Virus record (IMG/VR): IMGVR_UViG_3300037295_000263
Location: 64,001 to 128,000 of that record
From: a virus
Lineage: Duplodnaviria > Caudoviricetes
DNA length: 64,000 nucleotides
Direction: 5' to 3' (one strand)
Shown here: one piece after another, positions 1 through 64,000 of the stretch
Position numbering within the stretch: position 1 is the stretch's first letter
How the letters are laid out: every line of letters starts with the position of its first letter
Made by a program: the position numbers and the translations under genes
Notes under the pieces: model-generated
Seen by the model: only the letters and a program-made list of their open reading frames with translations
The model's database searches: none
What the model was told of the DNA's origin: nothing

Positions 1-1
1 A

Positions 2-1666
2 GTTGGTCCTGAATTTTCAAACGGGCTAGGCAGCGGACCAAAAGTTAAATCTATTAAAGATTCTAATGAGCAAGATAGAGTAATTTTAATATTTTATGTG
101 GAAGAAATTCCACTAATTATTTTTAGCAAAGACAGTTTTACTCCTAAAATATTCATCGATGGGTTTCCAGTAATTCGATCTGGACTTAATGTTACTTCAT
201 TGAATGTAGGTGTTGGAAATTTTGACACTAAACTATATGGTCGAGCAACTTCTTCAGATTCGTTGATAATAGCAGGAAATGAAATACCGGGCAATAAATT
301 TTTAAGATCCGATGTTCCTAACACGATAGATTTTGGACTGTTGATTAGAAATAATTCAGGATTAACAATTGGGACAGACGGAGTTTTTAATTTGTCTGCA
401 TCTGCAACTGCTGCAAAGCTCTATAATTCAGCACCAGGGAGTAGTTTAGATTTTCAAGTGAATCGTAACGGAGTACCTTCTACAACAGTTAGAATATTAA
501 ATGGCAATGTAGGCATTAATAATCTAAATCCATCTGAGGCACTAGCAGTAGTGGGTAATATTTCAGTGTCCGGGTCAATACTGTTACAAAGCGATGACCC
601 GGTTACAATTAATACTAATGGCGGAATATCAGTTGCTAAGAAAATATTAGCAAACGGTGGAATAGAAGTAACAGGAGCAATTAATCCTGAAGATATCGTG
701 CCTCGCAACACTGATCAGTATCAACTAGGTACAGCTGGAAAAAGATGGAAAACTATCAGAGCAGAAGCAGTTATTGCAGATACTATTACTGGTACGATTA
801 ACGGAGATATTACAGGAACAGCAGGAAAAGCAGCAGAACTAGCAACAGCTAGCACATTTTCAATTGACGGCGATGTTAGGACAATTGCAGATATTTCTTT
901 CAAAGGAATTGATAATGTTCGGATGATAACTACGTTAGACCCTGCATTTATAAACAACAAACCATCGCCATCGCCGAATATTTCGATACCAACTGATACA
1001 GTATTAGTTTCACGGCCGGGTGTAGGTTTGTTAAAAGAAACTCGCAACGTGTTTGTGGGAGACTTAGGAATACCGATAGGAGGGATACTGGCATATGCAG
1101 GAACTTCTCCCCCTCCGGGATTTTTATTGTGCGACGGTTCAGAGCTTGAAATTTCGAGGTACAACGTACTGTATCAAGTAATAGGGGCAACATATAATAC
1201 TTCGCAATTAAACGGAATAAACACATTCAGACTTCCAGATTTACGAGGCCGCAGCGCACTAGGTCGTGATAACATGGATAATGGCACCACGGTACCTAAT
1301 ATAAATGGAACACCGATCAATGCAGGAGGCGGGAATGCCAATCGAGTACCTGGCGTTGAAGCTGATACTATGGGCGGCTCAGGCGGAGCATCGAGCCAAG
1401 TGCTATCTAACTCGAATTTGCCAGATCACGAACATAGTTTAGTAGGATCAAGCGGCCAACAGTACTATGCTACTCGGTTAGATACTGCAGTTCCATTGGA
1501 TTCAGGAGCGTCTTTGGATAGAGGTCCAACGTTATCGAATCAGGCACAATATTTGCCGACCTCCGGAAGAATTAAAACGTCAGGCAATTTGTCTCAACCG
1601 TTTTCAGTTTTAGATCCATTTTTAACAATCAATTATATAATTCGTGCAGGACGTCCTGACTTTTAA
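2..1666 (+). CDS. Tail fibre protein with C-terminal tail collar domain (5'-truncated by window edge)
   Basis: Frame is open from base 2 (VGPEFSNG...), so the track's start at 98 is internal. Collar motif IPIGGILAYAGTSPPPGFLLCDG...FRLPDLRGR; N-part aligns by eye with the downstream paralogs. Confidence 0.75.
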   Translation, partial: VGPEFSNGLGSGPKVKSIKDSNEQDRVILIFYVEEIPLIIFSKDSFTPKIFIDGFPVIRSGLNVTSLNVGVGNFDTKLYGRATSSDSLIIAGNEIPGNKFLRSDVPNTIDFGLLIRNNSGLTIGTDGVFNLSASATAAKLYNSAPGSSLDFQVNRNGVPSTTVRILNGNVGINNLNPSEALAVVGNISVSGSILLQSDDPVTINTNGGISVAKKILANGGIEVTGAINPEDIVPRNTDQYQLGTAGKRWKTIRAEAVIADTITGTINGDITGTAGKAAELATASTFSIDGDVRTIADISFKGIDNVRMITTLDPAFINNKPSPSPNISIPTDTVLVSRPGVGLLKETRNVFVGDLGIPIGGILAYAGTSPPPGFLLCDGSELEISRYNVLYQVIGATYNTSQLNGINTFRLPDLRGRSALGRDNMDNGTTVPNINGTPINAGGGNANRVPGVEADTMGGSGGASSQVLSNSNLPDHEHSLVGSSGQQYYATRLDTAVPLDSGASLDRGPTLSNQAQYLPTSGRIKTSGNLSQPFSVLDPFLTINYIIRAGRPDF

Positions 1667-1677
1667 GGTAAACATAT

Positions 1678-3480
1678 ATGGCATATACAATAAACAAAAC
1701 AAACGGAACAATATTAGCAACAGTTCCAGACGGCCAAGTTGATCAATTCTCTTCTGATCTAACATTAATTGGAAAAAATTATGAAAGCTTTGGAGCATAT
1801 TTAAATGAGAATTTTATTAAATTGTTGGAAAATTTTTCTAACAATGTAAAACCTGAGCAGCCAATAAAGGGACAACTGTGGTTTGATTCAACAGAAACAA
1901 AACTTAAAGTATATACTGGGCTAGATTTTGTGCCAGTTAGCTCGGCTTCGATTTCTAATACTCCTCCGGACGGATTGGGTATCGGAGACTTATGGTATAA
2001 CAATATCGATAAGCAACTTTACTTTAATAGCGGCACTGCATTAGTATTGTTGGGTCCTTTGTATTCTGCAAGCCAACGAAAGAGTGGATTAGAAGTAGAC
2101 AGTATTTTAGATACGCTAAATCAAACAAAGATAGTAACTTATTTTTACTCCGGTGGTATATTACTAGGAATTTTTGCATCGGATACGTTTACTCCCCGTA
2201 TAGCAATTCCAGGATTTTCTGGAATCATTCAACCTGGATTCAATGCTGGATCAGTAGAGGGCATGAAATTTAATGTTACTGCAACTAATTCGGAAAAATT
2301 AGGCAATATACTTGCAGAAAATTATATAAGAACTGATCAATCGGGAATTATTAATGGCAGTTTAGTTTTAGCATCTGATGCTGGGATAACAGTAGGTGCA
2401 GGAAATCAAGGCGTGTTCGACGTAAGAAATGGCAACGTAACGATTGAAAATCAGTTATCGGGAAAAAATCTCCAATTTAATGTACGTAATACCGGAGCAG
2501 CAGAAACGGCACTAGAAATAGACTCGACTAGTCGAGAAGTTAGGATATTTTTAAATTCTATATCTAGTAAATTATTAGTAGGCGGAAATTTAACAGTCAA
2601 TGGAAATTTGTTAGTAAACGGAACAACAACTTCTATCAATGAAAGCATTTTAGAAATTGAAAATAAAAATATTATATTATCAGATACATCTACTCCGAGC
2701 GACGTACTAGCAAGTGGTGGAGGAATAATATTACGTGGGACCACAGATCATACATTAACATGGCTGTCTTCTGCAAAAGCATGGACTAGTTCGGAACATG
2801 TTAATTTAGAAAGTTCAACTAGTGTTCCTTCTCCGGACTACAAAATTAACGGAGTTACTGTAATATCTTCTAATTCTTTAGGAACAGGTATTACTAGCAT
2901 ACCAGGAGTTACTAATTTTGGTAAACAAACTGTATTAAAAGTTGGACCTGGATCTGCAATCGAGCCAGAAAGAATGAGATTGGAAAATAACAGAATCTCT
3001 ACAGTATCTAATGATTACAATTTAGAACTAGAAGCGCATGGATCTGGAAATATTTCTTTAATTGGAAATCCAAGAATAATAGGATTGTCAACTCCTGTAG
3101 ACAATAAAGATGCTGCCACAAAAGAATATGTTGATAATATAGTTGAAACTAGAAATTTATCTTTTAGTATTGATATCTCTGATAATATTACTAATACTGA
3201 AATAGCATCTATCTTACAACAACTTGCCCCGCCGACAGAACATAGAGCAGGCATATTAGCACGAATTTTGTGTACTAAGTCTGTAATTACCACTAACAAT
3301 ATAGATATAAATCCATCAGTAGAAATAACAAAAGGTGTTTTTAATCAGTCAACAGGAACGGCAGAAGCAGTCACTGACATTTCATTTACTCCAGTAACCA
3401 CCACACCAGCAGGAGTGTCTGTTACGAGAGAAATTAAAACATTCGAGATTATAGGCGGGATATGGATTTTTATTGCATAA
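1678..3480 (+). CDS. Tail fibre-like structural protein (paralog family)
   Basis: Shared N-module (GKNY...NENFIKLLENF...P..P..GQLWFD); G/N/T/S-rich beta-type body. Confidence 0.7.
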   Translation: MAYTINKTNGTILATVPDGQVDQFSSDLTLIGKNYESFGAYLNENFIKLLENFSNNVKPEQPIKGQLWFDSTETKLKVYTGLDFVPVSSASISNTPPDGLGIGDLWYNNIDKQLYFNSGTALVLLGPLYSASQRKSGLEVDSILDTLNQTKIVTYFYSGGILLGIFASDTFTPRIAIPGFSGIIQPGFNAGSVEGMKFNVTATNSEKLGNILAENYIRTDQSGIINGSLVLASDAGITVGAGNQGVFDVRNGNVTIENQLSGKNLQFNVRNTGAAETALEIDSTSREVRIFLNSISSKLLVGGNLTVNGNLLVNGTTTSINESILEIENKNIILSDTSTPSDVLASGGGIILRGTTDHTLTWLSSAKAWTSSEHVNLESSTSVPSPDYKINGVTVISSNSLGTGITSIPGVTNFGKQTVLKVGPGSAIEPERMRLENNRISTVSNDYNLELEAHGSGNISLIGNPRIIGLSTPVDNKDAATKEYVDNIVETRNLSFSIDISDNITNTEIASILQQLAPPTEHRAGILARILCTKSVITTNNIDINPSVEITKGVFNQSTGTAEAVTDISFTPVTTTPAGVSVTREIKTFEIIGGIWIFIA

Positions 3481-3501
3481 GCAGTACTTTAGGAGCATTT
3501 A

Positions 3502-5592
3502 ATGTCGTATATTATTAACAAATTTGACGGTACTCCGTTAGTTGTATTACAAGACGGTAGCATCGATACATCTACCAGTGTAGGGCTGCTTGGCAGAAAT
3601 TATGTAGGGTATGGAGAAACACAAAATGAAAATTTTGTACATTTACTAGAAAATTTTGCAGGAGATGCACCCCCAACAAAGCCTATTGTTGGCCAAGCAT
3701 GGTTTAATAAAATAACCAACACATTAAATGTTTTTACTGGGGACAACTGGTTACCTTTAAATGCAGCAATTTTAAGTAATGAAGAACCGAGAGCAACTAA
3801 CGGTTCGTTTTGGTTCAATACTATTACTAATCAGTTGTTTATATATGAAAATGAAACATGGGTTTTGATCGGACCCGAAGTGGCGATAGGATTCGGAGTA
3901 ACTAGATGTAAATCGACTACAATTATAGATTCAGTTGGAATAATCAGGCCTGTAATACAAACTGTAGTAGATAATACGATACTTGCCATTTTTTCTAAAA
4001 ATAGTTTTTCAATAGGATTGACAAATGAAATTCCTGGATTTTTTAATATTCGAGCAGGAGTGACTTTATCATCTAACTACAATATAACTGGATCTTTAAT
4101 CGGAAATGCAACAACTGCGTCTAGGTTTGAAGTTGGTAGAACTATTAATGGAGTTTTATTCGATGGCAGCAACGATGTTATTGTAAAAGCAACAACTACA
4201 AATTCTTTAATCCCAGGGCTGCACATTGCAGGAAACCAATTTGATGGATCAGGAATCGAAGAGTGGTCAGTGAGTACAGCTTCGGTTAACACCCCAGGAA
4301 AAATTGTTTCTAGAAATTTTAATGGAGATTTTTCAGCAAATGTTATTACTGCAACATTATCTGGAAATGTAAATGGCAACGTTACTACAACTACGGGCAC
4401 AAGCACATTTAATAAAGTTGTTGCTAGTGAATTTATAGGGGCCACTCTTTCAGGAAATGCATTAACTGCAACAAGACTGCGTACCTCGCGATTAATCAAT
4501 GGAGTACCATTCGACGGATCGTCGGATATTACTATAACCGCAAGTGCGTTGTCTGTTACGGGTACACGATTAGCACCTGCTGTGACTGATTCGAATATTA
4601 AAAGACTGGGCATAGTAGAGTCCTTACGAGTTACGAACGATGGTATTATTATCGGGAATAATAATGACATGTCATTGTCTGCATCAAGCTTGCAAGGATC
4701 TGTGATATCTGTAAATAGCAGTAAAGGTTTTATGTTGAAAATTGCAGATGACTCGCAATTAAATAATTCAGCCGAAGTATCTTTTATTTCTAGTGCGGAG
4801 TCTGCTAATGCAGGAGGAAGTCAAGAACCGGCGGTCGTTCCTAAACAAACTATGGCATATAATATTGGAATTCCTAATAAGAAATTTAATAAAATCTATG
4901 CTGATAAGTTTATTGGAGAAGCATCGGAAGCAGAAAATGCTAAATTCTCTATAACTCAGCCAGCTGGCACAAATGATACTACTATTGCAACAACTGCGTT
5001 TGTTCAAACAGTTATGCCTCGAGGAGCAATTGTTATGTGGTCAGGAGACTTAATTACAATTCCTAATTCGTGGGCATTGTGCAATGGTCAAAACGGTACT
5101 CCTGATTTGCGAGAAAAGTTTATTGTAGCAGCAGGAGGATCTTATGCTATAGGTGCACAAGGCGGTGCAAACAGCGTAGTTTTATCGATGAATCAAATGC
5201 CAAACCATAATCACTTGGGCACATCTGCGACATCGTCAGTTGAACATACCCATGCATGGAGCGGTAGCGGAACTACTGGAAATAGCGGAGCACACACTCA
5301 TACTATTAATGATCCAGGACATGTACACTCTCGAGGTAGGCAGCCGCTAGGTAGTGCAGACGGTAGTAATCCAAATTTAGGCAACGTAACAGGAAATACT
5401 GGATCGTCTACTACTGGAATTTCTATTAACGCAGCAGAAAATCATGCGCATAGTGTATCAGTATCAGGCACTACTGCTGCTGCTAGTTCTACACAACACA
5501 GTCATGCATTCGAAACGAATTTTGTAGGAAATAACTCAGCAATTGATATTAGACCAAGTTATTATGCGCTAGCATACATAATGAAGCTTTAA
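3502..5592 (+). CDS. Tail fibre protein with collar domain and His/Gly/Ser-rich tip
   Basis: Shared N-module; two T(A)xR...INGVxFDGS repeats; collar MPRGAIVMWSG...WALCNGQNGTPDLREKF; HxH motifs; AGGAG RBS. Confidence 0.75.
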   Translation: MSYIINKFDGTPLVVLQDGSIDTSTSVGLLGRNYVGYGETQNENFVHLLENFAGDAPPTKPIVGQAWFNKITNTLNVFTGDNWLPLNAAILSNEEPRATNGSFWFNTITNQLFIYENETWVLIGPEVAIGFGVTRCKSTTIIDSVGIIRPVIQTVVDNTILAIFSKNSFSIGLTNEIPGFFNIRAGVTLSSNYNITGSLIGNATTASRFEVGRTINGVLFDGSNDVIVKATTTNSLIPGLHIAGNQFDGSGIEEWSVSTASVNTPGKIVSRNFNGDFSANVITATLSGNVNGNVTTTTGTSTFNKVVASEFIGATLSGNALTATRLRTSRLINGVPFDGSSDITITASALSVTGTRLAPAVTDSNIKRLGIVESLRVTNDGIIIGNNNDMSLSASSLQGSVISVNSSKGFMLKIADDSQLNNSAEVSFISSAESANAGGSQEPAVVPKQTMAYNIGIPNKKFNKIYADKFIGEASEAENAKFSITQPAGTNDTTIATTAFVQTVMPRGAIVMWSGDLITIPNSWALCNGQNGTPDLREKFIVAAGGSYAIGAQGGANSVVLSMNQMPNHNHLGTSATSSVEHTHAWSGSGTTGNSGAHTHTINDPGHVHSRGRQPLGSADGSNPNLGNVTGNTGSSTTGISINAAENHAHSVSVSGTTAAASSTQHSHAFETNFVGNNSAIDIRPSYYALAYIMKL

Positions 5593-5602
5593 AATTCAGC
5601 AG

Positions 5603-5610
5603 GATAAATA
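5603..5610 (+). promoter_or_regulatory. T4-late-like promoter motif GATAAATA
   Basis: Intergenic, upstream of GGAG RBS and the tail fibre gene; resembles T4 TATAAATA. Confidence 0.6.
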
Positions 5611-5631
5611 ATAGTTAGAACGGAGCTATGT

Positions 5632-7413
5632 ATGGCATATCAAGTAGACAGATTTAATGGAACTTTTTTAACCTCGGTAAATGACGGCACTATAGATCGA
5701 GCTGCAACTGACTTAATACTCGTGGGTAAAAATTATGCCGGATACGGCGAGTTACAAAATGAAAATTTTGTTCACTTGTTAGAAAATTTTGCAAATGCAA
5801 CTTCCCCTCCGCATGCTATTACTGGTCAAATTTGGTACGATAGCAGTGCTAAAAAAATAAGATTTTGGGATGGCGATCGGTTTAAAACGGCTAGTGGCGC
5901 AGAAGTCGGAAATGCACCACCGGAGGACATGCAACCAGGCGAGTTTTGGTTTAAGCCTTCGAATAATGGCTTTCCCGAGCAGTTATATGTGTGGAATGGC
6001 ATAGAAACTGTTTTAATTGGACCAGAAACCACTTCAGTAACTGGTGCAGCAACAATATCTACAATGGTAGTGGATACACTAGGAGTTGATAGGCTTATTG
6101 TTAAATTACAATCAAATAATAAAGTAGTTGCAATAATTAGTAGTAACGATAGCGAATTTATACTTGATAATTCGATTAACCCGATACCTGGATTCACTAA
6201 CGTTATTAAGAAAGGAATAACATTAGTCAACACAACTACTACTGGAGAAAGCATAGATGACTATTATTTTTGGGGTACAGCAGCTAACGCATTGACATTA
6301 GACGGATTGTCTGCTGCTGATTTTGCTAGATCACAAGAGCCAGTTTTCGATAATGTAGTGGATTTTAAAGATTTTGGATTTCGTTTAGGTAATAGTGCAG
6401 ATTTGTCAGTTTCTATTGAAAACGGTGACGAAATAGTTGTGTTAGGACAAAATTATATTAAAATTAGGATAGCTGGGCCTGATGAAATAGTACGCAATGT
6501 TGCAGAATTCACAGAATTTGGAATTATTCCTGGAATAGGAAATACATATTCGTTAGGCACTGAGAGTACGCCCTGGTCCGATGTTTATGCAGATTCTGTA
6601 TCCGGGAATGTAACAGGAAATGTTGTAGGAAATGTTGTAGGAGACCTTACTGGAAACGTTAGAGCAATCGACAATTCTATAATAATAGATGCATCTGCAA
6701 AATCGTTTCTGGGAAACGTAGGGCTTCCTGGTAATTTATCAACAGTATACGGCAATGTATTTGGAAATTTGACAGGAACAGCTACTAATTCGTTAACTTT
6801 AAATGGAGTTAGTGAAAAAGCAGGCGCATTTCCTAACACAATTGCATTACGCGATGCTAACTCTAGTATTACTGCTTTTAGATTCATTGGCACTGCAGAT
6901 AGAACAGAAAGACTAAAAGTTGATAATGCAGCAGTTGATACTGACCCTACATATAGATCAGCAAAAACTACACCTATTCCGACAACAATCGTTGCTAGAG
7001 ATGCTTCTGGAAATATTTCAGCAAATATTTTTCAAGGCACAGCAACTTCAGCTAGGTATGCCGACTTAGCAGAAAAGTATTTGGCCGACACAGAGTACGG
7101 AGTTGGCACAGTAGTTATAGTTGGCGGCGAACAAGAAATAACAGCTTGCTCAGTAAATTCAAGAGCATTGGGAGTAGTGTCTGCGAATCCTGCATTTATG
7201 ATGAATAGAGATTTAGAAGGTGGTACATACATTGCTTTAAAAGGAAGAGTTCCTGTAAAAGTTCTAGGTAAAGTCACTAAAGGCGACAAGTTGATAGCAG
7301 GATCTGATGGTCTTGCAATAGTTACTTCTGAGAAAGATCCTTTTATCTTTGCTATTGCTTTAGAGACGAATGATTCAGAAAATATAAAACTAGTAGAAGC
7401 AGTAGTACTTTAA
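5632..7413 (+). CDS. Tail fibre protein with C-terminal peptidase G2-like (autocleaving chaperone) domain
   Basis: Shared N-module; GNV repeats; C-terminal YADLAEKY...GVVSANPA...IALKGRVPVKV. Confidence 0.65.
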   Translation: MAYQVDRFNGTFLTSVNDGTIDRAATDLILVGKNYAGYGELQNENFVHLLENFANATSPPHAITGQIWYDSSAKKIRFWDGDRFKTASGAEVGNAPPEDMQPGEFWFKPSNNGFPEQLYVWNGIETVLIGPETTSVTGAATISTMVVDTLGVDRLIVKLQSNNKVVAIISSNDSEFILDNSINPIPGFTNVIKKGITLVNTTTTGESIDDYYFWGTAANALTLDGLSAADFARSQEPVFDNVVDFKDFGFRLGNSADLSVSIENGDEIVVLGQNYIKIRIAGPDEIVRNVAEFTEFGIIPGIGNTYSLGTESTPWSDVYADSVSGNVTGNVVGNVVGDLTGNVRAIDNSIIIDASAKSFLGNVGLPGNLSTVYGNVFGNLTGTATNSLTLNGVSEKAGAFPNTIALRDANSSITAFRFIGTADRTERLKVDNAAVDTDPTYRSAKTTPIPTTIVARDASGNISANIFQGTATSARYADLAEKYLADTEYGVGTVVIVGGEQEITACSVNSRALGVVSANPAFMMNRDLEGGTYIALKGRVPVKVLGKVTKGDKLIAGSDGLAIVTSEKDPFIFAIALETNDSENIKLVEAVVL

Positions 7414-7422
7414 GGAATAATA

Positions 7423-8364
7423 ATGGCAATTGGCGATTTAATAACAGCAGTAGATTATAATAACATCAGAACTAAAATACTAGGAATTTTAGGACCTGGT
7501 GCAGGAAAAAGTGGATATAATCAAACTTTACAAAGTTTGCAAGTTTCATTAGATTCAAAAATAACTACACTGCAATGGAATCAATTACGTGCCGATATTT
7601 TCAGTACTTTACTACATCAAACAGGTGCTGCGCCTGGAATATTTACTGCAACCACAGGGAGTTTAATTAGATTCGGAACATCATTTCCTGTAAATCAATA
7701 CGATACATTATCTGAATCGGCCATAACTAATCGTTTTGCAATAGGTGCCAACCAGTTTGCAATTGAAACTGGAGGTTCGACTTCTCGTACTACTGCATGG
7801 AACTCCTCAGTTAGTACAACTGTGGTAGTTAATTTTGCTAATGCAGCCGAAGCACGATATTTTTTCAATAGTGGCGGAAAACTTAGATTTCAAAGTTTCA
7901 GGTCAGGCGGATCTGTATCAGCACAAAATACTAGTTGGACAAATTTATTAAATGCTGCAGGGGTCAGAGAAATTGCAGGAGAAACGCCGTCTGTAAATTT
8001 TTACAATTTAACAAATTCTTACCAAAACTTGTATTCGACGACAGCAAGTGCACCGTATTCTTCTAATACTTATACAATAGATGTATTGTGTAATGAGGCT
8101 GACAATTCGTCAGGCACAGCATCACAATTAACTTTTAGAGTGACTTGGACCGATCCGTATGTAGATCCGGGTAATACAGGCCCTAACGATTTTTATCCAG
8201 GCGATAACCCTAATACAGATGATATAATAGACGGAACGCTAGGATTAACAGTAACCCAATTGCGGGCAACTGGCGACTTGTACAACGCCAGCGGCACTGC
8301 TTATGCTACGTTTACAGTAGCAGGACCTAGCAGCTATTCTATTCCTGCAATTAGCGGTTCTTAA
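7423..8364 (+). CDS. Putative virion structural protein
   Basis: S/T/G/N-rich 313 aa ORF at the end of the fibre array; AAGGA RBS. Confidence 0.5.
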   Translation: MAIGDLITAVDYNNIRTKILGILGPGAGKSGYNQTLQSLQVSLDSKITTLQWNQLRADIFSTLLHQTGAAPGIFTATTGSLIRFGTSFPVNQYDTLSESAITNRFAIGANQFAIETGGSTSRTTAWNSSVSTTVVVNFANAAEARYFFNSGGKLRFQSFRSGGSVSAQNTSWTNLLNAAGVREIAGETPSVNFYNLTNSYQNLYSTTASAPYSSNTYTIDVLCNEADNSSGTASQLTFRVTWTDPYVDPGNTGPNDFYPGDNPNTDDIIDGTLGLTVTQLRATGDLYNASGTAYATFTVAGPSSYSIPAISGS

Positions 8365-8388
8365 TTAGTACAATCTTATAAAATAGCA

Positions 8389-8396
8389 CATAAATA
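8389..8396 (+). promoter_or_regulatory. T4-late-like promoter motif CATAAATA
   Basis: Intergenic, heads the 8.4-19.6 kb operon. Confidence 0.6.
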
Positions 8397-8421
8397 ATGT
8401 ACGCATTTTATAGGATAGTAA

Positions 8422-8775
8422 ATGGATTCTCGATTAAAACAAGCTCTCGATTTCTCGAATTACAATCAAACATTATCGATTCAACGAAAACAATTAAAAG
8501 AAAAAATAGAAGCTAAATTGACCTATGGTTATAATGGTGGAATTTTTCGAATTGATCAATCTTTAATTTCTTTTGTACAAACTTTAATTAATAAACAACG
8601 TATAAATGATATTCCTTTACTGGATTTAAACAACATTCCTGTAATGATAGACGATCTGATTAAATTCCAAGACAATATTTTGGATAGATATTTTACTTCA
8701 GTCTATCAGTATCATGAAGAATACGAATTATTAAAAAAATCGAGATCGGTTGAGAAATTAATTAACTATGAATGA
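8422..8775 (+). CDS. Hypothetical protein, first gene of the glycosylation-like operon
   Basis: 117 aa ORF, AGGA RBS, overlaps the next gene. Confidence 0.6.
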   Translation: MDSRLKQALDFSNYNQTLSIQRKQLKEKIEAKLTYGYNGGIFRIDQSLISFVQTLINKQRINDIPLLDLNNIPVMIDDLIKFQDNILDRYFTSVYQYHEEYELLKKSRSVEKLINYE

Positions 8776-9631
8776 AAAAGGGATAGTCATCTTCGCTCAT
8801 AATAACAAGCAAGTGGATTATGGAATACTTGCGACAGTTGCTGCAGGGTTAGCTAAAAAAAATTTAAAAGTTCCTGTAACACTTATTACAGATAAAACTA
8901 CAATCGAGTGGATGCAGGAAAGTGGAACATATTTAAAAGCTATTCCTATTTTTCATAAAATAATTTTAGTTGAAAATGAAGAATTTAATAATCATCGATT
9001 GCTATTTGATGGTACAGATTCTCAGATAGTACCTTTTAAAAACTTAAATAGAAATTCAGTTTGGAATTTAACTCCGTACGAAACTACATTATTAATCGAT
9101 AGTGATTTTTTAATTTTTTCTGATTATTTAGATAAATTTTGGGATTTAGATTTTGACGTTATGATATCTAGTGCAATGCAGGATATCAAAGGGACTCGTG
9201 CTGGCATATTAGATAAACGAATTTCTGAAACAGGTGTACGCATGTTGTGGGCAACTACTGTAATGTTTAAGAAGAATCATAGATCGAAATTATTTTTCGA
9301 TTTAGTAGATTACATCAAAGACAATTATAAACATTATGCTGATCTATTTAGATTTAATCCTAAGCAATATAGAAATGATATTTCATTTAGCATAGCTAAA
9401 CATATTCTTGACGGCTTTGAAGAAAATCTAGTAGGATCGTTGCCTTCTGTATTAACTACTATCGATAAAGACATTTTGCATTCTGTACTACCGGACGGCA
9501 GTTTATTGTTTTTATTAAACAACGAACAGAGTAATCAGTATTCTGCGATATCGATATTAAATACGGATGTGCATGTTATGAATAAACAAAGCGTAGTCCG
9601 TGTAAGCAGCCAATTATTGGAACTAATATGA
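8768..9631 (+). CDS. Putative GT-A glycosyltransferase (GT8-like)
   Basis: DxD motif in TPYETTLLIDSDFL; WATTVMF and YRND segments; paralog of the next ORF. Confidence 0.6.
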   Translation: MNEKGIVIFAHNNKQVDYGILATVAAGLAKKNLKVPVTLITDKTTIEWMQESGTYLKAIPIFHKIILVENEEFNNHRLLFDGTDSQIVPFKNLNRNSVWNLTPYETTLLIDSDFLIFSDYLDKFWDLDFDVMISSAMQDIKGTRAGILDKRISETGVRMLWATTVMFKKNHRSKLFFDLVDYIKDNYKHYADLFRFNPKQYRNDISFSIAKHILDGFEENLVGSLPSVLTTIDKDILHSVLPDGSLLFLLNNEQSNQYSAISILNTDVHVMNKQSVVRVSSQLLELI

Positions 9632-10467
9632 ATTTTGGATATCTGATATTTGTATCAAAATCCAACGATACCGATTATTTAAAATTAGCGTATGCGTTGG
9701 CACTGAGTATAAAGAACACACAAAAAGAAGGGTATGACAAAGTTGCATTAGTTATCGATAATGCAGAGCAATTAAAAAAATTAACAAGCTCGTGGGTGTT
9801 TGATGAAGTAATTATCTGGAAAAAAGAGTCGTTTTGGGACGGCAGGTCGTGGATGGACCAGTTATCGCCGTGGGACAACACAGTATGTTTAGATGCGGAT
9901 ATGCTGTTCACACGCGATGTAAGTCATTGGATTGATTATTTTGTAGACAATTGCGAACTGTATATTACTCCTAAAGCATATACATACAGAGGGGAAATAA
10001 TAACAAATGATTATTATAGAAAAGCATTTACAAAAAATAAATTGCCTAACTTATACTCTTTTTATACATTTTTTAAAAAGACAAACATGTCTTCTGACTT
10101 TTTTAATCTAGGAAGATACATTATTAAAAACCCTAACGAATTTAAAAATTTATATCTTATCAATTTTAAACCCTCTGTTGTAGGAACAGATGAATCTTTT
10201 GCATTAAGTGCAAAATTACTTGGCATTGAAGATTACATCTCTTATACTTTAGATTTTCCTAAAGTAGTACATATGAAATCTATGATTCAAAATTGGCCGT
10301 GGCCTGCAAATAAATTTACTGATCATGTGGGATTTTATTTTAATAGATCAGGAAAATTAAAAATAGGCAATTATCAGCAAAATGACATAGTACACTACGT
10401 AGAAAAAGATTTAATCACAGACGAAATTATTAACATACTTGAGGAAATATCATGGAACAAAGCATAG
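9628..10467 (+). CDS. Putative GT-A glycosyltransferase (GT8-like)
   Basis: SPWDNTVCLDADMLF (DxD); C-terminal VVHMK and VHY motifs; ATGA overlap. Confidence 0.6.
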   Translation: MNFGYLIFVSKSNDTDYLKLAYALALSIKNTQKEGYDKVALVIDNAEQLKKLTSSWVFDEVIIWKKESFWDGRSWMDQLSPWDNTVCLDADMLFTRDVSHWIDYFVDNCELYITPKAYTYRGEIITNDYYRKAFTKNKLPNLYSFYTFFKKTNMSSDFFNLGRYIIKNPNEFKNLYLINFKPSVVGTDESFALSAKLLGIEDYISYTLDFPKVVHMKSMIQNWPWPANKFTDHVGFYFNRSGKLKIGNYQQNDIVHYVEKDLITDEIINILEEISWNKA

Positions 10468-11075
10468 TTAAAATGGCAAAATGGACAGGCGGATTCACAC
10501 TAAAAGATGTACAGCATTGGGCAGTATTTAATCCGGAATCAGGAAAAATTATAGGAATATATCCTGGAAGATCAGCAAATGAATTTAAATCCAAAGTTAA
10601 AGTAGAACCTGAATTAATTGAAGCAGTCAATCGAGGGGAAGTTCAATTAGACATGTGCTCAGTGAATTTAATAGACGGAGAGTTATCTATAGTTCAATCT
10701 CAGTCATTGACTACAATGGATGATGTATTACATAGAATAGTGGAGCAGAAATGGTCAAAATCTGACGATGCTGAAATTTTTATAAAATATTCTAGAGATA
10801 CTAAAAAACTTAAAATTTCGTTAACTGAAAAGTTTTATGGCAAAAGAAAAAGTAAAACAAAAACTTCAAAAAGAAAAATATTTTGGACAGATAATGCAGA
10901 GATGTCATTTCTGATCACTGATTATAACGATCCTAATATTATACATAGTACTGTAACTTTGCATCTTAACGAGTTAGTTGGAAAAGATAAAGTTCTTAAA
11001 GATGTAGAATTACCTGAAAATTTTAGTGTATATACTAAAAGATTATTTAAAAATTATGTAATTGAGATATCATGA
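10452..11075 (+). CDS. Hypothetical protein
   Basis: 207 aa ORF overlapping both neighbours; start uncertain. Confidence 0.55.
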   Translation: MEQSIVKMAKWTGGFTLKDVQHWAVFNPESGKIIGIYPGRSANEFKSKVKVEPELIEAVNRGEVQLDMCSVNLIDGELSIVQSQSLTTMDDVLHRIVEQKWSKSDDAEIFIKYSRDTKKLKISLTEKFYGKRKSKTKTSKRKIFWTDNAEMSFLITDYNDPNIIHSTVTLHLNELVGKDKVLKDVELPENFSVYTKRLFKNYVIEIS

Positions 11076-11980
11076 AAGTAATAGAATTTGATGTAGTTTT
11101 TTTAAGTTATGACGAACCCAATGCAGATCTTCATTATGCGGATTTATGCAATAAAGTGCCATGGGCTAAAAGAGTACACGCTGTAAAAGGTAGCGATGCT
11201 GCGCATAAAGCAGCAGCTAATTTAAGCGATACAGAGTGGTTTATTACAGTAGATGCAGACAACATTGTAGATCCTAGTTTTTTTAATTTAGATCTCAAAA
11301 TGACTAATCCGGATATTAAAGTCTACGGATGGTGTGGCAGAAACGTAGTTAACGGGTTGCGTTATGGAAATGGCGGACTAAAAATTTGGAAAAAAGAATT
11401 CGTGCTAGATATGAAAACACACGAAGCTAGTGAATCCGACAGAGGGCAAGTTGACTTTTGTTGGGAAAAAGGATATCAAAATTTTCCAGTAAGCTTTAGT
11501 GACAGCATTATAACTGGTAGTCAATTTCAAGCATGGCGTGCAGGATTTAGAGAAGGCGTTAAAATGACACTTGATAATGGAGTAAAGGTCCCCCCTTCTG
11601 AAATTGAAAAACGAATATGGTGGCATAATATTCATAGGTTGCGTATGTGGAGCACGGTTGGAGCTCATACAGAACATGGGCTATTTTCAGTGTACGGGGC
11701 TAGACTGGGAACATGGATGGCAAATTGTACAGACTGGGATTATGTTAATGTTCGAGATTTTGAAATTTTAAGAAATATATACAACGAAACTTGTAAAGTT
11801 TACGAAAACGATAATGCATTATTAGTTGATGCAACTGTTGACTTAGGAGAAAAAATAAAACACGATCTAGGATTTCACTGGCCGTATTTAGATTCTTCAC
11901 AAAGCAAATACACTTTTGATTTGTACAATGAAACATTGAATCTTAACGCTACATATTATCAAACACCAAATGATATATGA
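11072..11980 (+). CDS. Putative glycosyltransferase-like protein
   Basis: VVFLSYDE...WFITVDAD (DxD)...YGNGGLKIW...AWRAGFRE; paralog of the next ORF's C-half. Confidence 0.55.
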   Translation: MKVIEFDVVFLSYDEPNADLHYADLCNKVPWAKRVHAVKGSDAAHKAAANLSDTEWFITVDADNIVDPSFFNLDLKMTNPDIKVYGWCGRNVVNGLRYGNGGLKIWKKEFVLDMKTHEASESDRGQVDFCWEKGYQNFPVSFSDSIITGSQFQAWRAGFREGVKMTLDNGVKVPPSEIEKRIWWHNIHRLRMWSTVGAHTEHGLFSVYGARLGTWMANCTDWDYVNVRDFEILRNIYNETCKVYENDNALLVDATVDLGEKIKHDLGFHWPYLDSSQSKYTFDLYNETLNLNATYYQTPNDI

Positions 11981-13019
11981 TGCATTTTACGTTTACACTG
12001 ATAAAAGTAGCCCGGAAGCATTAGCTTCTTTAAAAATCAGGTTTCCTAAAATTCAGGTATTACACAATGTGAAATCTTTTTCGGATATTGCAGAAAGATC
12101 ATTCACTAAGCTATTTTGGATAATATGGGACGACATTGAAATAGATACTGATTTTAATTTTGATTATGTAGTACCTAAATGGGATCAGGAATATATTCAT
12201 GTTTTTAAAAATGGAAAATATTATGACGGTATATGTTTAATTCCTAAAAATGCAAATTGTAGCCAACGAGAATTTGAAAATCGTTTTTTTATTGATAATA
12301 AAAAAGAAATAGACGTTCAAGCTTCGACTCCACGGTTACTTGATATAATTTTTATTAGCTACGACGAATCGCATGCTGATATCATGTATAATAAATTAAT
12401 TAGCAGGTTCCCAAGAGCTAAGAGAATACACAGAGTTAAAGGAATACATAATGCCCATATCGAAGCAGCAAAATTGTCACGCACTAATATGTTTTGGGTA
12501 GTAGATGCCGATTCGGAAATTGTAAAAGACTTTAACTTTACTATCGAACAATTACCGCACCACTGTAAAACAGTGCATGTGTGGCGCAGCAGAAATCCGA
12601 TAAATCAGTTAGAGTATGGATATGGCGGGGTTAAATTACTTCCTAGGAAATTAACAATGAATATGAATACAACAAGCCTCGACATGACTACTAGCATCAG
12701 TGACAGTTTTAAAGTAATGGACGAAGTTAGTAATGTAACTGCGTTTAACACAGATCCTTTTAGCACTTGGAAATCTGCATTTAGGGAATGTGCGAAATTA
12801 TCAAGCGGAATTATCGACCGGCAAAATAACAAAGAAAGTTTAGAACGTTTAACAATATGGAAAACAGTAGGTGAATCTTGCGAGTACGGCAAGTATGCTA
12901 TATCAGGCGCAACACTCGGCGAAAAGTACGGAGAGATGCATAAAGATAACAAAGATGCACTAGTTAAAATAAATGATTTTAGTTGGTTAAAATCGGAGTT
13001 TAATAAACACTATGAATGA
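11970..13019 (+). CDS. Putative glycosyltransferase-like protein (degenerate plus intact domain)
   Basis: IIFISYDE...FWVVDAD...YGYGGVKLL...TWKSAFRE; N-half is a degenerate copy (FWIIWDD). Confidence 0.55.
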   Translation: MIYDAFYVYTDKSSPEALASLKIRFPKIQVLHNVKSFSDIAERSFTKLFWIIWDDIEIDTDFNFDYVVPKWDQEYIHVFKNGKYYDGICLIPKNANCSQREFENRFFIDNKKEIDVQASTPRLLDIIFISYDESHADIMYNKLISRFPRAKRIHRVKGIHNAHIEAAKLSRTNMFWVVDADSEIVKDFNFTIEQLPHHCKTVHVWRSRNPINQLEYGYGGVKLLPRKLTMNMNTTSLDMTTSISDSFKVMDEVSNVTAFNTDPFSTWKSAFRECAKLSSGIIDRQNNKESLERLTIWKTVGESCEYGKYAISGATLGEKYGEMHKDNKDALVKINDFSWLKSEFNKHYE

Positions 13020-14373
13020 AAATATTAAAAAAATAATTCCTATTATGAATGAAATAAGTCCGACTTTTTGTTTGGCTAAATGGCATCATACTACAATCTA
13101 TTTGCAAACAGGAGAAACTCATAGTTGTTATCATCCTGCTCCGCATAGTATTCCTTTAAACGAAATTATCGATAATCCTTCAGCATTGCATAATACATCG
13201 CAGAAAAAACTTGAACGTAAAGCAATGATAGACGGGAAAAAACCTAGCGGATGTCAATATTGCTGGAATATAGAAGCACTAGGCGAAGACTTATTAAGTG
13301 ATAGAAAAGAAAAAAATAGCACAATTTACACACCTGAGAGATTTAAACAAGTTAAAGAAGATTTATTAGGAAATGTTAATCCACAGTATATTGAAATATC
13401 ATTTGGCAACGAATGTAATTTTAAATGCGGGTATTGTCATCCTAAACATAGCAGTAGCTATTATAAAGAAATTAAAGATTTCGGCCCATATTCTACTGTT
13501 AAGAATCACAGAAATGACATTGACTGGTTTAAGATATACGAAGAGGAAACAAACCCGTATGTAGACGCATGGTGGAAATGGTGGCCTGAAGTTCGAGAAA
13601 CTTTAGACATTTTAAGAATTACTGGCGGAGAGCCATTGTTGCAAAAAAGTACATGGAAACTTTTAGAAGATTTAGATGCAAATCCTCAACCAAATTTAGA
13701 AATAAACATCAACAGCAATTTCGGAGTAAAGCCGATATTAATAGAGAGATTAGTAGAAAAAGTTAATGCATTATTATCTCAAGGAAAAATAAAACATTTT
13801 ATGGTTTTTACTAGTATTGATACTTGGGGACCACAAGCCGAGTATATCAGAACAGGACTAGATATTAAATTATGGGAAAAAAATCTTAATACATTTTTAA
13901 CAAGAACTAATTTACCTGTAACTTTTATGATGACATTTAATATTTTGACTGTGACTAATTTTAAATCTTTGTTAGAAAAAGTGTTAGAATGGAGAAACAA
14001 ATACAATACCGATGATCAATCCGTTTGGCAGCGTGTAAGATTTGATACTCCTTATTTAAAAGAGCCGTTACAATACGATATGAACATATTACCAAAAGAA
14101 CAATTTGTTCCGTACATGTATAATAGTTTGGATTTTATAAAAGAAAATTTAGATAATACTGATAAATTTAAATTTAGCAATATTGAATATGATAAATTTT
14201 TTAGAGTATTAAAATATATGGAAACTGAAAATTATCCACAAAACAAGCTAATGGAAGGAAGAAAAGATTTTTATAATTGGTTCACTGAATATGATCGTCG
14301 TCGGGGCACCGATTTTAAAAAAACATTTCCTGAATTAGTTGAGTTTTTTACTAGCTGTGGAAGTATTAGATGA
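13012..14373 (+). CDS. Radical SAM protein with N-terminal Twitch/SPASM-like Cys module
   Basis: CNFKCGYC (CxxxCxxC), ITGGEPL; N-terminal CLAKW...HSCYHP...CQYCW. Confidence 0.85.
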   Translation: MNENIKKIIPIMNEISPTFCLAKWHHTTIYLQTGETHSCYHPAPHSIPLNEIIDNPSALHNTSQKKLERKAMIDGKKPSGCQYCWNIEALGEDLLSDRKEKNSTIYTPERFKQVKEDLLGNVNPQYIEISFGNECNFKCGYCHPKHSSSYYKEIKDFGPYSTVKNHRNDIDWFKIYEEETNPYVDAWWKWWPEVRETLDILRITGGEPLLQKSTWKLLEDLDANPQPNLEININSNFGVKPILIERLVEKVNALLSQGKIKHFMVFTSIDTWGPQAEYIRTGLDIKLWEKNLNTFLTRTNLPVTFMMTFNILTVTNFKSLLEKVLEWRNKYNTDDQSVWQRVRFDTPYLKEPLQYDMNILPKEQFVPYMYNSLDFIKENLDNTDKFKFSNIEYDKFFRVLKYMETENYPQNKLMEGRKDFYNWFTEYDRRRGTDFKKTFPELVEFFTSCGSIR

Positions 14374-15707
14374 CTCCTGCGCAAAAGAAAAAACTTACAA
14401 CATTTACCAAAGAGCTAAATGATGTTAGTCCTAGCTTTTGTGTGGCAAAATGGAAACAAGTTACGTTACACTTGCAAACAGGAAAAACACATAGTTGTCA
14501 TCATCCAACACCTCATAAAATACCTATTGATGAAATAAAAATAGATGTGAGTGCGTTGCATAATACTTCTTATAAAAAAGAACAGCGTAAAAAAATGCTC
14601 ATCGGCGAACGTCCAGAGGAGTGTTCACATTGCTGGAAAGTAGAAGATAATACATCTGCTTACAGCGACAGGATCACTAAAAGCATCGATAAGTGGGCTA
14701 GTCCGTTTATACCGCATATAGCTAACAGCAGCTACAGCGATAACATAAACCCTTCGTATTTAGAAGTAAGTTTTTCCAATACATGTAATTTCAAATGCAG
14801 TTATTGCAGTCCAGAAATTTCAAGTAAATGGTTTGAAGAAATCAAACAACACGGGCCTTATCCGACAAGTACTAAATTTAATAATATAGAATGGCTGGAA
14901 CAAACGGATAGTATTCCTATATTAGAAAAAAATAATAACCCATATATCGATGCCTTTTGGAAATGGTGGCCGAGTTTATATCCTACTCTGCAGGTAATGC
15001 GTATTACTGGCGGGGAACCGTTACTAACTAAGCATACATTTAAAGTGTTGGATTATATTAAACAAGTCCCTAGCAGTCAGTTAGAACTAAATGTAAATTC
15101 TAATTTATGTGTTCCTGAGAAACAGTATAATTTATTTTTAAATAAAATAACAGAAATTGTCGAGTTGGGTTCTGTTAAAGAATTTAAGCTGTATACTAGT
15201 TGCGAGTCAACATCCAGTCGTGCAGAATATATACGGCATGGTTTAAATTATGACCAATGGCTTGCTAATTGTTATAAATTTTTAGACACTGTTCCTAACG
15301 GCAAACTTACTATAATGTCTACGTATAATGCACTAAATGTATCTAGCTTTGCGCTATTCTTGAAGGATGTAGTTTCTTTAAAAGAATATAAGAAAAATGC
15401 AGTTAGCTTAGATATTTCACTATTACGGTGGCCTGCACATTTATCTATTGATATTTTAACTGACGATTTTATAAGTATAGTAGCAAGTCACAAATTGTTT
15501 ATTAAGAATAATCCATTATTTGAAATTCATGAAATAAATAGGATGGAAAGAATTTTCATTAATAATACAAATTCTACTATTAATAGACAAGACTTTTTAT
15601 TATTTGTAGATGAGCATGATCGTCGGCGCGGTACTGATTTTAAAAAAACATTCCCCGAAATGGAGAAATTTTTAAATTTGTGCAACGTTGACGTAAATAC
15701 AATATGA
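14370..15707 (+). CDS. Radical SAM protein, tandem paralog
   Basis: CNFKCSYC, ITGGEPL, CVAKW...HSCHHP...CSHCW; shared C-terminal DRRRGTDFKKTFPE. Confidence 0.85.
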   Translation: MTPAQKKKLTTFTKELNDVSPSFCVAKWKQVTLHLQTGKTHSCHHPTPHKIPIDEIKIDVSALHNTSYKKEQRKKMLIGERPEECSHCWKVEDNTSAYSDRITKSIDKWASPFIPHIANSSYSDNINPSYLEVSFSNTCNFKCSYCSPEISSKWFEEIKQHGPYPTSTKFNNIEWLEQTDSIPILEKNNNPYIDAFWKWWPSLYPTLQVMRITGGEPLLTKHTFKVLDYIKQVPSSQLELNVNSNLCVPEKQYNLFLNKITEIVELGSVKEFKLYTSCESTSSRAEYIRHGLNYDQWLANCYKFLDTVPNGKLTIMSTYNALNVSSFALFLKDVVSLKEYKKNAVSLDISLLRWPAHLSIDILTDDFISIVASHKLFIKNNPLFEIHEINRMERIFINNTNSTINRQDFLLFVDEHDRRRGTDFKKTFPEMEKFLNLCNVDVNTI

Positions 15708-16702
15708 AAATATTTATAACAGGCGTAGCTGGATTTTTAGGAAGTCATTTAGCAGATAGGATGATCAGTCTGGAACATTCGGTATCGGGCAATGACAATT
15801 TTCTTGGAGGTTACGTAGATAACATCAATCCGTTAGTTGATTTCCACGAAGTAGATTGCTGCGATTATGATAGCATGGTATGCTTAATGAAAGATGTAGA
15901 TGTTGTCATACATGCAGCAGCTACTGCACACGAAGGTCTAAGTGTGTTTAGTCCTAATTTTATAACTAAAAATGTGTATCAAGCAAGCATTTCTACGATA
16001 TCAGCAGCAATTGCAAACAATGTAAAGAGATTTGTATTTTGTTCTAGCATGGCAAGATACGGTAATCAAGAGTTTCCTTTTGTAGAAACACAAAATACCT
16101 CACCAGTAGATCCTTACGGAATTGCTAAAGTAGCTGTCGAACAAACGTTAATAATGTTGTCTAATATTCATGGCATGGAATGGAATATTGCAGTCCCTCA
16201 TAATATCATCGGACCACGGCAACGATATGACGATCCGTTTCGCAACGTTGTGAGTATTATGATTAATAGAAATTTACAAGGAAAAGAAGCAATTGTGTAT
16301 GGCGACGGTTTTCAGAAACGATGTTTTTCATATATAGATGATTGTGTATTTTGTTTGGAAAAATTAGCATTAGGCAATATTGTTGGAGAAATAATCAACA
16401 TAGGGCCGGACGAAGAGTCGGTGACTATTAACGAATTAGTCGATTTAATTGCTAAGGAATGTAATTTTCATAGTACTCCTACACATTTCTTAAATAGACC
16501 TGCTGAAGTAAAAAACGCAATTTGTTCTTCTAAAAAAGCAAGAGATTACTTAGGATACCGAACTACTACTAGTCTTGCAGAATCGATAACAAAAACAGCA
16601 GAGTGGATCAGACACCGCGGAACAAAACAAACTGATTATTCTTTTCCTTTAGAGATAGTAAATGATAAAACCCCAATTCCATGGAAAGACAGGTTAATGT
16701 AA
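15704..16702 (+). CDS. NAD-dependent NDP-sugar epimerase/dehydratase (extended SDR)
   Basis: TGVAGFLGSH, CSSMARYG, YGIAK (YxxxK), HNIIGP. Confidence 0.9.
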   Translation: MKIFITGVAGFLGSHLADRMISLEHSVSGNDNFLGGYVDNINPLVDFHEVDCCDYDSMVCLMKDVDVVIHAAATAHEGLSVFSPNFITKNVYQASISTISAAIANNVKRFVFCSSMARYGNQEFPFVETQNTSPVDPYGIAKVAVEQTLIMLSNIHGMEWNIAVPHNIIGPRQRYDDPFRNVVSIMINRNLQGKEAIVYGDGFQKRCFSYIDDCVFCLEKLALGNIVGEIINIGPDEESVTINELVDLIAKECNFHSTPTHFLNRPAEVKNAICSSKKARDYLGYRTTTSLAESITKTAEWIRHRGTKQTDYSFPLEIVNDKTPIPWKDRLM

Positions 16703-16704
16703 TT

Positions 16705-17958
16705 ATGAATTTTGTATTTGAAAATTACTCTTATAATTTTGTATCCTGTAAAGACATTAATACATCGACTCTGCCTAGATTTGCACCTTCTCCATTTGCT
16801 GAAACAGTAATTAATTTTGGAGGTAGCGGCCAGAGGTTTTCGTTGCCCACAGCTCCAACAAAATACATTATTGCCACTGGAGTAAATCATCATCCTGTAG
16901 ACTGGACTAGTTCACAATATACAAACAATGGTAGAAAAGGGTGCTTCTTTTATCTTAATAAAAAATATATATCCGATTTGCAAAATGGTAATGCTATGTT
17001 GTTATTTGACCAATCTTTTGAAGGATATCAAACAACATGGTTATGGGATTATTTTCACAGGGAATGTGCAGAATATAACATTAATCCTCGTGCAATTATA
17101 TATGTTACTGGAAATTTAATAGCAGACGAACAATATAATAAATGGGCATTATCTAATCATGTAACAGAAAGAATTAATGTTATTCCATATTCTCATTTTG
17201 AAAAAGATGTTTTTATGATGGCCAACTCTGTTTCATCTCCAACATCGATAGCTAAAAGTTTATGCTATAAACAAAAAAATAAAGCAGATATTAGTACGTA
17301 CAATTGTTTACAAAAAAGATTACGTAGTCATCGAATTTGGTTATATACCGAACTATTTAAAGCAGAATTGTTAAAAGATGGACTAGTAAGTATGAATCCA
17401 TGTAATAACTGTAATACACAAATGGAAGGAAGAATCGTAGACGATGGAGTTTTAAATGCTGCAAATAAATTACTTCCGTTAAATCTTTATAGCGTTTCTA
17501 ATAACTTAGAACCGGATAATTTTTATATTCGCAGGATTCTGAATCAAGTTTATCTTGACACTTGGGTTTCGATTATTTCTGAAGCATCGTTTGCAGATGA
17601 CGAGAATACAGTTTTTATAAGTGAAAAAACATTCAAGTCGATTGCAAGTTTTCATCCTTTCATTATTTTCGGAAATAAAGGAAGTTTACAAAAGCTAAGA
17701 GAAATGGGATATAAAACATTCGATGGTTTTATAGACGAGACCTACGATACGTTATCTACATTTGACAGGATGCAAGCTGTTATTCACGCGATTGGGAAAA
17801 TTAATGCAATTGAAGATAAATTTGCATGGTTTTTGTCTATGAGGGACATTTTAAAGCATAATTATAATGTACTAAAAATTAATTCTGAAAAAAATAACGA
17901 AGCTATTGAAAAATTAAATATATGCTATTCAAATTATCTTAAAAAGGACCTAAAGTGA
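16705..17958 (+). CDS. Hypothetical protein with GT10-like C-terminal motif
   Basis: ISEASF...SEKTFKSI...PFIIFG; paralog of 19598..20791. Start placed at ATG 16705, just after the upstream stop. Confidence 0.5.
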   Translation: MNFVFENYSYNFVSCKDINTSTLPRFAPSPFAETVINFGGSGQRFSLPTAPTKYIIATGVNHHPVDWTSSQYTNNGRKGCFFYLNKKYISDLQNGNAMLLFDQSFEGYQTTWLWDYFHRECAEYNINPRAIIYVTGNLIADEQYNKWALSNHVTERINVIPYSHFEKDVFMMANSVSSPTSIAKSLCYKQKNKADISTYNCLQKRLRSHRIWLYTELFKAELLKDGLVSMNPCNNCNTQMEGRIVDDGVLNAANKLLPLNLYSVSNNLEPDNFYIRRILNQVYLDTWVSIISEASFADDENTVFISEKTFKSIASFHPFIIFGNKGSLQKLREMGYKTFDGFIDETYDTLSTFDRMQAVIHAIGKINAIEDKFAWFLSMRDILKHNYNVLKINSEKNNEAIEKLNICYSNYLKKDLK

Positions 17959-18827
17959 AGCTCTATACGTTACCGAAAATATCCGACGGCGATAAAGTAA
18001 TTGTCGGACTCGGCGATAGTTTTACACAAGGCATAGGTAGCTGGAGTAGAGATACATATGCAAAATATAACAATAAAATCGATATTCATAAAATACCGAG
18101 AGAGTTATATGATGAATTATATAAAGGTAGTTGGGTAAATCAATTATGTGAAAATCATTTGACAGACTATATATCGGTTAATTTAGGAAAAATGGGTAAC
18201 GGAAATCGATCGGCAGTTAAGCAATTGTATTTAAATCCGTCTAGTAATCTTAAAAACGCATCACATGTTATTGTTATTTTTATGTTAAGCGGAATAGAAA
18301 GATTTGATTTTATTAATAAAGACTTTAATCAAGATCATCCTTTTTACACAATGTGGCCCAACCCAAACGACCCTGGCTCAACTCATGCTGGGCTGTGGGA
18401 AATATATTCTAAATTCATATGGTCAGACAAATTCGAAGTCGCTGAAGCAATTTTAAATATAATGGAAGCATATACTTTTTGTAAAGCAAACGGATATGAT
18501 TTTATTTTTGGCAGTGCATTTGACATACATATAACTCGAAAACATTTTATTTCAATACTGGGCGAAGACTATACTGACTTAGTCGATTCGATACCGTGGG
18601 ATAACTTTTTTTATCCCCACGGCAGGGCGACGTTGATTGAATTATTAACTGAGTTAGATGGTCGTCCGTCTTTAGCTAAAGGCGGCTTTTATCCTTTTTA
18701 CACCAAACTTCCGTGTCCGTCTACTTACATAACAAATTGTGCTCATCCTACCAAAGAAGGTCACAAAGCAATTGCTGAAGCTTTATACAGCTATATTAGA
18801 CAAAAGAAAATAAATGGCAAATCTTAA
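17955..18827 (+). CDS. SGNH/GDSL-like hydrolase or acyltransferase
   Basis: GLGDSFTQG block I; NLGKMGNGN; C-terminal HPTKEGHKAIAEAL. Confidence 0.65.
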   Translation: MKLYTLPKISDGDKVIVGLGDSFTQGIGSWSRDTYAKYNNKIDIHKIPRELYDELYKGSWVNQLCENHLTDYISVNLGKMGNGNRSAVKQLYLNPSSNLKNASHVIVIFMLSGIERFDFINKDFNQDHPFYTMWPNPNDPGSTHAGLWEIYSKFIWSDKFEVAEAILNIMEAYTFCKANGYDFIFGSAFDIHITRKHFISILGEDYTDLVDSIPWDNFFYPHGRATLIELLTELDGRPSLAKGGFYPFYTKLPCPSTYITNCAHPTKEGHKAIAEALYSYIRQKKINGKS

Positions 18828-19608
18828 TAACTCTCCTACAAACATGAAATCAGATACTCAGTACTACGATAATCATATATTTTTTCCTAATTTATTTGGT
18901 TGTTATACAATCGATGGAGTATTAAGTGACAAGTTTGCAGATACTGATTCTCCTGATTTATTTCAACAATCTAAGAACAAAAAATCTGCAGATTGGATAT
19001 ATCATACTAAAGAAATATCGTATGCTGCGAATTCTAATGGATATAGAGCACCCGAATGGCACATGATCGATTGGGCAAGTGCTGTTGTAATATTCGGATG
19101 TTCGTGTACCGCAGGAATTGGACTAGCAGAAGATGAAACAGTTTCGCATCATCTTAGTAAACTAATAAACCGGCCGGTTATTAATTTAGGATCCGGCGGA
19201 TCGTCGATGCAATATTCTTTTTTAAATTCTTTGAATATTATCGAAAAAGGCTTGCCGATACCATATGCAGTTGTGCAGAACTGGACAACTATGGAAAGAA
19301 CTGTAATTTTTGAAAAAATGCGGGCTAGACACTACGGACCTTGGGATCGTGCCGACAGATTTTATAATGCGTACTCCCGACATGATTCTAATTTACAGAT
19401 AACAACGCGATATACATCGATAGCTAGTGCTGCAGTGTGGAAACCATTGACACGATATGTGTCTGCTAGTTTTTTTAGTAATACTGCGCATGATACATCT
19501 AGTAAATTTTGTAAGTTAGAAACTGATGCTAGAGATTTATTACATCCTGGTAACAATTCTGCTTATAGACTAGCAGAAGTAATAGCTGAAGAATTGGCTA
19601 ATCAATAA
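18814..19608 (+). CDS. SGNH/GDSL-like protein
   Basis: FGCSCTAGIG, NLGSGGSS, DLLHPG (DxxH). Confidence 0.6.
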   Translation: MANLNNSPTNMKSDTQYYDNHIFFPNLFGCYTIDGVLSDKFADTDSPDLFQQSKNKKSADWIYHTKEISYAANSNGYRAPEWHMIDWASAVVIFGCSCTAGIGLAEDETVSHHLSKLINRPVINLGSGGSSMQYSFLNSLNIIEKGLPIPYAVVQNWTTMERTVIFEKMRARHYGPWDRADRFYNAYSRHDSNLQITTRYTSIASAAVWKPLTRYVSASFFSNTAHDTSSKFCKLETDARDLLHPGNNSAYRLAEVIAEELANQ

Positions 19609-20791
19609 TATTTTTAAATAAAATTGATAGCTTTTTCTGATTATATACACCTTGTTTCATAATATTAAAATTGTCAATAAGTAGTTGAGAATTTTTAAAT
19701 CTCCATTCGATTTTGTTGTTACGAGATAACGAATCTAGCATTTTGCATGTATCAGTTAACACGTCGATTATTTTTTTAAACCGTAATACATGGTCTTCCT
19801 CAGAATCAAAAGCTAAATCAAACCACTCGTCATAAGTGTTATATCCTACTGTATTTAAATAAGTATTAGCGCCAGGTTGGCCATATATTATAAATGGTTG
19901 GAAATTTTCAATAGGTTTAAACGTTTTTTCTGTATAAAAAAATGCAGTATTATTTTTATGTTCTGCCTCTGTTTCGTTTACTAACTGGAACAATGTCTGA
20001 TGGTGTATATGTGAATACGGTATAGTGTCGACCCACTTGTGCCCTTGATTAAAATCTTGTCGATCAATGGTTAACGGTAACGAAGCCTGCCATGTACTAA
20101 CTTTTTTTGAATCGTATTCACTGAGCCACTCGGTTACATCCAAATCGGTGATAACATCGTGACTTAGTAATGCATTGTTTGAGATGTCTTCTTGACACAA
20201 TAAAAATGTAGAAATTGCCCTGTATTTGCGTTTTCTCCTATTTAAACTTGAAAAGTAATTATATTCAAAATTGATATTACATAGCTCTTTTTCTTTTGCA
20301 AGGAGGAGACCGACATCGTTGTTGTACAAAATATTTTTAAAATATTCAAAGAAAAGAAAAGAGCTAACGATTAATTTTTTTTCGTTATGCACTTGACAAT
20401 ATTGTTCTATGTTATCTTCATCTTTTAAATTAGAAGAAACATATATTATTCTTGTAGGATCTACGTTATATTTTTTACAATTATAGTATAATATTTCAAA
20501 GAACGGCACGTCGATTAGTGGGCTATATCCTTCCTGGCTACAATCAAACACAAAAAATGTTTTTTTTGATTGCAATGCATCTAAGTATTCTGGAAGTATA
20601 TATTGAAATAAATCTGTAGTAACCGCCCAATAATCTGGGTATTTTAAAAATGCATGTATGTATGTGGTAGTTTTTAAATTAGCAGGTACATTGCCATCCA
20701 TCGCCGATGTTTGTAACATCTGGACAAATTTTGATTGCTTAGAGTTTGCAATATAGATATTTTCTCTAATAGCGTGCGGCAGTTTTATCAT
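19598..20791 (-). CDS. Hypothetical protein with GT10-like C-terminal motif
   Basis: VNETEA...YTEKTFKPI...PFIIYGQPG...GYNTYD; paralog of 16705..17958. Confidence 0.5.
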   Translation of the reverse strand: MIKLPHAIRENIYIANSKQSKFVQMLQTSAMDGNVPANLKTTTYIHAFLKYPDYWAVTTDLFQYILPEYLDALQSKKTFFVFDCSQEGYSPLIDVPFFEILYYNCKKYNVDPTRIIYVSSNLKDEDNIEQYCQVHNEKKLIVSSFLFFEYFKNILYNNDVGLLLAKEKELCNINFEYNYFSSLNRRKRKYRAISTFLLCQEDISNNALLSHDVITDLDVTEWLSEYDSKKVSTWQASLPLTIDRQDFNQGHKWVDTIPYSHIHHQTLFQLVNETEAEHKNNTAFFYTEKTFKPIENFQPFIIYGQPGANTYLNTVGYNTYDEWFDLAFDSEEDHVLRFKKIIDVLTDTCKMLDSLSRNNKIEWRFKNSQLLIDNFNIMKQGVYNQKKLSILFKNIID

Positions 20792-20822
20792 TCATATACA
20801 ATATAATTAAGTGCTAGTATTA

Positions 20823-20829
20823 CTAAATA
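20823..20829 (+). promoter_or_regulatory. Late-like motif CTAAATA
   Basis: Intergenic, upstream of ugd. Confidence 0.45.
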
Positions 20830-20855
20830 TTTATTATATTTATTAAGAAGAAAAC

Positions 20856-22070
20856 ATGAAAATTGGATTTATCGGAATTGGAAAATTAGGACTACCTTGC
20901 GCAACGGCCATGTCTAAAAAAGGACATGCTATAACAGGGTATGATACTGCTAGTGTGGTGAGTGATTCGGTAAAAATAGTATCTTCGATAAAAGATTGTG
21001 TTATCGATCAAGATATAGTTTTTATAGCAGTTCCTACTCCACATGATCCTGCATACGACGGACGAGCACCTACGTCTCATTTGCCCCCCAAGGATTTCGA
21101 TTATTCCATAGTAGTCGATTGCGTTAAAGAAGCTAACAAGTACATGACTACAAATCAAATTTTAGTATTGATTAGCACAGTACTGCCAGGTAGTATTAGA
21201 AAAGAAATTGCTCCGATCATAACCAATACACGGTTTGTCTATAATCCTTATCTAATTGCAATGGGCAGTGTTGCTTGGGACATGTTAAATCCAGAAATGA
21301 TAATAATCGGAACAAAGGACGGCAACAACACGACAGACGCATCTATAATTATTGATTTTTATAAAACAATTATAGAAAATAATGCAAGAGTAGTAGTAGG
21401 CACATGGGATGAATGTGAGTGTATAAAAGTTTTTTACAATACATTTATTAGTGCTAAAATAGGTCTAGTTAATATGATACAAGATGTAGCAGTAAAACAA
21501 GGCAACATTGATGTTGATGTAGTTACTGATGCACTCGCGAAATCTACAATGCGTATAACGGGCCCGCAGTATATGACAGCGGGCATGGGAGATGGCGGAG
21601 CATGCCATCCTAGAGATAATATTGCATTAAGATATTTGTCGCAAGAGTTAGGTCTAGGCTATGATTTATTTGGTACAATTATGCAAGCTAGAGAAGTACA
21701 AGCTAAGAACTTAGCTGTAGAATTAGTTAAACATGCTAAACAACATAATATGAATATTTTTATTCACGGTAAAGCATATAAGCCCGATGTAGAATATTGT
21801 GATGGTAGCTATAGCTTATTAGTCGGGCATTATTGCAAAGAACTGGGCCATATGCCCACTTACGTCGATCCCTTAACTGGCGACGATATAGACAGCGTGT
21901 ATGGCGTGATTTTACTAGCACACAATCGTAATATCACATACAATTATGCCAACGGCAATCAAGCTTTTTATTGTACGATTGAAAAAGGGTCAATTGTTGT
22001 TGACCCTTGGAGAACTGCAATAATACCCGATGTAACTCTTATATATTACGGTAACACTCGATTACAATAA
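20856..22070 (+). CDS. ugd: UDP-glucose/GDP-mannose dehydrogenase family protein
   Basis: GIGKLG Rossmann motif, FIAVPTP, KVFYNTF, GGACHPRD catalytic Cys, AYKPD C-domain. Confidence 0.85.
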   Translation: MKIGFIGIGKLGLPCATAMSKKGHAITGYDTASVVSDSVKIVSSIKDCVIDQDIVFIAVPTPHDPAYDGRAPTSHLPPKDFDYSIVVDCVKEANKYMTTNQILVLISTVLPGSIRKEIAPIITNTRFVYNPYLIAMGSVAWDMLNPEMIIIGTKDGNNTTDASIIIDFYKTIIENNARVVVGTWDECECIKVFYNTFISAKIGLVNMIQDVAVKQGNIDVDVVTDALAKSTMRITGPQYMTAGMGDGGACHPRDNIALRYLSQELGLGYDLFGTIMQAREVQAKNLAVELVKHAKQHNMNIFIHGKAYKPDVEYCDGSYSLLVGHYCKELGHMPTYVDPLTGDDIDSVYGVILLAHNRNITYNYANGNQAFYCTIEKGSIVVDPWRTAIIPDVTLIYYGNTRLQ

Positions 22071-22367
22071 TTTCTTAGTTTGATCTTCGATGCTACTTTT
22101 TATTTTTTCAACATTAATTTTAAAATTTAGCTTGACAATTTCTGTATGATATTCCTGAAATGTTTCTGTTAAATTGTTAGATACATTAACGTCGTCGTGC
22201 AGCAACAGTTGTTCTTTAATGTCAAATTCCCAGATTCTGCCATCTGCAAACTCTAATTGCATAGATTCTAAATAAGTCACAGGTACAGAGCTTATTTGCA
22301 AATCTTCAAATATGTTAGGCCAGTCTGACAAAAAATTTTGAAGAAGTTGGTTATCTATTTTAGGCAT
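22062..22367 (-). CDS. Hypothetical protein
   Basis: 101 aa ORF overlapping the upstream gene in the same operon. Confidence 0.6.
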   Translation of the reverse strand: MPKIDNQLLQNFLSDWPNIFEDLQISSVPVTYLESMQLEFADGRIWEFDIKEQLLLHDDVNVSNNLTETFQEYHTEIVKLNFKINVEKIKSSIEDQTKKLL

Positions 22368-22974
22368 CTGCTGATTGCTTAACTTTAACTGGTTTTTTAA
22401 CTGGCGGATCTAGATCATCTGCTTGTTTTCTTAATTTAGCTGCTTCTTTGTACATGGAATCTGCTTGACTTCTAAAAGACTTAGCTAAGTCAGAATCCGA
22501 CAACACAGCAGGCTCGTTATTTACAACAGCAGCTTCTGGTTCTGTAACTGGAACAGGTGATTCAGATTTTGCTTTTGGCGAACCCGATGTTAATGCAGGC
22601 AGCTCATCTAATGCAATTCCTTTTTGTTCAGCAATTAGTGCATTTAGTTCGCTAAGAGGAATCTCATGACCGGCCGTAGGAGTCACTAAAATATTAGAAG
22701 TAGGAACTTTGTGCAACCGACCATCTTGTTGCATTGCAGTTAACATAAGGCGTCCGTCGGGGAAATGGCGAATAAACATAATTTCACCAAATTCATATGC
22801 GTCTTGGCCTTGGTCACTATCTACTAATTGTATCAGAGCATCGTGGTATGCATCTGGTACAGTGGCAGTTGGTAAAACCAATGCATTTCCAGTATCACCT
22901 GGCAAGCATCTGAATACTATTATTACCTTTGACCCAGTATTTTTTATTTTTCCTATATGCTTAATAGTTTTCAT
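22360..22974 (-). CDS. Hypothetical protein
   Basis: 204 aa; GGAGG RBS; globular N-part, P/E linker, C-terminal coiled coil. Confidence 0.7.
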   Translation of the reverse strand: MKTIKHIGKIKNTGSKVIIVFRCLPGDTGNALVLPTATVPDAYHDALIQLVDSDQGQDAYEFGEIMFIRHFPDGRLMLTAMQQDGRLHKVPTSNILVTPTAGHEIPLSELNALIAEQKGIALDELPALTSGSPKAKSESPVPVTEPEAAVVNNEPAVLSDSDLAKSFRSQADSMYKEAAKLRKQADDLDPPVKKPVKVKQSADA

Positions 22975-23210
22975 TCTACCTCCTTTTTAGCTGCAATTGC
23001 ATCTAAAAATGATGACAATTTGTTAAACATTTTTCCTACTGCTTCCATCTCAGCAGCTTTAAATGCTCCGCGCTGACTAGCAAGATCGATAATGTTACGT
23101 ATCAAAACTAAATCATTAATGTTTAAATCAACCGGTTGTTGTGCAGGTTGACCGGCTGGTTGTTGTGTTTCCACCTCAGTGGTAGTTTGGGTTTCTTGCG
23201 TGTCTTTCAT
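22971..23210 (-). CDS. Hypothetical protein
   Basis: 79 aa; AGGAG RBS; Q/T/P-rich N-terminus. Confidence 0.7.
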   Translation of the reverse strand: MKDTQETQTTTEVETQQPAGQPAQQPVDLNINDLVLIRNIIDLASQRGAFKAAEMEAVGKMFNKLSSFLDAIAAKKEVE

Positions 23211-23212
23211 TT

Positions 23213-23488
23213 TTATCTCCTAAAATGTGGGCAAGCTAACATAAAGTATGTCATCTCTTTGTGGTCTTCGAATGCTACAACTAATGCAACACTTAACCGA
23301 CCGTTACTATCAATTGCAGGTATATTTAACAATGCATACCTATTCCTTAATCGAACTCTGATCCAATCGTCAATACTGTCATCTGTATTATCCAGGCTGT
23401 AGTATTTGATTTTGAATTTAGAAAAATGACTTGGAATAATATCCAATTTTCTTTTCTTAACAACACCAAGTTCGTTAATTTCTAGCAT
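23213..23488 (-). CDS. Hypothetical protein (candidate leaderless late gene)
   Basis: 91 aa; ATG lies 5 nt after TTAAATA. Confidence 0.65.
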   Translation of the reverse strand: MLEINELGVVKKRKLDIIPSHFSKFKIKYYSLDNTDDSIDDWIRVRLRNRYALLNIPAIDSNGRLSVALVVAFEDHKEMTYFMLACPHFRR

Positions 23489-23493
23489 ACAAA

Positions 23494-23500
23494 TATTTAA
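23494..23500 (-). promoter_or_regulatory. Late-like motif TTAAATA
   Basis: 5 nt before ATG 23488. Confidence 0.55.
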
Positions 23501-23522
23501 CCTTTTTTAATTAACAGAGTAT

Positions 23523-23927
23523 TTAATCTTGATTAATACGATTAGCGACAGATTTGGCTAGACCAAATTTTCTAACATCTCCGCTAAAGAGATACAATTC
23601 AAATGCTGATTTTTCTGAAATCACAGTCACTGATCGTTTATCGATAAAAAATGGAGTATTTAAATATTGGTCTAGCCAAATTATTATTTGAGGAGTAAAG
23701 TTAAATTCTGGAGGAAGATCTATTTTATAGACTTTTATGTCTGAGTACTTTGTGATAAATTCTAATCCTTTTTCGGTTAGTCTTAATCCTCCGATTGGTT
23801 TATTTCGATAACTATACCAAAATACTGGTTTGTATTTTTCTATAGATTCTTTGTCAAAATTTAAACCAGCAGATTCTAAAAATACTTTTGTATATTGATC
23901 TTTAAAGTTAAGTAATTCTTTCGCCAT
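23523..23927 (-). CDS. Hypothetical protein
   Basis: 134 aa ORF in the minus-strand operon. Confidence 0.65.
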   Translation of the reverse strand: MAKELLNFKDQYTKVFLESAGLNFDKESIEKYKPVFWYSYRNKPIGGLRLTEKGLEFITKYSDIKVYKIDLPPEFNFTPQIIIWLDQYLNTPFFIDKRSVTVISEKSAFELYLFSGDVRKFGLAKSVANRINQD

Positions 23928-24192
23928 TAGTAAGTTTATATACTGAAAAATCGGTTGTTTTAAATAATTTATTTAATTTTTTTGACAAATTAAATGCATG
24001 TCCGGGGTTACTGAATGAAACTTTTTTATATTTAGGCCCAATGGAATTTGCAATTAAACTACCACTTTTTAAATTAAACGGTTTTCCTTGAAAAAATACA
24101 GCCCAAATAGCTTCGCTTTCTAATACTTGTTCTATTTTGTAAGTTTGTTTGTTAGCATATTCTAAAATTACGGTGGGTTTTGGGCGACTCAT
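23908..24192 (-). CDS. Hypothetical protein
   Basis: Start moved to ATG 24192 (MSRPKPT...), which follows an AAGGA RBS. Confidence 0.65.
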   Translation of the reverse strand: MSRPKPTVILEYANKQTYKIEQVLESEAIWAVFFQGKPFNLKSGSLIANSIGPKYKKVSFSNPGHAFNLSKKLNKLFKTTDFSVYKLTNGERIT

Positions 24193-24223
24193 ATGTATAT
24201 TATTCCTTAAAACTACATACACA

Positions 24224-24231
24224 TATTTATC
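24224..24231 (-). promoter_or_regulatory. Late-like motif GATAAATA
   Basis: Intergenic, upstream of the RBS for 24192. Confidence 0.55.
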
Positions 24232-24234
24232 TTT

Positions 24235-24480
24235 TTAAAACCCACCACCGTCAAATTTTACCTCTATGGTTTCTGACGTACCTATTTTTTTAAGACTTTC
24301 ATTAATTTCGTTAATAGTAGACGCTAATTTAGAAGTCAGTAGGCTAATTTCTAAAGTTAATTCTCTCGCTTCTTGAATTGTTATACGAATTTCTTTTTGC
24401 TGACTACGCTCCGCGGAAGAAATTCTGTTTAATAATTTTTCAATAGTTGGTAGTGTAGTTGGTATATTATTTTGGAGCAT
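24235..24480 (-). CDS. Hypothetical protein
   Basis: 81 aa, helical/coiled-coil; overlaps the upstream gene. Confidence 0.6.
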   Translation of the reverse strand: MLQNNIPTTLPTIEKLLNRISSAERSQQKEIRITIQEARELTLEISLLTSKLASTINEINESLKKIGTSETIEVKFDGGGF

Positions 24481-24946
24481 TGCTTAATACCTGTTTCATT
24501 TCTATTTCAGTTTTAAAAGGACCTCGATAATCGTAACGTTGCAAGGTAATTAATTTTGGACAAAAACTTTTAACCCAACCTTTGTCGAATTTAATAATAT
24601 AGTATCCAGCACAGTACAAACTTTTACTATCTTGGCTTTTAGTAAACAATGGAAGTTTGCGTTTAACATCGAACATTGTATTATGTGGAGTAACACTTGT
24701 TGAAAATCCATGTATAATGTTTGGCGTTACATTTGCAGTTGCTTCTTTAATAATTTTGGCAACAAAGAAATTATTTCCGAATTGTTTTAGTAAACTTTGT
24801 TTATTATTATATATCTTAATACCTAATTCGTTACTCATAACAAAACGATTGTCTTCCTCTCGTCTAAGGGTAGCAAACTTTTCACCGTCTAACTCAACTA
24901 CCCAGAATTTTTCTGGGATAATAGGCTTTGCTTGTAATTCGTTCAT
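24467..24946 (-). CDS. Hypothetical protein
   Basis: 159 aa; ATGA-type overlap with the exonuclease gene. Confidence 0.65.
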   Translation of the reverse strand: MNELQAKPIIPEKFWVVELDGEKFATLRREEDNRFVMSNELGIKIYNNKQSLLKQFGNNFFVAKIIKEATANVTPNIIHGFSTSVTPHNTMFDVKRKLPLFTKSQDSKSLYCAGYYIIKFDKGWVKSFCPKLITLQRYDYRGPFKTEIEMKQVLSNAPK

Positions 24947-25929
24947 TTAACATATCTCGCGTTTAAAGGTTCAGCATAACTTTGTGCTTGATCCGAAATC
25001 TTTTTTAAATCATATAATTGGCAAAATTTTAATAACCTTATGCCTACTTGATTAACATTTTTAATATCCACTGCTACCGATTGTACAGTTTCATTAATTA
25101 TAGCACGAATATTTTCAGGTTGTGCAGATAAATCAATCAAACGGCAGTTTCTATCATAGTCATCTAAAACGCGATGCTCTACATTGTTATGGTCTACCCA
25201 TCTTTGCAACATTAAGTTATTCCACGCGAATCCTTTAGATTTGCGATCATCGAACGCCTCGGTCAGCCCTACTTTTTTACTAGAACCTTTTGTTCTGACT
25301 CCAGGATAAGCACTAAACACATTATCGCTAGAATCTCCACGCATACATTTTTCAAATAATAACCATTCAGGATTAGGAGCAGTTTTCGGTAACTTGGTTT
25401 TATTATCGATAATATCTTTTCCTTTATCGTCAACATATCCGGTATGAGATATAGTGGTCTCCGAAACTCCGTTGTATTGTTTTACATTAGGGGAAATTAG
25501 CTGTAAGAAATCTGTATCTGTACTGATAATAATATGCTGATCTTCTGGATGATTCTGTATCCATCCAGCAATCAAATCATCTGCTTCTAGTTGAGGATGT
25601 TGCAACACTGTACAATTTGTTTTATCTCGGATAAAGTCTTTAAAAGTATCAAACGCTTCCCAGAATACTGTCTCTTCGTCTGCTTCTTTTTCAGTGTGAG
25701 CTGCACGAGCAGCAGCTCGCTGAGCTTTGTACGGAGTGTAAAAATCTTTACGCCAGCTTCTGCCTTCTAAACAAAATACAACATGAGAACCATCGAATTT
25801 TTGCCAAGCTTTTCGCATCGAATTGAGTGTAATATGGAATGCCATACCTAGTTTAATATCTGCATCACCGTTAATAGCATGCCGGGCTCTGAAGAAGGTA
25901 TTTGCAAGATCAATTAATATATATGTCAT
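24943..25929 (-). CDS. rnh: T4-type RNase H / 5'-3' exonuclease (FEN family)
   Basis: LIDLAN, VFCLEG..WRK.FY..YK, LEADDLIA, IISTDTDFLQL, GDSSDNV. Confidence 0.85.
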   Translation of the reverse strand: MTYILIDLANTFFRARHAINGDADIKLGMAFHITLNSMRKAWQKFDGSHVVFCLEGRSWRKDFYTPYKAQRAAARAAHTEKEADEETVFWEAFDTFKDFIRDKTNCTVLQHPQLEADDLIAGWIQNHPEDQHIIISTDTDFLQLISPNVKQYNGVSETTISHTGYVDDKGKDIIDNKTKLPKTAPNPEWLLFEKCMRGDSSDNVFSAYPGVRTKGSSKKVGLTEAFDDRKSKGFAWNNLMLQRWVDHNNVEHRVLDDYDRNCRLIDLSAQPENIRAIINETVQSVAVDIKNVNQVGIRLLKFCQLYDLKKISDQAQSYAEPLNARYVK

Positions 25930-26384
25930 TGGTTATTCTTTTTAATAGAGTTAATGTCGATAACTCCGGTGTTAATATCGGGTCCGCCGTAATCACCATC
26001 GACTACTACGTTAGCACATAATTCTCTAAACCATCTATCAATTATTTCTTCCTCATTATCGTCTTCTACTCCGTATCCCTCGCTAATTAACTTAGCTATA
26101 AAGAAAGTATTCCAGTCGAGCTCGAAAAATCCATTTCTTACATTATCTTTATTGACTTGTGTATCAAGTACACTTACCCAGGGTTCTTTTTTTCGAGTAG
26201 CACGATCTTTGAGGCTTAATCCTGCAACAACAGTAGCTTCTTCGGCAATTTTTCTTGCAAGTTCTGCTTCGAGTGCTGCTTGGTTAGCTTCCTTTGCAAG
26301 TGCAATAGCATCTTCTACTTCTTTAAGAGCTGATTCTTTTATTTTGTCAAGCCCTAGCCATTTTTCAATAAATTGTTTAAACAT
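25926..26384 (-). CDS. Hypothetical protein
   Basis: 152 aa; N-terminal Ala/Glu coiled coil. Confidence 0.65.
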   Translation of the reverse strand: MFKQFIEKWLGLDKIKESALKEVEDAIALAKEANQAALEAELARKIAEEATVVAGLSLKDRATRKKEPWVSVLDTQVNKDNVRNGFFELDWNTFFIAKLISEGYGVEDDNEEEIIDRWFRELCANVVVDGDYGGPDINTGVIDINSIKKNNQ

Positions 26385-26847
26385 GATTGCGTTCCTTTGT
26401 TTCTTGTGTCAGTTTAGACACCAATAAAAAATTATTAAATGCAATTTTAACAGAATCATTTGTTAATAGCAAATTAGCTTGCTTTTGCATTTCGTCGATG
26501 CCCGTCTGAGCAATTTCGTGTATAGATTTTTTTTGCAATGTAGATGATTGTTCACCGAACGAATCTGACAATCTTTTCCATGCTTCTTGTTGCTCAGCAG
26601 TAATAGGTTCACGACTGGGACTAAACTTTGAAGATTCTAGCAATGCTTCTTCTATACTTTGTCGAGCATACAATCCAGCTGCAACCATCGGAGCGAATGC
26701 AGGGTCGACAACTTTTATTGTGGAAGTGCAGCCTGGACGGACTGAAATTAAATAGTCACCGTATTTGCGACTGTCTAATAATTCGTCATTATACTCAGAC
26801 ACCGGAACGTATCTTTTTCCAACTTTCTCGTAAAATATTTTTTTCAT
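26377..26847 (-). CDS. Hypothetical protein (candidate leaderless early gene)
   Basis: ATG 26847 (MKKIFYEK) is the 7th nt after a TATACT -10 box. Confidence 0.6.
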   Translation of the reverse strand: MKKIFYEKVGKRYVPVSEYNDELLDSRKYGDYLISVRPGCTSTIKVVDPAFAPMVAAGLYARQSIEEALLESSKFSPSREPITAEQQEAWKRLSDSFGEQSSTLQKKSIHEIAQTGIDEMQKQANLLLTNDSVKIAFNNFLLVSKLTQETKERNHV

Positions 26848-26853
26848 AAAATT

Positions 26854-26881
26854 AGTATACAATTATTTTAAAATTTGTCAA
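26854..26881 (-). promoter_or_regulatory. Sigma70-type promoter TTGACA-N16-TATACT
   Basis: Read directly from the sequence; ATG 26847 at about +1. Confidence 0.7.
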
Positions 26882-26966
26882 GTACTGCGTACACCGCTAC
26901 TGCAATAAATGTTAACTGTAATAGTTGTGCTGTAATAATAATAACATAATCGGCAAATAGTTTCAT
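26868..26966 (-). CDS. Small hydrophobic peptide (32 aa, below the ORF track cutoff)
   Basis: Translated by hand: MKLFADYVIIITAQLLQLTFIAVAVYAVLDKF; AAGGA upstream; one predicted TM segment. Confidence 0.5.
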   Translation of the reverse strand: MKLFADYVIIITAQLLQLTFIAVAVYAVLDKF

Positions 26967-26968
26967 GT

Positions 26969-27211
26969 TTAAGTCCTTTTTAAGTTCCATATTAGGAATT
27001 CGTTTTTATCCAGCCAATAAGTATTGAAAAATGCTCCGCCTGGCCCTACTACTAGACTACTACCATTGTACGCTCGACGCAACCATAAAAGTTTCCCTGT
27101 TAAAAAGCATTTTTGGGGAAATATACAAAATTTTAATTTCCACCCAACCGATCTACTCAACTCCCAATGTTGCTGTCTTGCAGAGTTATTGAATTGTGAA
27201 TCTAGCGGCAT
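26969..27211 (-). CDS. Hypothetical protein
   Basis: 80 aa; TAATG overlap with the small upstream ORF. Confidence 0.6.
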   Translation of the reverse strand: MPLDSQFNNSARQQHWELSRSVGWKLKFCIFPQKCFLTGKLLWLRRAYNGSSLVVGPGGAFFNTYWLDKNEFLIWNLKRT

Positions 27212-27387
27212 TATACGTTGATCAACTGTACTAAATCAGTTAAGGTTTCGTTGTTAATTTCGAAAACATGCATGCCTTGTTCGTTAGTAGCATACCGCAA
27301 TAATACTGTACGAAGATCACCAAGATCCGTTACAAAGTTAATTTCGACACCAGAATGTCCGTTTGTTTCGACTAGTTTAGCTTTCAT
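27211..27387 (-). CDS. Small hypothetical protein (58 aa, not in the ORF track)
   Basis: Translated by hand: MKAKLVETNGHSGVEINF...LINV; strong AAGGAG RBS; stop overlaps the next ATG. Confidence 0.7.
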   Translation of the reverse strand: MKAKLVETNGHSGVEINFVTDLGDLRTVLLRYATNEQGMHVFEINNETLTDLVQLINV

Positions 27388-27412
27388 TTTACTTCTCCTT
27401 TTAATTTATTCA

Positions 27413-28273
27413 TTACGTACCCCATTCGTTCTTGAACAAAGGAACTTGAAGCCTATCACTGTATCGCAAGCCGTGTTTCATTGCCAAGTCCGCCACTTTA
27501 CGATTGTTCAATGCGTAAACACTTTCCACACCACCTACTGGCATTAGATAAATGTGTCCTCTAAACCCAGCTTCACGATACTCTTTAACAGCAAGTCTAG
27601 CATCTGCAAAGTCCTGATCTGTAGCGATTACAAATTTTAAATAAGCAGTACCGACTCGTTCATATTCGCAAACCACATCAGGTCTAATTGCATCTACCCA
27701 TGCTTCGCCTGAACAGGGTAATTTAGCACTCACCGAAAATGTAATTTCACGTTGATGTTTTGGTAATCCTTTCCATACTGTTAAGTAATGTTTAAATTCT
27801 TCAGTTAACTTTTGAGTACCATTTGTTTCAAATGTAATTTCTTTTAAGCCATACATTTTTTCATGATCCAGTAGATCAGGAAATGCACGTTGCCATCCTA
27901 ACAACGGCTCTCCGCCTGTAATAACCAAGTGTTCATCACGCCATTCTTTAAACGGAAGTATTTCGGCAATCCGATCTGCAATAGCATCACTTGTTAGCAT
28001 AGGACTCAACTCTTTAAAATCAGGATGCCAAGATGCGTAACTATCGCAGCCCGTGCTAACAAGCGGCAAGTCTTCGTACTTAAAAAATGTCTCAATCTTT
28101 TTATGTGTGTGTGCTACTTCATCTGCTTCTGTGCTAAGTTCACCACGCGGCATACCGAATCCCGAGCAGGTAAAATTACACCCGAATGTACGCAGAAATA
28201 CACTAGGGACGCCCATATAACGTCCTTCGCCTTGTATACTGTAGAACAGCTCTGCTATTTTAATTTTGCTCAT
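27413..28273 (-). CDS. queE: 7-carboxy-7-deazaguanine synthase QueE (radical SAM), atypical Cys spacing
   Basis: ELFYSIQGEGRYMGVPSVFLRTFGCNFTC...GCDS, ITGGEP, ETNGT, SVSAK, RLQVPLF. Confidence 0.85.
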   Translation of the reverse strand: MSKIKIAELFYSIQGEGRYMGVPSVFLRTFGCNFTCSGFGMPRGELSTEADEVAHTHKKIETFFKYEDLPLVSTGCDSYASWHPDFKELSPMLTSDAIADRIAEILPFKEWRDEHLVITGGEPLLGWQRAFPDLLDHEKMYGLKEITFETNGTQKLTEEFKHYLTVWKGLPKHQREITFSVSAKLPCSGEAWVDAIRPDVVCEYERVGTAYLKFVIATDQDFADARLAVKEYREAGFRGHIYLMPVGGVESVYALNNRKVADLAMKHGLRYSDRLQVPLFKNEWGT

Positions 28274-28541
28274 AAATTTTTGACCATTGTTTAAGTTTTT
28301 CTTTCTTAGATGCTTTTGCTCTATCTAAGTTGCTTTGCTGAATTACCTCTTGCTCTAATAAAAGGTCAATCATTGCCAGCATGTCTCCTAGTTCTTCCTC
28401 TAAATGTTCTAGATTTGTCTTGGATTTATTTAGTTTAAAATTGTCTAATCCAAACCGCCTGCATTTACTAATTGCCTGGATAACTTCTGCACATTCTTCT
28501 TGTAGAATGTCTAAAGTTTCTTGATTAAATGTTTTATTCAT
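28260..28541 (-). CDS. MazG-like NTP pyrophosphohydrolase
   Basis: LQEECAEVIQAISK...LEEELGDMLAM acidic metal-binding pattern. Confidence 0.75.
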   Translation of the reverse strand: MNKTFNQETLDILQEECAEVIQAISKCRRFGLDNFKLNKSKTNLEHLEEELGDMLAMIDLLLEQEVIQQSNLDRAKASKKEKLKQWSKIYEQN

Positions 28542-29017
28542 AGTTTAGTGTACACGGATCTTTCAATTTGTTCAACCGAAACTCCACTTTTCCTTAAAAA
28601 TTCTATTCCTTCTTGGCTGCGATAATCATTGCTGTAGAATACACGTTTAATGCCGGATTGTGATATTAATTTAGCACAATCGATACACGGACTATGTGTT
28701 ATAAACATATCTGCATCCTGCGCACTAATTGTTGATTTAGCAATCTTGCTAATTGCATTAGATTCTGCATGCAGCACTTCCGGCTTCGTCTTTAATTCAA
28801 CAGTTCGCATCATATTAATTACTTCGCTATATACTGTTTCGAATTCGGCAATCACGTCTTCGCAGTTATTATCCCATCCACTCGGAGTACCATTATATCC
28901 GTAAGTCACTACATCGTCTTTAACAATAACTGCACCGACTTTCAGTCTTCGAGCGTAGCTAAGATCAGCTATTCTATGTGCTATATCCATATATGCCAGT
29001 ACAAATTTTTGCTTCAT
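28538..29017 (-). CDS. dCMP deaminase (ComEB/T4 cd-like)
   Basis: KVGAVIVK, GYNGTP, HAESNAI, PCIDC zinc motif. Confidence 0.9.
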   Translation of the reverse strand: MKQKFVLAYMDIAHRIADLSYARRLKVGAVIVKDDVVTYGYNGTPSGWDNNCEDVIAEFETVYSEVINMMRTVELKTKPEVLHAESNAISKIAKSTISAQDADMFITHSPCIDCAKLISQSGIKRVFYSNDYRSQEGIEFLRKSGVSVEQIERSVYTKL

Positions 29018-29238
29018 TATTTTTGATACTCTTTAGATTCTTTAGGAAGGCTATCGTGTTTTACTGTAAATTCTAAGCCCGCCATTTTGCCAATGTACGC
29101 ATTATTTTTATAAAACATGCTAACCTTGACGGTGTTGACTGCTACTTCTAATAGCTTTAATGGCTTGTAATTTAAAACATATCCGTCGACGGATTGTCCG
29201 TTATCAGTGCAATGCACTTGTACTTTTGCATCTATCAT
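29017..29238 (-). CDS. Hypothetical protein
   Basis: 73 aa; TAATG overlaps on both sides. Confidence 0.65.
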   Translation of the reverse strand: MIDAKVQVHCTDNGQSVDGYVLNYKPLKLLEVAVNTVKVSMFYKNNAYIGKMAGLEFTVKHDSLPKESKEYQK

Positions 29239-29975
29239 TAATATACTCCTTTTCCGACAGCAGATTGCTGTAGTTTAATGTTATCGAAAAACTCTTTCTT
29301 TGTAGCTGAGTCATTTTTAAATGCTCCTCTCAGAATAGTAGTTTGTGTTAATGAGCTTGTAGCCATAATTCCTCGATTTGTACAACATCCGTGTTCTGCT
29401 CCTATATGCACGCCGACATCGCTGGATCCAGTACAGCGCATAATTTCACGAGCGATATCCATAGCTAATTCTTCTTGTAGTGTTCCTCTGCGCGAACACC
29501 ATTGCGCTAGCCGAGAATATTTACTGAGACCGATCAGTGTATCGGCCGCAAGGATCCCAATGTATGCAACACCAGTTACTGGTTGATGATGGTGACTGCA
29601 TATACTTTTTAGTTCGCTACGCACTACCAACATGCCTTCATATCTGTCTATTGTATTATTAGGAAAGGCTGTTGCGTCTGGTGCTGGATCATAACGACCA
29701 GCCATAATTTCGTTAAAATACATTTTTGCCAATCGCCGTGCAGTACCTTTTGAATTAGGGTCGTTTTCGCGGTCAATTAAAAGTGCATCCAATACACCTT
29801 CGAACGCTTTTGCAGCATCATCGATTAATATTTCTTTATCTTCGGCATTAATATACTCGCTGATGTTATCTCCTGCCCAGAATCTTTTACCATCTCGCTG
29901 CATAGCCATTCGAATTGCGCCACCGAGATACGATTCTGTGTATCCGTTGTTGTCTAGATCTTTGCTGATATCCAA
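29238..29975 (-). CDS. folE: GTP cyclohydrolase I FolE
   Basis: TARRLAKMY, SICSHHHQP, GLSKYSR, QEEL, AEHGCCTNRG; TTG start after GGAG. Confidence 0.9.
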   Translation of the reverse strand: MDISKDLDNNGYTESYLGGAIRMAMQRDGKRFWAGDNISEYINAEDKEILIDDAAKAFEGVLDALLIDRENDPNSKGTARRLAKMYFNEIMAGRYDPAPDATAFPNNTIDRYEGMLVVRSELKSICSHHHQPVTGVAYIGILAADTLIGLSKYSRLAQWCSRRGTLQEELAMDIAREIMRCTGSSDVGVHIGAEHGCCTNRGIMATSSLTQTTILRGAFKNDSATKKEFFDNIKLQQSAVGKGVY

Positions 29976-30012
29976 TTATTATTCTCCGAGTTTATTTTGG
30001 GTCTAACTTTAT

Positions 30013-30041
30013 AGTATATAACTTTATTTCGGGGAGGTCAA
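30013..30041 (-). promoter_or_regulatory. Sigma70-type promoter TTGACC-N17-TATACT
   Basis: Upstream of the folE-dCMP deaminase-mazG-queE run. Confidence 0.7.
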
Positions 30042-30824
30042 GTATAGTAACATATTTTTCTTTATTGCAGACTCCAATACGCTCAACTCAACTCCTGCAC
30101 TATTTGCATACTGACAAAATGCTGAAGTATCTTTCGGAAAACATGCTCCTGCAAATCCAAAGTTTCCATCTGGGCCAGGAACTGACATGTGCGAAGTTCC
30201 AATTCTGTCGTCGTGTGAAATCATGAATTTTATTTTTTCGTAATCTAAATTTGCAGATTTCGCTAGACTATATAATTCATTCATGAAAACCACTTTAGTT
30301 GCAAGGAAAGAGTTTACTGCATATTTAGAAAATGCAGCTTCTCCGATCGAGCATTGTAAAACTGATGTCACATGTGGTAATGATTCAAGAATAACTTCTT
30401 TTGCTTCAGTAACATACGCACTAATGTTTCCTCCGATAATAGAAAAATCCTGATGCATATAATCCCCAACTGCGTTAGCTGATGTCAGGAACTCAGGACA
30501 ATGCACAAGGTTTGGGTATGCTAAACTTAATTCTTCGTATTTTGAAGGCGGAGCAGTAGTTTTGCTAATAATCACTCCTTTGTATTCTTTTAAATTCTCT
30601 AAAACACTTTCTAGTATTGTTGTATTGCATGTTAAATCGATGTTCATTGGGCTAGGCACACAAACAAAAATTGCCCGACAATCCATTAAATCTTTGTAGG
30701 TGCCTGTTGATTTTTTTGGATCAATATCAACAATAACAGTGCTGGTAACTTTAAATTCGAATGACATTTTAACAGCATTTCCTACAAAGCCCTTGCCAAT
30801 AATACCAATTTTTTCAGTTATCAT
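30024..30824 (-). CDS. UDP-glucose/GDP-mannose dehydrogenase family protein lacking the C-terminal domain
   Basis: GKGFVG, FVCVPSP, CPEFL, KYAVNSFLA, GFAGACFPKD; ends shortly after the catalytic motif. Confidence 0.8.
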   Translation of the reverse strand: MITEKIGIIGKGFVGNAVKMSFEFKVTSTVIVDIDPKKSTGTYKDLMDCRAIFVCVPSPMNIDLTCNTTILESVLENLKEYKGVIISKTTAPPSKYEELSLAYPNLVHCPEFLTSANAVGDYMHQDFSIIGGNISAYVTEAKEVILESLPHVTSVLQCSIGEAAFSKYAVNSFLATKVVFMNELYSLAKSANLDYEKIKFMISHDDRIGTSHMSVPGPDGNFGFAGACFPKDTSAFCQYANSAGVELSVLESAIKKNMLLYLTSPK

Positions 30825-31926
30825 TTTTTAATTTTTCCAACATTGTGTTACAGCTAAAAAACTTTTCAGATAACACGATTACTTGTTTATTTAGGCCAAT
30901 TAAGTATGCATCGTAATTGTTCATGTATTGCGTAATTTTATTACATAATTCTTGTCTATGTAATAAGTAGGAATCAAACGATTCAGTCCATTCGCTAGGA
31001 TACTTAAATTCTTCTAGTGCCATTTCGCTATAGCTTAATCTATCAGGCACTAACGGAATAGCCCCTACCAATGCACCTTCATACCAACTTATGCCCAATG
31101 TTTCTTGAAGATTAGCACTGAATACCATTTTTGCTTCGCCTAACAAGTTATGATATTCATTTTTTGTCAATTGCTGATCTTGGCATACTACAAACTCATA
31201 TTGCGGTAACTGTTCTTTTAAGTCACGAAATATTTCAACTTGTTTTTCAGGAGCAATTCTGTGCGGGAATAAAATGAGATCACGCTTGGGCATATTCTTA
31301 TACATTGCCAAAGTGTCTGGCATATATTCCATAGGCCACCCTGTACGAACAATCTTTTCATATACACCACTTAGTACATCATTTAAATCTTCCTCGTACC
31401 AAGGGTTTTCACTAGTTAGTCCATCATTCAATCTTTCTTTAAAAAACAACTTAATGTGAAACTGGGTGGCAAAATAGTTATGATCAAATGCGTGGTAGAA
31501 GCTTTTTTCAGCATGACTTACCCAAGGCTTATTACCCACAATGCGTCCTAGGAAATCTTGAGGATCATATGCTCCTGCATGCCAAAGTCCGTGTGTAGTT
31601 ACAGGAATATCCAACAACTCGCTCATGTACTTTAAGTTGATAATTCCTGGATGCCACGCATCGCTAAAAATAAAATGGTCGCCGGCTGAAATGCGTCCAT
31701 TGCAAAATAGTCTGCCAATTTGCTCAACTTGATTAGCCTTGTATATATTTGTGCCGCCAAAGTTGAGAAAAGCTCCCGGAGTTGTAGCATTAGGTATATC
31801 GGTAGGTCCAGATATGACATGAACTTTGTGTCCTGTTTGTGATAAAAGTTTAGGAAGATGTTCTTTCCACTCGCCAGTATAACGAGTGGAAACATCTTCC
31901 AAATCAACGAGAAACAAATTTCTCAT
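30814..31926 (-). CDS. GT-B glycosyltransferase (GT4-like)
   Basis: LFPHRIAPEK and ETLGISWYE (E-x7-E). Start moved to ATG 31926 (MRNLFLVD); the longer extension lies inside the upstream gene. Confidence 0.75.
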   Translation of the reverse strand: MRNLFLVDLEDVSTRYTGEWKEHLPKLLSQTGHKVHVISGPTDIPNATTPGAFLNFGGTNIYKANQVEQIGRLFCNGRISAGDHFIFSDAWHPGIINLKYMSELLDIPVTTHGLWHAGAYDPQDFLGRIVGNKPWVSHAEKSFYHAFDHNYFATQFHIKLFFKERLNDGLTSENPWYEEDLNDVLSGVYEKIVRTGWPMEYMPDTLAMYKNMPKRDLILFPHRIAPEKQVEIFRDLKEQLPQYEFVVCQDQQLTKNEYHNLLGEAKMVFSANLQETLGISWYEGALVGAIPLVPDRLSYSEMALEEFKYPSEWTESFDSYLLHRQELCNKITQYMNNYDAYLIGLNKQVIVLSEKFFSCNTMLEKLKNDN

Positions 31927-32149
31927 TTTTATTCCAATTTCCTCTTGGCTTTCCGTTCCACGGACGCTTCGGACGCTTGCTGTATTGGTAAGCTTTCCAA
32001 TTTTCGTTGTCTCGTTTGTAAAGGTCTGCAGGATCAAAGTTTCGCAATTCGAAACGACAAAAATCTTGATATGCTTCAAGATCTTGAAAGATCTTAACAA
32101 TATTTGGGTTATTGTCAAAATAAGCATAACCTTTGTAGCTTTTAATCAT
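31904..32149 (-). CDS. Hypothetical protein
   Basis: 81 aa; AAGGA RBS; basic C-terminal tail. Confidence 0.65.
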   Translation of the reverse strand: MIKSYKGYAYFDNNPNIVKIFQDLEAYQDFCRFELRNFDPADLYKRDNENWKAYQYSKRPKRPWNGKPRGNWNKNEKFVSR

Positions 32150-32176
32150 TTTTAATTATTCCTTTAAATATTTTTT

Positions 32177-32536
32177 TTAAATTGGGTTGTATTCAACAAT
32201 GCCATCCGACTCGCCGTCTTCTGACACTACTATCTCGTAATACCTATCTGTACCGTAGCTAGGCATTAAGTGATTCTCTAAAATATCAGTTGCAATCATC
32301 TCACAACTTTTATGATTCATTTTACTATCTTTAATGTAATTTTGCAACGCCCATTTGACCAAAAAGAATTCTAATTCTCGGTCTAAATGCGAAACTGAAA
32401 TCTTTACTTCAACTTTAAACATGTGTCTGTGTTCAAATTCTAAAAATTTAATTCTACTGTCGATTTTACCAGCTTCAGGATAATAATGATATCCTTCAAA
32501 TTGTGTACGAACTTTTATATATGTGTCTGTATTCAT
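32177..32536 (-). CDS. T-fold QueD/PTPS-like protein (DpdL-like signature)
   Basis: FEGYH...LEFEHRHMF...SCEMIA...VSEDGE; lacks the CxxxHGH of canonical QueD. Confidence 0.7.
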   Translation of the reverse strand: MNTDTYIKVRTQFEGYHYYPEAGKIDSRIKFLEFEHRHMFKVEVKISVSHLDRELEFFLVKWALQNYIKDSKMNHKSCEMIATDILENHLMPSYGTDRYYEIVVSEDGESDGIVEYNPI

Positions 32537-32616
32537 ACTGATATTCTCACAAGCAATATTTTACTTAAAGTGGTTTCCATATTTTTCCTATTATTGTTAT
32601 TGGAATTGTATTTCAT
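32533..32616 (-). CDS. Mini-ORF (27 aa) bridging two genes
   Basis: MKYNSNNNNRKNMETTLSKILLVRISV; ATGA overlaps at both ends. Confidence 0.35.
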   Translation of the reverse strand: MKYNSNNNNRKNMETTLSKILLVRISV

Positions 32617-33134
32617 TTAGTAGCAGTGTCGTCTGTGTACTGGTCCCAGAATGTAAATTTATCTTTGTTCATTAAACTTTGCAGATGATGAGTCCATACT
32701 CCCGGATTAGTACTTCCCCAGGTTCGATCATCTAGTTTGAGTGTAGCGTTATAATTAAGTTCAGAAATATACGGTAACTTAACACTGATCATAGGAACAA
32801 ATTTATCGTGCTCGTTGTATCCACTTTCGAGTACTCCGTCTATATGTTTAACATCGAAGTCTAAACTGACCCAGAATTGTTTATTTAAACACCCGATAAT
32901 AATCTCATTCCATGCTTTGTATTCTTCAAACGAATTAGATTTAGGATTAAAACTTTGGCTAGTACCAAAGTAAATATGTTTAATATCTCCAGCATTTTCT
33001 GCTTGCTGCAGGATTTCATTTAACGGCGGGGTACCTACTACAAACAAAGTTTTCATACCGTAGCAAATAGTATGCTCTACTTCATACCCTGTAAAATAAA
33101 TAATATCCTGTCTTTCTTCTGTATTTAATCCCAT
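32613..33134 (-). CDS. Hypothetical protein in the deazaguanine cluster
   Basis: 173 aa, coupled to the MDR gene; no motif recognised. Confidence 0.7.
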   Translation of the reverse strand: MGLNTEERQDIIYFTGYEVEHTICYGMKTLFVVGTPPLNEILQQAENAGDIKHIYFGTSQSFNPKSNSFEEYKAWNEIIIGCLNKQFWVSLDFDVKHIDGVLESGYNEHDKFVPMISVKLPYISELNYNATLKLDDRTWGSTNPGVWTHHLQSLMNKDKFTFWDQYTDDTATK

Positions 33135-34021
33135 TTAATATATCCTCTGTTATAATTTGTTGGACGATTTTTTCCATCTGCAAATGCCTGTTGCCATTCT
33201 GTATTACGATTATAACATTTTGTCCAGAAAGAATCGACGATTATTTTTTTTGATTCTACCATATCTCGAGCCATTACCATTGCAGTATAAAATGTAAGTG
33301 TCCGTGGACTCGGATGAATAGTAGTACACGCTTTCCATAATTGAGCTTGCGCTTCTTTTTTGGAAACTGCTTTACCCACAGCGTCGATTATTAATGCTCC
33401 GTTGCATAATTCAATTACTGTGCCCAATTCATACTTTCCACTTAGATCTATAACTACATCGTAGCTGCTGGCAGTAGTAGTTACAAGAGTATCTTGCCAC
33501 AACTCTCGATTACTACTGCCTATTACATCTATCTCAAAATCAAGATTGCATGTTTTTATTGTATTATATGCAACCCAAGCAAGAAATCCACTGCCAATTA
33601 TTAAAAGTTTTTTATTATCACCCTCTAATAATTCTAAATTTTTTCTTGCTTGGAGAATAATATTAACTCCACATGCAACTGGTTCCAGTATATATCGAGG
33701 ATGTGCCTGCGGAATAGTTACGTATTCTTGATAGCGGACTTTATACTGATCAGCGTAAGCAGGTTCACCCCGAGTAGCAACATAATCTCCGATTTTAACA
33801 TCGGTTACATCGGCGCCTATTTCAAATACTTGACCAATACCTTCGTGTCCTTGCATGTGCGAAGGTAGCAGACCAAATTCTCCGTTCATCATATCGATGT
33901 CACTTCGACATACACCTGTCATTATTGCATTAACTTTAATTTCGTTTGCGCCTAATGGTTCATCGTAGAATGTAGTTTCGAAGAAATGTCCTTCACCGAT
34001 AGTTTGTAAAAGTCTTATCAT
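33125..34021 (-). CDS. Zn-dependent MDR-family (sugar/polyol) dehydrogenase
   Basis: GVCRSD, GHEGIG, EPVAC (C/H/E ligands), IGSGFL; no four-Cys structural Zn lobe. Confidence 0.75.
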   Translation of the reverse strand: MIRLLQTIGEGHFFETTFYDEPLGANEIKVNAIMTGVCRSDIDMMNGEFGLLPSHMQGHEGIGQVFEIGADVTDVKIGDYVATRGEPAYADQYKVRYQEYVTIPQAHPRYILEPVACGVNIILQARKNLELLEGDNKKLLIIGSGFLAWVAYNTIKTCNLDFEIDVIGSSNRELWQDTLVTTTASSYDVVIDLSGKYELGTVIELCNGALIIDAVGKAVSKKEAQAQLWKACTTIHPSPRTLTFYTAMVMARDMVESKKIIVDSFWTKCYNRNTEWQQAFADGKNRPTNYNRGYIKWD

Positions 34022-34911
34022 AAATTCTCAATTTGTTGATGTATCCATATATCTTGGGAAAGTTGCTCTTCCCAAAACTTATTATTATTTAGATTATTAA
34101 TAGCAGTTGATACCATAGTCTTGTAGGCTGATTCAGGACACAAGCCTAGCATATAAGACGATTCGGAAGTATCTGTAAAAAACGTAATGCTGCAGTTGTC
34201 ACGATTTAAATTAGTTTTCCAATTAGCACTAATATTCCATTCTTTATTATTGTTGAATTGTATATAACTATAATCATCTACATCATACGTTCCGTTTGAA
34301 TTAACAGTGCCATAATCAGTACTAAAAATGTCCGATAGATTGTAGTGTTGTTTCGAGTCAGATTTAACAGGTGCTACTTTTGAGTAATCTGCTAATATAC
34401 AATAATAACTAAGCATGTGAGGAATAAGATCCCTGCTTACTCCTCCATATGCCAATGCTTTCGTAGTAAACCAACTTCCAGGATAAGGAATCCTGTTAGA
34501 ATTATTCCATTGGATACTTATTTTATTACTACGTTCGCATTGAGATCGAAACAACTCAATTTCTTCTCTGTATTGATTATTCTTAATCATCATAAATCGA
34601 GTCTTTGGAAAATCCTTAACTAGCTGCGCCCATGCATTAGAATCTTTTACTCCTGGTTTTTCGATTAATACAATTTTACACTTATCTGCAATATTCCTTG
34701 CAATTGCTTCATGTGTAAAATTAGGAGTACAAATTACAGCAATATCATATTGCTTGGTTACTTCTTGGATATTGCCGTAAGTTGCATTTTTTTCAACATC
34801 AGTATCAACAGTATCTACATTGTACTCTAGTTCTAAAAATACATTTTTGTATAACTGTCCTATACCTAGACCTACTATTAAACTATTCAGTTTATTATCT
34901 GCTGATATCAT
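34018..34911 (-). CDS. Gfo/Idh/MocA family oxidoreductase
   Basis: VGLGIG, ICTPNFTH, LIEKP, GGVSRDLIPHML. Confidence 0.8.
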   Translation of the reverse strand: MISADNKLNSLIVGLGIGQLYKNVFLELEYNVDTVDTDVEKNATYGNIQEVTKQYDIAVICTPNFTHEAIARNIADKCKIVLIEKPGVKDSNAWAQLVKDFPKTRFMMIKNNQYREEIELFRSQCERSNKISIQWNNSNRIPYPGSWFTTKALAYGGVSRDLIPHMLSYYCILADYSKVAPVKSDSKQHYNLSDIFSTDYGTVNSNGTYDVDDYSYIQFNNNKEWNISANWKTNLNRDNCSITFFTDTSESSYMLGLCPESAYKTMVSTAINNLNNNKFWEEQLSQDIWIHQQIENL

Positions 34912-36611
34912 TTAATTTCATTTTCCAACTGATCAAGTTTAAGTTTTTCTTCTTCAGAAAATTCCCCGTCGTCATGTAATGTTGATGTGTCGTCGGATAC
35001 TTCCTTAAATAATTTAAAAAAATTATTACTAGAATTAACTGTCTTTTTACCTACCGCTCCTCGAGTTCCAGGTATAGCTTGCCAGAATTTATCATAATAA
35101 TCGATAATAGCAATGGCAGATTCCCTATCTTTTGCAGCAAAAATTTCATTTACTATGTCTTTAAAGTAGGTCCTGTTAAATTTCTCATCTACTAACATTG
35201 CAGGACATAACCCGGCATCGTACTGGCGATTAGCTTCTTGCACAGCACTAATATGCATCCATACATTATGGCCCATCATAATAGCATACGTGAAACTGTC
35301 CCAGCTAGTTTTGTTTACTTTACCCATCCTGTTTACGTTACCCGGTGCATAAACACATATTTCGTTCATCTTAACACCGTCTATAACTGGGCTATTTGTA
35401 AAGTTTTTAAAATGTCCATCTTGCACTAAGACGTCTCTGAATAAACGGGTATCGGCTGCGTATTTTTTGTCGTCAATACTAGGCAACATTCTGTAGATCC
35501 ACTTTTTCCGGTCTGCAATTTCTGTTTGGACATAGATTTGTCCATTTGCTGTTGCAAGAAACGGTGAGGCGCAATCAAAAGATATGGTAAAGTTTTCATT
35601 GTGATGTTTCCTTATAGCACGTTGTATATCGGTTAATAATAAAGCCCATTCTAGTTTACTAGTTCCTAGAAAGTGCATCCAGTCTTGCTGGCCTTTTTCT
35701 AGCAGACCATCGAATTTTAAAGCAACCAGTCTTCGTAATACCAAGTCTACGTCGCACATATTTTGTCCGCCCATCGCCCAACCATTAAAAGCTCGATCAC
35801 CGTAAATTTTAGGATCACAAAAATCTTTCATTTTATTATACCAGTCGTCTGCTTGACCATGATGTTCACCTTGCAGAACATTTAAAAATTTACAAGCACC
35901 AGTACGATTCTTGATAAAATATTCATTGTTATATTTGGTGGCCATTACTGCTTGATCATAATCTTTGACTCCGCTATTTTTGGCGCCGATAGGACTGCGC
36001 CCCACCCATGCTGGGATATCAAGTACCATACCATAATCCATTAATGCATCCATCCAAGTTAACACTTGTTCTCGCTTTTTTTGAGCAGCATCTAATTTTG
36101 CTTGATATACTTTGACGTGGTCAATTTTGGAATATTTTATAGCTCTTTTTTTGTCCGTTTTAGGATTACCAGTAACAGGATCTATTATAGGAACTAACTC
36201 GATTCCTTTAGCAACGGCATCTGCCATTAATGCAGCAACTTCGGGACCGGTAGGGTCCTTCCATTCCCCTTCCCATACTCCTTTGCCGATCTGGAATCCG
36301 CCCGAGTCGCCTAATACCCAACTGTTTGTACGGTCTCGATTTCTAAACATAGATTCTCTGTCGTCATTTTTATTAAGATCCAAATTTGCATGTCCTGCAG
36401 AATACAAGCAATGATCGAAATTAAACAGCCCGTTTACTGGATCTAAAAAATTAAGACCTTCGACATCCGTTACAAAATTTTGAGGAATTCTGCTTGGTTG
36501 TACATACGGGTATCTATGTCTTTGATATCCAATAAACGATGCATAGAATCCTGATGTAGCAGGAAGAAAGTATGCATAGTCGTTTTGAGTTGCTGTTAAA
36601 TTTTTATTCAT
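34908..36611 (-). CDS. dpdA: TGT-fold deazaguanine DNA transglycosylase (DpdA-like)
   Basis: LGDSGGFQ, LDIP, LNVLQG, GWAMGG, MHFLG, SFDCASP motifs of the TGT/DpdA family; clustered with folE and queE. Confidence 0.7.
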   Translation of the reverse strand: MNKNLTATQNDYAYFLPATSGFYASFIGYQRHRYPYVQPSRIPQNFVTDVEGLNFLDPVNGLFNFDHCLYSAGHANLDLNKNDDRESMFRNRDRTNSWVLGDSGGFQIGKGVWEGEWKDPTGPEVAALMADAVAKGIELVPIIDPVTGNPKTDKKRAIKYSKIDHVKVYQAKLDAAQKKREQVLTWMDALMDYGMVLDIPAWVGRSPIGAKNSGVKDYDQAVMATKYNNEYFIKNRTGACKFLNVLQGEHHGQADDWYNKMKDFCDPKIYGDRAFNGWAMGGQNMCDVDLVLRRLVALKFDGLLEKGQQDWMHFLGTSKLEWALLLTDIQRAIRKHHNENFTISFDCASPFLATANGQIYVQTEIADRKKWIYRMLPSIDDKKYAADTRLFRDVLVQDGHFKNFTNSPVIDGVKMNEICVYAPGNVNRMGKVNKTSWDSFTYAIMMGHNVWMHISAVQEANRQYDAGLCPAMLVDEKFNRTYFKDIVNEIFAAKDRESAIAIIDYYDKFWQAIPGTRGAVGKKTVNSSNNFFKLFKEVSDDTSTLHDDGEFSEEEKLKLDQLENEIK

Positions 36612-37345
36612 TATTTACTCTGCGCTGGAAGTATGTAGTTGTACTCTGCTAATCCGCTATCGACAGCAATCATCATAACACCAGCGTCTGAAATTTTTAC
36701 ATTCTTATTTCCGTCTAGATTGAGAATGCTCATAACAATACCAACAGGCCAAGATAATGATTGTTTTAAATTACCAGTAATGCCTGATTGAAAAGTAAAG
36801 CTGCCTGCGTGTGTACTAGCATCTCCAAACAAGAATACTAAGTTACCATTTTCTGTTTTAACGTGAAAAACATTTTCTTCAGTGTGTGCAGATGCTTGCA
36901 GTTTTAATCTGCCAATGCTAGACATCGATGGTTCAAATTCGATATTCCACGTAGCACCTTTGAATTTAACTGTTTTTAGTTTTTCGTTAATAATATCGTG
37001 AACCATGAATCTATAATCGTTTTGAAAATCTCCAGCCGCATTTTCAAAATGCAAACTAGTAGGCATATCAACGCCATTGCGATTAGAAATAACAACCTCG
37101 ATTTTTGCATTATCTTTATATTCAGGATTCTTTAAATGTAAACTTAACTTATCTAAGTTAGGCATACCGAAAACTGAATCTGCAAATTGTGCTACATCTT
37201 TTTTTGTTTTACATACCAAAATAACACTACGGTCATCTGACATCGATTCGATGTGTGTGCCTGTACTATCGCCAGTAATCTTTACTAATGGGATAACACC
37301 TAAGCTATAAGTGTGTGCTACAATGTCCATTAAAATATCTTGCAT
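36611..37345 (-). CDS. Putative sliding clamp (T4 gp45-like)
   Basis: 244 aa, two-domain alpha/beta size, directly downstream of the polymerase. Start at ATG 37345 after AAGGAG. Confidence 0.6.
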   Translation of the reverse strand: MQDILMDIVAHTYSLGVIPLVKITGDSTGTHIESMSDDRSVILVCKTKKDVAQFADSVFGMPNLDKLSLHLKNPEYKDNAKIEVVISNRNGVDMPTSLHFENAAGDFQNDYRFMVHDIINEKLKTVKFKGATWNIEFEPSMSSIGRLKLQASAHTEENVFHVKTENGNLVFLFGDASTHAGSFTFQSGITGNLKQSLSWPVGIVMSILNLDGNKNVKISDAGVMMIAVDSGLAEYNYILPAQSK

Positions 37346-37367
37346 TAAAATTTCTCCTTTATAATAT

Positions 37368-37396
37368 ATTGTATTTAGGTTTGAGTTGAAACTCAA
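37368..37396 (-). promoter_or_regulatory. Sigma70-type promoter TTGAGT-N17-TACAAT
   Basis: Upstream of the clamp-dpdA run; overlaps a small inverted repeat. Confidence 0.55.
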
Positions 37397-37421
37397 CTTT
37401 TATTTCTACCGTTTAATTCTC

Positions 37422-40091
37422 TTATTCAAAAGAAAATAAGTTTACAAAATTGTTGTCGCTTCTTGTAGATTTAATATCCCATTCGAGAACACCGATTAAG
37501 TTTTCTAATTTCTCATCAATAACAGCAGTTTCCATTTCCGCGTCATTAAATGGCAGATCTTTGAACCACTGCGGTAATCTTAATTCGTCGACAGGATACG
37601 CAACACTTGTATGACCTAATGGATTACTTTTTAATTTACAAACAATGACCTTTGCACCGTCTGTAATGTTTATACTATATTTGTCATCCATCATGCGTTT
37701 AAGAGTGTTCCAGTTGATACTAGCTCTAACATGCCCTGGCATATTTGCTTTACCTGCGGTTTTCTCTTTAGCTTGATACAGCGTAATATTATTAGCACGT
37801 TTTGGGCTACCCTTTTCCCATCCGGGCCTTAGTTTAAATTTAGTCCGGAATTCACAAATATGTGCTAGTACTTGTTCTTTTTCAACACCGTTAAGAACCA
37901 TAGTTAGTACTTCATTTAAAAAGTCTTGAATTACAACTGGAGTATCTGACCTTTTAAGATCTAGCCCTAGTGCTTTAATCTTGCCAGGCAATCCATTTAC
38001 ATCTGCTCGTTTTCCTTCCTTATCGTAATAAAGAACTGCATACCTTTTCTTTGTAATAAACAACCCTTTAGATGCAACTAATTCTCTGCCTGCCCGGATA
38101 ACTTCTCCTCTGGATTTAGGACAATGAAATGCATCTTGCATAAATTTAGGAAATGTACTATTCACTTCCTCACCGATAGTATCATACAGTTCAACAATCG
38201 ATTCTTTATTCCATGATAATTTCCCTAAATCGATTTCTTTCTTTAATGTAGGATACGCTGAAAAATAACAACTATCAGTATCTCCATAAATAATCGATTT
38301 TCCAGTATGACTAAATTCACCAGTAATAATCTCGTTAACTTTCCCGGCCATGTGTCGTGCAATTGCTCTGCCAGTTAGAGTAGTTGACTGTCCAATCCGC
38401 TTGTCGAAAAATCTACATCCTGGATTCAGAATTGCACCATATAAACTGTTTAAGTTAATTTTCTTTACTAATTGCCGTTTATCCCAATATTCTTCTTCGA
38501 TTTTATTACCAGCAGCAATTGCATCCTTTAGCTTACTTTGCATTTCTTTACGTTCAGCGTACCATCGTTTTAACAGTCCGGGAATAATTCCTTCCGACTC
38601 GTAGGTAAAGATTGTGCCGTTGGCACTTAACGTCCACGGCTGGTTGCTGTCAAAAATTAAGTCGTGTATTTGTGCAGCCGATAATGTATCGCTTCCGCCG
38701 TTTTCCCAATCTATTTGAATATCTCTTCCGGCTTCTCTGCTCATTACTGCGCTATATTCTAAACTACCAAATATACCTTCCCATGCTGCCGCGAATGATT
38801 TTCCTTTTGCTATCTGTGAATCGATAAAGTCATTAGTGCCATCTTGACGTAACTGTCCTACGATAGTTTCAGGACCCATGTTAAGTGCTCGAATAGCACT
38901 AGGATACAGTGAATTAATATCTAACGATCCAATCCATTCGTGTATGCCTTTTTTAGGATATGCAACATACGCACCTGCTGCTTGATTAGTTTCATTGGGA
39001 TCTCTGTGTTTACGATTAGGAACTATCATTCCTCTTTTATGTGCTTCATTGATGATAGCTTGTTCGGTAACAGCTACTGCTCCCATGGTAGTTTGTAACA
39101 ACACTGTACATTCGTGTGCCAACGTATTAGCGAGATCTAGAAATTTTAATTTTCTATCTAAACTATCTAACAACATAGTATCTTGTCTGTTGTATTCGAT
39201 AAATGTTTTAAAGTCGTTATTATATAATTGATCCAGCGATCCTTCATATTGTGTCTTAGTTTCTCCTAGCTCATATTCTGCAATAGAATTCAAACTGTAG
39301 CTATGACGTTCTTCATACGTATATTTGCGATACAACTCTAAACTATCTAAGTGAACACGTCCTACTAAATCGTAAGTACTAGCAGTCTTTCCGTATTTTT
39401 CATACTCTCTCTTTTTTGGATATTGGCCCCACAAGCAAAATCGTTTAGTATCTTCTTTGCTAAGGACTTTGGTAACTCTATTAACAGTATAAGGAATATC
39501 AAAGCCTTCACTATTCCACCCACTTAACACATCAGCATCTTGTATTAAATCTAAAAACGAATCTAACATTTCCGATTCACTTTTAAATAAAATAGTGTTT
39601 GGGAAATCTTTTACTTGGTGCGTAGCCTCTTCCATAGACAATGTTTTTGGCGGTATTGCTAAGCATACTAAAGTATCGAGCCATTGTAAATGAACTGCTA
39701 TTGCAGTTATTGGCATAAATGCATCTGCAGGCGATGCATATCCTCGTTCTGGGTCAAAATCTACTTCAATGTCAAAGAACGCTACGTTAAGTTTCGGAGC
39801 ATCTTGATTTAGGTAATTATCTTCTAGACAGCGATAAACAGGGTTGATGTCGCTTTCGTGTAATTTCTTATTATTGTGTATTGCCATTTCTTTTCGGTGC
39901 TCTTTTAAGTTCCTGGAACTTACCCGACTCAATGGCTCTTTTTTTATTGATTGAAACTTTCCCTTAACATCATAGTAGTAAAATAAATGTCTAGCAGGAA
40001 ATTCTTTGTAATGCCTCTTTCCATCAGTATCTCGTTCTACAACGTTAATTGCATCTTGATCTCTATTATAAAATGCATCTACATAACTCAT
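37422..40091 (-). CDS. gp43: Family B DNA polymerase (T4 gp43-like)
   Basis: Exo FDIEV, GWNSEGFDIPY, YNRQD; Pol SLDINSLYPS, KINLNSLYG, YGDTDS, KKRY; C-terminal FVNLFSF. Confidence 0.95.
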   Translation of the reverse strand: MSYVDAFYNRDQDAINVVERDTDGKRHYKEFPARHLFYYYDVKGKFQSIKKEPLSRVSSRNLKEHRKEMAIHNNKKLHESDINPVYRCLEDNYLNQDAPKLNVAFFDIEVDFDPERGYASPADAFMPITAIAVHLQWLDTLVCLAIPPKTLSMEEATHQVKDFPNTILFKSESEMLDSFLDLIQDADVLSGWNSEGFDIPYTVNRVTKVLSKEDTKRFCLWGQYPKKREYEKYGKTASTYDLVGRVHLDSLELYRKYTYEERHSYSLNSIAEYELGETKTQYEGSLDQLYNNDFKTFIEYNRQDTMLLDSLDRKLKFLDLANTLAHECTVLLQTTMGAVAVTEQAIINEAHKRGMIVPNRKHRDPNETNQAAGAYVAYPKKGIHEWIGSLDINSLYPSAIRALNMGPETIVGQLRQDGTNDFIDSQIAKGKSFAAAWEGIFGSLEYSAVMSREAGRDIQIDWENGGSDTLSAAQIHDLIFDSNQPWTLSANGTIFTYESEGIIPGLLKRWYAERKEMQSKLKDAIAAGNKIEEEYWDKRQLVKKINLNSLYGAILNPGCRFFDKRIGQSTTLTGRAIARHMAGKVNEIITGEFSHTGKSIIYGDTDSCYFSAYPTLKKEIDLGKLSWNKESIVELYDTIGEEVNSTFPKFMQDAFHCPKSRGEVIRAGRELVASKGLFITKKRYAVLYYDKEGKRADVNGLPGKIKALGLDLKRSDTPVVIQDFLNEVLTMVLNGVEKEQVLAHICEFRTKFKLRPGWEKGSPKRANNITLYQAKEKTAGKANMPGHVRASINWNTLKRMMDDKYSINITDGAKVIVCKLKSNPLGHTSVAYPVDELRLPQWFKDLPFNDAEMETAVIDEKLENLIGVLEWDIKSTRSDNNFVNLFSFE

Positions 40092-40104
40092 TATTATTCT
40101 CCTA

Positions 40105-40156
40105 TGTCATTTTTAGGCTGACAAATACCTAATTGTGGTTTATGGCCCACAGACCT
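40105..40156 (-). promoter_or_regulatory. Candidate structured RNA leader (two tandem H-type pseudoknots) abutting the polymerase RBS
   Basis: GGU-C-UGUGG-GCC-AUAAA-CCACA, then UUAGGU-AUU-UGUCA-GCCUAA-AAA-UGACA, then UAGGAG. Confidence 0.6.
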
Positions 40157-40161
40157 TTCTT

Positions 40162-40461
40162 TTACATACTTATTAATCTTATTAATCCTACGCTATCTAT
40201 ACTGACTAAAAGAAGATAATTAGCGACCATACCAGTCGAGCGTCGGGTCCATGCAGACCAACCAAATATAATACATTGAGTAATAAAGATAGGATAAAGT
40301 ATTAAGAACGGAGGATTCGGCAACGTAGTGGCCATAGTAATAGCACAACCGATACTCATAAACCATGCTGATATTTCCAGCACAAACCTAGCAGGCCATG
40401 CTTTAAAATCATTTTTAGCCCAGTTGAATACGTTAACTGCTGTGCTAGTTACTTGATCCAT
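40162..40461 (-). CDS. Small membrane protein (about 3 TM segments)
   Basis: Hydrophobic 99 aa ORF; TAATG overlap with the upstream gene. Confidence 0.65.
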   Translation of the reverse strand: MDQVTSTAVNVFNWAKNDFKAWPARFVLEISAWFMSIGCAITMATTLPNPPFLILYPIFITQCIIFGWSAWTRRSTGMVANYLLLVSIDSVGLIRLISM

Positions 40462-40727
40462 TATTCTTTTTCGGGCAAGTGTTTAGTAATATCGAGAATG
40501 CTTTCAATTTCTTGCCATTCGTGTTCGTGTTTTTCCCAATCGCCTTTGTGTGCAATCTTGATGGCCTTGTTAATAACAGCAGGTTTAATTTGTAATTCTT
40601 CTGCTACTGCTTTAACTGTTTCTTTCAGTCCTTCTTGTAAATCTTTAACTTCGCGTAGTACATTACTGCCTTCGTTGATTAATCTTTCTAATTTTGCTTT
40701 TTCTTCTGGTCCATACATTTTTGGCAT
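40461..40727 (-). CDS. T4 DsbA/GapR-like dsDNA-binding protein
   Basis: LKETVKAVAEELQIKPAVINKAIKIAHK pattern; 88 aa; AAGGAG RBS. Confidence 0.6.
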   Translation of the reverse strand: MPKMYGPEEKAKLERLINEGSNVLREVKDLQEGLKETVKAVAEELQIKPAVINKAIKIAHKGDWEKHEHEWQEIESILDITKHLPEKE

Positions 40728-40749
40728 GTTTAAATCTCCTTAAGTGTAT

Positions 40750-40778
40750 AGTATACGGTGATAAAAAAAGCCAGTCAA
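40750..40778 (-). promoter_or_regulatory. Sigma70-type promoter TTGACT-N17-TATACT
   Basis: Heads the dsbA-like to polymerase run; its -35 lies inside a terminator hairpin. Confidence 0.7.
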
Positions 40779-40800
40779 TACATAACTGGCTTATTTTTTT
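40761..40800. terminator. Intrinsic terminator AAGCCAGT-N9-ACTGGCTT with A/T tracts on both sides
   Basis: 8-bp stem 40768-40775/40785-40792, just downstream of the 40815 gene. Confidence 0.75.
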
Positions 40801-40814
40801 AGTAACTGGTTAAA

Positions 40815-41969
40815 TTACTTTTTGGTTTCTCTTAGTACATCGTACATTTCAAATCGTCCACCATTACGTTCGTAAATCAATCCTGCATAGACTTCCGACT
40901 TAGTTGATTCATTAAATTTTTGCGATGCCACACGTTGTGCCCATGTAAACAACGCTTTATCAATAGGATCAATTTGTTGTTGTCCGCCACTGGCTTCTAC
41001 AATAGAGATCATTTCTTTAAATGATAGTTTACGATCAACACTTTCTTTTACTGTAGACTTTTTCTTAGCAAAAGGATTTACTCCTTTTTTAGGAGCAGCA
41101 CCTTTCTTTTTATCAGCAGCAGCTTTTTTCATTGGCTCTTTCTTGTCACCGTCTTTATCTACATCTAAGAAATCAGGTTTAGCACCTTCTTTGACTTGCA
41201 TGCTTTTACAATCTTTAATCATTTCTTTTAATTTAGATTGGTCACAGTCTGGGTGCATCTTGCAAATTTCTGCTGTGGTTTTTCCATCTTTGCACATTTT
41301 AGCAATGTGCGCTTTGGACGGCATACTTTCTGTGCTATGATTCTTTCTTTCAGGCTTATCGAAGTCATATACAGAAGACTCGTCAGTTCTGTCTTCAGAG
41401 TCGCTATCTTTGTCGGAAACTTCTCTAACTTTAAGGTCGCCTAACGCCTTTAACGGATTGCCTAGCATATTGTCGAATGAAGTTTTAGCTTGTGCTTTTG
41501 TGTTAGCTTTTTTAGCAGCTTTTGCAGTTGGTTCTTTTTTATCGTCGTTTTTCTTTGCTTCTACCATTCTAGAAAACTTTAAGTCAAATGCATCGGTATT
41601 AAATGATTCTGTAGTAGCAGGTTCTTTAGCTGCAGTTTTTTTAGCGTCTCGTTTAACTTTTTTATCATCTTTATCGTCACTGCCTGGATCGTATAAACCT
41701 TTAGTTCTGTTATGACGCATACCAGTTTTAGTTTTAGTCGCCACTCCAGTCTTAGTTTGGTAAGTATCTCCTGGTTGTGCATTAGCATCAAACGCTTCTT
41801 TAGTTTCTTTTTCTTTTTTAGCCTCTGCAACATAAGATGTGCGTCCGCTCAACACTCGTAATTGAGCATCTTCAGTTAGCGTCATCGCAGAAGGTATAAC
41901 TGGAGCAGATGGAGTTTTGATTTTTCCATCGATGCTTTCAATTTTTTGAATAAGTTTTTTAAAATCCAT
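40815..41969 (-). CDS. Highly charged low-complexity protein, putative prohead core/internal protein
   Basis: K/D/E-rich; many (I/L/V/T)xE(S/A) sites; DFLDVDKDGD motif; late motif upstream. Confidence 0.55.
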   Translation of the reverse strand: MDFKKLIQKIESIDGKIKTPSAPVIPSAMTLTEDAQLRVLSGRTSYVAEAKKEKETKEAFDANAQPGDTYQTKTGVATKTKTGMRHNRTKGLYDPGSDDKDDKKVKRDAKKTAAKEPATTESFNTDAFDLKFSRMVEAKKNDDKKEPTAKAAKKANTKAQAKTSFDNMLGNPLKALGDLKVREVSDKDSDSEDRTDESSVYDFDKPERKNHSTESMPSKAHIAKMCKDGKTTAEICKMHPDCDQSKLKEMIKDCKSMQVKEGAKPDFLDVDKDGDKKEPMKKAAADKKKGAAPKKGVNPFAKKKSTVKESVDRKLSFKEMISIVEASGGQQQIDPIDKALFTWAQRVASQKFNESTKSEVYAGLIYERNGGRFEMYDVLRETKK

Positions 41970-41995
41970 TTTTATTAATCCTAGAGTGTTAGATA

Positions 41996-42003
41996 TATTT
42001 ATC
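41996..42003 (-). promoter_or_regulatory. Late-like motif GATAAATA
   Basis: Upstream of the AGGA RBS of the 384-aa charged protein. Confidence 0.55.
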
Positions 42004-42181
42004 TTTTTATGCTTCCGCCGGTCAAAAGGTTTGTTCCTTTTAAATCAAGCGCATTCTTGGCAGTACCGTTTTTATTTTTTAGGGTCTTGCCAGGTTTATT
42101 TTTATAAACAGCACCAACTGATACATTTCCTGCGGAAGTAGCACCTGCTGTTGCTGTCTCTAAAATATCTCGTATTTTCAT
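41999..42181 (-). CDS. Small putative internal head protein
   Basis: MKIRDILE N-terminus; ATG 5 nt after GATAAATA. Confidence 0.6.
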   Translation of the reverse strand: MKIRDILETATAGATSAGNVSVGAVYKNKPGKTLKNKNGTAKNALDLKGTNLLTGGSIKR

Positions 42182-42186
42182 ATTAT

Positions 42187-42194
42187 TATTTATC
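42187..42194 (-). promoter_or_regulatory. Late-like motif GATAAATA
   Basis: 5 nt before ATG 42181. Confidence 0.6.
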
Positions 42195-42203
42195 ATAATG
42201 CTG

Positions 42204-42779
42204 CTACAAATTGCTGTTAAATTCCGGCCCTTGCAAGGTAGTGTTTGTTACTTTTTGTATAAGTTGCCATGCTAATCCTAATTTCTTCTTTTCCAATAAC
42301 TCTTTAAATATTGCTTTTTCTTCTTCGTTAGCAGACTTATAAAATTTCATAACTTCCATCATGCCAATATTTCCCTTATAACTGGCTTCGTGAGTAATAC
42401 TTTCGCCACCTCCGCCGTCGCCTCCCATAGTTCCGCTATATCCTGTATTAAACCCGTATCCTCCGTACCCCCATGCAGCACCACGAGCTTTTTTCTTTTT
42501 GCGAAATCTTTTACGTTCTTGTATGCTTTCGTCTGTATCTTTGTGCCAATAAAGAGAATTAGAATCGTAAGGCGGTGGGGCAAGATTGCGAAGCGTGCTT
42601 TTTTGTGCAGCATTGACTGCTTTGCTTCTTGCAGCAAGCGCCATTCTTTTTAAGGTTTCTGGGTCTTTTCTTTGTAATGCAGGAAAGGCACTAGTTTGAA
42701 AATGCTGTACCCACGTCGAAATGCTGTCGTTTGCAGTTGGTTTGATTCTGGATTCGACAGTAAATTCGCATGCTCTCAT
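42204..42779 (-). CDS. Putative internal head protein with basic and Gly/Tyr-rich segments
   Basis: [10 protein letters not shown] start (ATGA overlap with the erpA stop); [27 protein letters not shown]. Confidence 0.6.
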
Positions 42780-43099
42780 ACATTGAAGCTGCTTCCGCAC
42801 CCGCATGTAGATTGTGCATTTGGATTACTAATGCTAAAAGAAGACCCCATGACATCTTCGGTATAGTCGATAACTGCTCCATACAAATACTGCATGCTCA
42901 TACAATCTACTAATAACTTAGTGTCGCCTAGGACTACTTCAAAATCGTCGTCTGATTGCTCGTCGTCGAATGTAAATCCGTATTGAAAACCACTACATCC
43001 TCCGCCTTGAACAAATGTTCGTAGTTTTAATTCAGGTTTCCCTTCTTCATGAAATAAGTCTAATATTTTAGATTTAGCTGATTCAGTAATGTTAATCAT
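42776..43099 (-). CDS. erpA: A-type Fe-S carrier ErpA/IscA (HesB family)
   Basis: [10 protein letters not shown] and [14 protein letters not shown]. Confidence 0.9.
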
Positions 43100-43107
43100 G
43101 TTTAATG

Positions 43108-43299
43108 TTATCCTGCAGCTTGGACAGATAACGACTTTTTGTGTTTATCGATTCCTTGCTTTGCTGCTTTTTTCTTGTTAGTGTGAGAACCTGCGCCGCC
43201 GCCGCCGATAGTAGCAGACGCATTTTTAGCAACGGGATTTCGTGGCTTAGCAGGTACAAGATTTTTTTTTAATTCAGTAATAAATTCGATAGCTCTCAT
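43108..43299 (-). CDS. Small basic putative internal head protein
   Basis: MRAIEFITE start 5 nt after CTAAATA; GGGGAGSH; Lys-rich. Confidence 0.6.
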
Positions 43300-43303
43300 A
43301 GTA

Positions 43304-43564
43304 CTATTTAGCATCTCCGAACCAATGTTTAAACCATTCGTCTGTTCCTGGTTTTATACTATTCTCCCTTGCTACTTGTCCTTTATTGCTGCCCTGTATG
43401 ACAGGTAGTGTTAAACTTCTATATGCAGATAGCGCAGCCTCTCCTCCTAATCCACCTAGCTGTCCGACAGCTTTTAATTGGTGGATTGGATCATCCGATG
43501 ATAATATACAATCATGGTCTTCTGACTGAGTTATATTTGCTGTTGTAATTCTAAATTGTTTCAT
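43304..43564 (-). CDS. Hypothetical protein
   Basis: Start set at MKQFRITT (43564); ends IKPGTDEWFKHWF. Confidence 0.55.
   Translation of the reverse strand: MKQFRITTANITQSEDHDCILSSDDPIHQLKAVGQLGGLGGEAALSAYRSLTLPVIQGSNKGQVARENSIKPGTDEWFKHWFGDAK
43305..43311 (-). promoter_or_regulatory. Late-like motif CTAAATA
   Basis: 5 nt before ATG 43299. Confidence 0.55.
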
Positions 43565-44150
43565 TTCCAAGACCCATTCCTTCCCTAACTCTATTATACA
43601 TCTCTCTAGAATATTTATCATTTCCAACAGTGTTGGTAAACTCGGAAAAATTGCCTTCTACTGCATGCTTTCTTGCGGTAGAAGCACTAATGCTTTCGAT
43701 ACCATCTGCATCAGGATCTCGATCTCCTGCAGATTTAAAATCTAGTTGATCAAAGTGGTAAAATCCATGGGCTTTGCCTTCTACTCCGTTATATGCAACC
43801 AACGTGTTATAAATTGATTTCCTGTCTGATCCAGCAACAAATGTTGCATTTCTATATCCAGATTCGTACAAAAATACAGCAACTTTTATTATAGTGGTTA
43901 GACTTTTATTGTTAACAACGTGACTTGCATATTTAGGATTCATTGCGCCAATAAATTTAATTTTTTCCTCATAAGTTAACGGATTCTTTTCTTTATCTTG
44001 AGTAGAACTTACAAATATCTTGTAATCGTCCCCCAGAGCGGACATGACCTCGAATAAATGAGCATGTCCTCGTGTGGGAGGATTCATTCTGCCAAAACAA
44101 AACGCAACTGTATTAGAATTAGGGTTCTCAAAGAGTTCAATTAGTTTCAT
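43551..44150 (-). CDS. HxGH-superfamily nucleotidyltransferase (cytidyltransferase/NMNAT-like)
   Basis: FGRMNPPTRGH, VAGSDR, SISASTAR. Confidence 0.75.
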   Translation of the reverse strand: MKLIELFENPNSNTVAFCFGRMNPPTRGHAHLFEVMSALGDDYKIFVSSTQDKEKNPLTYEEKIKFIGAMNPKYASHVVNNKSLTTIIKVAVFLYESGYRNATFVAGSDRKSIYNTLVAYNGVEGKAHGFYHFDQLDFKSAGDRDPDADGIESISASTARKHAVEGNFSEFTNTVGNDKYSREMYNRVREGMGLGNETI

Positions 44151-45046
44151 GATATAAAGTTACATATTTTTGTTTGTACATGAGTAAAGGCACTTTCGAT
44201 TTTAGACAACGACAGATTTTTTTCAATTTCTTTCATAGTTCCTATTTCTCCAGATTTTACAGTAATCATAGATTTAAATATGCCTTGTATTCTATTACCG
44301 CTTCGGGGGTTTGTCAACACCTGTTCTGAAGTTGTTAACAGTTCGTCAAATGATAAACTTAAATTATATTGATATAATAGTTTTCGTAAATCTTCAAAAT
44401 TCTTAGATGTCCATAAAATTTCTTTATTCAATTGATTAAATGTTCCAGGAACGTAACTAACTCTACGTAGCTGTAGTTCAACACTAGACAGATTAAATTC
44501 ATATTCTTGATCGAGTGGTAATTCACTATCTACTTCGATGCCCAACTTTGCAAATAGAATTGAAGGAGCAGTTTCGATAGCTGCAACTTTGACTAGTCCT
44601 AGTATTATACCTTGCTTAGCAGCAGGCAAATCCAAAAATTGTTTCTTAAATAGTGCTTCTGTAGAATCTAACGCAATGATATTGTCGATTTGCACACTAT
44701 ACCCTAACTGTTTGTCATAATAACGAACCGTAACTAGTTCTCCAGTGTTGTATGTCTTTTTACCTGAATGTTTAACAGAAGTAAACGGAACAATAACAGA
44801 ATCAGGCATCTGATTAAAGAATACCACTAATTCTTTTTTAACTGTAGGTTTATCATGAGCCGACTCGACATGTACAATGATATCGATATCACCAAAGCTT
44901 GTTTTGTTAAAATCGGAGTTGTAACTTCCTGAAACGTGCAACGAAACGAACCCTGGAAATTTTGAAATAATGTTGTCGTATGATAACAAAAATTTATCGA
45001 AGTCGGCTCTACTTTTTACCCGATCAGCACCAGTAGACCCGCTCAT
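44147..45046 (-). CDS. Pol-beta superfamily nucleotidyltransferase-like protein
   Basis: SGSY...GDIDI plus a third acid in VQID. Confidence 0.65.
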   Translation of the reverse strand: MSGSTGADRVKSRADFDKFLLSYDNIISKFPGFVSLHVSGSYNSDFNKTSFGDIDIIVHVESAHDKPTVKKELVVFFNQMPDSVIVPFTSVKHSGKKTYNTGELVTVRYYDKQLGYSVQIDNIIALDSTEALFKKQFLDLPAAKQGIILGLVKVAAIETAPSILFAKLGIEVDSELPLDQEYEFNLSSVELQLRRVSYVPGTFNQLNKEILWTSKNFEDLRKLLYQYNLSLSFDELLTTSEQVLTNPRSGNRIQGIFKSMITVKSGEIGTMKEIEKNLSLSKIESAFTHVQTKICNFIS

Positions 45047-46032
45047 TATAATTGTGCTAACAAGTTTGATGTAGCAGGAAGAAATTTTCCTGACAAACTC
45101 AATTTATCTTTCCTTAAAATCCATTCCTCTTGCAAATTATTAGGAATATCTGCTCGTGTAGAATCAAGTATTTTAAAATATACATTCAAAAGCTGAGAAT
45201 AGTCTGCAGGTTTCATTTTTTCTTTAAGCAGTGCATGCAACTTAAAATAGTCTTCTGCATCTTCTTGTAATATATCAAACCCTAATCGTGCGCTTAGCAT
45301 TGCAAGTGCTTGACCTGGATCGTGTGCGACAACAAGATCAGTATCTTTATCTTTTACCCCAGTAACATGATTAAATGATAAATTAGCTACTTGGAATGCC
45401 GATAACATTAATTGTGTGCGATGCAGGCCCTTAACATTCGAAGTTAACAAACGCGGAGCAGAGTAATAAGAAAATTTAAGCCATGGCAGATCACCCACCA
45501 TCCAATCTATCTGAACATTTATATCTAGCTTTTTTCCAGAAGCATTACTTTGTGGGTAAAGCCCAAACATGTTTCCAGTGGAAACTTTTTTCTCGTCAGC
45601 TTTCAATACAGGTGCTTTGATGTTAATTTGTTTTGCTAATACTTTTAAAAATGCTTTCATTCTTAATTGAGAAGGTGTGGAAGTACGGGCTCGCTTAGTT
45701 AGTAATTGGAATTCAGCTAACACTTCAGCCGGGTCTACTCCCCATTCTGCAATAGCATTGTCTGACATATCTTTGTCTAAAATAACCGATACATCCACTG
45801 CTAAATCAATATCTCCTGATTCGTCTACTTTACCAACAGAACCTACAGGATTAAAGTATTGTTCATTAAAGATTTTAGACTTATTTGGAAAAATTGCAGC
45901 TAACTCTTTAAAATACTCATTTAATGTTGGGCTAATATTTTCTTTCTTAATGCCACTAGTTTGCCCTTTGAAAACGTTTCCGCCTTCAACTACTAATACT
46001 GGTTGTATGTCTGTGTGTTGATCAATCTTCAT
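45046..46032 (-). CDS. Pol-beta superfamily nucleotidyltransferase-like protein
   Basis: EGGNVF; VGSVG...GDIDL; VQIDWM. Confidence 0.65.
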   Translation of the reverse strand: MKIDQHTDIQPVLVVEGGNVFKGQTSGIKKENISPTLNEYFKELAAIFPNKSKIFNEQYFNPVGSVGKVDESGDIDLAVDVSVILDKDMSDNAIAEWGVDPAEVLAEFQLLTKRARTSTPSQLRMKAFLKVLAKQINIKAPVLKADEKKVSTGNMFGLYPQSNASGKKLDINVQIDWMVGDLPWLKFSYYSAPRLLTSNVKGLHRTQLMLSAFQVANLSFNHVTGVKDKDTDLVVAHDPGQALAMLSARLGFDILQEDAEDYFKLHALLKEKMKPADYSQLLNVYFKILDSTRADIPNNLQEEWILRKDKLSLSGKFLPATSNLLAQL

Positions 46033-46363
46033 TGTAATCGCCTTTTGTGATAAATTGTTCTTGTTCCTCGGATATTTTTTTTGCTAACTTTTGTATTTCA
46101 TACTTGTCGAACTTTTCTTTTGAATTTTCTACTTCGTATTTTTCTAAATAATGTTTGAGACATTGCTTTACTGGCTGTACATATAATTTCCATACGTCAG
46201 GATTTCCAACATACTTTTTATGTTTTTCAACAGTAGGAAAGATGTAATTTCCTAGCATTTTGTTATCGTTATCGATAAAGAATTTTAAGTCAGCTGCCCA
46301 ATCGACATCTTGATCATTTTCTTTAGGACCACCAACAGGACTAAACATTTCTTTTAATAACAT
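46022..46363 (-). CDS. Hypothetical protein
   Basis: 113 aa; MLLKEMF N-terminus. Confidence 0.65.
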   Translation of the reverse strand: MLLKEMFSPVGGPKENDQDVDWAADLKFFIDNDNKMLGNYIFPTVEKHKKYVGNPDVWKLYVQPVKQCLKHYLEKYEVENSKEKFDKYEIQKLAKKISEEQEQFITKGDYNED

Positions 46364-46421
46364 ATTATCACCAGTTTTTGTACTAACATCATACCGACGT
46401 ATTCGGCTTATGATTTCTCAA

Positions 46422-46429
46422 TATTTATC
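46422..46429 (-). promoter_or_regulatory. Late-like motif GATAAATA
   Basis: Intergenic, heads the 46363 to nucleotidyltransferase run. Confidence 0.55.
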
Positions 46430-46431
46430 AG

Positions 46432-46788
46432 TTAAACACTATATCGAATTACATCAATTGTACCGTCCTGGATGCAAAATGCAGCTCGGATCCATACAAA
46501 GTTTCCTGTAAAGTTACGACTAGTATACACGGTTAACGGAACATTGTCAATTGATTCCACAGGAAGCCCGTTATCGTATTCTATATCAAACCAGTCTTTT
46601 TCACCAGGGTGTAGAATTAATGTACCTTGTAGCTTAACCTGACCTTTAAAATCATTAATTTGAAATATTGCAGTGTGTAGCGGAAATTCTTTACGATAGT
46701 ATCCAGCACCTTTCTGTTCTTTAGAATAAAGAAAGTTTTCAGAAATCGTACTGGCAGAATTTAATAAGATGATATTTTCAGTGGCCAT
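46432..46788 (-). CDS. Hypothetical beta-rich late protein
   Basis: 118 aa; ATG 5 nt after GATAAATA. Confidence 0.65.
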   Translation of the reverse strand: MATENIILLNSASTISENFLYSKEQKGAGYYRKEFPLHTAIFQINDFKGQVKLQGTLILHPGEKDWFDIEYDNGLPVESIDNVPLTVYTSRNFTGNFVWIRAAFCIQDGTIDVIRYSV

Positions 46789-46793
46789 AACAT

Positions 46794-46801
46794 TATTTAT
46801 C
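46794..46801 (-). promoter_or_regulatory. Late-like motif GATAAATA
   Basis: 5 nt before ATG 46788. Confidence 0.6.
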
Positions 46802-46817
46802 AGATAATATACGTGAA

Positions 46818-46851
46818 AGTGGGGCTCATTATTTGTATAATGTGCCCCACT
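46818..46851 (-). terminator. Hairpin terminator after clpA
   Basis: AGTGGGGC-x-CATTAT-loop4-ATAATG-x-GCCCCACT, followed by a short T run on the minus strand. Confidence 0.7.
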
Positions 46852-46872
46852 AGAATGTATAAATTTTACAAC

Positions 46873-49185
46873 TTACACTTGGTATATTTGCTCTTCGACC
46901 TTATTTAAAACTTTCTTTTTTCGAGGTGCTCTAGCAATTTTCATGCTTTTTTCTCTAAAAGTAAATTTAGGGCGATCTTCTTCGATAGTAACATCCACAT
47001 ACCCGCCATTTACCAATGCCCCGAATAATACTTCACGGCTCAGTGGAGATTTGATTTCGTTGTCGATTACCCGACCTAGCGGTCTAGCCCCCATCTTGCT
47101 ATCATAGCCTTTTTCGGATAACCACTTGTTTGTTGCATCATCGATGATAATTTCAATATTCTTATCATATAATTGTTCGTTAAGTTCTTTAATAAATTTC
47201 TCAACAATCTTATGCACAATTTTTGTATCAAGTTTAGCAAATTTAATGATACCATCTAATCGATTGCGGAACTCCGGAGGGAAGAATTTTTTAATAGCTT
47301 TATCGTCCTCGCCGTCTTTTGATAAATCGCCAAATCCGATAGTGTTATTTTCGTTATCGCGGGCACCTAAATTTGAAGTCATAATAAGAATGCAATTACG
47401 ACCATCAGCTTGTTTTCCATTCGATCCTGTGACAAATCCGTTATCCATAAACTGCAAAAGAATATTGCTAACATCCGAGTGGCTTTTTTCAATTTCGTCT
47501 AATAACAGCACACAGTTAGGATGTTCTTGTAGCTTAGTAATTAGCTGTCCAGCGTTGTCTTCATATCCTACATAGCCCGGAGGAGAGCCAATTAATCTAG
47601 AAACGGAATGCTTTTCTTGATATTCGCTCATGTCAAACCTTATCAATTCCATGCCCATTTTTTGGGCTAAGGCTTTAGCAGTCTCTGTTTTGCCTGTACC
47701 AGTAGGTCCAGAAAACAAGAAACTTCCTATGGGCCTATTGGGGTTTTTCATGCCTGCCTGCGATACAAAAATTTTGTCTAATAAAGTCTCAACTGCAGTA
47801 TTTTGCCCGTAAACTATCGATTTTAGATTATTTTCTAAATTAGCAAGGTTGTTGCTTTCTTTTTGAGCAACATTTTCCAATGGAATGTTAATCATCTTGC
47901 TTAATTCATAAACAATTTGTTCAACATCTACAATCTGCGTAATTCCTTCTTCGGCAGGATCATCTTTAAGTTTATATCGAGCAGCAGCACAGTCGAGTAT
48001 ATCGATGGCTTTATCTGGAAGTTTTTTGTCTGCCATGTATTTTACACTTAACTTTACTGCCTGTTCGATAGCACCGTCTGTGATTTTTACATTATGGTGT
48101 TGTTCGTAATATCTTTTAATACCTTTAAGTATTTTAACTGTAATTTCGGGAGTAGGTTCGTCGATAGTAACCCGCTGAAACCGGCGCATTAGTGCTCTAT
48201 CTTTTTCAAAATGCTTTCGGTATTCTTCCCAAGTTGTGCTAGCAATCAGTTTAATCAGACCTTTAGTTAACATGGGTTTAATCATATTACTCATATCATT
48301 AGATCCTTGGTTAGACGATCCTGCACCTTGCATCATGTGCGCTTCATCAATAAACAGGATAACTTTTCCTTTTTTCTCTAAAGCAGCCATAACCGACTTA
48401 ACTCTTTCTTCAAAGTCTCCTCGATATTTTGACCCTGCTAACATAGCACTAATGTCTAATGTATAAACTTCGTGATCAAGAATAAACTTAGGAACTTTTT
48501 TCTCAAATATTTTTCGAGCAATACCTTCCGCAATGGCTGTTTTACCTACGCCAGGGTCACCGACCATAAGAACATTACTTTTGTTACGTCGAGCCAATAC
48601 TAATTGTATTTTTTCAATTTCTTCATCTCGTCCAATTACCGGGTCAATTTTACGTTGCTTTGCTAACGCAGAAAGGTTTGTACAATAAGTGTTGATGACT
48701 TGATCGATTTGAGATTTATTTGGCTGGCTTGTACTATCGTTTGCTGCCTCGGGAAGATTTTCTTGACAATGCTTAATTAATTTTTCCTTAGTAAGACCGG
48801 CCTTAGACATAAAATAAAAACTAAAGCTATTCTTTTCGCTAAGAATGCTTAGTAACAAATCGGAAATGTTTATGTTTTCTCGGTTATTAAATAATACTTG
48901 CGTAAAACAACGGTTTAACACACGCTCAACCGAATTAGTTTTTTTAGGCTTCACCTCTTCATGATCAACTTTAATATCGTTAAGATTTGAAATAATGTAT
49001 TGATCAATATTTGCTTTAATAAATTTCGAATCTGCTCCTGCTTTCTTAATTAATTCGAACGAATCCTCATCCTGCATTATAGAATGTACTAAATGTTCGA
49101 TAGTTATGTATTCGTGTTTATGTAGAGTCGCTAACTCTACAGATTTATCAAAAATCTCTTGCAATTTTTTACTAGGTTCAATCAT
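46873..49185 (-). CDS. clpA: ClpA-like Hsp100 AAA+ unfoldase
   Basis: N-domain HEYITIEH; GDPGVGKT; KYRGDFEER; FIDEAH; GPTGTGKT; DMSEYQEKHSVSRLIGSPPGYVG; IGF loop; no M-domain. Confidence 0.93.
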   Translation of the reverse strand: MIEPSKKLQEIFDKSVELATLHKHEYITIEHLVHSIMQDEDSFELIKKAGADSKFIKANIDQYIISNLNDIKVDHEEVKPKKTNSVERVLNRCFTQVLFNNRENINISDLLLSILSEKNSFSFYFMSKAGLTKEKLIKHCQENLPEAANDSTSQPNKSQIDQVINTYCTNLSALAKQRKIDPVIGRDEEIEKIQLVLARRNKSNVLMVGDPGVGKTAIAEGIARKIFEKKVPKFILDHEVYTLDISAMLAGSKYRGDFEERVKSVMAALEKKGKVILFIDEAHMMQGAGSSNQGSNDMSNMIKPMLTKGLIKLIASTTWEEYRKHFEKDRALMRRFQRVTIDEPTPEITVKILKGIKRYYEQHHNVKITDGAIEQAVKLSVKYMADKKLPDKAIDILDCAAARYKLKDDPAEEGITQIVDVEQIVYELSKMINIPLENVAQKESNNLANLENNLKSIVYGQNTAVETLLDKIFVSQAGMKNPNRPIGSFLFSGPTGTGKTETAKALAQKMGMELIRFDMSEYQEKHSVSRLIGSPPGYVGYEDNAGQLITKLQEHPNCVLLLDEIEKSHSDVSNILLQFMDNGFVTGSNGKQADGRNCILIMTSNLGARDNENNTIGFGDLSKDGEDDKAIKKFFPPEFRNRLDGIIKFAKLDTKIVHKIVEKFIKELNEQLYDKNIEIIIDDATNKWLSEKGYDSKMGARPLGRVIDNEIKSPLSREVLFGALVNGGYVDVTIEEDRPKFTFREKSMKIARAPRKKKVLNKVEEQIYQV

Positions 49186-49679
49186 TTTAGGTTCTTCCTT
49201 AGTTTCTTCATAGCTAATTGTAATTTCAAAGGCGATACGTTGTCAACGAAGCAAACACCATTCAAGTGATCCAGCTCATGTTGAAAACATCTAGCAACGT
49301 ATCCGTCCATAGTCACTGTGTGCGTGTTGGCGTTGCTATCTTGGTATTCTGCAGTTATTTTTGAAGGTCGTTTAACGTTCAAATACAGTCCTGGATAACT
49401 AAGACATCCTTCTCGAAACAAGCTAGTTTCGGTACTTTCTTCGAGAATAACGGGATTGAATACACCAAATGGCATTGGAAATCCGTCGATGTTAAAACTG
49501 CCCATTACAAAAACACGATCGGTTAGCCCAATTTGATTAGCAGCCAGACCAATGCCGTTATTCGATATCATCAAGTTTATCATATCTTGTTCGAGTTGTT
49601 TTGCATTGTTATTTACAGAAAAATCCCAAGCTGTACTGGACATAACTAGACTTTCATGTTCTCCTAAATTATACTCCAT
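49182..49679 (-). CDS. def: Peptide deformylase
   Basis: GIGLAANQ, EGCLS, QHELDH. Confidence 0.93.
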   Translation of the reverse strand: MEYNLGEHESLVMSSTAWDFSVNNNAKQLEQDMINLMISNNGIGLAANQIGLTDRVFVMGSFNIDGFPMPFGVFNPVILEESTETSLFREGCLSYPGLYLNVKRPSKITAEYQDSNANTHTVTMDGYVARCFQHELDHLNGVCFVDNVSPLKLQLAMKKLRKNLK

Positions 49680-50496
49680 CTTTAATTTCCTTTATTTTTT
49701 GTAATTGTTCAACAGATAAATTTGTCGGAATACTAGTTGATATTTTAATTAGCAAATTTCCTTTATCAGAAGATCGTAAAATTGGCATTCCTTCTGCTCG
49801 GCAGCTTAATATTGTTCCATGCTGTGTTCCTGATGGAATTGAAATTTGAAATTGTTTTTTAGACAACGTTTCGATAGTTAGTGTACTTCCTAATATAGCG
49901 TCCCATACTGAAATAGATTGTTCGTATATTAAATGATTACCTTCTCTGTGAAAGATTGCGTGGGGTAGCACATTAACGTTTACAATTAAATCTCCTGCAG
50001 GAATGCCAGGAATACTGTCATCACCCAAGCCGTGGTATTTTATCTGTTGCCGATGTAACACACCGGGCGGAATATTAATTTTAATAGTTTTATTTGAGTT
50101 ATCCGGAAGAGTTATGTCAGCACCAATCTCTTTTCCTACTAATACATCCTCGAGTGTAACATTTACTACAAAATTAAAAGATTTGTTTACCTGTTGACGT
50201 TGATGATGAAAGTTAAATCCAAAATGACTAAAGATATCATTAAAATTTCCAGAATCAAAATGGAAATCTTGTGAATTAGTAGGATTTTTAGATGAAGCTG
50301 GGTCGTGCCCAGCATCTATCATACTCTTTTTTTCTGGATCACTTAAAAATTCATAAGCTTGGTTTATTTTTTTAAAGTGTTCTTCATCACCTCCGCGATC
50401 CGGATGGTGCTTCATTGCTAATTTACGATAAGCTTTTTTAATTTCTTCAGAAGAAGATGGAGAAGTTAATTCTAGTAGGCTATAGTAATCTTTCAT
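49669..50496 (-). CDS. dnaJ: Class B DnaJ/CbpA-like co-chaperone
   Basis: J-domain with HPD, short G/F region, C-terminal domain with GDL; no Zn finger. Confidence 0.9.
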   Translation of the reverse strand: MKDYYSLLELTSPSSSEEIKKAYRKLAMKHHPDRGGDEEHFKKINQAYEFLSDPEKKSMIDAGHDPASSKNPTNSQDFHFDSGNFNDIFSHFGFNFHHQRQQVNKSFNFVVNVTLEDVLVGKEIGADITLPDNSNKTIKINIPPGVLHRQQIKYHGLGDDSIPGIPAGDLIVNVNVLPHAIFHREGNHLIYEQSISVWDAILGSTLTIETLSKKQFQISIPSGTQHGTILSCRAEGMPILRSSDKGNLLIKISTSIPTNLSVEQLQKIKEIKDGV

Positions 50497-50516
50497 TTAT
50501 ATGCTCGCATAGTATA

Positions 50517-50545
50517 ACTATACTGTAAAAATATTACGTTGTCAA
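50517..50545 (-). promoter_or_regulatory. Sigma70-type promoter TTGACA-N17-TATAGT
   Basis: Near-consensus, upstream of dnaJ-def-clpA. Confidence 0.8.
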
Positions 50546-50551
50546 CTACGA

Positions 50552-50890
50552 CTAGCTAACAGAAGATTTTTTTTCATTCATATACTTGTCAAATATAGCG
50601 TTGGTAACCCATACTCCTATATATCCTACAAAATACCATTCTGTTAATTGCCCCATGACTACAAGATATATAAATCCCCATGTACTAACAATCCATGCTC
50701 CAAACCGTGCAAATTTTTCACTATCGATTTTGTTATTGGTAGAAATTAAATCCTCAAGGTTGATGTTGTCAGTTTTATCTAAATGTACTACAGTCAACGA
50801 AACCATTACGACTAGAATTAATGTAAACAACAACAACCCCATTATGTTTTCAGCATTAAATAATCTTAAAAATTCTGTAATAGTGTCCAT
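50552..50890 (-). CDS. Putative holin
   Basis: Three hydrophobic segments; last gene of the lysis cassette. Confidence 0.5.
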   Translation of the reverse strand: MDTITEFLRLFNAENIMGLLLFTLILVVMVSLTVVHLDKTDNINLEDLISTNNKIDSEKFARFGAWIVSTWGFIYLVVMGQLTEWYFVGYIGVWVTNAIFDKYMNEKKSSVS

Positions 50891-50898
50891 AGTTGCTC

Positions 50899-51159
50899 CT
50901 AGTCTACGCTTTCGAATATTGTTTTTTGTTCTTTATACCACGATTGCCATGCATTCACTTTTGCTTGACATTCGAGATACAAATTATAGTTGTCAGTAAC
51001 AACAACTAATAGGTCAGACATTTTAGTTGTATCGACGGGTACAAGTTGTAATGGAGCACACTGAGTTTTTATACTAGGAGGAATGTCGGGAAATTTACGT
51101 TCGACTATAGTTTGGCATCCTGTTAACAGCATAACAAATACTACAACAAATAATTTCAT
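50899..51159 (-). CDS. Putative o-spanin lipoprotein (Rz1-like)
   Basis: Signal peptide with lipobox LTGC; Pro/Cys-rich mature part; ATGA overlap with the i-spanin. Confidence 0.75.
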   Translation of the reverse strand: MKLFVVVFVMLLTGCQTIVERKFPDIPPSIKTQCAPLQLVPVDTTKMSDLLVVVTDNYNLYLECQAKVNAWQSWYKEQKTIFESVD

Positions 51160-51584
51160 CGAGATGCTCCTGTTGCTCTGTTTAGTATTTCTACAACTTT
51201 GGGATTAATTTGGCAGTTACTATCTAGCTCAGTTGAATATTCTCTTATACTACCCAACACTTCGTATTTTATTCGTTCAACAACTTGCACGCGATCTCTG
51301 TAGACATATTCTATAGAGGCATTAGCCTCTGATGCGCGTTGCTCTGCTCTTGCAATTTCTAATTGCATGTCAGCAAGGCGTTCGCGGTATTCACTATCCT
51401 TGCTAATTCCGCCAGCAAACCACACACCTACTACTGTTAAAAATAAACCTGCCAGAAGAATAGGAGTATTATATTTGCTAATAAACGGAAACTGTTGTAA
51501 AAATACGCTAACTATTATCAGCAATAGGCCGATTAGTAAAGCTGTATAGAAAACACCATCAGGTAAAAACCCAATTAGCCACAT
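51156..51584 (-). CDS. Putative i-spanin (Rz-like)
   Basis: N-terminal TM segments, then coiled coil and a C-terminal Cys; lies between endolysin and lipoprotein. Confidence 0.7.
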   Translation of the reverse strand: MWLIGFLPDGVFYTALLIGLLLIIVSVFLQQFPFISKYNTPILLAGLFLTVVGVWFAGGISKDSEYRERLADMQLEIARAEQRASEANASIEYVYRDRVQVVERIKYEVLGSIREYSTELDSNCQINPKVVEILNRATGASR

Positions 51585-51593
51585 ATAGGTTCC

Positions 51594-52046
51594 TTAAATT
51601 GACAATTCAAAATGAGGGCCGTCGATGAACGGTCTTCTTTTTTGAGACCTTCTTAAATCGATGTATTCGTCCATTGCATCCTGCATTGTAGAATCCCATT
51701 TCCTTATATCTTTTATATGCCAAGCTGCTCCCCATCTTACAGGCACATCAACTTCCATAGCTGCTAATCTTACAGCGTCGGCAATGTTATCGTAAAGATT
51801 CAACTCCCATGACACTCTAGTACCTATATATGCAACTAAATCTACAGCAAGCCCTTGAATGTGTTTTGAATCCATAGTTTGGCTAGCACCTGCTGCTACC
51901 AATTCACGCTGTCGATCTACTGAACGTAATCCTTCAGTAACTCCAAAATCAACTGAAGTATAATTAAAAGCTAACTTAACTACCTGTACTAACGAGTCGT
52001 TGACTCCAGATAGCCTGCTTAGACTTCTTTCCGATAAAATAAACAT
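51594..52046 (-). CDS. Endolysin, M15 L-Ala-D-Glu peptidase (T5 lys-like)
   Basis: TEGLRS..RQ, SKHIQGLAVD, DGPHFEL. Confidence 0.88.
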   Translation of the reverse strand: MFILSERSLSRLSGVNDSLVQVVKLAFNYTSVDFGVTEGLRSVDRQRELVAAGASQTMDSKHIQGLAVDLVAYIGTRVSWELNLYDNIADAVRLAAMEVDVPVRWGAAWHIKDIRKWDSTMQDAMDEYIDLRRSQKRRPFIDGPHFELSI

Positions 52047-52047
52047 A

Positions 52048-52782
52048 TTATAACCTTTTTAATAGTAATGAATTATCGCCATTCTTAAAAAGAAAATGGT
52101 CTTGATACTTGTCTATCTGATAATCTCCTAATACTTTGGTAAGCCAGAAAATCTCACCCATTGCATTAGTATCCAATGATGCTGCTCCTTCTATCACAGC
52201 TTGCGGATTATCTTCAGAAATTATCTCTAACTGAACTGTTTTTCCAAAGGGTTTATGTATTGTAATTATGTTGTTACTAATGGATAAATCATCCATTAAT
52301 GTTTTGTTAAAAAACTGTTTAATACCTTCTGTTTTAATTTTTAAAAGTAAACCATCGTATAGCTGAGGAGTCGAAGGAACTACTTCTCCGAGTACATCCA
52401 TGGAGGCTTCGTGTATTTGCGAATTCTTATGATATTTGAATTTCCAATCATTTATATTGGTTAATTTGTACACCCCATAAGTTAAGTCTTTAATTTGTTC
52501 AGATAATTGATCAGTTCTTTTTATTTCAACGAATATAGAATATTCTCCATTTTCGTTTTCTCCAGAGCTGATATCAGCATCTAATACAAAGTTATATCCT
52601 TTCTCAATAAACTCCATAAGATCTCTTGCAGGCGCCCGATCCTTAGCAGTAAAGCTTATCACACATACGTCTCGATCTTCGCCCATTTTTGATTTATAAG
52701 AATCAACTTCGAAGGTGGGGTATATCATTTCTTGTAAATCGTTAGTACGTAGTCCTTCAAATATCTGTTGGTAATTCTTCAT
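52048..52782 (-). CDS. Hypothetical protein (capsid-targeting-like N-terminus)
   Basis: Start set at MKNYQQIFEG (52782). Confidence 0.6.
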   Translation of the reverse strand: MKNYQQIFEGLRTNDLQEMIYPTFEVDSYKSKMGEDRDVCVISFTAKDRAPARDLMEFIEKGYNFVLDADISSGENENGEYSIFVEIKRTDQLSEQIKDLTYGVYKLTNINDWKFKYHKNSQIHEASMDVLGEVVPSTPQLYDGLLLKIKTEGIKQFFNKTLMDDLSISNNIITIHKPFGKTVQLEIISEDNPQAVIEGAASLDTNAMGEIFWLTKVLGDYQIDKYQDHFLFKNGDNSLLLKRL

Positions 52783-53293
52783 CTGTAATATCCTGTATTT
52801 TTTGTTCTGTGCTGTCTTTACTGGAGGCTTGTATAGTTTGTTGGTTAACAATGTCAGCTACTTTATTTTGGTCAAGATTTCGGTAACCTCTATTAATATC
52901 GTTCATAAGCTTCTTAGGAATAGTTATGCGAACACTCCAAATAGGGGAATAATCGATTTTACCTTTACGAGTTCCTGCTCGAATATCCTCTGGTTTTTTA
53001 ATTTTTCTAACACTTGCTATTTTACTTTCGGCAAATTCTACCTTGCATCCGTAATCAATTAGCCGTGTGCCGGCTGTTGGATCAGGCATTTTGTCGTATG
53101 GCCACATAAATGTACATTCGACAAAGTATCTTTTTTCGTACGGACCACTGACTAATTCCCCATCTATCCAGTTATCGTAAACATACATGTCTAGTTCATC
53201 TAACACTCTTTCAAAATCTTTGAGTAAATTTAAACTATTGTTAGATCCGTATATTTGCTCAATGTTTTGAATAATATCTTTAATATCGGCCAT
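52757..53293 (-). CDS. Hypothetical protein
   Basis: 178 aa; GAGGAG RBS right after a late motif. Confidence 0.7.
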   Translation of the reverse strand: MADIKDIIQNIEQIYGSNNSLNLLKDFERVLDELDMYVYDNWIDGELVSGPYEKRYFVECTFMWPYDKMPDPTAGTRLIDYGCKVEFAESKIASVRKIKKPEDIRAGTRKGKIDYSPIWSVRITIPKKLMNDINRGYRNLDQNKVADIVNQQTIQASSKDSTEQKIQDITDEELPTDI

Positions 53294-53309
53294 AATTTCT
53301 CCTCAAATG

Positions 53310-53317
53310 TATTTATC
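53310..53317 (-). promoter_or_regulatory. Late-like motif GATAAATA
   Basis: Directly before GAGGAG and ATG 53293. Confidence 0.6.
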
Positions 53318-53358
53318 GCCATAATACAAACATAACACTTAATCTTTTTGCTGTTGAG

Positions 53359-53365
53359 TTAAATA
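53359..53365 (+). promoter_or_regulatory. Late-like motif TTAAATA
   Basis: Divergent intergenic region; 5 nt before ATG 53371, upstream of phoH. Confidence 0.45.
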
Positions 53366-53427
53366 AGATTATGCCAGAAACAAATAAAACGTTTGTAACT
53401 GCATATTCCAAGGAGGATTAACCTTAC

Positions 53428-54153
53428 ATGAAGCGTAAAAGATCAGCAGTTCAAAAACCTCAATATACCGAGTCTAATGTAGTAGGGCTTGCACAAGCCC
53501 CAAAAAAGAAGCAACGAGTGGTAATATATCCCAAAAATCTAAGCCAAGAAAATTACTTAATCAAACTCAATGATTTTGATAAAAAGATAATTTTTGCAAT
53601 AGGGCCAGCAGGTACTGGTAAAACTATGCTAGCAGTACAATGGGCAATTGACCAATTAAAAGACGGCATCGTCGAAAAGATTATTATTACTCGACCAGCC
53701 GTTTCTGTTGACGAAGAACATGGGTTTTTACCGGGAGATTTAAATGAAAAAATGGCACCGTGGACTAGACCGATCATGGATGTATTTGCAGAAAACTTTT
53801 GTGCTAAAGATATTGCTTCTATGATCGAAGAAGGTACGATAGAAACAAGTCCGCTAGCATATATGCGTGGTCGAACGTTTAAACATGCAGTAATTATTGC
53901 AGACGAAATGCAAAATGCAACTCCTAGTCAGATGAAAATGTTGCTCACTCGTTTAGGTACAGGTAGTAAAATGGTAGTAACTGGCGATTTACAGCAAGCA
54001 GACCGACCTAGCAATAACGGACTGTTGGAATTCCTAGGGTTATTTACTAACTTTGAAAAACAGAAGTATGTCGATATGTGCCATTTTACTGCATCTGACA
54101 TTGAACGTCATGAAGCTGTAAAGGAAATCTTAAAAATATACAAAGACGAATAG
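53428..54153 (+). CDS. phoH: PhoH-family ATPase
   Basis: GPAGTGKT, ITRPAV, GFLPG, YMRGRT, DEMQN, GDLQQAD. Confidence 0.93.
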   Translation: MKRKRSAVQKPQYTESNVVGLAQAPKKKQRVVIYPKNLSQENYLIKLNDFDKKIIFAIGPAGTGKTMLAVQWAIDQLKDGIVEKIIITRPAVSVDEEHGFLPGDLNEKMAPWTRPIMDVFAENFCAKDIASMIEEGTIETSPLAYMRGRTFKHAVIIADEMQNATPSQMKMLLTRLGTGSKMVVTGDLQQADRPSNNGLLEFLGLFTNFEKQKYVDMCHFTASDIERHEAVKEILKIYKDE

Positions 54154-54181
54154 AATAACGCCGAGCATGCTCGGCGTTATT
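54154..54181. terminator. Perfect 28-bp palindrome, bidirectional terminator candidate
   Basis: AATAACGCCGAGCATGCTCGGCGTTATT between convergent phoH and ferredoxin. Confidence 0.75.
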
Positions 54182-54195
54182 GACGTTTGAAATTA

Positions 54196-54519
54196 CTATT
54201 CCTCGAGAAGATTAATTTTATTGGGTGTTCCGTTCCATTCGGCAGCATCGGGTAACGCTTCTTTTTTTCGAGTAATATTTGGCCATTTTTTGCTAAGCCG
54301 TGTATTAATATCGAGCCAAAAAACTACGTCAATATCGATATCGTTGTCTGTTTTAATAGCATCGACTGGGCATTCGGGTATGCACACTCCGCAGTCTATA
54401 CATTCATCGGGATCGATTGCTAAAAAGTTTGGACCTTCATAAAAACAATCAACAGGACATACTGAAACACAATCTGTATGTTTACATTTAATACAGTTAT
54501 CAGTTACTAGGTGTGTCAC
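54196..54519 (-). CDS. fdxA: FdxA-type (Azotobacter FdI-like) ferredoxin
   Basis: [18 protein letters not shown]...[12 protein letters not shown]; C-terminal WPNIT; GTG start. Confidence 0.9.
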
Positions 54520-55435
54520 GATTCAGCGCCGATAATTTAATAAGACATGCAGCTAAGTTAATTTCCGCATCCGCCACTAGCGTATGATCAACCAGGCCTT
54601 GTTTGATTATTACAATAGCACGGTCTTGTATTATTTCATCTCCGAAAATTTCTATATTGTCATATAACCATCTGTATACTTCTAGCATTTCTTCAGGTTG
54701 GATCTTACCACACAACATCCTTCTTGCATCAGTAATTTTTCCAGCTTTAAACATTTCTACCATATCAAACTTCCAATCTGCGATTCCCGAGTCACCTGCA
54801 GATGGAATACTTAGCTTACCTTCAATTACATTTTGTTGCAATAAGTTGATACATTTACGTAAGTCAGGGTAGGCAGCTCTTACATAGCTATCTAAAGTAT
54901 CGAGATCGAAATCGACATCTTCAGTAACAAGTATAGTTGCTACCCTGGCTGTAAACTCGGTATGATCAATTTTTTCAACATGAAATCCTTGACATCTGCT
55001 ATGGAGAGCTGGAATAATTTTATGAGGATAGTTACATGTAAGAATAAATCTTGCAGTACTATGGTATTCTTCCATAACTCCACGCAACGCTGCTTGCGCA
55101 TTAGGACTTAGGTAATCAGCTTCGTCGAGCAATACAACTTTAAATGGGCCAAACGGGATCATTTGCACAAAGTTAGTAATTTTATCTCTAACATCTTCAA
55201 CAGAGTTTGTACGACTAGCATTAATTTCTAAAACGTCAAATCCTTCTATTCCTATTTCGTTGATTAATATTTTGGCTAACGTTGTTTTACCGATACCTGC
55301 ACTTCCGCTGAGTAGTAAATGTGGTATACTTTTATCAGAAATCCATGTTTTAACTTGACGTTTTTGATTTTCGTCACGGAATACATATTCATTTACAGTT
55401 TTAGGACGATATTGCTCTACCCATAGTTGTTTCAT
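54500..55435 (-). CDS. gp44: Clamp loader AAA+ subunit (T4 gp44/RFC small-like)
   Basis: [36 protein letters not shown]. Confidence 0.9.
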
Positions 55436-55488
55436 AATTACCTTTAATTGTTGTTTGTTTATACTGAAATATAAACACTATTACGCAT

Positions 55489-55875
55489 TCATTGAGAATT
55501 TTCTTTTTCTGCAGTTGTTAAAAATCCAGACAAGTTTGGAGGAATCCACCCTAGTGGTTTAAGAACCTTTCCGTCGTCACGCTTGCGAACCTTTCCGTCG
55601 TCGCCTATCTTAGCAAAGTTAGTGCTCATAACTTCTTTCCAAGCACCTTCTGCGTCAAAACCTGCAGAATGAATGGCACCAATTGTAACAACTAGAATGT
55701 CAATTAGTGCATCCAATGTTTCGATATTATCATTAGCTGCAATTGCATCATTTAACTCAGTTGTTTCTTCTGCTATCAATGAAACGTATAAGTTAAACTG
55801 TTCTTTATTAAAATTATCAACAGTTTGATCGCATGCTTTCATAAACTTAGATTGATCGCGAAATGGATTAGTCAT
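55489..55875 (-). CDS. MazG-like/PRA-PH-like nucleotide pyrophosphohydrolase
   Basis: LIAEETTEL, LDALIDILVV, EVMSTNFAK, DGKVLKP. Confidence 0.75.
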   Translation of the reverse strand: MTNPFRDQSKFMKACDQTVDNFNKEQFNLYVSLIAEETTELNDAIAANDNIETLDALIDILVVTIGAIHSAGFDAEGAWKEVMSTNFAKIGDDGKVRKRDDGKVLKPLGWIPPNLSGFLTTAEKENSQ

Positions 55876-55895
55876 TTATATTTCCTTAAACATTA

Positions 55896-55924
55896 ATTAT
55901 ACGCAATTGTTTAATATAAATCAA
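55896..55924 (-). promoter_or_regulatory. Sigma70-type promoter TTGATT-N17-TATAAT
   Basis: Upstream of the MazG-like, clamp loader and ferredoxin genes. Confidence 0.7.
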
Positions 55925-55927
55925 CAT

Positions 55928-56317
55928 TTACATAAAGTCTTCTGGGCGAATGTTTGAACTACTGGTAAATTCTTGACCAATATAAGCATCGGATGGTTTT
56001 TCGTCAGATACTGCAAGTATTCCGGTTACATCTACTCGTTGTATTTCTTTTTCACCTCGGCTGTCTCGAATCTTTACTTTACGAGTCCATCTTCCATGCT
56101 CGATCAATATCCATTGTCCTTCTGATACATCTGTTTGTTTTGGTCCGACTTTATAAACTAACCCCCATCTAGGTTTAACTCCGTGTGCTTGAGCATCATC
56201 ACTTCGAAGTACAATGCCACCAGATGTGACAATTTCACCAAAATCCATATCTGTAATAATCACATTGTCGTGTATTGCACGAACTTCCATAGGTCGTGCT
56301 TCATAGATTGTTGTCAT
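55928..56317 (-). CDS. groES: GroES-like co-chaperonin
   Basis: RAIHDNVII, TSGGIVL mobile loop, VYKVGP, V.EGQWIL. Confidence 0.75.
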   Translation of the reverse strand: MTTIYEARPMEVRAIHDNVIITDMDFGEIVTSGGIVLRSDDAQAHGVKPRWGLVYKVGPKQTDVSEGQWILIEHGRWTRKVKIRDSRGEKEIQRVDVTGILAVSDEKPSDAYIGQEFTSSSNIRPEDFM

Positions 56318-56326
56318 GATATTCCT

Positions 56327-56545
56327 TTATTTTTTGTTAATTCGATCAGCAGCCGTACGATCATTATTGTTGTAATAATCCTGCAAAATTTCTTCTTTAG
56401 TACGGAGAATCTTTCCGCCCGGTCCCAACTCGTCTCCTCTGGCGTTTACGTTAATATTACCTACTGCAGGAGTTAGTTCGTTTTTTAATGCAAGCTTCTC
56501 CATATCAATTTCTTTACCTTTCATACTTGTGTATATTTTACCCAT
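56327..56545 (-). CDS. Hypothetical protein
   Basis: 72 aa; AAGGAG RBS; NARGDELGPGG. Confidence 0.7.
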   Translation of the reverse strand: MGKIYTSMKGKEIDMEKLALKNELTPAVGNINVNARGDELGPGGKILRTKEEILQDYYNNNDRTAADRINKK

Positions 56546-57009
56546 TATTTTTCTCCTTTGAAAAATTCATTTATCGGTATCTCGTATTTAATACTATCGA
56601 TGCGGTGCACTCCTATTAAAAAGAGCACATAACTTGCTACGCTACTGCCTCTGCCTACACCCCAAATAACATTATTACTACGCAATACATCTACAATATA
56701 TTTCATAACATATAAAATGTCTAGCATTTCGTGCTTGATGTATAGTTCTAATTCCTGACTAACTCGATTTGTTTCTTCTTCTGTTTTGCACATTCCGTAT
56801 AAAATTTCTATAAGATTTGGACAATATTGTTCAGGAATGAACCAGTTATTTGGATTTATATCTTTTAACGGAACAGGATAGTTTAAATGCTCATTGTGTA
56901 ATCGAGTTGTATATTGACTTAAATCGTCTGAAGTTTGGCACCGGTCTAAAATATCTGGCCCGTGCCGCATAACTCCTTCTATTAAGTTTTCTATTGTATT
57001 AGTTGACAT
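56545..57009 (-). CDS. Stand-alone fragment homologous to DNA polymerase III alpha (DnaE) palm entry region
   Basis: RVSQELE...YIVD...WGVGRGSSVASYVLFLIGVHRIDSIKY...EFF; stops before the catalytic PDID. Confidence 0.75.
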   Translation of the reverse strand: MSTNTIENLIEGVMRHGPDILDRCQTSDDLSQYTTRLHNEHLNYPVPLKDINPNNWFIPEQYCPNLIEILYGMCKTEEETNRVSQELELYIKHEMLDILYVMKYIVDVLRSNNVIWGVGRGSSVASYVLFLIGVHRIDSIKYEIPINEFFKGEK

Positions 57010-57235
57010 TAATCAATTGATCCAAATCTCCGTTACCGTTATTATTAAATTTTTCACGGTTTCTTTTACTCATTTCCTCTTTATATATTGTAAGAAATGT
57101 TGAGAGTTGTGTCAAGAGGTCAATGTTGCCAAGACGCACTGCAATGTAATATTTTTTTGTTATTTCTTGTATTTTTTCTTCTAAATCAGTATCTTTCATG
57201 TCTGATAAATCGGTAGATAAGGGATGAAAAAACAT
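56999..57235 (-). CDS. Hypothetical protein
   Basis: 78 aa, helical; overlaps both neighbours. Confidence 0.65.
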   Translation of the reverse strand: MFFHPLSTDLSDMKDTDLEEKIQEITKKYYIAVRLGNIDLLTQLSTFLTIYKEEMSKRNREKFNNNGNGDLDQLINVN

Positions 57236-57786
57236 TAACTAAATTTTCCTAAATAGTTTAAAAACACCTTGTTTGAGCCATGTTTCCATATTTCGATAAT
57301 TACAGGATTATCAGTAGAGTCTAATATTACAGATTCTGGAAAATTACTGCTTTTTTTAATAATATTACTGCCGGAAGTGCCAAATGTCACAGTTCTACTG
57401 CCACTGTCGCAATATAGTTCTAGTGTTATCTTTCCTAACGTGTCAAGTGGAAATTTATCAAAATTGATAAGAGCATCTTGCAGCACTGTTAAGATATGAT
57501 AATTTCCTGTATCATATTCTACAGTATATATTTCAGTTTCGACATTGTTTACTAATACGCTTTCTGAACAGTTTTCAAAAACAGCAGATCTTACTAGCTG
57601 TCCATTGAAATCGTTTTCCTGATCTAATCTTGGCGAAATATTTTGTAGTAACGTAATTTCTTCTTTAGCTATTCTTAAACTATCTTTAATAGTGTCAAAG
57701 TTATCTCGTAATGTTTGGGTGTCATTATCTTCGCCGGCTACCGGAAACTGCTCATTAATATCATTATAGTTTATATTACTGCTCAT
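57235..57786 (-). CDS. Putative tail/baseplate structural protein
   Basis: FPVAGEDNDTQTLRDNF N-motif, short coiled coil, beta-rich C-part; coupled to the baseplate gene. Confidence 0.55.
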   Translation of the reverse strand: MSSNINYNDINEQFPVAGEDNDTQTLRDNFDTIKDSLRIAKEEITLLQNISPRLDQENDFNGQLVRSAVFENCSESVLVNNVETEIYTVEYDTGNYHILTVLQDALINFDKFPLDTLGKITLELYCDSGSRTVTFGTSGSNIIKKSSNFPESVILDSTDNPVIIEIWKHGSNKVFLNYLGKFS

Positions 57787-60545
57787 GGTAATTTTTCTCC
57801 ACGTTGCGGAAACGCAAGGTATTTATCTTCGATAGTTCCGTCTATTATGTCAATAATATATCTGTCAGCAGTAAAATTAATAGTTTTAAAATCAAATCCT
57901 GACAATTTAATTCTTGAAATAACAGATTCTGCAAATCCTACTTTAGTATAACATAATACTAATGCTTTGACGTACCCCGATTCTACCGGACTATTTGGTT
58001 GTATACTGCGCATCCATGCAGGTAAAAATTCTCTGTCTCTGATTCCAGCTTCTTTAATTCTTGATCTCATATTTTTAAAACTGTTAGGAAAGATTCGTTG
58101 GTGATCGCTATCGCTTACAAATGGAATATCACTATCGACTTTTATCGAATCGTAGCTGGTTAATACTTTGCTGTTTATATTATCGGGTAAGTTAACAGTC
58201 TTACTAATGCTTTTTCCATTTTTTTCGTACTCGTCAACTATCTCTACATATACTACTTCATATAATACTTCCTGAGTAACAAGGTCTCTGCCTATCGCCG
58301 ACGACACATTACCGAATTTAAGTTGTTTTTGGTAATGATTTTTTGCCATTGCTTGAATGTATTTTTCAGCTTTGATACTTTCTATACCAGCATAAACCAG
58401 TACTCGTAAAGTAGTTTGTACTCCAAAGTTAGGATCGCCGACTCTGTAAATTTCCGAAGGGTTAAAAATATTAACATCGGTAATAAAACTAGTCCACTGT
58501 AGTCTTTTAGATTTTTCTTGGAATGCTTTTATATACAAATTTGCAAATGTCGTGGAATCAGTTGCATTAATAGAAATAACAAAATCTTTAATGCTTTCTG
58601 CAAAATTTGCTGTATCTTTAGCTTTAATTTTAAAATTAAAATCTCTGTCAAACGTAGTATTATCGAGACTAAAAGTAGTGTTGAACTCTCGTACACCATC
58701 AACAACCTCGAAGAACCTAGTTAATCCTTTGCCGGATGCATCAGCAAATTGTTTAACTTTTCCTTGTATGCTTCCCGAAGCAGATACTGATAGTCCAGGA
58801 GGAAGAACGCCGTCTGATAATTCATAAACTATTTTAGAATTTCCAGCAAGTCCTATTGCCTTGACTTCTAGTGTGCTAGGCTGATTAGTTTTAATTGTTC
58901 CTAAATGTCGAGAGCTTACCCAAGTAATGCTATTTTCAATTTCTCCAACAATACTTACAGTAAATGTTTTCTCAGAACTAGAAACACCAATTTCCCAAAA
59001 TTCTAAATTAGTTGGGTAAATATTTTTGTTAGTCCGACGACAGATATAGATAAATCCTTGAAATCTAACTGTTTGATTTTCTGTATAAAAAATACCAGGA
59101 TTCCAATCTCCGACAAAATCGTAATTTTGAGCAGACAACTCTGCTGGAAAATTAACAGCCTGCATAGTGAATTTATATCCTATAGCAGTTGGTCGTTGAT
59201 ACGGTACTCGGCCTGCAATTTCTCCAGTGGATCTATCTAACTCCATGCCCGGGGGAAGTTCACTAATACTTTCAGGAACAATAGTTTCCCATAATGTACG
59301 ATTAGTAATTTGAAAAGTCTGATCGATAGTTGATAAATTATTTTTTGTCCAATAGAATCCTTCTTGAGGTTCGATATTTTCGATATTTTCGATATTGTTT
59401 TTTGATAAACGTACCCAAGTCTGATTAATTACTGCAGGATCCGTATCACTTTGAAAAATAACTGCATCGCCTGCATTGTATGTCAGAAAAGGGCTCCATG
59501 GTCCTTTTAAAGAATATTTAAAATAAGGAATTATATTGCTTAATTCAAAATTACCGTCGACTGTTTGTCCTGTTTCTATAATTTTATATTTTCCAGGATT
59601 TTTTTCAATTAAAAAATAAGTAATAGAACCAGGCAGCGAGGGCGGATTATAAACATCAAGATATATAGTTACGTAGTTGTTAGCACGATACCGACCTAGA
59701 TCAGATTCAGTAATCCATATAGGAGCCCGGTTTGAATTGTTATCAGCTCTAAATAGGTTGGTATCTACTTGAACAATAGTGTTGTCCGATTTTAGAAATT
59801 CTTCGGTGACTACCCACATCTTAAATACTTGCCTAACTTCGTGTAGTCCGTCGGACGCCGCAATTACAAAGCTGTAGGACCTGCTAATTCTTTTTGGAGT
59901 AATAGACTCGTCGGAGTAATCAAAAGTAAATGTATCGTATAAAAATGTATCAAAACCATTCGAAGTAGATCGATATACATCCAACGGGGAAATATCATAC
60001 CCAACAGTGTCGAACGCTCCTGTTTGATTGTCATAATCTACTGCAAATATTGGATCAGTAAATCCGGAAATTACGCCGTCGCGACTAAGAGCCAGCCCAG
60101 GCGGGAGTTGTCCACCTGATAATACTTGATAAAATTCTAACTTGTCTCCGGCTATTATATCTCTGTCGTCTGCAACTAGTTTATAATTAACATACGCATT
60201 ATCGAGTACAAAGTAATTGTTGCCTTGACCTACGTTAAGATATCCTTCTTTAGTAACCCATTCTGGTACATCAGAACCATTGACTACTAGATTAAATGTT
60301 ATATCTTTTATTGAGTCTCCATCCGATGCCCTAACAACAAATCGGCTAACAGTGGACCGTTGCACTTCACCGGGGCTGCCTTTAATAACTCCGTTATCTA
60401 ATCGTAATCCAGTTGGTAGTTTCCCTGCTATTATACGATAGGACACAGGACCTATTGATGAAATTGCTACAATAGGAATTTGAATAATTGCTCTTTCTTC
60501 TAACGTTCCTAGATTACCAGCGGGTGTGCTCCATGCTATTGCCAT
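57783..60545 (-). CDS. Baseplate wedge-like protein with putative Ig (He_PIG-like) repeats
   Basis: Repeated GxLPxGLxL...GxIxG motifs (GKLPTGLRL, GQLPPGLAL, ELPPGMEL, GVLPPGLSV). Confidence 0.65.
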   Translation of the reverse strand: MAIAWSTPAGNLGTLEERAIIQIPIVAISSIGPVSYRIIAGKLPTGLRLDNGVIKGSPGEVQRSTVSRFVVRASDGDSIKDITFNLVVNGSDVPEWVTKEGYLNVGQGNNYFVLDNAYVNYKLVADDRDIIAGDKLEFYQVLSGGQLPPGLALSRDGVISGFTDPIFAVDYDNQTGAFDTVGYDISPLDVYRSTSNGFDTFLYDTFTFDYSDESITPKRISRSYSFVIAASDGLHEVRQVFKMWVVTEEFLKSDNTIVQVDTNLFRADNNSNRAPIWITESDLGRYRANNYVTIYLDVYNPPSLPGSITYFLIEKNPGKYKIIETGQTVDGNFELSNIIPYFKYSLKGPWSPFLTYNAGDAVIFQSDTDPAVINQTWVRLSKNNIENIENIEPQEGFYWTKNNLSTIDQTFQITNRTLWETIVPESISELPPGMELDRSTGEIAGRVPYQRPTAIGYKFTMQAVNFPAELSAQNYDFVGDWNPGIFYTENQTVRFQGFIYICRRTNKNIYPTNLEFWEIGVSSSEKTFTVSIVGEIENSITWVSSRHLGTIKTNQPSTLEVKAIGLAGNSKIVYELSDGVLPPGLSVSASGSIQGKVKQFADASGKGLTRFFEVVDGVREFNTTFSLDNTTFDRDFNFKIKAKDTANFAESIKDFVISINATDSTTFANLYIKAFQEKSKRLQWTSFITDVNIFNPSEIYRVGDPNFGVQTTLRVLVYAGIESIKAEKYIQAMAKNHYQKQLKFGNVSSAIGRDLVTQEVLYEVVYVEIVDEYEKNGKSISKTVNLPDNINSKVLTSYDSIKVDSDIPFVSDSDHQRIFPNSFKNMRSRIKEAGIRDREFLPAWMRSIQPNSPVESGYVKALVLCYTKVGFAESVISRIKLSGFDFKTINFTADRYIIDIIDGTIEDKYLAFPQRGEKLP

Positions 60546-60554
60546 TGAGAGTCC

Positions 60555-61076
60555 TTAAATCCCGCCAAGATCGAGACTTAAATCGGCAGGGTTGAGTATT
60601 GTTCCAAAATCTATCGGATTAACTGCTACCAGTAATTCTAATATGTTGGAGTAAGAATCGCCTATTTGTCCAAAGTCAAATGAAGTTAGCACTTGACTGA
60701 TAGATGACTTAGTGTCGATAGTAATATTGGCACCGTTTGAAACAACACTGATATTTTCTCCGCCTTTAACCGAGATGCTAGGATGATTTGAAGATTGTAC
60801 AACAGTGTTGTCTGTTTCTAGAGTAGTAAATGCATTAACAGTTATAGAAGTACTGGACGAAGTGATTCCAGCTCCTCTTAAAGTTTTAAATTGTAATTCA
60901 GCACCGACTTTCTGAGCAAAAATTCCTATTTCAGAATTATTTAAATTTCTTGCAGTGGTTATTAAATTGTTTCCTAGTTCTGTAAAGTTGTCATTTACTT
61001 TAACAAACGCTTCACGCAGGTTATCGCCTAAGCCGTCATTTACTGCATTGCCGATATTAATTTTCTGTATTGTCAT
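60555..61076 (-). CDS. Baseplate/tail protein with T4 gp9/gp10-like N-terminus
   Basis: INIGNAVNDGLGDNLREAFVKVNDNFTEL. Confidence 0.65.
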   Translation of the reverse strand: MTIQKINIGNAVNDGLGDNLREAFVKVNDNFTELGNNLITTARNLNNSEIGIFAQKVGAELQFKTLRGAGITSSSTSITVNAFTTLETDNTVVQSSNHPSISVKGGENISVVSNGANITIDTKSSISQVLTSFDFGQIGDSYSNILELLVAVNPIDFGTILNPADLSLDLGGI

Positions 61077-61094
61077 TGAATGCTCTCTATAGTA

Positions 61095-61102
61095 TATTTA
61101 CC
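61095..61102 (-). promoter_or_regulatory. Late-like motif GGTAAATA
   Basis: Intergenic, upstream of the baseplate genes. Confidence 0.5.
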
Positions 61103-61112
61103 GCTAGTATTT

Positions 61113-63998
61113 TTAAGTCCTACCCACCGCAACTTCAATAGTGCCAATGTGATCTGACTGATAATTTTCCAACGCTTTGCCAATGATTGTTCCTGCTTTT
61201 GCGTTGCCTTTTGCCGAGATTGCAACTCCTGCAATGTTACTAGTAATCATTAAGTCGCCTTTTGACACAGTACCGACTACCTTGCAAGGTACTCGACCTT
61301 GTAGTGCTATCAAAGATTTAATACCAGGACACTCTGTATTCATAATGTACGCAGCATTATTGCTTACTACTCCAGCAACTTTATAATCTTCTGTAGTTTT
61401 AGACATAGTTACTTCGAACTCGCCACCGAATATAAGTACAGTTCCAGCTGGGTATGCTTTGTCACTTTGATAATATTCAGCTAAGTCGGCGTATGTAGCC
61501 TGTAACCTACTTCCAAACGACAAAGCCCATTCGCCGGTTATGACTCCAGCAGTGCTTGCTGCACCAGTTGATAATGTCTTAGATATTAACGTGCCTGTAG
61601 ATACATTGATAGATCCGGTTCCTACTGTAAGGTTACTTGTAGTTTCCATTGACCAGTTACCAGTCAATGTTCCTGCAGTAGCAACCGCTCCGGTAGTGAT
61701 ATTCGAAGCTATCAAAGTTCCAACTGACACGGAACCGTCTTGGGTTCCTAATCTATTTTTAAATAGATGTGAATCGTTGTAATAAAAAGATTTACGATCA
61801 GCTACAGTGTCACCGTCACCGATCAAGATACCTGCTTGATTTAAAAATCCATATACTTGAGTATATCCTCCCGAAGGTGTGGCAGATTTATTAACTGTTG
61901 GTGAACTGCCGATAATTAACTCCGATGCAGTTATTATTCTTGCAGAAAAATCTCCATTGATATTTCTTCTAACTAGTGTATTTGGATCTTCAGCTGATGA
62001 ATCATTAACTATGCTGTAGTCGCTATCGTTAATCGACGATGACGTTGACACACGTTTTAAATAACCAACTCCATTACTGTACTGGGACTTTTTAATTCCC
62101 AGCCCTTGATTTATTACTGTTGCAAATGTGACAGCAGTGACATTGGCAGTTTCGATAGTAGAATTTCCTAACACAGTACCTTGCGGAATTGTTTGCAATT
62201 TACTTAAGGTTAAGCCATTATCTTTAACGCTGATCCAACCTGAAGTTGAATTAAATTGTGCAGAATCTACAGATGCAAGTCCAAGGTCGGCTTGCGCAAT
62301 ATCAGTAGCATTTGCTCTAGTAGACGTGCTGTTCATGGACAACTTACTTTGTAATATAGCAGCAGAATTATTAATATTGCTGTTAACTATTGCACCATCG
62401 TTAATTTGAACATCGATAGTATTCGGTGAAGCACTCAAATTAAAAGAAACATCGCCTATGACTGATACGTTAACTGCAGACTTACCAGTGCCAGTAAATG
62501 CTAACAAGTCTGCAGAATCTGGAGTAGTTATTGTTGTATTTTGAAAATTGTCAAAAGTTAAACTTTGAAGATTTACAGCATCCTTAGGCTGTGACGGATT
62601 CGCCAACTCGATAATTTTCTTATCGCCCAAGTTCATATTGCTTTTCATCGCCAGTAAACCGTTAAGCGGCATATATCCGCCATCGTTTAATGGAATTAAA
62701 TCAGTTCCGTCCACTATTGCACCGTTGTGTGTAATACCCAATCGGCGCTCTATATATGTTCGAGTTGCCAGTTCTGTAGGCACGCTATCGACAGCATTAT
62801 CTGAAAACCCAGTGTCAATTGAAAATTCCGAAACCGGAACACCCCGTTTAAACCCAATACCGTCGAGCTTGCTTAGAGTTACAGTAGAACTAAGAGTAAC
62901 TTTGCCTGTTCCTTGGTCTACTCTGAAATACGGACCTACACTAAAATTTCCAAATTGATCAGTGGTTGCATAAAAAACACGTCCTACTGATCGTTCTTTG
63001 ACTTCATTTGCTGCGTTAAATGTATTTACAGGTGATCCGTATATCTCATTAGGAAAGTTGGTGTCTGCATAACTACCAGTTCCTATTTCCAACAAATCGT
63101 GGCTTGTAACTCTTGTTAAAGAAATCCGAATAGTTAAGGTTCCGGCTTGATTTTTCGAAAGCGCACTTTTTAAAGTAGGCGGAGTAGTGTAATTAATAAC
63201 GCTATCTTCCAGCGGCCTATTTAATGTTATTAGTCCGTAAGGCTTGCCAGTTTGTGCAGTAGATTGGTAACCGATAACAGAGTATTCTTCTCCAATCCAT
63301 ACTAGTTTAGAACCAACGAGTATAGACAAACTGTCACTACTAGATATTGTACTAACTGCATAAGTACTATCGCCGACTATTCCCAGAAGTCGTTCTGTGT
63401 AATGGATTCCTGATTGCGTTCCTGATGTTTCAATTGCCCCTCCAGTTGGAGTATCGGATAATACAAATGTATCGGGATCTACAACATTTTGCACCCAGAA
63501 CTGTCGAGATTCGATAATTCCAGTAGGCAATACGCCTTCGGTTTCAAATCGAATTACATCACCTGCTGAAAATCCGTGAGATGCTAATGTTACTACTCCT
63601 GGATTACCGATACTAATAGTACATGCTTTTCTAGTAGCTCGAAAAGGTTGCAGAGGGAATGTTGTAATTTCTACATAGTTGTAATTTTCTCGCAAGATTG
63701 CTACAGCTAGCCCTTCTACGGTGTACTTGTGTATACCGCTTTGAGTTCCCGATGTTTGAATCGGAGTTCCTTGTTTTTCTGCTGAAATCCTAAAACTGTT
63801 TTGGCTGAAACCTGCAGTTAACACGTAATATACTGTGTCTGCTACTATTCCGGCAGGAAGTACTCCAGAAGTTGAAAATTTTATTTGATAGTTAGGCAAC
63901 AGCTCATGCGCTGTATTTGATATAATTGCCGGATTACCGATACTAATAGTAGCTGTTTTAGCACCAGTCGAATCAGTATATGAGTCAAATTGTAAAAT
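61113..63998 (-). CDS. Large tail fibre/spike protein with C-terminal peptidase G2-like domain (5'-truncated by window edge)
   Basis: Frame stays open to the window end. About 110-aa repeats (TISIGNP...H...VLPxGI); C-terminal YADLAEYY...GVVS...ALQGRVPCKV. Confidence 0.7.
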   Translation of the reverse strand: MLQFDSYTDSTGAKTATISIGNPAIISNTAHELLPNYQIKFSTSGVLPAGIVADTVYYVLTAGFSQNSFRISAEKQGTPIQTSGTQSGIHKYTVEGLAVAILRENYNYVEITTFPLQPFRATRKACTISIGNPGVVTLASHGFSAGDVIRFETEGVLPTGIIESRQFWVQNVVDPDTFVLSDTPTGGAIETSGTQSGIHYTERLLGIVGDSTYAVSTISSSDSLSILVGSKLVWIGEEYSVIGYQSTAQTGKPYGLITLNRPLEDSVINYTTPPTLKSALSKNQAGTLTIRISLTRVTSHDLLEIGTGSYADTNFPNEIYGSPVNTFNAANEVKERSVGRVFYATTDQFGNFSVGPYFRVDQGTGKVTLSSTVTLSKLDGIGFKRGVPVSEFSIDTGFSDNAVDSVPTELATRTYIERRLGITHNGAIVDGTDLIPLNDGGYMPLNGLLAMKSNMNLGDKKIIELANPSQPKDAVNLQSLTFDNFQNTTITTPDSADLLAFTGTGKSAVNVSVIGDVSFNLSASPNTIDVQINDGAIVNSNINNSAAILQSKLSMNSTSTRANATDIAQADLGLASVDSAQFNSTSGWISVKDNGLTLSKLQTIPQGTVLGNSTIETANVTAVTFATVINQGLGIKKSQYSNGVGYLKRVSTSSSINDSDYSIVNDSSAEDPNTLVRRNINGDFSARIITASELIIGSSPTVNKSATPSGGYTQVYGFLNQAGILIGDGDTVADRKSFYYNDSHLFKNRLGTQDGSVSVGTLIASNITTGAVATAGTLTGNWSMETTSNLTVGTGSINVSTGTLISKTLSTGAASTAGVITGEWALSFGSRLQATYADLAEYYQSDKAYPAGTVLIFGGEFEVTMSKTTEDYKVAGVVSNNAAYIMNTECPGIKSLIALQGRVPCKVVGTVSKGDLMITSNIAGVAISAKGNAKAGTIIGKALENYQSDHIGTIEVAVGRT
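63601..63951. repeat. 21-bp exact direct repeat marking a 330-bp (110-aa) intragenic duplication
   Basis: GGATTACCGATACTAATAGTA at 63601-63621 and 63931-63951. Confidence 0.8.
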
Positions 63999-64000
63999 TC

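Follow-up and report, generated by a model that had tools for sequence, protein, structure and literature searches.

The window analysed here, a 64,000-nucleotide stretch from an uncultured salt-lake giant phage (positions 64,001 to 128,000 of IMG/VR record IMGVR_UViG_3300037295_000263), contains a minus-strand gene run that is best explained, with roughly even confidence in the explanation as a whole, as the replication-linked DNA guanine-modification module of a PA5oct-like phage (Table 1). In the proposed pathway, whose likelihood from end to end we regard as evenly balanced, FolE, QueD and QueE would convert GTP to 7-carboxy-7-deazaguanine (CDG), as predicted from their families and from the published phiST pathway, and DpdL is predicted to decarboxylate CDG to 7-deazaguanine, as in Cellulophaga phage phiST. 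Guanine bases of the phage DNA would then be replaced with deazaguanine by the 567-aa TGT-fold enzyme, while a GT4-like glycosyltransferase (GT) would add a sugar from a nucleotide-sugar donor to the deazaguanine. The GT's substrate may be the free base, prior to its insertion, or the base once it is part of the DNA; a free-base substrate would be in keeping with the large size of the transglycosylase and the acidity of the GT. The short UGDH-like, Gfo/Idh/MocA and MDR enzymes would be lineage-specific modifiers of the GT's sugar. A glycosylated 7-deazaguanine is a plausible predicted product of this module, to which we give slightly less than even confidence. If it is made, the phage DNA would carry a sugar-bearing purine of a kind found in no paper; the initial annotation knew of no glycosylated deazaguanine in phage DNA, and none was found described in the literature.

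Table 1. Genes of the modification run and associated features (window coordinates).
Feature	Position	Strand	Basis
Family B DNA polymerase (context)	37422..40091	-	PF00136 E 3e-34, PF03104 E 5e-20
244-aa protein in sliding-clamp position (putative label)	36611..37345	-	phrog_12062 E 1e-31
DpdA-like TGT-fold base-exchange enzyme, 567 aa	34908..36611	-	AlphaFold model, hhalign, conserved motifs
Gfo/Idh/MocA-type NAD(P) oxidoreductase, 297 aa, accessory	34018..34911	-	PF01408 E 8e-8
Zn-type MDR dehydrogenase, 298 aa, accessory	33125..34021	-	PF08240 (ADH_N) E 2e-11
Conserved 173-aa protein, no assigned function or fold	32613..33134	-	Conservation among relatives
DpdL, QueD paralogue, proposed CDG decarboxylase, 119 aa	32177..32536	-	tblastn and motif
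Basic 81-aa protein, overlaps GT start	31904..32149	-	ORF with AAAGGAA site; pI 9.6
GT4-like (GT-B) glycosyltransferase, 370 aa	30814..31926	-	Family membership and motifs
Short UDP-glucose-dehydrogenase-family (UGDH-like) enzyme, 266 aa	30024..30824	-	PF00984 E 1.5e-19, PF03721 E 8e-15
GTP cyclohydrolase I (FolE)	29238..29975	-	PF01227 E 8e-38
73-aa ORF, no assigned function	29017..29238	-	ORF only
dCMP deaminase	28538..29017	-	PF00383 E 6e-22
MazG-type nucleotide pyrophosphohydrolase	28260..28541	-	PF03819 E 4e-7
QueE (CDG synthase, radical SAM)	27413..28273	-	phrog_2076 E 1e-50
SDR NDP-sugar epimerase/dehydratase	15704..16702	+	PF01370 E 1e-40, PF16363 E 8e-36

The gene run itself is confirmed: an ORF check of the window recovered all thirteen minus-strand ORFs of the initial annotation at the positions claimed, and its interpretation is partly supported. 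Pfam, PHROG and NCBIfam profiles bear out the FolE, dCMP deaminase, MazG, QueE, Gfo/Idh/MocA and MDR labels, with five NCBIfam QueE models matching QueE (E 1e-11 to 3e-15); no dCMP deaminase was found in the loci of relatives. The overlapping stop and start codons described from the clamp gene through the T-fold gene extend only as far as the 173-aa ORF, and 76 nt separate that ORF from the T-fold gene. The two sigma70-type sites, at 37396 and 30041, are present (9/12 and 10/12 matches), but sites of this kind occur no more often than in shuffles (60 found versus 50.2 +/- 7.8). The 244-aa protein in the clamp position starts at an ATG at 37345 preceded by an AAAGGAG site; its PHROG match is a family of unknown function and a PDB sequence search gave no match. 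In all relatives its homologues are flanked by PolB and the DpdA-like gene, and the Phosso homologue carries a clamp annotation. Homologues of the 81-aa protein comprise 50 ORFs of relatives.

The published DpdL route consists of FolE, QueD, QueE, DpdL and DpdA, without QueC, and DpdL is the proposed CDG decarboxylase of this phiST-type pathway (PMC10516641). In phiST, the cluster encodes FolE, QueD, QueE, a MazG-like protein, DpdL and DpdA3 (Cui, Hutinet et al., NAR 2023, PMC10516641), and the DNA carries plain dDG (2'-deoxy-7-deazaguanosine) (PMC10516641). The T-fold protein of the window had been taken for QueD, which did not hold: tblastn related this 119-aa protein to phiST CGPG_00067 (E 1e-8) and to the ACP17 protein (E 4e-12), and its motif FLEFEHRHMF fits the published DpdL signature LxxxHRHxF (PMC10516641). 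A QueD gene was found about 10.7 kb outside the window. The reported lack of QueC was upheld, PF06508 being unmatched across the 216.7-kb contig and also in a 96%-complete 356-kb relative and the complete PA5oct genome, while a Vibrio phage used as positive control matched at E 1.7e-51. Because QueC is missing, the pathway would stop short of preQ0, and this absence is already accounted for by the published DpdL-based CDG-to-DG (dDG) route (PMC10516641). The phage thus shares with phiST the gene set FolE, QueD, QueE, DpdL with LxxxHRHxF, MazG and a TGT-superfamily transglycosylase, without QueC and adjoining DNA polymerase. It differs in that the phiST transglycosylase has 259 aa and is only remotely related to the 567-aa enzyme (hhalign prob 80 over 86 columns), and in that the phiST locus has no GT4-like gene, 173-aa protein or sugar enzymes.

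The 567-aa ORF had been called a TGT/DpdA-type enzyme, and this assignment stands on its fold and on a full set of tRNA-guanine transglycosylase catalytic motifs, the ORF having no Pfam, PHROG, NCBIfam or PDB match by sequence. Its AlphaFold (AF2) model (pLDDT 91) has the TGT fold, all 50 top Foldseek matches are TGT (E about 4e-7) and comparison with TGT (VIA) aligned 294 residues (Z 20.3, rmsd 4.1). Hhalign against E. coli Tgt (prob 88.6, E 2.7e-6) lines up DSGGFQ, LDIP, LQG, GWAMGG and FDC. Across 56 sequences, D102, S103, G105, H313, G316 and D346 are invariant, and no Cys of the tRNA-TGT zinc site is conserved. The (beta/alpha)8 fold, both catalytic aspartate motifs and the guanine-pocket residues are those of Tgt, QTRT1 and ArcTGT, whereas identity is about 14%, there are roughly 200 extra residues, with large insertions and a disordered acidic tail, the zinc site is missing and the gene lies between replication genes. 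In PA5oct and in Vibrio phage 2.275.O, homologues adjoin deazaguanine genes. The family B DNA polymerase ends in a NNFxxLF-type motif, and a similar motif is borne by the tail of the 567-aa enzyme.

What is new relative to the published DpdL route is the GT4-like glycosyltransferase. Its true start is the ATG at 31926, and it is assigned from its family and motifs, the window's own sequence falling below every Pfam GT threshold. It has an EX7E motif (E275 to E283), with R223 and K228 invariant; PF00534 is matched by 6 of 13 family members, the family profile matches Campylobacter WlaC (6eji, E 0.003) and the closest Atlas clusters are GT1/GT4. Members of the family have acidic pI values (5.2-6.2), which do not point to DNA binding. 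A search of 50,697 phage records gave 17 full-length GT matches, each with DpdL in the same record at a distance of at most 3 kb. The isolates with both genes are the PA5oct-like phages, Phosso, ACP17, X1, BUDD, BCSR5 and, by HMM, BUCT-ZZ01; overall, two large metagenomic clades and at least seven groups of cultured phages show this spacing. In clade 1, to which the close relatives belong, the GT is present wherever the locus extends far enough, and it occurs in 48 loci of the second, marine clade. The 173-aa protein is likewise conserved in both metagenomic clades and beside the DpdA of ACP17, although it has no Pfam, PHROG or NCBIfam match and its AF2 model (pLDDT 73) gave no informative fold match. 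Locus comparison across many phages thus agrees with the earlier claim that the GT and nucleotide-sugar enzymes are tied to deazaguanine genes. Since the GT accompanies the deazaguanine genes in many phages that are unrelated to one another, a sugar-bearing purine may be present in the DNA. It counts against glycosylation that 7-deazaguanine has no obvious hydroxyl acceptor.

Two cultured phage groups have closely similar modules. The PA5oct-like Pseudomonas jumbo phages (Wroclawvirus) have the same order of PolB, clamp-like, DpdA-like, GT, DpdL, PRTase and QueE genes, with identities to the window proteins of 33% (DpdA-like), 41% (GT) and 31% (DpdL); the PA5oct locus lacks Gfo, MDR and UGDH-like genes. 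PA5oct DNA resists enzymes that cut at sites containing G, and it is sensed as carrying modified G (PMC12191111). Acidovorax phage ACP17 encodes QueD, FolE, a 161-aa homologue of the 173-aa protein, DpdA, GT (35% identity), DpdL and QueE in one run, without sugar-tailoring genes; its DpdA is shorter (424 aa) and is related to the 567-aa family by hhalign (prob 96.5, E 1e-9). The GT between dpdL and dpdA of ACP17 goes undiscussed in the published account (PMC10516641).

Three unrelated nucleotide-sugar toolkits adjoin the GT, differing by clade. The window has the short UGDH-like enzyme, the marine clade an SDR epimerase/dehydratase directly after the GT in 24 of 47 loci, and the relative L083 a full GDP-heptose pathway (HddA, HddC, GmhB and GmhA, E 1e-43 to 1e-65). 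A phmmer homologue of the marine SDR is present in the window (Table 1), unlinked to the GT. The UDP-sugar dehydrogenase label was correct as to family, but the C-terminal UDP-binding domain is missing: the enzyme has the catalytic GACFPKD motif, its alignment with UGDH structures 390-490 aa long spans their residues about 75-300, and its relatives have 258-275 aa.

The alternative that survives best, which we nevertheless consider unlikely, is that the DNA carries plain dDG as in phiST and that the GT and the sugar/redox enzymes serve other targets (protein, host surface polymer or metabolite), their genes staying nearby only because the early-gene region collects accessory genes. Since the phiST locus, with DpdL and DpdA3 but lacking a GT, yields plain dDG, the GT is unnecessary for dDG; moreover, the same region in relatives carries clearly unrelated accessory genes, the Gfo/MDR and UGDH-like genes vary in presence and position, and the DpdA-like gene of Phosso lies 170 kb from the GT/DpdL/FolE/QueE block. 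Unlike accessory genes, however, the GT keeps its place near DpdL in both metagenomic clades and in seven groups of isolates whose hosts are unrelated, all 17 of its full-length matches in the phage records fall in DpdL genomes, and in L083 the heptose genes are separated from the GT by FolE, all on one strand.

Less probable still, and in our judgement doubtful, is a GT that serves the deazaguanine pathway with a product outside DNA, such as a free-base inhibitor, storage form or signal (as in huimycin and dapiramicin), or that has a non-catalytic or priming role needed by DpdL or DpdA. In huimycin biosynthesis in Kutzneria albida, HuiG attaches a sugar to a free 7-deazapurine base at its 2-amino group (PMC7439116), which is equally a precedent for the glycosylation proposed here. 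As described, huimycin and the dapiramicins share a GT in a FolE/QueD/QueE-type cluster and a sugar on the 2-amino group of a 7-deazaguanine-derived base (PMC7439116; 10.64898/2026.04.15.718813). The acidity of the GT family also fits, as does the finding that dpdL and dpdA of ACP17 alone gave no dDG in E. coli, for which Cui et al. suggested that further enzymes are needed (PMC10516641). In contrast, HuiG belongs to a secondary-metabolite pathway from preQ0, with QueC and no transglycosylase, whereas the module of the phage GT adjoins DNA polymerase and includes a transglycosylase of the DNA type. Genes for export or resistance were not recognised, and sugars that diversify by clade are more readily explained by an arms race over DNA recognition than by a metabolite. 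For a sugar on the DNA base, as we propose, T4-type glucosyl-hydroxymethylcytosine offers a parallel, in that GT-B enzymes decorate a modified DNA base from nucleotide sugars and the sugars differ between relatives. Those enzymes act on 5-hydroxymethylpyrimidines, however, and no ThyA/hydroxymethylase-family gene was found in the 96%-complete relative, ACP17 or BUCT-ZZ01, all of which bear the GT.

It is very unlikely that host QueC completes the pathway, with the phage boosting CDG supply, the host making preQ0 and the DNA containing dPreQ0 or a known derivative. Although most bacteria encode QueC (control genomes) and some DpdA enzymes take several bases (PMC10516641, Table 2), DpdL in combination with a lost QueC is what marks the dDG route in the published work (PMC10516641), and a Vibrio phage with a DpdA-like homologue, QueC, QueF and Gat shows no BLAST-detectable GT or DpdL in its 19.6-kb locus.

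The route of the initial annotation, in which Gfo/Idh/MocA and MDR would reduce CDG or dCDG in DNA to 7-hydroxymethyl-7-deazaguanine for O-glycosylation like that of glucosyl-hmC, is scarcely credible: both genes show translational coupling with the DpdA-like gene in the window and a hydroxymethyl group is a conventional GT acceptor, but the T-fold protein is DpdL rather than QueD, and enzymes missing from about half of close relatives (39 Gfo ORFs in 80 close loci) and from every other GT and DpdL lineage cannot make the GT's general acceptor. To our knowledge, neither oxidoreductase family reduces carboxylates, and UGDH-family enzymes oxidize alcohols to acids. No Gfo/MDR was found in PA5oct, ACP17, Phosso, BUCT-ZZ01 or marine-clade loci, where GT and DpdL are kept. 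On this distribution, Gfo and MDR are dispensable accessories. The MDR gene is always paired with the Gfo gene and has weak matches to NCBIfam alcohol and inosose dehydrogenase models. Adjacency is weak evidence for the roles of Gfo, MDR and the UGDH-like enzyme, because the region gathers unrelated accessory genes. Those seen there in relatives include Na/H exchanger, Bax1-I, TauE and subtilase genes.

The gene for the 567-aa protein lies close to PolB, and its homologues adjoin deazaguanine genes. Neither the protein alone nor a 56-sequence profile of its family retrieved anything useful from Pfam, PHROGs, NCBIfam or PDB sequences, and its relationship to the tRNA-guanine transglycosylases (TGT) was revealed only through fold comparison and hhalign. 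The AlphaFold (AF2) model (pLDDT 91) is a TGT-type (beta/alpha)8 barrel; the top 50 Foldseek matches are all tRNA-guanine transglycosylases (E ~4e-7), and VIA-align superimposed 294 residues (Z 20.3, rmsd 4.1). With hhalign, the family aligned to E. coli Tgt (prob 88.6, E 2.7e-6) such that five motifs line up, namely DSGGFQ in both proteins, LDIP with FDEC, LQG with IQG, GWAMGG with GYAVGG, and FDCASP with FDCVMP. The protein thus retains the two catalytic aspartates and a guanine pocket (Asp, Gln, Gly-Gly), and the DpdA-like assignment made in the initial annotation is borne out at the level of fold and catalytic motifs. D102, S103, G105, H313, G316 and D346 are invariant in the 56-sequence alignment. 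No cysteine occurs among its invariant or nearly invariant columns, so the zinc site of the tRNA enzymes (CxCxxC...H) is absent. The putative function of the enzyme is the exchange of DNA guanine for a 7-deazaguanine.

Remote kinship was also found by hhalign with the DpdA of phage ACP17 (prob 96.5) and with a protein of the cyanophage BUCT-ZZ01 (prob 89). The match to DpdA3 of Cellulophaga phage phiST (CGPG_00065; prob 80, E 1.4e-5) spans 86 columns only, the two proteins being 567 and 259 aa long, and the family is closer to the ACP17 enzyme than to DpdA3, a subfamily also represented in Campylobacter phages. The family is abundant: metagenomes contain over 7,900 homologues of the 567-aa protein, and clustering at 50% identity gives 929 clusters. 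The contigs of P0166, P0247 and P0138 are short and offer little context, and a search for related loci with P0150 returned nothing. In Vibrio phage 2.275.O, the homologue is accompanied by QueF, YhhQ, QueC, a Gat-like amidohydrolase and FolE, which indicates that the DpdA-like family also serves a preQ0-type route. There, the place of the glycosyltransferase (GT) and DpdL beside the homologue is taken by a 370-aa protein whose only Pfam hit, to an amidoligase family, falls just short of the threshold (E 1.8e-4).

The T-fold protein of the gene run carries FLEFEHRHMF, which fits the LxxxHRHxF pattern that Cui, Hutinet et al. used to tell DpdL from QueD, the latter having CxxxHGH (PMC10516641). 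The same motif is found in the homologues from phiST, ACP17, BUCT-ZZ01, Phosso and L083, a distant relative. A tblastn comparison with DpdL of phiST (CGPG_00067) gave an E value of 1e-8, and the ACP17 homologue was matched too. By sequence, the T-fold protein is therefore identified as DpdL, for which a CDG decarboxylase activity yielding 7-deazaguanine has been proposed only, heterologous tests having failed (PMC10516641). A PTPS/QueD-family gene with the cysteine (PF01242, E 8e-15) lies about 10.7 kb past the window. The absence of QueC, noted initially for the window, also extends further, as PF06508 found no match in the 216.7-kb source contig G000 (about 59% complete by CheckV), in the 356-kb relative G001 (96% complete) or in the complete genome of PA5oct; Vibrio phage 2.275.O served as positive control (E 1.7e-51). 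The phage has DpdL, FolE, QueE, a QueD encoded elsewhere and a TGT-fold enzyme whose active site is intact, but no QueC. This gene set is that of the published dDG type, which removes most of the puzzle of the missing QueC. In phiST, such a set replaces all G by 2'-deoxy-7-deazaguanosine (PMC10516641).

None of the four PP-loop (SGGxDS) ORFs in G000 matched QueC. One of them, encoding a 394-aa protein (SGGADS) about 8 kb past the window and 1.4 kb from QueD, was rejected as a QueC substitute, having neither a QueC nor a PDB match; no homologue of it was found in G001, PA5oct, ACP17, Phosso or BUCT-ZZ01. The other three lie elsewhere in G000.

The 370-aa GT4-like protein of the run has an EX7E motif made up of E275 (nearly invariant), seven residues and E283 (invariant), and its R223 and K228 do not vary across 13 sequences, some of them as little as 23% identical. 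The roles of the EX7E motif and of an Arg/Lys pair for the diphosphate are established for GT4 enzymes. Glycos_transf_1 (PF00534) matched 6 of the 13 family members (best E 5.5e-6), the window's own GT remaining below threshold, and the BUCT-ZZ01 member exceeded it when the genome was searched. A profile of the family also matched Campylobacter WlaC (6eji; E 0.003), and the closest Atlas clusters are GT1/GT4. The family is acidic (pI 5.2-6.2).

Among close relatives, the GT is found wherever the locus extends far enough (63-79% identity). Homologues are present in Phosso (48% identity), PA5oct (41%), L083 (41%) and ACP17 (35%), in Xanthomonas phages X1 and BUDD, in Burkholderia phage BCSR5, in BUCT-ZZ01 (HMM E 2e-74) and in 48 loci of a second metagenomic clade, the marine clade. 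In 50,697 phage records, all full-length GT matches (17/17) belong to genomes with DpdL, at a distance of at most 3 kb. The converse is not true, as phiST-like phages and several others with DpdL gave no GT match. The GT4-like enzyme is tightly linked to DpdL across lineages and is accompanied by lineage-specific sugar enzymes. Hydroxymethylcytosine was considered as a target for glucosylation by this enzyme but is unlikely to be one: the 96%-complete relative, ACP17 and BUCT-ZZ01 all keep the GT, yet none of the three has the ThyA-family gene. In BUCT-ZZ01, a cultured Synechococcus phage, genes for FolE, a second GT (447 aa, with weak GT1 matches), a 416-aa DpdA-like protein, DpdL (63% identical to that of the window) and the GT homologue follow in a row, with QueE, a purine phosphoribosyltransferase (PRTase) and QueD upstream.

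Judged from sequence, the nucleotide-sugar enzymes around the GT differ between lineages. The protein that had been called a UDP-sugar dehydrogenase in the window retains the NAD-binding and central domains (PF03721 and PF00984), with the catalytic cysteine in a GACFPKD motif, but at 266 aa it covers only residues ~75-300 of the 390-490-aa UGDH structures and lacks the C-terminal nucleotide-sugar (UDP)-binding domain. Its relatives in clade 1, the close relatives that include the window phage, are equally short (258-275 aa), and their genes stand before FolE or before the clamp-like gene. In the marine clade, an SDR epimerase/dehydratase gene (PF01370, E 2.5e-55) overlaps the GT stop in 24 of 47 loci. 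L083 encodes HddA, HddC, GmhB and GmhA, a complete GDP-heptose route placed within the deazaguanine module, together with a PMI-type cupin, FolE lying between the heptose genes and the GT; the DpdA-like protein of this relative is 36% (phmmer) or 30% (BLASTP) identical to that of the window.

Other genes accompany these sets. The run in L083 consists of the PMI-type cupin, GT, FolE, HddA, HddC, GmhB, GmhA and an XPRT/HGPRT-like phosphoribosyltransferase. In the marine clade, L107 and 46 other loci (L096-L175) keep the GT, the SDR sugar epimerase/dehydratase and FolE, and they also contain an IMPDH/GMP-reductase-family protein (PF00478, E 8e-69), a purine PRTase and a YhhQ/Vut_1 transporter, which look like added guanine salvage and deazapurine uptake. 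Radical SAM/SPASM genes are present in some marine loci and absent in others. In five related loci (L040, L041, L042, L060 and L081), the DpdA-like gene is directly followed by a gene for a 400-aa tryptophan-halogenase-like flavin enzyme (PF04820, E 4.5e-33). Because carbon C7 of 7-deazaguanine is rich in electrons, these phages could conceivably make a halogenated deazaguanine.

The two oxidoreductases of the run, Gfo and MDR, had been proposed to prepare the acceptor for the GT. Both are present together in roughly half of clade 1 but in no other lineage, and they therefore cannot supply a general acceptor. Unrelated accessory genes also occupy the same region in relatives, so adjacency alone proves little for this pair.

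Residues 517-550 of the 567-aa protein form a disordered tail (pLDDT below 50) containing SNNFFKLF, which resembles NNFVNLFSFE at the C-terminus of the polymerase. About 30 of the 56 family members have a similar xFxxLF motif in a disordered acidic tail. The tail may be a clamp-binding peptide, which would fit a DNA target. A complex prediction for the clamp-like protein with residues 505-567 scored 0.04 and carries no weight.

We infer that the product of these genes is a sugar-carrying 7-deazaguanine. In the case of huimycin, a glycosyltransferase is known to attach the sugar to the 2-amino group of a 7-deazapurine in its free-base form (PMC7439116). Glycosylation of the free base before its insertion would, speculatively, suit the acidic GT and the enlarged transglycosylase. 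Our joint reading, held tentatively and with somewhat less than even confidence, is that guanine would be replaced by a glycosylated 7-deazaguanine, the first sugar-bearing purine in any DNA, with a sugar that varies by lineage (hexose/hexuronate-like here, epimerized/deoxy in the marine clade and heptose in one relative). The GT4-like enzyme would act on the free base, and the enlarged DpdA-type transglycosylase would insert the product while held at the replication fork through its polymerase-like clamp-binding tail; some relatives would derivatize the base further, for example by the flavin halogenase-like enzyme.

To our knowledge, DNA glycosylation is confined to hydroxymethylated or hydroxylated pyrimidines, and the eight known phage 7-deazaguanines all carry small groups. 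A literature search turned up no report of a glycosylated deazaguanine in DNA. If true, a deazaguanine bearing a sugar would add a new class to the known DNA bases and would alter the visibility of the DNA to restriction enzymes, CRISPR nucleases, DNA glycosylases and END-type sensors. It could also explain the G-modification of PA5oct DNA (PMC12191111) and the failure of ACP17 dpdL and dpdA alone to yield dDG in E. coli (PMC10516641). The question is directly testable, as there are cultured members with tractable hosts (PA5oct, ACP17, Phosso, BUCT-ZZ01, Xanthomonas phages X1 and BUDD, and Burkholderia phage BCSR5).

Coordinates of features in the window, in the source contig G000 and in related loci
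Feature	Sequence	Position	Strand	Remark
Radical SAM genes and SDR gene	window	13012-16702	+	
dCMP deaminase	window	28538-29017	-	
GT	window	31926	-	start
173-aa protein	window	32613-33134	-	
Tail motifs, DpdA-like protein and polymerase	window	36611-36700 and 37422-37460		protein tails
Clamp-like gene	window	37345	-	ATG start
394-aa PP-loop protein	G000:C1	136140-137324		
PTPS/QueD-family gene	G000	138723-139136		
ThyA-family gene	G000:C1	143296-144132		
DpdA-like homologue and neighbours	L002 (Vibrio phage 2.275.O)	8905-16294		
Halogenase-like gene	L040	9748-10950		
PMI-type cupin to phosphoribosyltransferase	L083	12073-17900		
FolE to GT homologue	L089 (BUCT-ZZ01)	6361-10518		
GT, SDR and FolE locus	L107 (marine clade)	14702-19302		

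The ORFs named in the initial annotation are all present on the minus strand, and Pfam, PHROGs and NCBIfam agreed with it on FolE, dCMP deaminase, MazG, QueE, Gfo/Idh/MocA, MDR and the UDP-sugar-dehydrogenase-family protein. The stop/start overlaps described from the clamp gene through the T-fold gene hold for the clamp, DpdA-like, Gfo, MDR and 173-aa ORFs, but a 76-nt gap precedes the T-fold gene. Both promoter-like sites exist, but such matches are equally common in shuffles (60 here versus 50.2 +/- 7.8 in shuffles). The clamp-like gene starts downstream of an AAAGGAG site. For the 173-aa protein, an Atlas search gave no usable match, its AF2 model (pLDDT 73) had no PDB fold match at E <= 0.001 and only one unnamed homologue in AFDB, and hhalign comparisons with the neighbours in phiST, Phosso, PA5oct, BUCT-ZZ01 and L083 were negative.

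The window covers bases 64001-128000 of the IMG/VR contig G000. Its polymerase and neighbouring genes mark the source phage as a distant relative of the PA5oct-like jumbo phages; megablast of the region against phage records gave 0 matches. In a search of sequencing runs, the full stretch was found only in the source salt-lake metagenome, exclusively as contigs, and one aquatic run contained 6% of its words. The dCMP deaminase in the module is peculiar to this phage, with 0 matches in 80 related loci, and pairs with a strong ThyA-family gene (PF00303, E 5e-107) 16 kb past the window. Elsewhere in the window, a block of low GC (32-33%) and overlapping genes of unknown function contains a pair of radical SAM genes, coding for 453 and 445 aa, and after them a gene for an SDR NDP-sugar epimerase/dehydratase.

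What the first reader, a model, noticed from the sequence alone, without database searches (positions are those of the whole stretch)
35007..37454. DpdA-like enzyme carries a copy of the polymerase's C-terminal clamp-binding-like motif and is translationally coupled to the clamp
Seen: the polymerase ends SDNNFVNLFSFE (37428-37454) and the DpdA-like protein has SSNNFFKLFKE (35007-35027) before an acidic tail. The clamp stop overlaps the DpdA start (TAATG at 36611). Established: T4/RB69 gp43 docks on gp45 through a C-terminal hydrophobic peptide of LFDMF type. Inference: the transglycosylase rides the sliding clamp, so base exchange is coupled to the replication fork rather than purely post-replicative.
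Basis: partly seen in the sequence, partly recalled or inferred. Interest (0 to 1): 0.75.

Follow-up and report, generated by a model that had tools for sequence, protein, structure and literature searches.

The report
Clamp-docking motif on phage DNA-modifying enzyme
A giant uncultured phage, and many of its relatives, put the same short docking peptide on their DNA polymerase and on an enzyme thought to swap guanine for a modified base, which suggests the enzyme rides the sliding clamp and protects new DNA as it is copied.

Summary
On the minus strand, a T4-type family B polymerase (37422-40091) ends NNFVNLFSFE. A 244-aa ORF follows (36611-37345). Then comes a 567-aa ORF (34908-36611) with NNFFKLFKE at residues 529-537. 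The TAATG overlap at 36609-36613 is real.

The 244-aa protein models as a PCNA-fold clamp (VIA-align Z 18.5), and the genome encodes a gp44-like clamp loader. The 567-aa protein models as a TGT fold (Z 19.0) and keeps the three catalytic aspartates. It lacks the TGT/DpdA zinc site and misses the Pfam TGT threshold.

The motif sits in a low-confidence tail outside the fold. In 80 related loci it occurs either just after the fold or at the extreme C-terminus. Across six lineages, including Pseudomonas phage PA5oct and Vibrio phage 2.275.O, it tracks the cognate polymerase's C-terminus. Complex prediction gave weak support only (0.49 against 0.00 for controls).

Polymerase-clamp-enzyme order holds in all 80 IMG/VR loci and in PA5oct, Vibrio 2.275.O, L171 and L173 (not in Phosso). 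The start/stop overlap is present in only 26 of 68 loci.

Most likely this is a clamp-tethered, replication-coupled DNA transglycosylase (confidence about 0.55). No paper found describes it. This scan had already noted the same stretch (e1-5411578; its follow-up is withheld).

The parts
37422..40091 (-). Family B (T4 gp43-type) DNA polymerase, 889 aa
   Evidence: PF00136 E 3e-34 and PF03104 E 5e-20. phrog_262 E 3e-198, covering residues 1-882.
37425..37460 (-). Polymerase C-terminal peptide SDNNFVNLFSFE (residues 878-889), the presumed clamp-binding epitope
   Evidence: Read directly from the ORF. It occupies the same position as the T4 gp43 tail ...ASLDFLFG. Relatives end NTFN[SK]LF[ED]F.
36611..37345 (-). 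Sliding clamp, PCNA fold, 244 aa
   Evidence: AF2 model pLDDT 90.5. Foldseek E 1e-10 to PCNA. VIA-align Z 18.5, rmsd 3.2, 227 residues aligned to yeast PCNA over residues 1-244. phrog_12062.
36609..36613 (-). TAATG: the clamp stop codon overlaps the start of the TGT-like gene by one base
   Evidence: Sequence read. The same overlap occurs in 26 of 68 related loci.
35079..36611 (-). TGT-fold catalytic body of the 567-aa enzyme (residues 1-511). Conserved active-site residues: D102 (GDSGGFQ), D198 (LDIP), D346 (SFDCASP)
   Evidence: AF2 pLDDT 93.3. Foldseek: the top 50 hits are all TGT, E 2e-7. VIA-align Z 19.0, 300 residues aligned to 2ash. hhalign to E. coli TGT 92%, E 6.5e-7, with the motifs aligned. 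D102, D346 and H313 are invariant in 92 diverse members.
35034..35069 (-). Conserved basic segment GTRGxxGKKTVN (residues 515-526) between the fold and the motif; function unknown
   Evidence: Nearly invariant in alignment A3. Kept in both tail architectures. pLDDT falls here.
35001..35033 (-). SSNNFFKLFKE (residues 527-537): copy of the polymerase's C-terminal motif, the candidate clamp-binding peptide
   Evidence: F535 is invariant. The region has pLDDT 48-56 with a short helix at 527-534, outside the fold. Family-wide enrichment. Covaries with the polymerase tails. Complex prediction gave weak support.
34956..35000 (-). Acidic linker VSDDTSTLHDDGEFS (residues 538-552)
   Evidence: Sequence. 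pLDDT below 50 at residues 538-543. F551 is invariant.
34911..34955 (-). Conserved C-terminal amphipathic helix EEEKLKLDQLENEIK (residues 553-567); partner unknown
   Evidence: Helix 553-566 with pLDDT 84-88. L559, L562 and E563 are invariant. PA5oct has KLTELEQGLDN.
54500..55435 (-). gp44-like clamp-loader subunit, 311 aa (context for the clamp)
   Evidence: T4 gp44 as query against the phage's own genome: E 1.3e-20, 32% identity over residues 11-311. ORF coordinates.

Best explanation
The 567-aa protein is a zinc-less member of the TGT superfamily. Most likely it exchanges guanine in phage DNA for a 7-deazaguanine derivative, as DpdA does. Its disordered C-terminal tail carries the same hydrophobic-plus-acidic peptide that ends the phage's own polymerase. 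I infer that this peptide docks in the hydrophobic pocket of the phage's PCNA-fold clamp, which is encoded between the two genes. That would keep the enzyme on clamps left on freshly replicated duplex, so new DNA is modified at or just behind the fork.

Shown here: the fold of both proteins, the conserved catalytic aspartates, the disordered location of the motif, its conservation in two alternative positions, and its lineage-by-lineage match to the polymerase tail.

Inferred: physical binding to the clamp, DNA (not tRNA) as substrate, the identity of the inserted base, and any gain in modification efficiency.
For: 1. Clamp. The AF2 model (pLDDT 90.5) is a full-length PCNA fold: Foldseek E 1e-10; VIA-align Z 18.5, rmsd 3.2, 227 residues aligned. 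A gp44-like loader is present.

2. Enzyme. TGT fold with Z 19.0 over 300 residues. hhalign to E. coli TGT is 92%, E 6.5e-7, and aligns GDSGGFQ, LDIP, NVLQG, GWAMGG and SFDCASP to the TGT active-site motifs. BFVD neighbours include the TGT of phage Motura and the 464-aa TGT-like protein of Vibrio phage nt-1.

3. Context. Homologues sit beside QueE, QueF, QueC and FolE in PA5oct and Vibrio 2.275.O, and beside FolE in L173 and L174. QueE is at 27413-28273 in this window. PA5oct DNA is reported to carry a modified G (PMC12191111).

4. The motif lies outside the fold, at pLDDT 48-56.

5. In 80 IMG/VR loci every readable polymerase C-terminus (78 of 80) ends NTFN[SK]LF[ED]F. The enzyme has the motif either directly after the fold with an acidic tail (..ST.F..LFDE..) or, where that copy is missing, at the very C-terminus (TTFDSLFE*, NNFMDLFE*, LNESLFEF*).

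6. Polymerase and enzyme tails covary:
- window: NNFVNLFSFE / NNFFKLFKE
- PA5oct: HFDSLFGW / SFNSLFDV
- Vibrio 2.275.O: NNTDLFDW / NNNDLFGW
- L171: KAMKLFNY / KAKSLFEF
- L173: LDDLFDF / VNNLFDFS

7. Among 102 full-length representatives of 50%-identity clusters, [FY]-polar-polar-[LM]F occurs in the last 60 residues of 22, against 0.9 expected (maximum 4 in 500 shuffles).

8. Precedent. T4 gp43, gp55 and gp33 share interchangeable 'hydrophobic and acidic' C-terminal clamp epitopes on flexible linkers (PMC2988020). The T4 tails were read.

9. Complex prediction gave weak support. ipSAE was 0.49 (runs 0.43-0.50) against a best control of 0.00. That mark was reached by 58 of 80 solved complexes and 2 of 110 mismatched pairs. 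At 0.60 or under, however, it was reached by only 7 of those 80 solved complexes and by both mismatches. The runs share at least 34% of contacts, and the partner's pLDDT is at least 43. The pass may also reflect memory of PCNA-peptide complexes.
Against: - No binding or activity data exist.
- The complex score falls in the band where passes are more often wrong than right unless the guess was already likely.
- The clamp shows no sequence similarity to T4 gp45 (hhalign 1.5%), so transferring the T4 rule is by analogy.
- Other expected clamp clients in this genome lack the motif: the gp55-like factor and the FEN/RNase H-like nuclease. Only the polymerase anchors its identification as a clamp epitope.
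- In this window the motif is 30 residues from the C-terminus, not terminal.
- The enzyme lacks the CxCxxC...H zinc site conserved in TGT and DpdA (PMC10164549) and fails Pfam TGT.
- The characterised DpdA2-type enzyme of T4-like phage nt-1 has no such motif, so tethering is not general to phage DpdA.
Confidence: 0.55

Rival explanations
1. The shared peptide is a real docking motif, but its partner is not the phage clamp. It could be another replisome hub such as the phage single-strand-binding protein, the helicase-primase, or the host beta clamp, whose QL[SD]LF motif it also resembles.
For: The cores SLFEF and DLFDW resemble the bacterial beta-clamp pentapeptide (from general knowledge). 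Complex prediction with the phage clamp was only weak. The gp55-like and FEN-like proteins lack the motif.
Against: The phage encodes its own PCNA-fold clamp and a gp44-like loader. By the T4/RB69 precedent, the C-terminus of a T4-type polymerase is its clamp epitope. The clamp gene lies between the two motif-bearing genes in all 80 IMG/VR loci and in PA5oct, Vibrio 2.275.O, L171 and L173, though not in Phosso. All three controls scored 0.00.
Confidence: 0.15
2. The clamp tether is real, but the enzyme is not a 7-deazaguanine-inserting DpdA. It could be a TGT-fold DNA glycosylase, or an enzyme that exchanges or removes a different base.
For: The defining zinc site is absent in all 92 family members. 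There is no Pfam or PHROG match. Large insertions make it 567 aa, against about 375 aa for TGT. Oxidoreductase and glycosyltransferase genes follow it.
Against: The catalytic Asp triad and the substrate-pocket motifs align with TGT. There is repeated linkage to FolE, QueE, QueC and QueF in distant phages. No canonical TGT/DpdA was found in the record, which is an estimated 59% complete. PA5oct has a modified G.
Confidence: 0.15
3. The resemblance has no shared-partner meaning. The tail motif would serve the enzyme itself, for example in dimerisation, autoinhibition or solubility, and look like the polymerase end by chance or through a past recombination.
For: The motif is short and low in complexity. 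Looser versions ([FY]..[LF]F[DEKS]) occur at the chance rate in this proteome: 9 observed against 9.9 expected.
Against: NNF..LF occurs twice against 0.055 expected. The motif is kept at two alternative positions in different tail architectures. It covaries with the polymerase tails in six lineages at 27-80% enzyme identity. Enrichment is 22 against 0.9 across the family.
Confidence: 0.1

Closest known systems
T4/RB69 sliding-clamp epitopes: the C-terminal peptides of gp43, gp55 and gp33 that bind gp45
   Same: A short hydrophobic-plus-acidic peptide on a flexible linker, shared between the polymerase and other clamp clients and interchangeable among them (PMC2988020). The T4 tails ...SLDFLFG and ...SLDFLYEAND were read. 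In gp55 the motif is also followed by a few acidic residues.
   Different: The client here is a DNA-modifying enzyme, not a transcription factor. The clamp is PCNA-like and has no detectable sequence similarity to gp45. The motif consensus is (N/T)(N/T)FxxLF(D/E)(F/W), not SLDFL(F/Y). In many members it is internal and followed by a tail of about 30 residues with its own conserved helix.
Phage and bacterial DpdA DNA-guanine transglycosylases (bDpdA, DpdA1-4)
   Same: TGT fold, conserved catalytic aspartates, and linkage to FolE/QueD/QueE-type genes. BFVD neighbours include the phage Motura TGT and the 464-aa TGT-like protein of Vibrio phage nt-1. There is a weak profile match to the presumed DpdA3-type protein of Cellulophaga phage phi19:2 (87%).
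   Different: No structural zinc site (compared with PMC10164549). Below the Pfam TGT threshold. Much larger (430-620 aa). Encoded directly after the polymerase and clamp. Carries the polymerase-like tail motif, which the nt-1 enzyme and phi19:2 gp042 lack. The literature treats DpdA action as post-replicative (PMC10516641).
Eukaryotic clamp-tethered DNA-modifying and repair enzymes (DNMT1-PCNA, UNG2-PCNA; from general knowledge)
   Same: The concept is the same. An enzyme that acts on bases in duplex DNA uses a PIP-type peptide to ride the clamp, so that nascent DNA is processed at the fork.
   Different: Unrelated enzymes and a different motif (Qxx[ILM]xx[FY][FY]). No viral or prokaryotic base-exchange enzyme has been described with this arrangement in the papers searched.
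Bacterial beta-clamp-binding motif QL[SD]LF (from general knowledge)
   Same: The cores SLFEF, DLFDW and NSLF resemble the pentapeptide.
   Different: The phage brings its own PCNA-fold clamp and loader. The conserved Gln is absent, and an upstream aromatic residue (FxxLF) is common.

Membership tests
PCNA/gp45-class sliding clamp | Two tandem DNA-clamp domains in a protomer of about 230-260 aa | tested here: met
   AF2 pLDDT 90.5. Foldseek E 1e-10 with TM 0.68-0.71 to PCNA. VIA-align Z 18.5, rmsd 3.2, 227 residues aligned over residues 1-244.
PCNA/gp45-class sliding clamp | Sequence-level membership in the T4 gp45 family | tested here: not met
   No Pfam hit. The profile found no clamp in the PDB. 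hhalign against T4 gp45 gave probability 1.5%.
PCNA/gp45-class sliding clamp | A cognate clamp loader encoded by the same genome | tested here: met
   gp44-like ORF at 54500-55435(-), E 1.3e-20 against T4 gp44.
PCNA/gp45-class sliding clamp | Closed trimeric ring that encircles DNA | not tested
   Only the monomer was modelled.
TGT superfamily / DpdA DNA-guanine transglycosylase | (beta/alpha)8 TGT fold | tested here: met
   The top 50 Foldseek hits are all TGT, E 2e-7. VIA-align Z 19.0, rmsd 4.2, 300 residues aligned to 2ash_B.
TGT superfamily / DpdA DNA-guanine transglycosylase | Catalytic and substrate aspartates (Z. mobilis D102, D156, D280; S. Montevideo DpdA D95, D130, D256) | tested here: met
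   hhalign aligns D102 (GDSGGFQ), D198 (LDIP) and D346 (SFDCASP) to TDSGGFQ, FDECTP and MFDCVMP of E. coli TGT. D102 and D346 are invariant and D198 is at least 90% conserved in 92 members.
TGT superfamily / DpdA DNA-guanine transglycosylase | Structural zinc site CxCxxC...H, stated to be conserved in the DpdA family and in TGTs (PMC10164549) | tested here: not met
   No CxCxxC in the query or in any of the 92 family members, and no conserved Cys cluster.
TGT superfamily / DpdA DNA-guanine transglycosylase | Pfam PF01702 above its gathering score | tested here: not met
   No hit for the protein, for any of the 92 members, or anywhere in the genome.
TGT superfamily / DpdA DNA-guanine transglycosylase | Genomic linkage to 7-deazaguanine synthesis genes | tested here: met
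   QueE at 27413-28273 and a QueD-like gene elsewhere in the genome. QueE, QueF, QueC and FolE lie next to homologues in PA5oct, Vibrio 2.275.O, L173 and L174.
TGT superfamily / DpdA DNA-guanine transglycosylase | Exchange of guanine in DNA for a 7-deazaguanine base | not testable with these tools
   Needs an enzyme assay or LC-MS/MS of phage DNA.
T4-type clamp-binding epitope | Short hydrophobic/aromatic core with adjacent acidic residues | tested here: met
   NNFFKLFKEVSDD. The family consensus is FxxLF(D/E).
T4-type clamp-binding epitope | Lies on an unstructured linker or tail outside the catalytic fold | tested here: met
   pLDDT 48-56 for residues 520-550, against more than 90 for the body.
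T4-type clamp-binding epitope | Same sequence as the cognate polymerase's C-terminus | tested here: met
   Six lineages with matching pairs.
T4-type clamp-binding epitope | Position at or next to the extreme C-terminus | tested here: inconclusive
   The window copy is 30 residues from the end. 36 of the 78 IMG/VR loci with a readable enzyme C-terminus (L036-L044, L047-L049, L051-L057, L059-L073, L079-L080), together with Vibrio 2.275.O, L171, L173 and L174, carry it at the very end. T4 gp55 has four trailing residues.
T4-type clamp-binding epitope | Physical, motif-dependent binding to the clamp | not testable with these tools
   Only a prediction is available: weak support, 0.49 against 0.00 for controls.

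The most novel reading that the evidence does not exclude
This may be a large, previously unnamed family of zinc-less TGT-fold enzymes in T4-like and jumbo phages: 929 clusters at 50% identity, including PA5oct. If so, it is the first base-exchange DNA-modification enzyme that is a bona fide sliding-clamp client. Guanine would be replaced by a 7-deazaguanine derivative co-replicatively, directly behind the fork. That would make it a viral counterpart of DNMT1-PCNA. It would also offer a mechanistic reason why some phages reach near-complete replacement while untethered DpdAs modify only a small fraction of G.
Probability: 0.4. Interest if true: 0.8.

Novelty: new variant of a known kind. Interest (0 to 1): 0.7.

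Why it matters
Insertion of 7-deazaguanine into phage DNA is currently described as a post-replicative event carried out by free DpdA enzymes (PMC10516641). How some phages modify all or most guanines before host nucleases act is not explained.

A clamp-docking peptide on the transglycosylase gives a concrete, testable answer: the enzyme is delivered to every stretch of new duplex by the clamps the replisome leaves behind.

The idea can be tested in a cultivable phage. PA5oct has the same arrangement and a reported modified G. The finding would add a new class of client to the phage clamp 'toolbelt'. It would also define a recognisable sequence signature (polymerase-like tail on a TGT-fold protein next to the clamp gene) for finding hypermodified phage genomes in metagenomes.

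Tried and rejected
- **Sequence searches, both proteins.** Searches of Pfam and of PDB sequences gave nothing useful for either protein. PHROGs gave no match for the enzyme and only phrog_12062, of unknown function, for the clamp. Only structure prediction resolved them.
- **Clamp against T4 gp45.** hhalign found no relationship.
- **Other motif bearers in the genome.** A 68-aa ORF ending NSYHSLFKMIKKA looked promising. Its homologues read ...YHQIFKILAGRA, which looks like a structural helix, so I rejected it. The gp55-like factor (281 aa) and the FEN/RNase H-like nuclease have no motif. No ATP-dependent ligase was found.
- **QueD-like C-terminus NEDLFS.** It is conserved among close relatives. 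The PA5oct-type QueD lacks it and ACP17 has EGLL instead. I left it as an open side observation.
- **Is the motif general to phage DpdA?** No. The nt-1 TGT-like protein ends ...AEYPDFKS while its gp43 ends ...TLESFFG. phi19:2 gp042, which I presume is DpdA3-type, has none.
- **Supplementary tables of PMC10516641** are not held, so I could not check whether PA5oct-type proteins were already listed as DpdA.
- **Complex prediction.** The first call failed because the machine was busy; the repeat ran.
- **Not run:** a trimeric clamp, or the polymerase tail as a positive control.

Full report
**What is there.**
The region is one minus-strand gene run in a 216.7-kb uncultured phage record; the window is bases 64001-128000 of it. 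The genes run in this order:
- a family B polymerase of T4 type at 37422-40091 (PF00136, PF03104, phrog_262 E 3e-198);
- a 244-aa ORF at 36611-37345;
- a 567-aa ORF at 34908-36611;
- Gfo/Idh/MocA and MDR oxidoreductases, a T-fold protein and, further on, a QueE-like gene.

The polymerase ends SDNNFVNLFSFE. The 567-aa protein has SSNNFFKLFKE at residues 527-537, followed by VSDDTSTLHDDGEFSEEEKLKLDQLENEIK. The clamp's stop codon and the next gene's start codon overlap as TAATG. NNF..LF occurs twice in 242 predicted genes, against 0.055 expected, and only in these two tails.

**The 244-aa ORF is a sliding clamp.**
It has no Pfam or PDB sequence match and no profile similarity to T4 gp45. An AlphaFold2 model built from 38 homologues (pLDDT 90.5) is nevertheless a complete two-domain PCNA fold. 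Foldseek gives E 1e-10 and TM about 0.7. VIA-align gives Z 18.5, rmsd 3.2 and 227 aligned residues over 1-244. The genome also encodes a gp44-like clamp-loader subunit at 54500-55435. Homologues in cultured phages are annotated as PCNA or as a sliding clamp in two records.

**The 567-aa ORF is a TGT-fold enzyme, but not a textbook DpdA.**
It has no Pfam, PHROG or PDB sequence hit, even with profiles or across 92 diverse members. The AlphaFold2 model (pLDDT 93.3) matches only tRNA-guanine transglycosylases at the top: Foldseek E 2e-7; VIA-align Z 19.0 over 300 residues.

A profile comparison with E. coli TGT (92%, E 6.5e-7) aligns these pairs:
- GDSGGFQ with TDSGGFQ
- LDIP with FDECTP
- NVLQG with GIIQG
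- GWAMGG with GYAVGG
- SFDCASP with MFDCVMP

That covers the three catalytic or substrate aspartates. D102, H313 and D346 are invariant across the family.

Among viral models, the named neighbours are the Motura TGT, the nt-1 TGT-like protein and several phage queuine tRNA-ribosyltransferases. There is also a weak profile link to the presumed DpdA3-type protein of Cellulophaga phage phi19:2.

Two points count against simple membership. The CxCxxC...H zinc site is stated to be conserved in DpdA and TGT (PMC10164549), yet it is absent from all 92 members. PF01702 also finds nothing in the genome.

The context favours a 7-deazaguanine role. Homologues lie beside QueE in PA5oct, and beside QueF, QueC and FolE in Vibrio phage 2.275.O. 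They lie beside FolE in two metagenomic contigs. PA5oct DNA resists several restriction enzymes in a way that points to a modified G (PMC12191111).

The family is large: 929 clusters at 50% identity.

**The motif.**
In the model the fold ends near residue 511. Residues 524-543 have pLDDT below about 55, with a short helix at 527-534. A final helix at 553-566 is confident. So the motif is exposed, not buried.

Comparison with relatives is the strongest evidence.
- In 80 IMG/VR loci (68-80% enzyme identity), every readable polymerase C-terminus (78 of 80) ends NTFN[SK]LF[ED]F.
- The enzyme shows two tail architectures. Type A has the motif directly after the conserved GTRGxxGKKTVN segment (ST.F..LFDE), followed by an acidic stretch and a conserved KLDxLE helix.
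- Type B has lost the motif at that position (NAHTKAEEFGIP...). Instead it ends in TTFDSLFE, NNFMDLFE, LNESLFEF or LNDNLFEL.
- A motif retained at either of two positions in otherwise different tails is the behaviour expected of a short linear docking motif.

The motif also tracks the cognate polymerase in distant phages:

| Lineage | Polymerase tail | Enzyme motif |
|---|---|---|
| PA5oct | HFDSLFGW | SFNSLFDV (internal, then acidic tail and KLTELE helix) |
| Vibrio 2.275.O | NNTDLFDW | NNNDLFGW (terminal) |
| contig L171 | KAMKLFNY | KAKSLFEF |
| contig L173 | LDDLFDF | VNNLFDFS |

Across 102 full-length family representatives, [FY]-polar-polar-[LM]F occurs in the last 60 residues of 22, against 0.9 expected. 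[LM]F lies within two residues of the C-terminus in 15, against 1.3 expected.

**Why the clamp is the likely partner.**
[quoted passage not shown] These are the clamp-binding epitopes, they sit on flexible linkers, and they can be swapped freely (PMC2988020). The T4 tails read here are ...ASLDFLFG and ...SLDFLYEAND. The polymerase here is of the same type and its tail occupies the same position.

The clamp gene lies between the polymerase and enzyme genes in all 80 IMG/VR loci. The same holds in PA5oct, Vibrio 2.275.O, L171 and L173. In Sinorhizobium phage Phosso the clamp and enzyme homologues lie about 174 kb apart.

A complex prediction of the clamp with enzyme residues 512-567 gave weak support. 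ipSAE was 0.49 (three runs, 0.43-0.50) against 0.00 for all three controls. That mark was reached by 58 of 80 solved complexes and 2 of 110 mismatches. At 0.60 or under, only 7 of those 80 solved complexes and both mismatches reached it. Run-to-run contact agreement was at least 34% and the partner's pLDDT at least 43. The pass may reflect memory of PCNA-peptide structures.

**What does not fit or is not shown.**
- The TAATG overlap is present in only 26 of 68 scorable loci. The rest carry 266-1164 bp of inserted sequence between the two genes, and PA5oct and Vibrio 2.275.O have small ORFs there. Gene order is conserved, but translational coupling is not.
- The gp55-like factor and the FEN/RNase H-like nuclease of this phage have no such tail.
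- The DpdA2-type protein of T4-like phage nt-1, and the small gp042 of phi19:2 (presumed DpdA3-type), lack any polymerase-like motif. Tethering would therefore be a trait of this family, not of DpdA in general.
- Binding, substrate and product are all untested.

**Comparison with what is known, and novelty.**
Clamp-binding peptides and phage DpdA enzymes are each well known. I found no paper that links them. The current literature concludes that 7-deazaguanine insertion is post-replicative (PMC10516641).

The chemistry proposed here is still base exchange on duplex DNA. A clamp tether would make it co-replicative in space and time. The nearest conceptual parallels are DNMT1 and UNG2 on PCNA (from general knowledge).

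I class this as a new variant of a known kind. Confidence in the clamp-tethered transglycosylase reading is about 0.55. The same stretch was already noted in this scan (e1-5411578); its follow-up was withheld and not used.

Noticed in passing
L083:685-1188 (-), which is genome 138684-139187, outside the window: The QueD-like CPH4 synthase (phrog_2389, E 5e-36) ends ...REWNEDLFS. The terminal EDLF is kept in most of the 80 related loci. It extends past the region that aligns to most other phage QueD proteins. It could be a second clamp-type tail on a pathway enzyme, but the PA5oct-type QueD lacks it and ACP17 has EGLL.
   Followed up: partly
34911-34955 and 35034-35069 (-): Two further conserved elements flank the motif. 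One is a basic GTRGxxGKKTVN segment kept in both tail architectures. The other is a C-terminal amphipathic helix (F551, L559, L562 and E563 invariant; KLTELE in PA5oct). Neither has a known function. The helix may bind a second partner or pack back on the enzyme.
   Followed up: partly
L001-L080, between the clamp and enzyme genes: 42 of 68 related loci carry 266-1164 bp inserted exactly at the clamp/enzyme junction. Many also have about 800 bp inserted between polymerase and clamp. This looks like a hotspot for small mobile ORFs; their content was not examined.
   Followed up: no
L173:7843-9966 and 11520-13392: In one distant relative, sugar-nucleotide genes (CTP_transf_like, phosphomannomutase, mannose-phosphate isomerase/cupin) sit between the clamp and the TGT-like gene and just after it, ahead of FolE. 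Together with the oxidoreductases and the GT-B gene in this window, this hints at a sugar-decorated deazaguanine.
   Followed up: no
L171:4955-9154 and 13616-14971: In another relative the polymerase is split into three ORFs, the first with an intein-splicing domain. A Cas12f1/TnpB-like gene lies about 2 kb downstream of the TGT-like gene. PA5oct's polymerase is likewise split by a Hef-like homing endonuclease gene.
   Followed up: no
genome 40725-41570 (-), before the window: The gp55-like late factor is 281 aa, against 185 aa in T4. It ends ...GPDFSEVRHNQNNDSES and has no T4-type hydrophobic clamp epitope, so clamp-activated late transcription may work differently here or not at all.
   Followed up: partly
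56545-57009 (-): A 154-aa ORF matches the C-terminal part of a PHROG annotated as DNA polymerase (phrog_11127, E 3e-37). It lies about 1.1 kb from the gp44-like clamp-loader gene and ends ...INEFFKGEK. Its role is unclear.
   Followed up: no

Follow-up and report, generated by a model that had tools for sequence, protein, structure and literature searches.

Two tandem, covarying H-type pseudoknots abut the Shine-Dalgarno sequence of a family B DNA polymerase gene in uncultured aquatic giant phages

The DNA analyzed in this study, referred to as the window, is a stretch of 64,000 nucleotides from the IMG/VR virus record IMGVR_UViG_3300037295_000263, which is 216.7 kb long and about 59% complete. 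Its minus strand carries polB, whose ORF (37422-40091) encodes a product of 889 aa with the Pfam DNA_pol_B and exonuclease domains. This product shared 25% identity with T4 gp43 over 865 aa (E = 3e-58), and the polymerases of the jumbo phages Phosso, Atu_ph07 and K64-1 were 50%, 44% and 40% identical to it, respectively. Upstream of polB, an ORF of 99 aa ends at 40162 and the polB AUG lies 70 nt further on. The 99-aa ORF had no family match, and by look its translation is hydrophobic. Further upstream lies an 88-aa ORF (40461-40727) that weakly matched phage transcription regulators of the DsbA type. Just ahead of this ORF, at 40750-40800 on the minus strand, a sigma70-like promoter (TTGACT-17-TATACT) is overlapped by an intrinsic terminator made up of a 10-bp hairpin and a U-run. 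Transcription of polB, jointly with the two small ORFs, may begin at this promoter. A T4-type late promoter directly upstream of the leader was considered and rejected, as the T4 late-promoter octamer TATAAATA was strongly depleted across the window (1 occurrence versus 11.8 +/- 2.8 expected from shuffles). On the other side, two genes downstream of polB, a 567-aa ORF (34908-36611, minus strand) had no match in Pfam, PHROGs, NCBIfam or PDB sequence searches, and a DpdA/TGT identity of this ORF was therefore left unconfirmed by them.

Within the 70-nt polB leader, two adjacent H-type pseudoknots, here named PK1 and PK2, occupy positions 40155-40105 on the minus strand (Table 1). Each unit is built of a 3-bp helix S1 (GGU/GCC), a loop L1 of 1-3 nt, a 5-bp helix S2 and an A-rich loop L3, and there is no L2. 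The AGGAG motif stands 7 nt before the polB AUG. A preliminary description of this locus had proposed two tandem H-type knots without L2, with an A-rich L3 and an S1 closed by a U.G pair, abutting the polymerase Shine-Dalgarno sequence (SD). The letters are present and the covariation given below agrees with them; the compensatory stem changes that it claimed were likewise found, as both S2 and both S1 helices covary among orthologues. Other details had to be corrected. The span given there, 40105-40156, holds the letters but starts one base early, position 40156 being an A. The 6-bp S1 of unit 2 (UUAGGU from 40132, GCCUAA to 40113) does pair in the window and in a few relatives, but only its GGU/GCC core is conserved. 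L3 of unit 2, given as 3 nt, is actually 5-6 nt long. The framing of S2 that had been claimed for both units applies to unit 2, which is framed by UG..CA, but not to unit 1.

Table 1. Coordinates of polB and of the leader features in the window (sequences written as mRNA).
Feature	Position	Strand	Remarks
polB coding region	37422..40088 (start codon to 40091)	minus	family B (T4 gp43-like) DNA polymerase, candidate regulated gene
polB start codon AUG	40089..40091	minus	
Shine-Dalgarno AGGAG	40099..40103	minus	single U (40104) between PK2 and SD
PK2 whole, GGU-AUU-UGUCA-GCC-UAAAAA-UGACA	40129-40105	minus	
PK2 S2 3' strand, UGACA	40105..40109	minus	
PK2 loop 3, UAAAAA	40110..40115	minus	5-6 nt, NNAAR
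PK2 S1 3' strand, GCC	40116..40118	minus	
PK2 S2 5' strand, UGUCA	40119..40123	minus	partner UGACA 40105-40109
PK2 loop 1, AUU	40124..40126	minus	
PK2 S1 5' strand, GGU	40127..40129	minus	partner GCC 40116-40118
Spacer between knots, AUUA	40130..40133	minus	mostly 3-6 nt in relatives, variable; UUA 40132-40130 can lengthen PK2 S1 to 6 bp
PK1 whole, GGU-C-UGUGG-GCC-AUAAA-CCACA	40155-40134	minus	
PK1 S2 3' strand, CCACA	40134..40138	minus	
PK1 loop 3, AUAAA	40139..40143	minus	consensus AYAAN
PK1 S1 3' strand, GCC	40144..40146	minus	hairpin-loop letters 1-3
PK1 S2 5' strand, UGUGG	40147..40151	minus	partner CCACA 40134-40138
PK1 loop 1, C	40152..40152	minus	1-3 nt, variable among relatives
PK1 S1 5' strand, GGU	40153..40155	minus	partner GCC 40144-40146

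The whole 216.7-kb record was scanned for units of this kind. Units with GGY/GCC were found only at these two adjacent sites; the other matches were two AGC/GCU units, and shuffles expect 1.45 matches of any kind. A covariance model of the element gave one match in the record (74 bits), with the runner-up at 12.9 bits (E = 2.5). The 217-kb record thus has a single copy of the motif, the one before polB. In the folding analysis, the nested minimum free energy was indistinguishable from that of shuffles (z = -0.57). Since the thermodynamics are unremarkable, the support for the knots rests on the comparison with relatives. When treated as plain hairpins, the extended 6-bp S1 and S2 of PK2 compete with each other, with nested energies of -5.4 versus -3.9 kcal/mol, and it is the knot that lets the 3-bp S1 core and S2 coexist.

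The polymerase search of IMG/VR revealed more than 600 related contigs, of which the best 80 were 77-85% identical. Among these best 80, all but one (L043) carried the full two-unit element before polB. The same architecture, with stems altered by compensatory substitutions, was observed in more than 200 distinct IMG/VR relatives with polB 64-85% identical, indicating that the element is widespread in uncultured aquatic giant phages. A covariation test on related polB leaders had been named in the preliminary description as a check, and these relatives answered it with both conservation and covariation. In a polB-anchored alignment of 64 distinct leaders, which were picked without a structural filter, 99.4% of the cells of PK2 S2 were paired, and the GGU and GCC triplets were among the invariant letters. 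Three pairs of PK2 S2 had 7-54 double changes each among 94 distinct sequences. For PK1 S2, about 30 arm combinations were found in relatives, representing more than 15 clearly different stems and all of them complementary (for example GCGG/CCGC, GAUCA/UGAUC, AACCA/UGGUU, ACUCA/UGAGU and GGCAG/CUGCC). The commonest PK1 S2 class has a 1-nt bulge, which explains the lower pairing percentage of the PK1 hairpin in the MAFFT-based count.

The S1 helices, which form the knots, called for a different approach. Because GGU/GCC is near-invariant close to the window, the IMG/VR scans fixed only the flanks and left the partner base free. When the first G of PK2 S1 was altered, all nine family loci had AGU with a GCU partner, and the reverse scan with the last C altered returned the identical nine loci. 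When the closing G was altered, nine of nine family loci were GGU/ACC, so that U.G had become U-A. No non-pairing S1 variant was found in the partner-free scans. For the middle pair of PK2 S1, neither IMG/VR nor 241 million metagenome records yielded an altered family member: an altered middle C gave 41 matches in the metagenome scan, none of them family members, and an altered middle G gave one match, which was unrelated. That no family member had an altered middle C indicates that the middle G-C of S1 is invariant in that context. In the set of 94 distinct PK2 sequences, selected on S2 pairing and not on S1 pairing, S1 was paired in every cell (G-C in 86 and A-U in 8; U.G in 92 and U-A in 2). 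PK1 S1 was GGU/GCC in 113, GGC/GCC in 18, GUC/GAC in 4 and AGU/GCU in 1 of 136 distinct leaders, and pairing at control offsets was seen in 0 of 272; RNAalifold found this helix unprompted.

Further S1 types came from a more distant clade, whose polB is 64-68% identical to that of the window: AGC/GCU, AGU/ACU and GGC/GCC in PK2, and the four-pair helices AGUC/GACU, UGUC/GACA, GGUC/GACC and GGGC/GCCU in PK1. The S1 changes across relatives comprise G-C to A-U, G-C to U-A, and U.G to C-G or U-A. Parsimony on a FastTree tree of 220 distinct polymerases gave at least 4 switches at pair 1 and at least 9 at pair 3; this count treated a leader as carrying the knot only when its S1 paired, a bias of which the partner-free scans are free. 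The frequent U.G pairs assign the fold to the mRNA strand. Cross-pairing of the PK2 GGU with the PK1 GCC was also considered and was rejected, because covariation stays within the units (L068, L194 and the L279 clade). With the S1-L1-S2-S1'-L3-S2' order of the H-type class present, and with both S1 and both S2 helices covarying, the comparison demonstrates, at the level of sequence, a fold of two tandem, coaxially stackable H-type pseudoknots.

Throughout the family, S1 has 3-4 bp with a constant central G-C, S2 has 4-6 bp, L2 is absent, and the S2 hairpin loop is of 8-9 nt and often ends in UAAA. L3 is of 5-6 nt (NNAAR). Its AA is invariant in the polB-anchored alignment too, whilst in the pattern-based sets it formed part of the search patterns for PK2, and for PK1 the constant AA at positions 3-4 was required by the parse. 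Across the wider family, these two A's and usually the purine after them are the only conserved unpaired letters. L1 of PK2 was AUU in 138 of the 143 distinct leaders of the window's clade, for which the parse allowed only [AG]U[UG], and was variable at 1-3 nt in the 64%-identity clade. L1 thus crosses an S2 of 4-6 bp with 1-3 nt, and L3 crosses an S1 of 3-4 bp with 5-6 nt. By general pseudoknot rules, such loop lengths are sterically feasible. The SD begins 0-3 nt past PK2 in all 143 distinct leaders (0-5 nt were allowed by the parse), and the polB start codon is UUG in 58 of the 143 (41%). A TAAATA-like box was also noticed ahead of PK1 in about 75% of distinct leaders, mostly 9-11 nt and in some about 4 nt upstream (for example L003, L335 and L342); the nearest equivalent in the window is TAAGTA, 14 nt upstream. 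Part of this box coincides with the end of the upstream ORF, around its stop; the box may thus represent either a promoter element or a by-product of coding.

The two units are not equally constant. PK1 was missing or swapped for another hairpin in L043, L194, L277, L278, L282 and L234; PK2 is the core of the element and PK1 an accessory copy that is replaced or lost in some relatives. In L043 (2900-2960, plus strand), a terminator-like 9-bp hairpin followed by UUUUU was found in the place of PK1, and PK2 was retained. In L278 (8701-8800, minus strand) and L282 (3090-3175, minus strand), PK2 and the SD precede a leader ORF of 15-20 codons and not polB. These leader ORFs begin with MSNQNW... 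and MSNKNW... and end in a stop that shares an ATGA with the polB start, an overlap suggesting that polB translation is coupled to a regulated leader peptide. This arrangement indicates that the knot stays with the ribosome-binding site and not with the polB coding sequence. In the last 30 nt before polB of L367, the S2 3' arm (UGG) overlaps the SD (UGGAG), and that knot would partly sequester its ribosome-binding site. Several close relatives have no motif at all. In the motif-less L296, L299, L300, L305, L310 and others (about 360-403), we observed a TTGA..-N17-TATAAT-like box with no SD, the TATAAT-like box lying about 6 nt before the polB AUG. The polymerase mRNA of these relatives would be leaderless or near-leaderless, a quite different expression route.

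An Rfam 15 scan (cmscan, E <= 10) over 39500-40800 gave no match in the leader (40092-40161), preQ1-I included, and the nearest matches were terminator-like, at 40711-40800. Such a scan had also been named as a check in the preliminary description, whose remark that the preQ1-I consensus is not matched agrees with this result. No relative of the leader was found by DNA similarity among GenBank phages, the covariance model did not match the polB leaders of Phosso, Atu_ph07, K64-1 or T4, and the PK2 pattern had 0 matches in 185,579 GTDB species genomes. Literature searches returned no description of the motif. The element is therefore a new structured-RNA family outside Rfam 15, and its presumed function would be of a known kind, that of a phage translational leader operator.

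Several known systems resemble parts of this element. T4 gp43 represses its own translation via a leader hairpin, in which the UAAC/UAAA loop letters matter for binding, and the T4/RB69 polymerase binds the hairpin plus sequence overlapping the ribosome-binding site (PMC3014915). Like the T4/RB69 gene 43 operator, the element described here belongs to the leader of a gene for a homologous family B polymerase and adjoins the ribosome-binding site, with short-stem hairpins, A-rich loops on the 8-nt scale and one target per genome. In T4, 5 bp make up the stem of the operator hairpin and 8 nt its loop. However, the gene 43 operator is a single hairpin of 16-18 nt that ends 8 nt before the SD and has no pseudoknot evidence (PMC3014915), whereas here two knotted units with GCC+NNAAR loops were found, the second of which ends 0-3 nt before the SD. 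The model built from the present element (R1) did not match the T4 gene 43 leader, and no homology in sequence or structure was detectable between them. The knot of T2/T4 gene 32 is similarly a small, coaxially stacked H-type pseudoknot in the leader of a phage replication gene, and it serves autogenous translational control (PMC3014915). It is located some 67 nt upstream, where it seeds the cooperative binding of gp32 along a long, unstructured A+U-rich tract that reaches to the ribosome-binding site of gene 32 (PMC3014915). Unlike it, the polB knots are tandem and SD-abutting, with a 3-bp S1 and a 5-nt L3 and without an A+U-rich tract. The preQ1-I (RF00522) and other mini-pseudoknot riboswitches are also small and H-type, are located at the ribosome-binding site and have an A-rich 3' loop, and the A-rich loop here is expected to lie in the S1 minor groove as in preQ1-I. 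In contrast to preQ1-I, whose model includes a conserved L2 cytidine and pairing of the A-rich tail, there is no model match, L2 is absent, the SD lies outside the knot, very few unpaired letters are conserved, and the proportions are reversed, with 3 bp in S1 and 4-6 bp in S2. The pseudoknot of the rpsO operator is stabilised by its protein and traps the 30S subunit without hiding the SD. Its presence in the E. coli rpsO (S15) operator is documented (PMC3014915), and the analogy with the polB leader is one of mechanism only, as gene, organism and fold details are unrelated.

The adjacency to the SD, the single copy, the link to the ribosome-binding site despite a leader ORF and the weak starts together suggest control of polB initiation, and most likely the element is a translational operator acting at the adjacent ribosome-binding site. 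By analogy with the phage systems above, the DNA polymerase itself may repress its own translation through the knotted leader, a tentative reading that we put at somewhat less than an even chance. Free polymerase in excess of its DNA substrate would bind the knotted leader, and the leader-bound polymerase would block or trap the 30S subunit, by the same logic as T4/RB69 gp43 acting on its own leader hairpin. Since the SD is unpaired in the conserved fold, repression would need a steric block or entrapment; since the loop letters vary (NNAAR), any binding protein would read shape more than sequence. Further points count against the polymerase as the binding protein: the identity to T4 gp43 is only 25%, the T4 operator is a plain hairpin that the present covariance model does not match, the motif is wholly lost in several close relatives, and some T4-related polymerases do not autoregulate (PMC3014915). 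A stimulator of readthrough or frameshifting for the upstream ORF was rejected on inspection of the leaders, which have no slippery site and contain further in-frame stops; the distance from the stop of that ORF to the knot is 6 nt in the window and about 15 nt in many relatives. An intrinsic terminator was rejected as well, as both hairpins lack a downstream U-run on the mRNA strand and only the opposite strand was flagged.

A constitutive, ligand-free structural element that fixes the translation level would account for several of the same observations. Its rigid twin knots might insulate the ribosome-binding site from sequence further upstream, leave the SD free of pairing, stack against the helix that the SD forms with the anti-SD, attract the 30S subunit (e.g. 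through protein S1) or shield the 5' part of the message from RNases. The SD is never sequestered in the conserved fold and no conserved alternative fold was seen by eye, few unpaired letters are conserved across clades, and there is free variation in how long L1 and S2 are and in whether PK1 is there at all, which fits a role for shape alone; the motif-less relatives, moreover, use a wholly different start region (TATAAT-N6-AUG). However, this motif serves one gene only in 217 kb, where a general enhancer or insulator should recur at others, and the strict SD distance of 0-3 nt with the frequent UUG suggests a tuned, repressible initiation, so we regard a purely structural role as rather unlikely. 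The single target per genome also makes a dedicated regulator unparsimonious, and in the genome scan the unit did not recur, whether before an SSB gene or elsewhere. It is thus improbable that the element is an operator for another protein, be it a phage translational repressor, a single-strand-binding protein or a host factor, even though the RegA and gp32 operators are precedents, that of gp32 using a pseudoknot (PMC3014915), and a pair of like sites in tandem would match a dimeric protein.

Ligand sensing, the other branch of the preliminary description, has been weakened. A tandem riboswitch would require each knot of about 25 nt to be a new, exceptionally small aptamer, for a nucleotide, a dNTP or a 7-deazapurine, with ligand-stabilised PK2 hindering the 30S subunit. 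Tandem aptamers are known, and the H-type topology with an A-rich L3 does resemble preQ1-I and SAM-II, but no Rfam riboswitch was matched at E <= 10 and, without L2, the position that gives preQ1-I its specificity is missing. Only the AA (plus R) is conserved among the unpaired letters across clades, L1 varies in length and sequence, and neither an expression platform nor an SD-sequestering alternative fold was evident by eye. A PTPS/QueD-like gene is present in the same genome, outside the window (G000:C1:138723-139136), but the Pfam models of TGT and QueC had zero matches in the 217-kb record, and the deazaguanine ligand once suggested for this leader, preQ1 included, finds no support. Altogether we consider a tandem riboswitch very doubtful. 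If it were true, sensing of the nucleotide pool or of a modified-base metabolite would couple the synthesis of the replicase and of the downstream genes to precursor supply.

Autogenous repression by the polymerase, our preferred reading, would have wider consequences. A 2010 review named the gene 32 knot as perhaps the sole viral example of a pseudoknot then known to act in translational autoregulation (PMC3014915). If the polymerase binds the polB leader, these phages would provide another viral pseudoknot autoregulator and a second, structurally distinct means by which a polymerase limits itself, and the T4 paradigm would extend far beyond the T-even phages. As it is very small and modular, and as compensatory variants of it abound in nature, the element offers an easy experimental system and a possible part for synthetic translation control. 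In the phages themselves, it is placed where control over the replicative polymerase would be exerted, and it probably sets the amount of polymerase made.

Follow-up and report, generated by a model that had tools for sequence, protein, structure and literature searches.

What can a phage do with a piece of a bacterial replicase that stops just before the catalytic aspartates, in a genome that also encodes a polymerase of another family? The question is raised by a 154-residue open reading frame (ORF) of an uncultured salt-lake jumbo phage, contained in a stretch of 64,000 nucleotides (positions 64,001 to 128,000 of IMG/VR record IMGVR_UViG_3300037295_000263; hereafter, the window). A sequence-only reading had suggested either a non-catalytic mimic or one half of a split protein. 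We conclude with high confidence that the ORF encodes the small, N-terminal subunit of a minimal family C DNA polymerase specified by two genes, the one for the other subunit lying at a distance. Rather than a decoy, it is a further member of the split Pol III alpha family, which was recognised from sequence in 2021. The features of the window needed for this argument are given below.

37422..40091, minus strand: family B DNA polymerase (PolB) with an exonuclease domain, presumed main replicase
54500..55435, minus strand: RFC-type clamp loader, found at most 3 kb away in 48 of 80 related loci, many of which are truncated
55928..56317, minus strand: GroES-like gene, a neighbour in 71 of 80 loci
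56327..56545, minus strand: downstream 72-aa gene, phrog_14844, not DnaE-like, a neighbour in 74 of 80 related loci
56545..57009, minus strand: the 154-aa ORF, phrog_11127, very probably the N-terminal subunit of a split minimal Pol III alpha (ORF list, Pfam, phrog and structure matches)
56548..56838, minus strand: residues 58–154, DnaE-like palm helices and GS loop, equivalent to about residues 281–396 of E. coli alpha (structure and profile alignment)
56552..56556, minus strand: GGAGA ribosome-binding site of the next gene, inside the KGEK tail
56644..56661, minus strand: GVGRGS motif, in which R120-G121-S122 correspond to the dNTP-contacting R362-G363-S364 of E. coli
56839..57009, minus strand: residues 1–57, a phage-specific three-helix N-terminal extension lacking a DnaE counterpart in the structure alignment
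56999..57235, minus strand: upstream 78-aa gene, phrog_15348 (weak match), not DnaE-like, a neighbour in 78 of 80 related loci

The kinship with DnaE was evident in profile and structure alignments. The ORF matched Pfam PF07733 (DNA_pol3_alpha) over model positions 14–95 of 260 (E = 7e-12) and phrog_11127 almost to the end of that family (E = 3e-37), and profile alignment placed it on residues 297–396 of E. coli DnaE with a probability of 90%. An AlphaFold model of the protein (pLDDT 87.6) was used for structure alignment, in which residues 58–154 superimposed on DnaE 281–396 (Z 8.8, rmsd 2.8, 93 residues aligned). Foldseek searches with each half returned nothing at E ≤ 0.001, the top rows nonetheless all being Pol III or PolC, and an atlas search with residues 1–60 gave only sub-threshold leads. 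In E. coli DnaE numbering, the ORF ends five residues short of D401. A full-length replicative DnaE unites PHP, palm, thumb, fingers, clamp-binding and OB domains in one chain; neither the 154-aa protein nor its partner has this architecture, and a weak single-sequence search with E. coli DnaE segments as queries found no PHP, OB or clamp-binding domains on the available incomplete contig.

The layout is that of an intact gene. The ORF shares 11 bp with the gene upstream and 1 bp (TAATG) with the one downstream, and the next frame after it in the window is the unrelated 72-aa gene. The KGEK tail that follows EFF is not a degenerate NPER; it encodes the ribosome-binding site of the next gene, which is embedded in the C-terminal tail in 54 of 70 relatives as well. 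In the 70 relatives, a search of all frames in the next 300 nt revealed no DxDxD continuation, and promoter-like and terminator-like sites occurred at chance level. The sequence-only reading was thus right that the gene is intact, that a DnaE segment ends here before the catalytic aspartates, that start and stop codons overlap those of flanking ORFs unlike DnaE, and that the same phage carries PolB.

Length and sequence are both under constraint. A protein search with the ORF yielded approximately 8,000 homologous clusters of 84–270 aa, and every one of the best 120 among these measured 152–158 aa. Across 80 viral loci, the N-terminal half (N-half) spans 153–189 aa and always ends in EFF or EFL plus a short tail. 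Among the 11 closest pairs dN/dS ranged from 0.05 to 0.23, while the median of all usable pairs, 0.30, was set aside because synonymous saturation inflates it. The sequence-only reading had named variable ortholog length with relaxed selection as a refuting outcome; length is conserved and selection is purifying. The R-G-S residues of the GVGRGS motif are invariant in all 73 N-halves compared. At the position of E. coli R390, another dNTP contact, the window protein has E148 (56566–56568, minus strand), and 72 of the 73 N-halves share this glutamate, after which comes a conserved K or R at position 151. The equivalent of R396 falls within the unconstrained tail.

The surroundings of the gene recur as well. 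Its neighbours are those found around gp323 of phage GAP32 and in most related loci, and the contig displays genome features of the group 2.2 type: its PolB, RFC, portal and capsid proteins match those of GAP32, with 68% identity for the capsid. The 78-aa upstream gene is the most tightly linked neighbour (78/80 loci) and could be a third subunit or cofactor. Elsewhere in the window, positions 46873–55875 (minus strand) contain host-like accessory genes encoding a Clp ATPase, peptide deformylase, DnaJ, PhoH, ferredoxin and a MazG-like pyrophosphohydrolase. Two adjoining genes at 44147–46032 (minus strand) have nucleotidyltransferase-like GS...DxD motifs (GDID) and are adjoined by a cytidylyltransferase-like gene at 43551–44150. 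QueE-, FolE- and tRNA-guanine transglycosylase-like genes occupy 27413–29975 and 34908–36611 (minus strand), and a QueD-like gene lies elsewhere in the genome; by their resemblance, these genes together suggest a possible 7-deazaguanine modification of the DNA. Downstream of the tail genes, positions 8768–22070 carry a long cluster of glycosyltransferase-like, radical SAM-like, epimerase and nucleotide-sugar dehydrogenase-like genes.

The half that the ORF lacks is encoded in its relatives. Group 2.2 jumbo phages with PolB have been described as carrying a minimal Pol III alpha split into two distant genes, one for an N-terminal NTP-binding protein and one for a C-terminal Mg- and template-binding protein (Iyer et al. 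2021, PMC7824862). The best cultured matches of the ORF are in Rak2/GAP32/PA5oct-like jumbo phages; in GAP32 the N-half is gp323 and the partner gp282 (phrog_11778), 34 kb apart. Partners of this family have about 190 aa and usually start with MPDIDID, PD(I/V)DID being present in most of the 80 viral loci; this is the motif whose absence from the ORF the sequence-only reading had pointed out. Among 78 partner sequences, the equivalents of D401, K553, D555, R639-P640 and H760, the last being the steric gate, are conserved in all 78, and that of D403 in 77. The partner model aligned with E. coli DnaE 400–784 (Z 9.0, rmsd 3.8, 188 residues aligned), so that the two halves tile the DnaE core as 281–396 and 400–784. 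There is no room in the partner for the index-finger residues R709, R710, K714 and K715, approximately 90 index-finger residues being absent.

The two halves also occur together. By host genus, hits for N-half and partner numbered 34/34 in Escherichia, 11/11 in Pseudomonas, 8/8 in Erwinia, 8/8 in Salmonella, 4/4 in Yersinia, 4/4 in Xanthomonas and 10/11 in Klebsiella, counted by name as hits in a phage collection in which about 40 genomes are named in both lists. Contig G035 carries both halves, separated by 124 kb. So does an Alishewanella phage that, at 142 kb, is smaller than a jumbo phage (OQ508957.1); its two genes are separated by 11 kb, and the clamp loader gene lies in that interval. 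The partner gene has uvsW on one side and primase/helicase on the other, being within 4 kb of a primase in 62, of uvsW in 56 and of a helicase in 36 of 80 loci, and the adjoining DnaG-type primase has kept recognisable Toprim motifs. The partner was found through the GAP32 annotation; it was not among the matches listed for an E. coli DnaE 395–760 query, and scanning viral contigs with a single protein yielded no locus.

Why, then, is there no partner beside the window? Motif, phmmer and profile searches in six frames gave nothing significant on the contig (G000), which is linear, 216.7 kb long and an estimated 59% complete. The contig also lacks terL, ssb, uvsX, uvsW, primase, helicase, ribonucleotide reductase and topoisomerase. 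A close relative, G039 (capsid 90.5% and PolB 82% identical), is collinear with it over approximately 95 kb and extends past its left end, where terL, ssb, uvsX, uvsW, the partner, primase and helicase are found. In five contigs with close capsids, the partner lies 58–87 kb beyond the capsid gene, and G000 ends 28 kb past its own. The absence of the partner is thus most likely an effect of the incomplete contig, which lacks the block that carries it in relatives. Of 33 N-half contigs searched that lacked a partner, 32 were fragments (5–61% complete, and thus uninformative), the other being the complete phage G003 discussed below.

A candidate for the missing block is available. The sole sequencing run holding the window sequence, and hence its likely source, is a salt-lake metagenome that also contains a 22.5-kb contig collinear with the missing block and including pieces of the partner gene. 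Two 30-mers of this contig match exactly one IMG/VR contig, G050 (IMGVR_UViG_3300037295_000225; 36 kb), on which terminase, ssb, uvsX, uvsW, partner, primase and helicase are encoded. The partner gene is the following.

G050 7333–7899, minus strand: C-terminal Pol III subunit, 191 aa, with all catalytic residues

The tetranucleotide correlation between G050 and G000 is 0.87, against 0.81–0.86 for 36-kb pieces of G000 itself, and the two have no genes in common. No end overlap between them was found, and the likely source run holds at least two abundant related phages. On the basis of complementarity, composition and co-occurrence, without overlap, G050 is probably the missing block of this phage. 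A search for the PDID-containing part, as proposed in the sequence-only reading, came up empty on the incomplete contig and succeeded in the relatives and in G050; discovery of the complementary half elsewhere was an outcome which that reading had named as refuting it.

Structural modeling supports association of the halves as a predicted heterodimer. Folded with the partner of G039, the window protein scored 0.91 against 0.12 for the best control, a mark that 58 of 80 solved complexes attained, as did 2 of 110 mismatched pairs; the partner used is non-cognate, and halves of a split gene may score by likeness to solved DnaE structures. The runs agreed in at least 95% of contacts, with a partner pLDDT of at least 87. 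In the model, the GS loop (116–117) contacts the DxDxD strand (6–8) of the partner, C-terminal residues of the N-half pack on its steric-gate helix, and W56-F57 of the N-terminal extension also touch it. The conserved surface of the N-half is the one predicted to face the partner.

This evidence also bears on other accounts of the gene. A stand-alone decoy that inhibits the host replisome or binds nucleotide or pyrophosphate through GRGS, as the sequence-only reading had inferred, would explain why no partner was found on G000 and why G003, a distantly related 202-kb T4-like phage classed as complete (capsid 33%), has an N-half (66% identical) and no detectable partner. The first point loses its force with the missing block. 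As to the second, the N-half gene of G003 and its 76-aa neighbour, the counterpart of the tightly linked 78-aa gene, lie together in a 1563-bp insert (G003:C1:96899-98472) flanked by near-identical 11-mers; the genes at either end are broken, and removal of the insert rejoins a flanking lipoprotein-like gene in frame. The insert looks like a passenger or an assembly chimera; it is not evidence for a stand-alone function, to which it leaves a small probability. Moreover, DnaE contacts epsilon, clamp and tau through its PHP and C-terminal domains, regions that the N-half lacks, and the conserved surface of the N-half is predicted to be taken up by the partner. Co-occurrence with the partner largely refutes the decoy and, with it, a non-catalytic mimic or solitary nucleotide binder, and we consider these very unlikely. 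The other half of that early proposal, a split protein, has been borne out by the complementary half in relatives and G050, the tiling of the DnaE core and the co-occurrence. The palm fold kept in the N-half might also let it complement, or swap into, a fragment of the host DnaE rather than pair with a phage protein; host DnaE forms one chain and relatives carry a phage partner with intact catalytic residues, which makes this scarcely credible.

Two further accounts concern how the gene came to be short. Being a fragment of a 1160-aa protein, the ORF could be what decay has left of a captured dnaE, or could result from an assembly error or a frameshift; the thousands of homologous clusters with their uniform best matches, the shared terminal motif in 80 viral loci, dN/dS well below 1 and the GAP32-like neighbours leave this idea with hardly any probability. 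Alternatively, the halves could be made into one chain by a split intein, trans-splicing or ribosomal joining, and split-intein DnaE does occur in cyanobacteria. There is no room for an intein here, as the ORF ends four residues past EFF and the partner starts at DxDxD, and the genes of the two halves are 11–124 kb apart. Weak evidence in the same direction comes from eight longer close homologs of the N-half, whose additional parts are unrelated proteins or the product of the downstream gene; no natural fusion of N-half and partner is among them. Joining into one chain is accordingly a very slim prospect, and the two-gene enzyme is retained as the best explanation.

In such a two-gene enzyme, the N-half would supply the GS loop (R-G-S) and the helices backing the palm, and the partner would bring the DxDxD and KxD catalytic strands, the RP motif and the helix bearing the steric gate; joined non-covalently, the two would form one Pol-beta-fold active site. 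The pair totals about 345 aa, compared with 1160 for DnaE. It has neither PHP nor the parts that serve clamp, OB and tau binding, and most of the thumb and index finger is gone. From the anatomy of DnaE, a distributive, non-proofreading enzyme is therefore predicted. The GS motif in this ORF and the three catalytic aspartates, K553 and the steric-gate histidine in the partner family and the G050 copy are all present, whereas the basic triphosphate-binding residues R390 and R709/K714/K715 are not, so the activity may be weak or different. Replacement of these residues by K151 or by the RPxK motif is a guess. The retained steric gate points to the use of dNTPs, and because this gate is kept and a DnaG-type primase with Toprim motifs adjoins the partner, the split polymerase is unlikely to be the primase.

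Activity and role are inferred, and the likelihoods that follow hold within the split-polymerase explanation, gene neighbourhood being weak evidence for a role. Extension of primase-made RNA primers with dNTPs, followed by hand-off to PolB, is our tentative first choice, at somewhat less than an even chance. Short-patch synthesis in UvsX/UvsW recombination-dependent replication or repair is a rather unlikely but serious candidate; some other nucleotidyl-transfer chemistry appears improbable, and an assembled but catalytically dead scaffold more improbable again. As a best guess, the pair would work beside PolB as a distributive polymerase that extends primers or fills gaps.

The window protein resembles the gp323/gp282 system of GAP32 in its domain boundaries, GxGRGS motif and EFF/EFL end, in its phrog_15348, phrog_14844, GroES-like and clamp loader neighbours, and in the PolB of the genome. 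It differs in belonging to a shorter subclade (154 versus 172 aa, 38% identity over 135 aa) with another N-terminal extension, in coming from an uncultured salt-lake phage, and in having its partner off the available contig. With bacterial DnaE (PF07733) it shares the palm helices and GS loop (E. coli 281–396) and, together with the partner, the catalytic aspartates, K553 and steric-gate H760; in contrast, the phage pair consists of two chains without PHP, clamp-binding, OB or tau domains, with thumb and index finger largely deleted and Glu at the R390 position. In cyanobacteria, dnaE is likewise carried by two distant genes, whose halves are spliced into a full-length chain; the phage pair, unlike these, has no intein and is a minimal enzyme. 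A possible analogy is offered by B. subtilis DnaE, a primer extender ahead of PolC (PMC3664799): both would be family C enzymes beside a different main replicase, and the phage partner gene adjoins primase/helicase, although the B. subtilis enzyme is full-length with a role shown there and that of the phage pair is proposed by analogy.

As a practical lesson, the apparent lack of a partner is most likely an effect of an incomplete contig. The split Pol III core is very widespread and strongly conserved, and no experimental study of the halves was found in the searchable literature. Both subunits have fewer than 200 aa and are easy to test, and the cultured phages GAP32, 121Q and PA5oct are better material than an uncultured fragment. 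That the approximately 345-residue pair is an active enzyme, extending the RNA primers of the primase with DNA and handing over to PolB in the manner of eukaryotic Pol alpha or B. subtilis DnaE without a thumb, an index finger or the usual triphosphate arginines, is possible though doubtful; if true, no functional Pol III core would be smaller, and phage replication would divide its labour in a new way.
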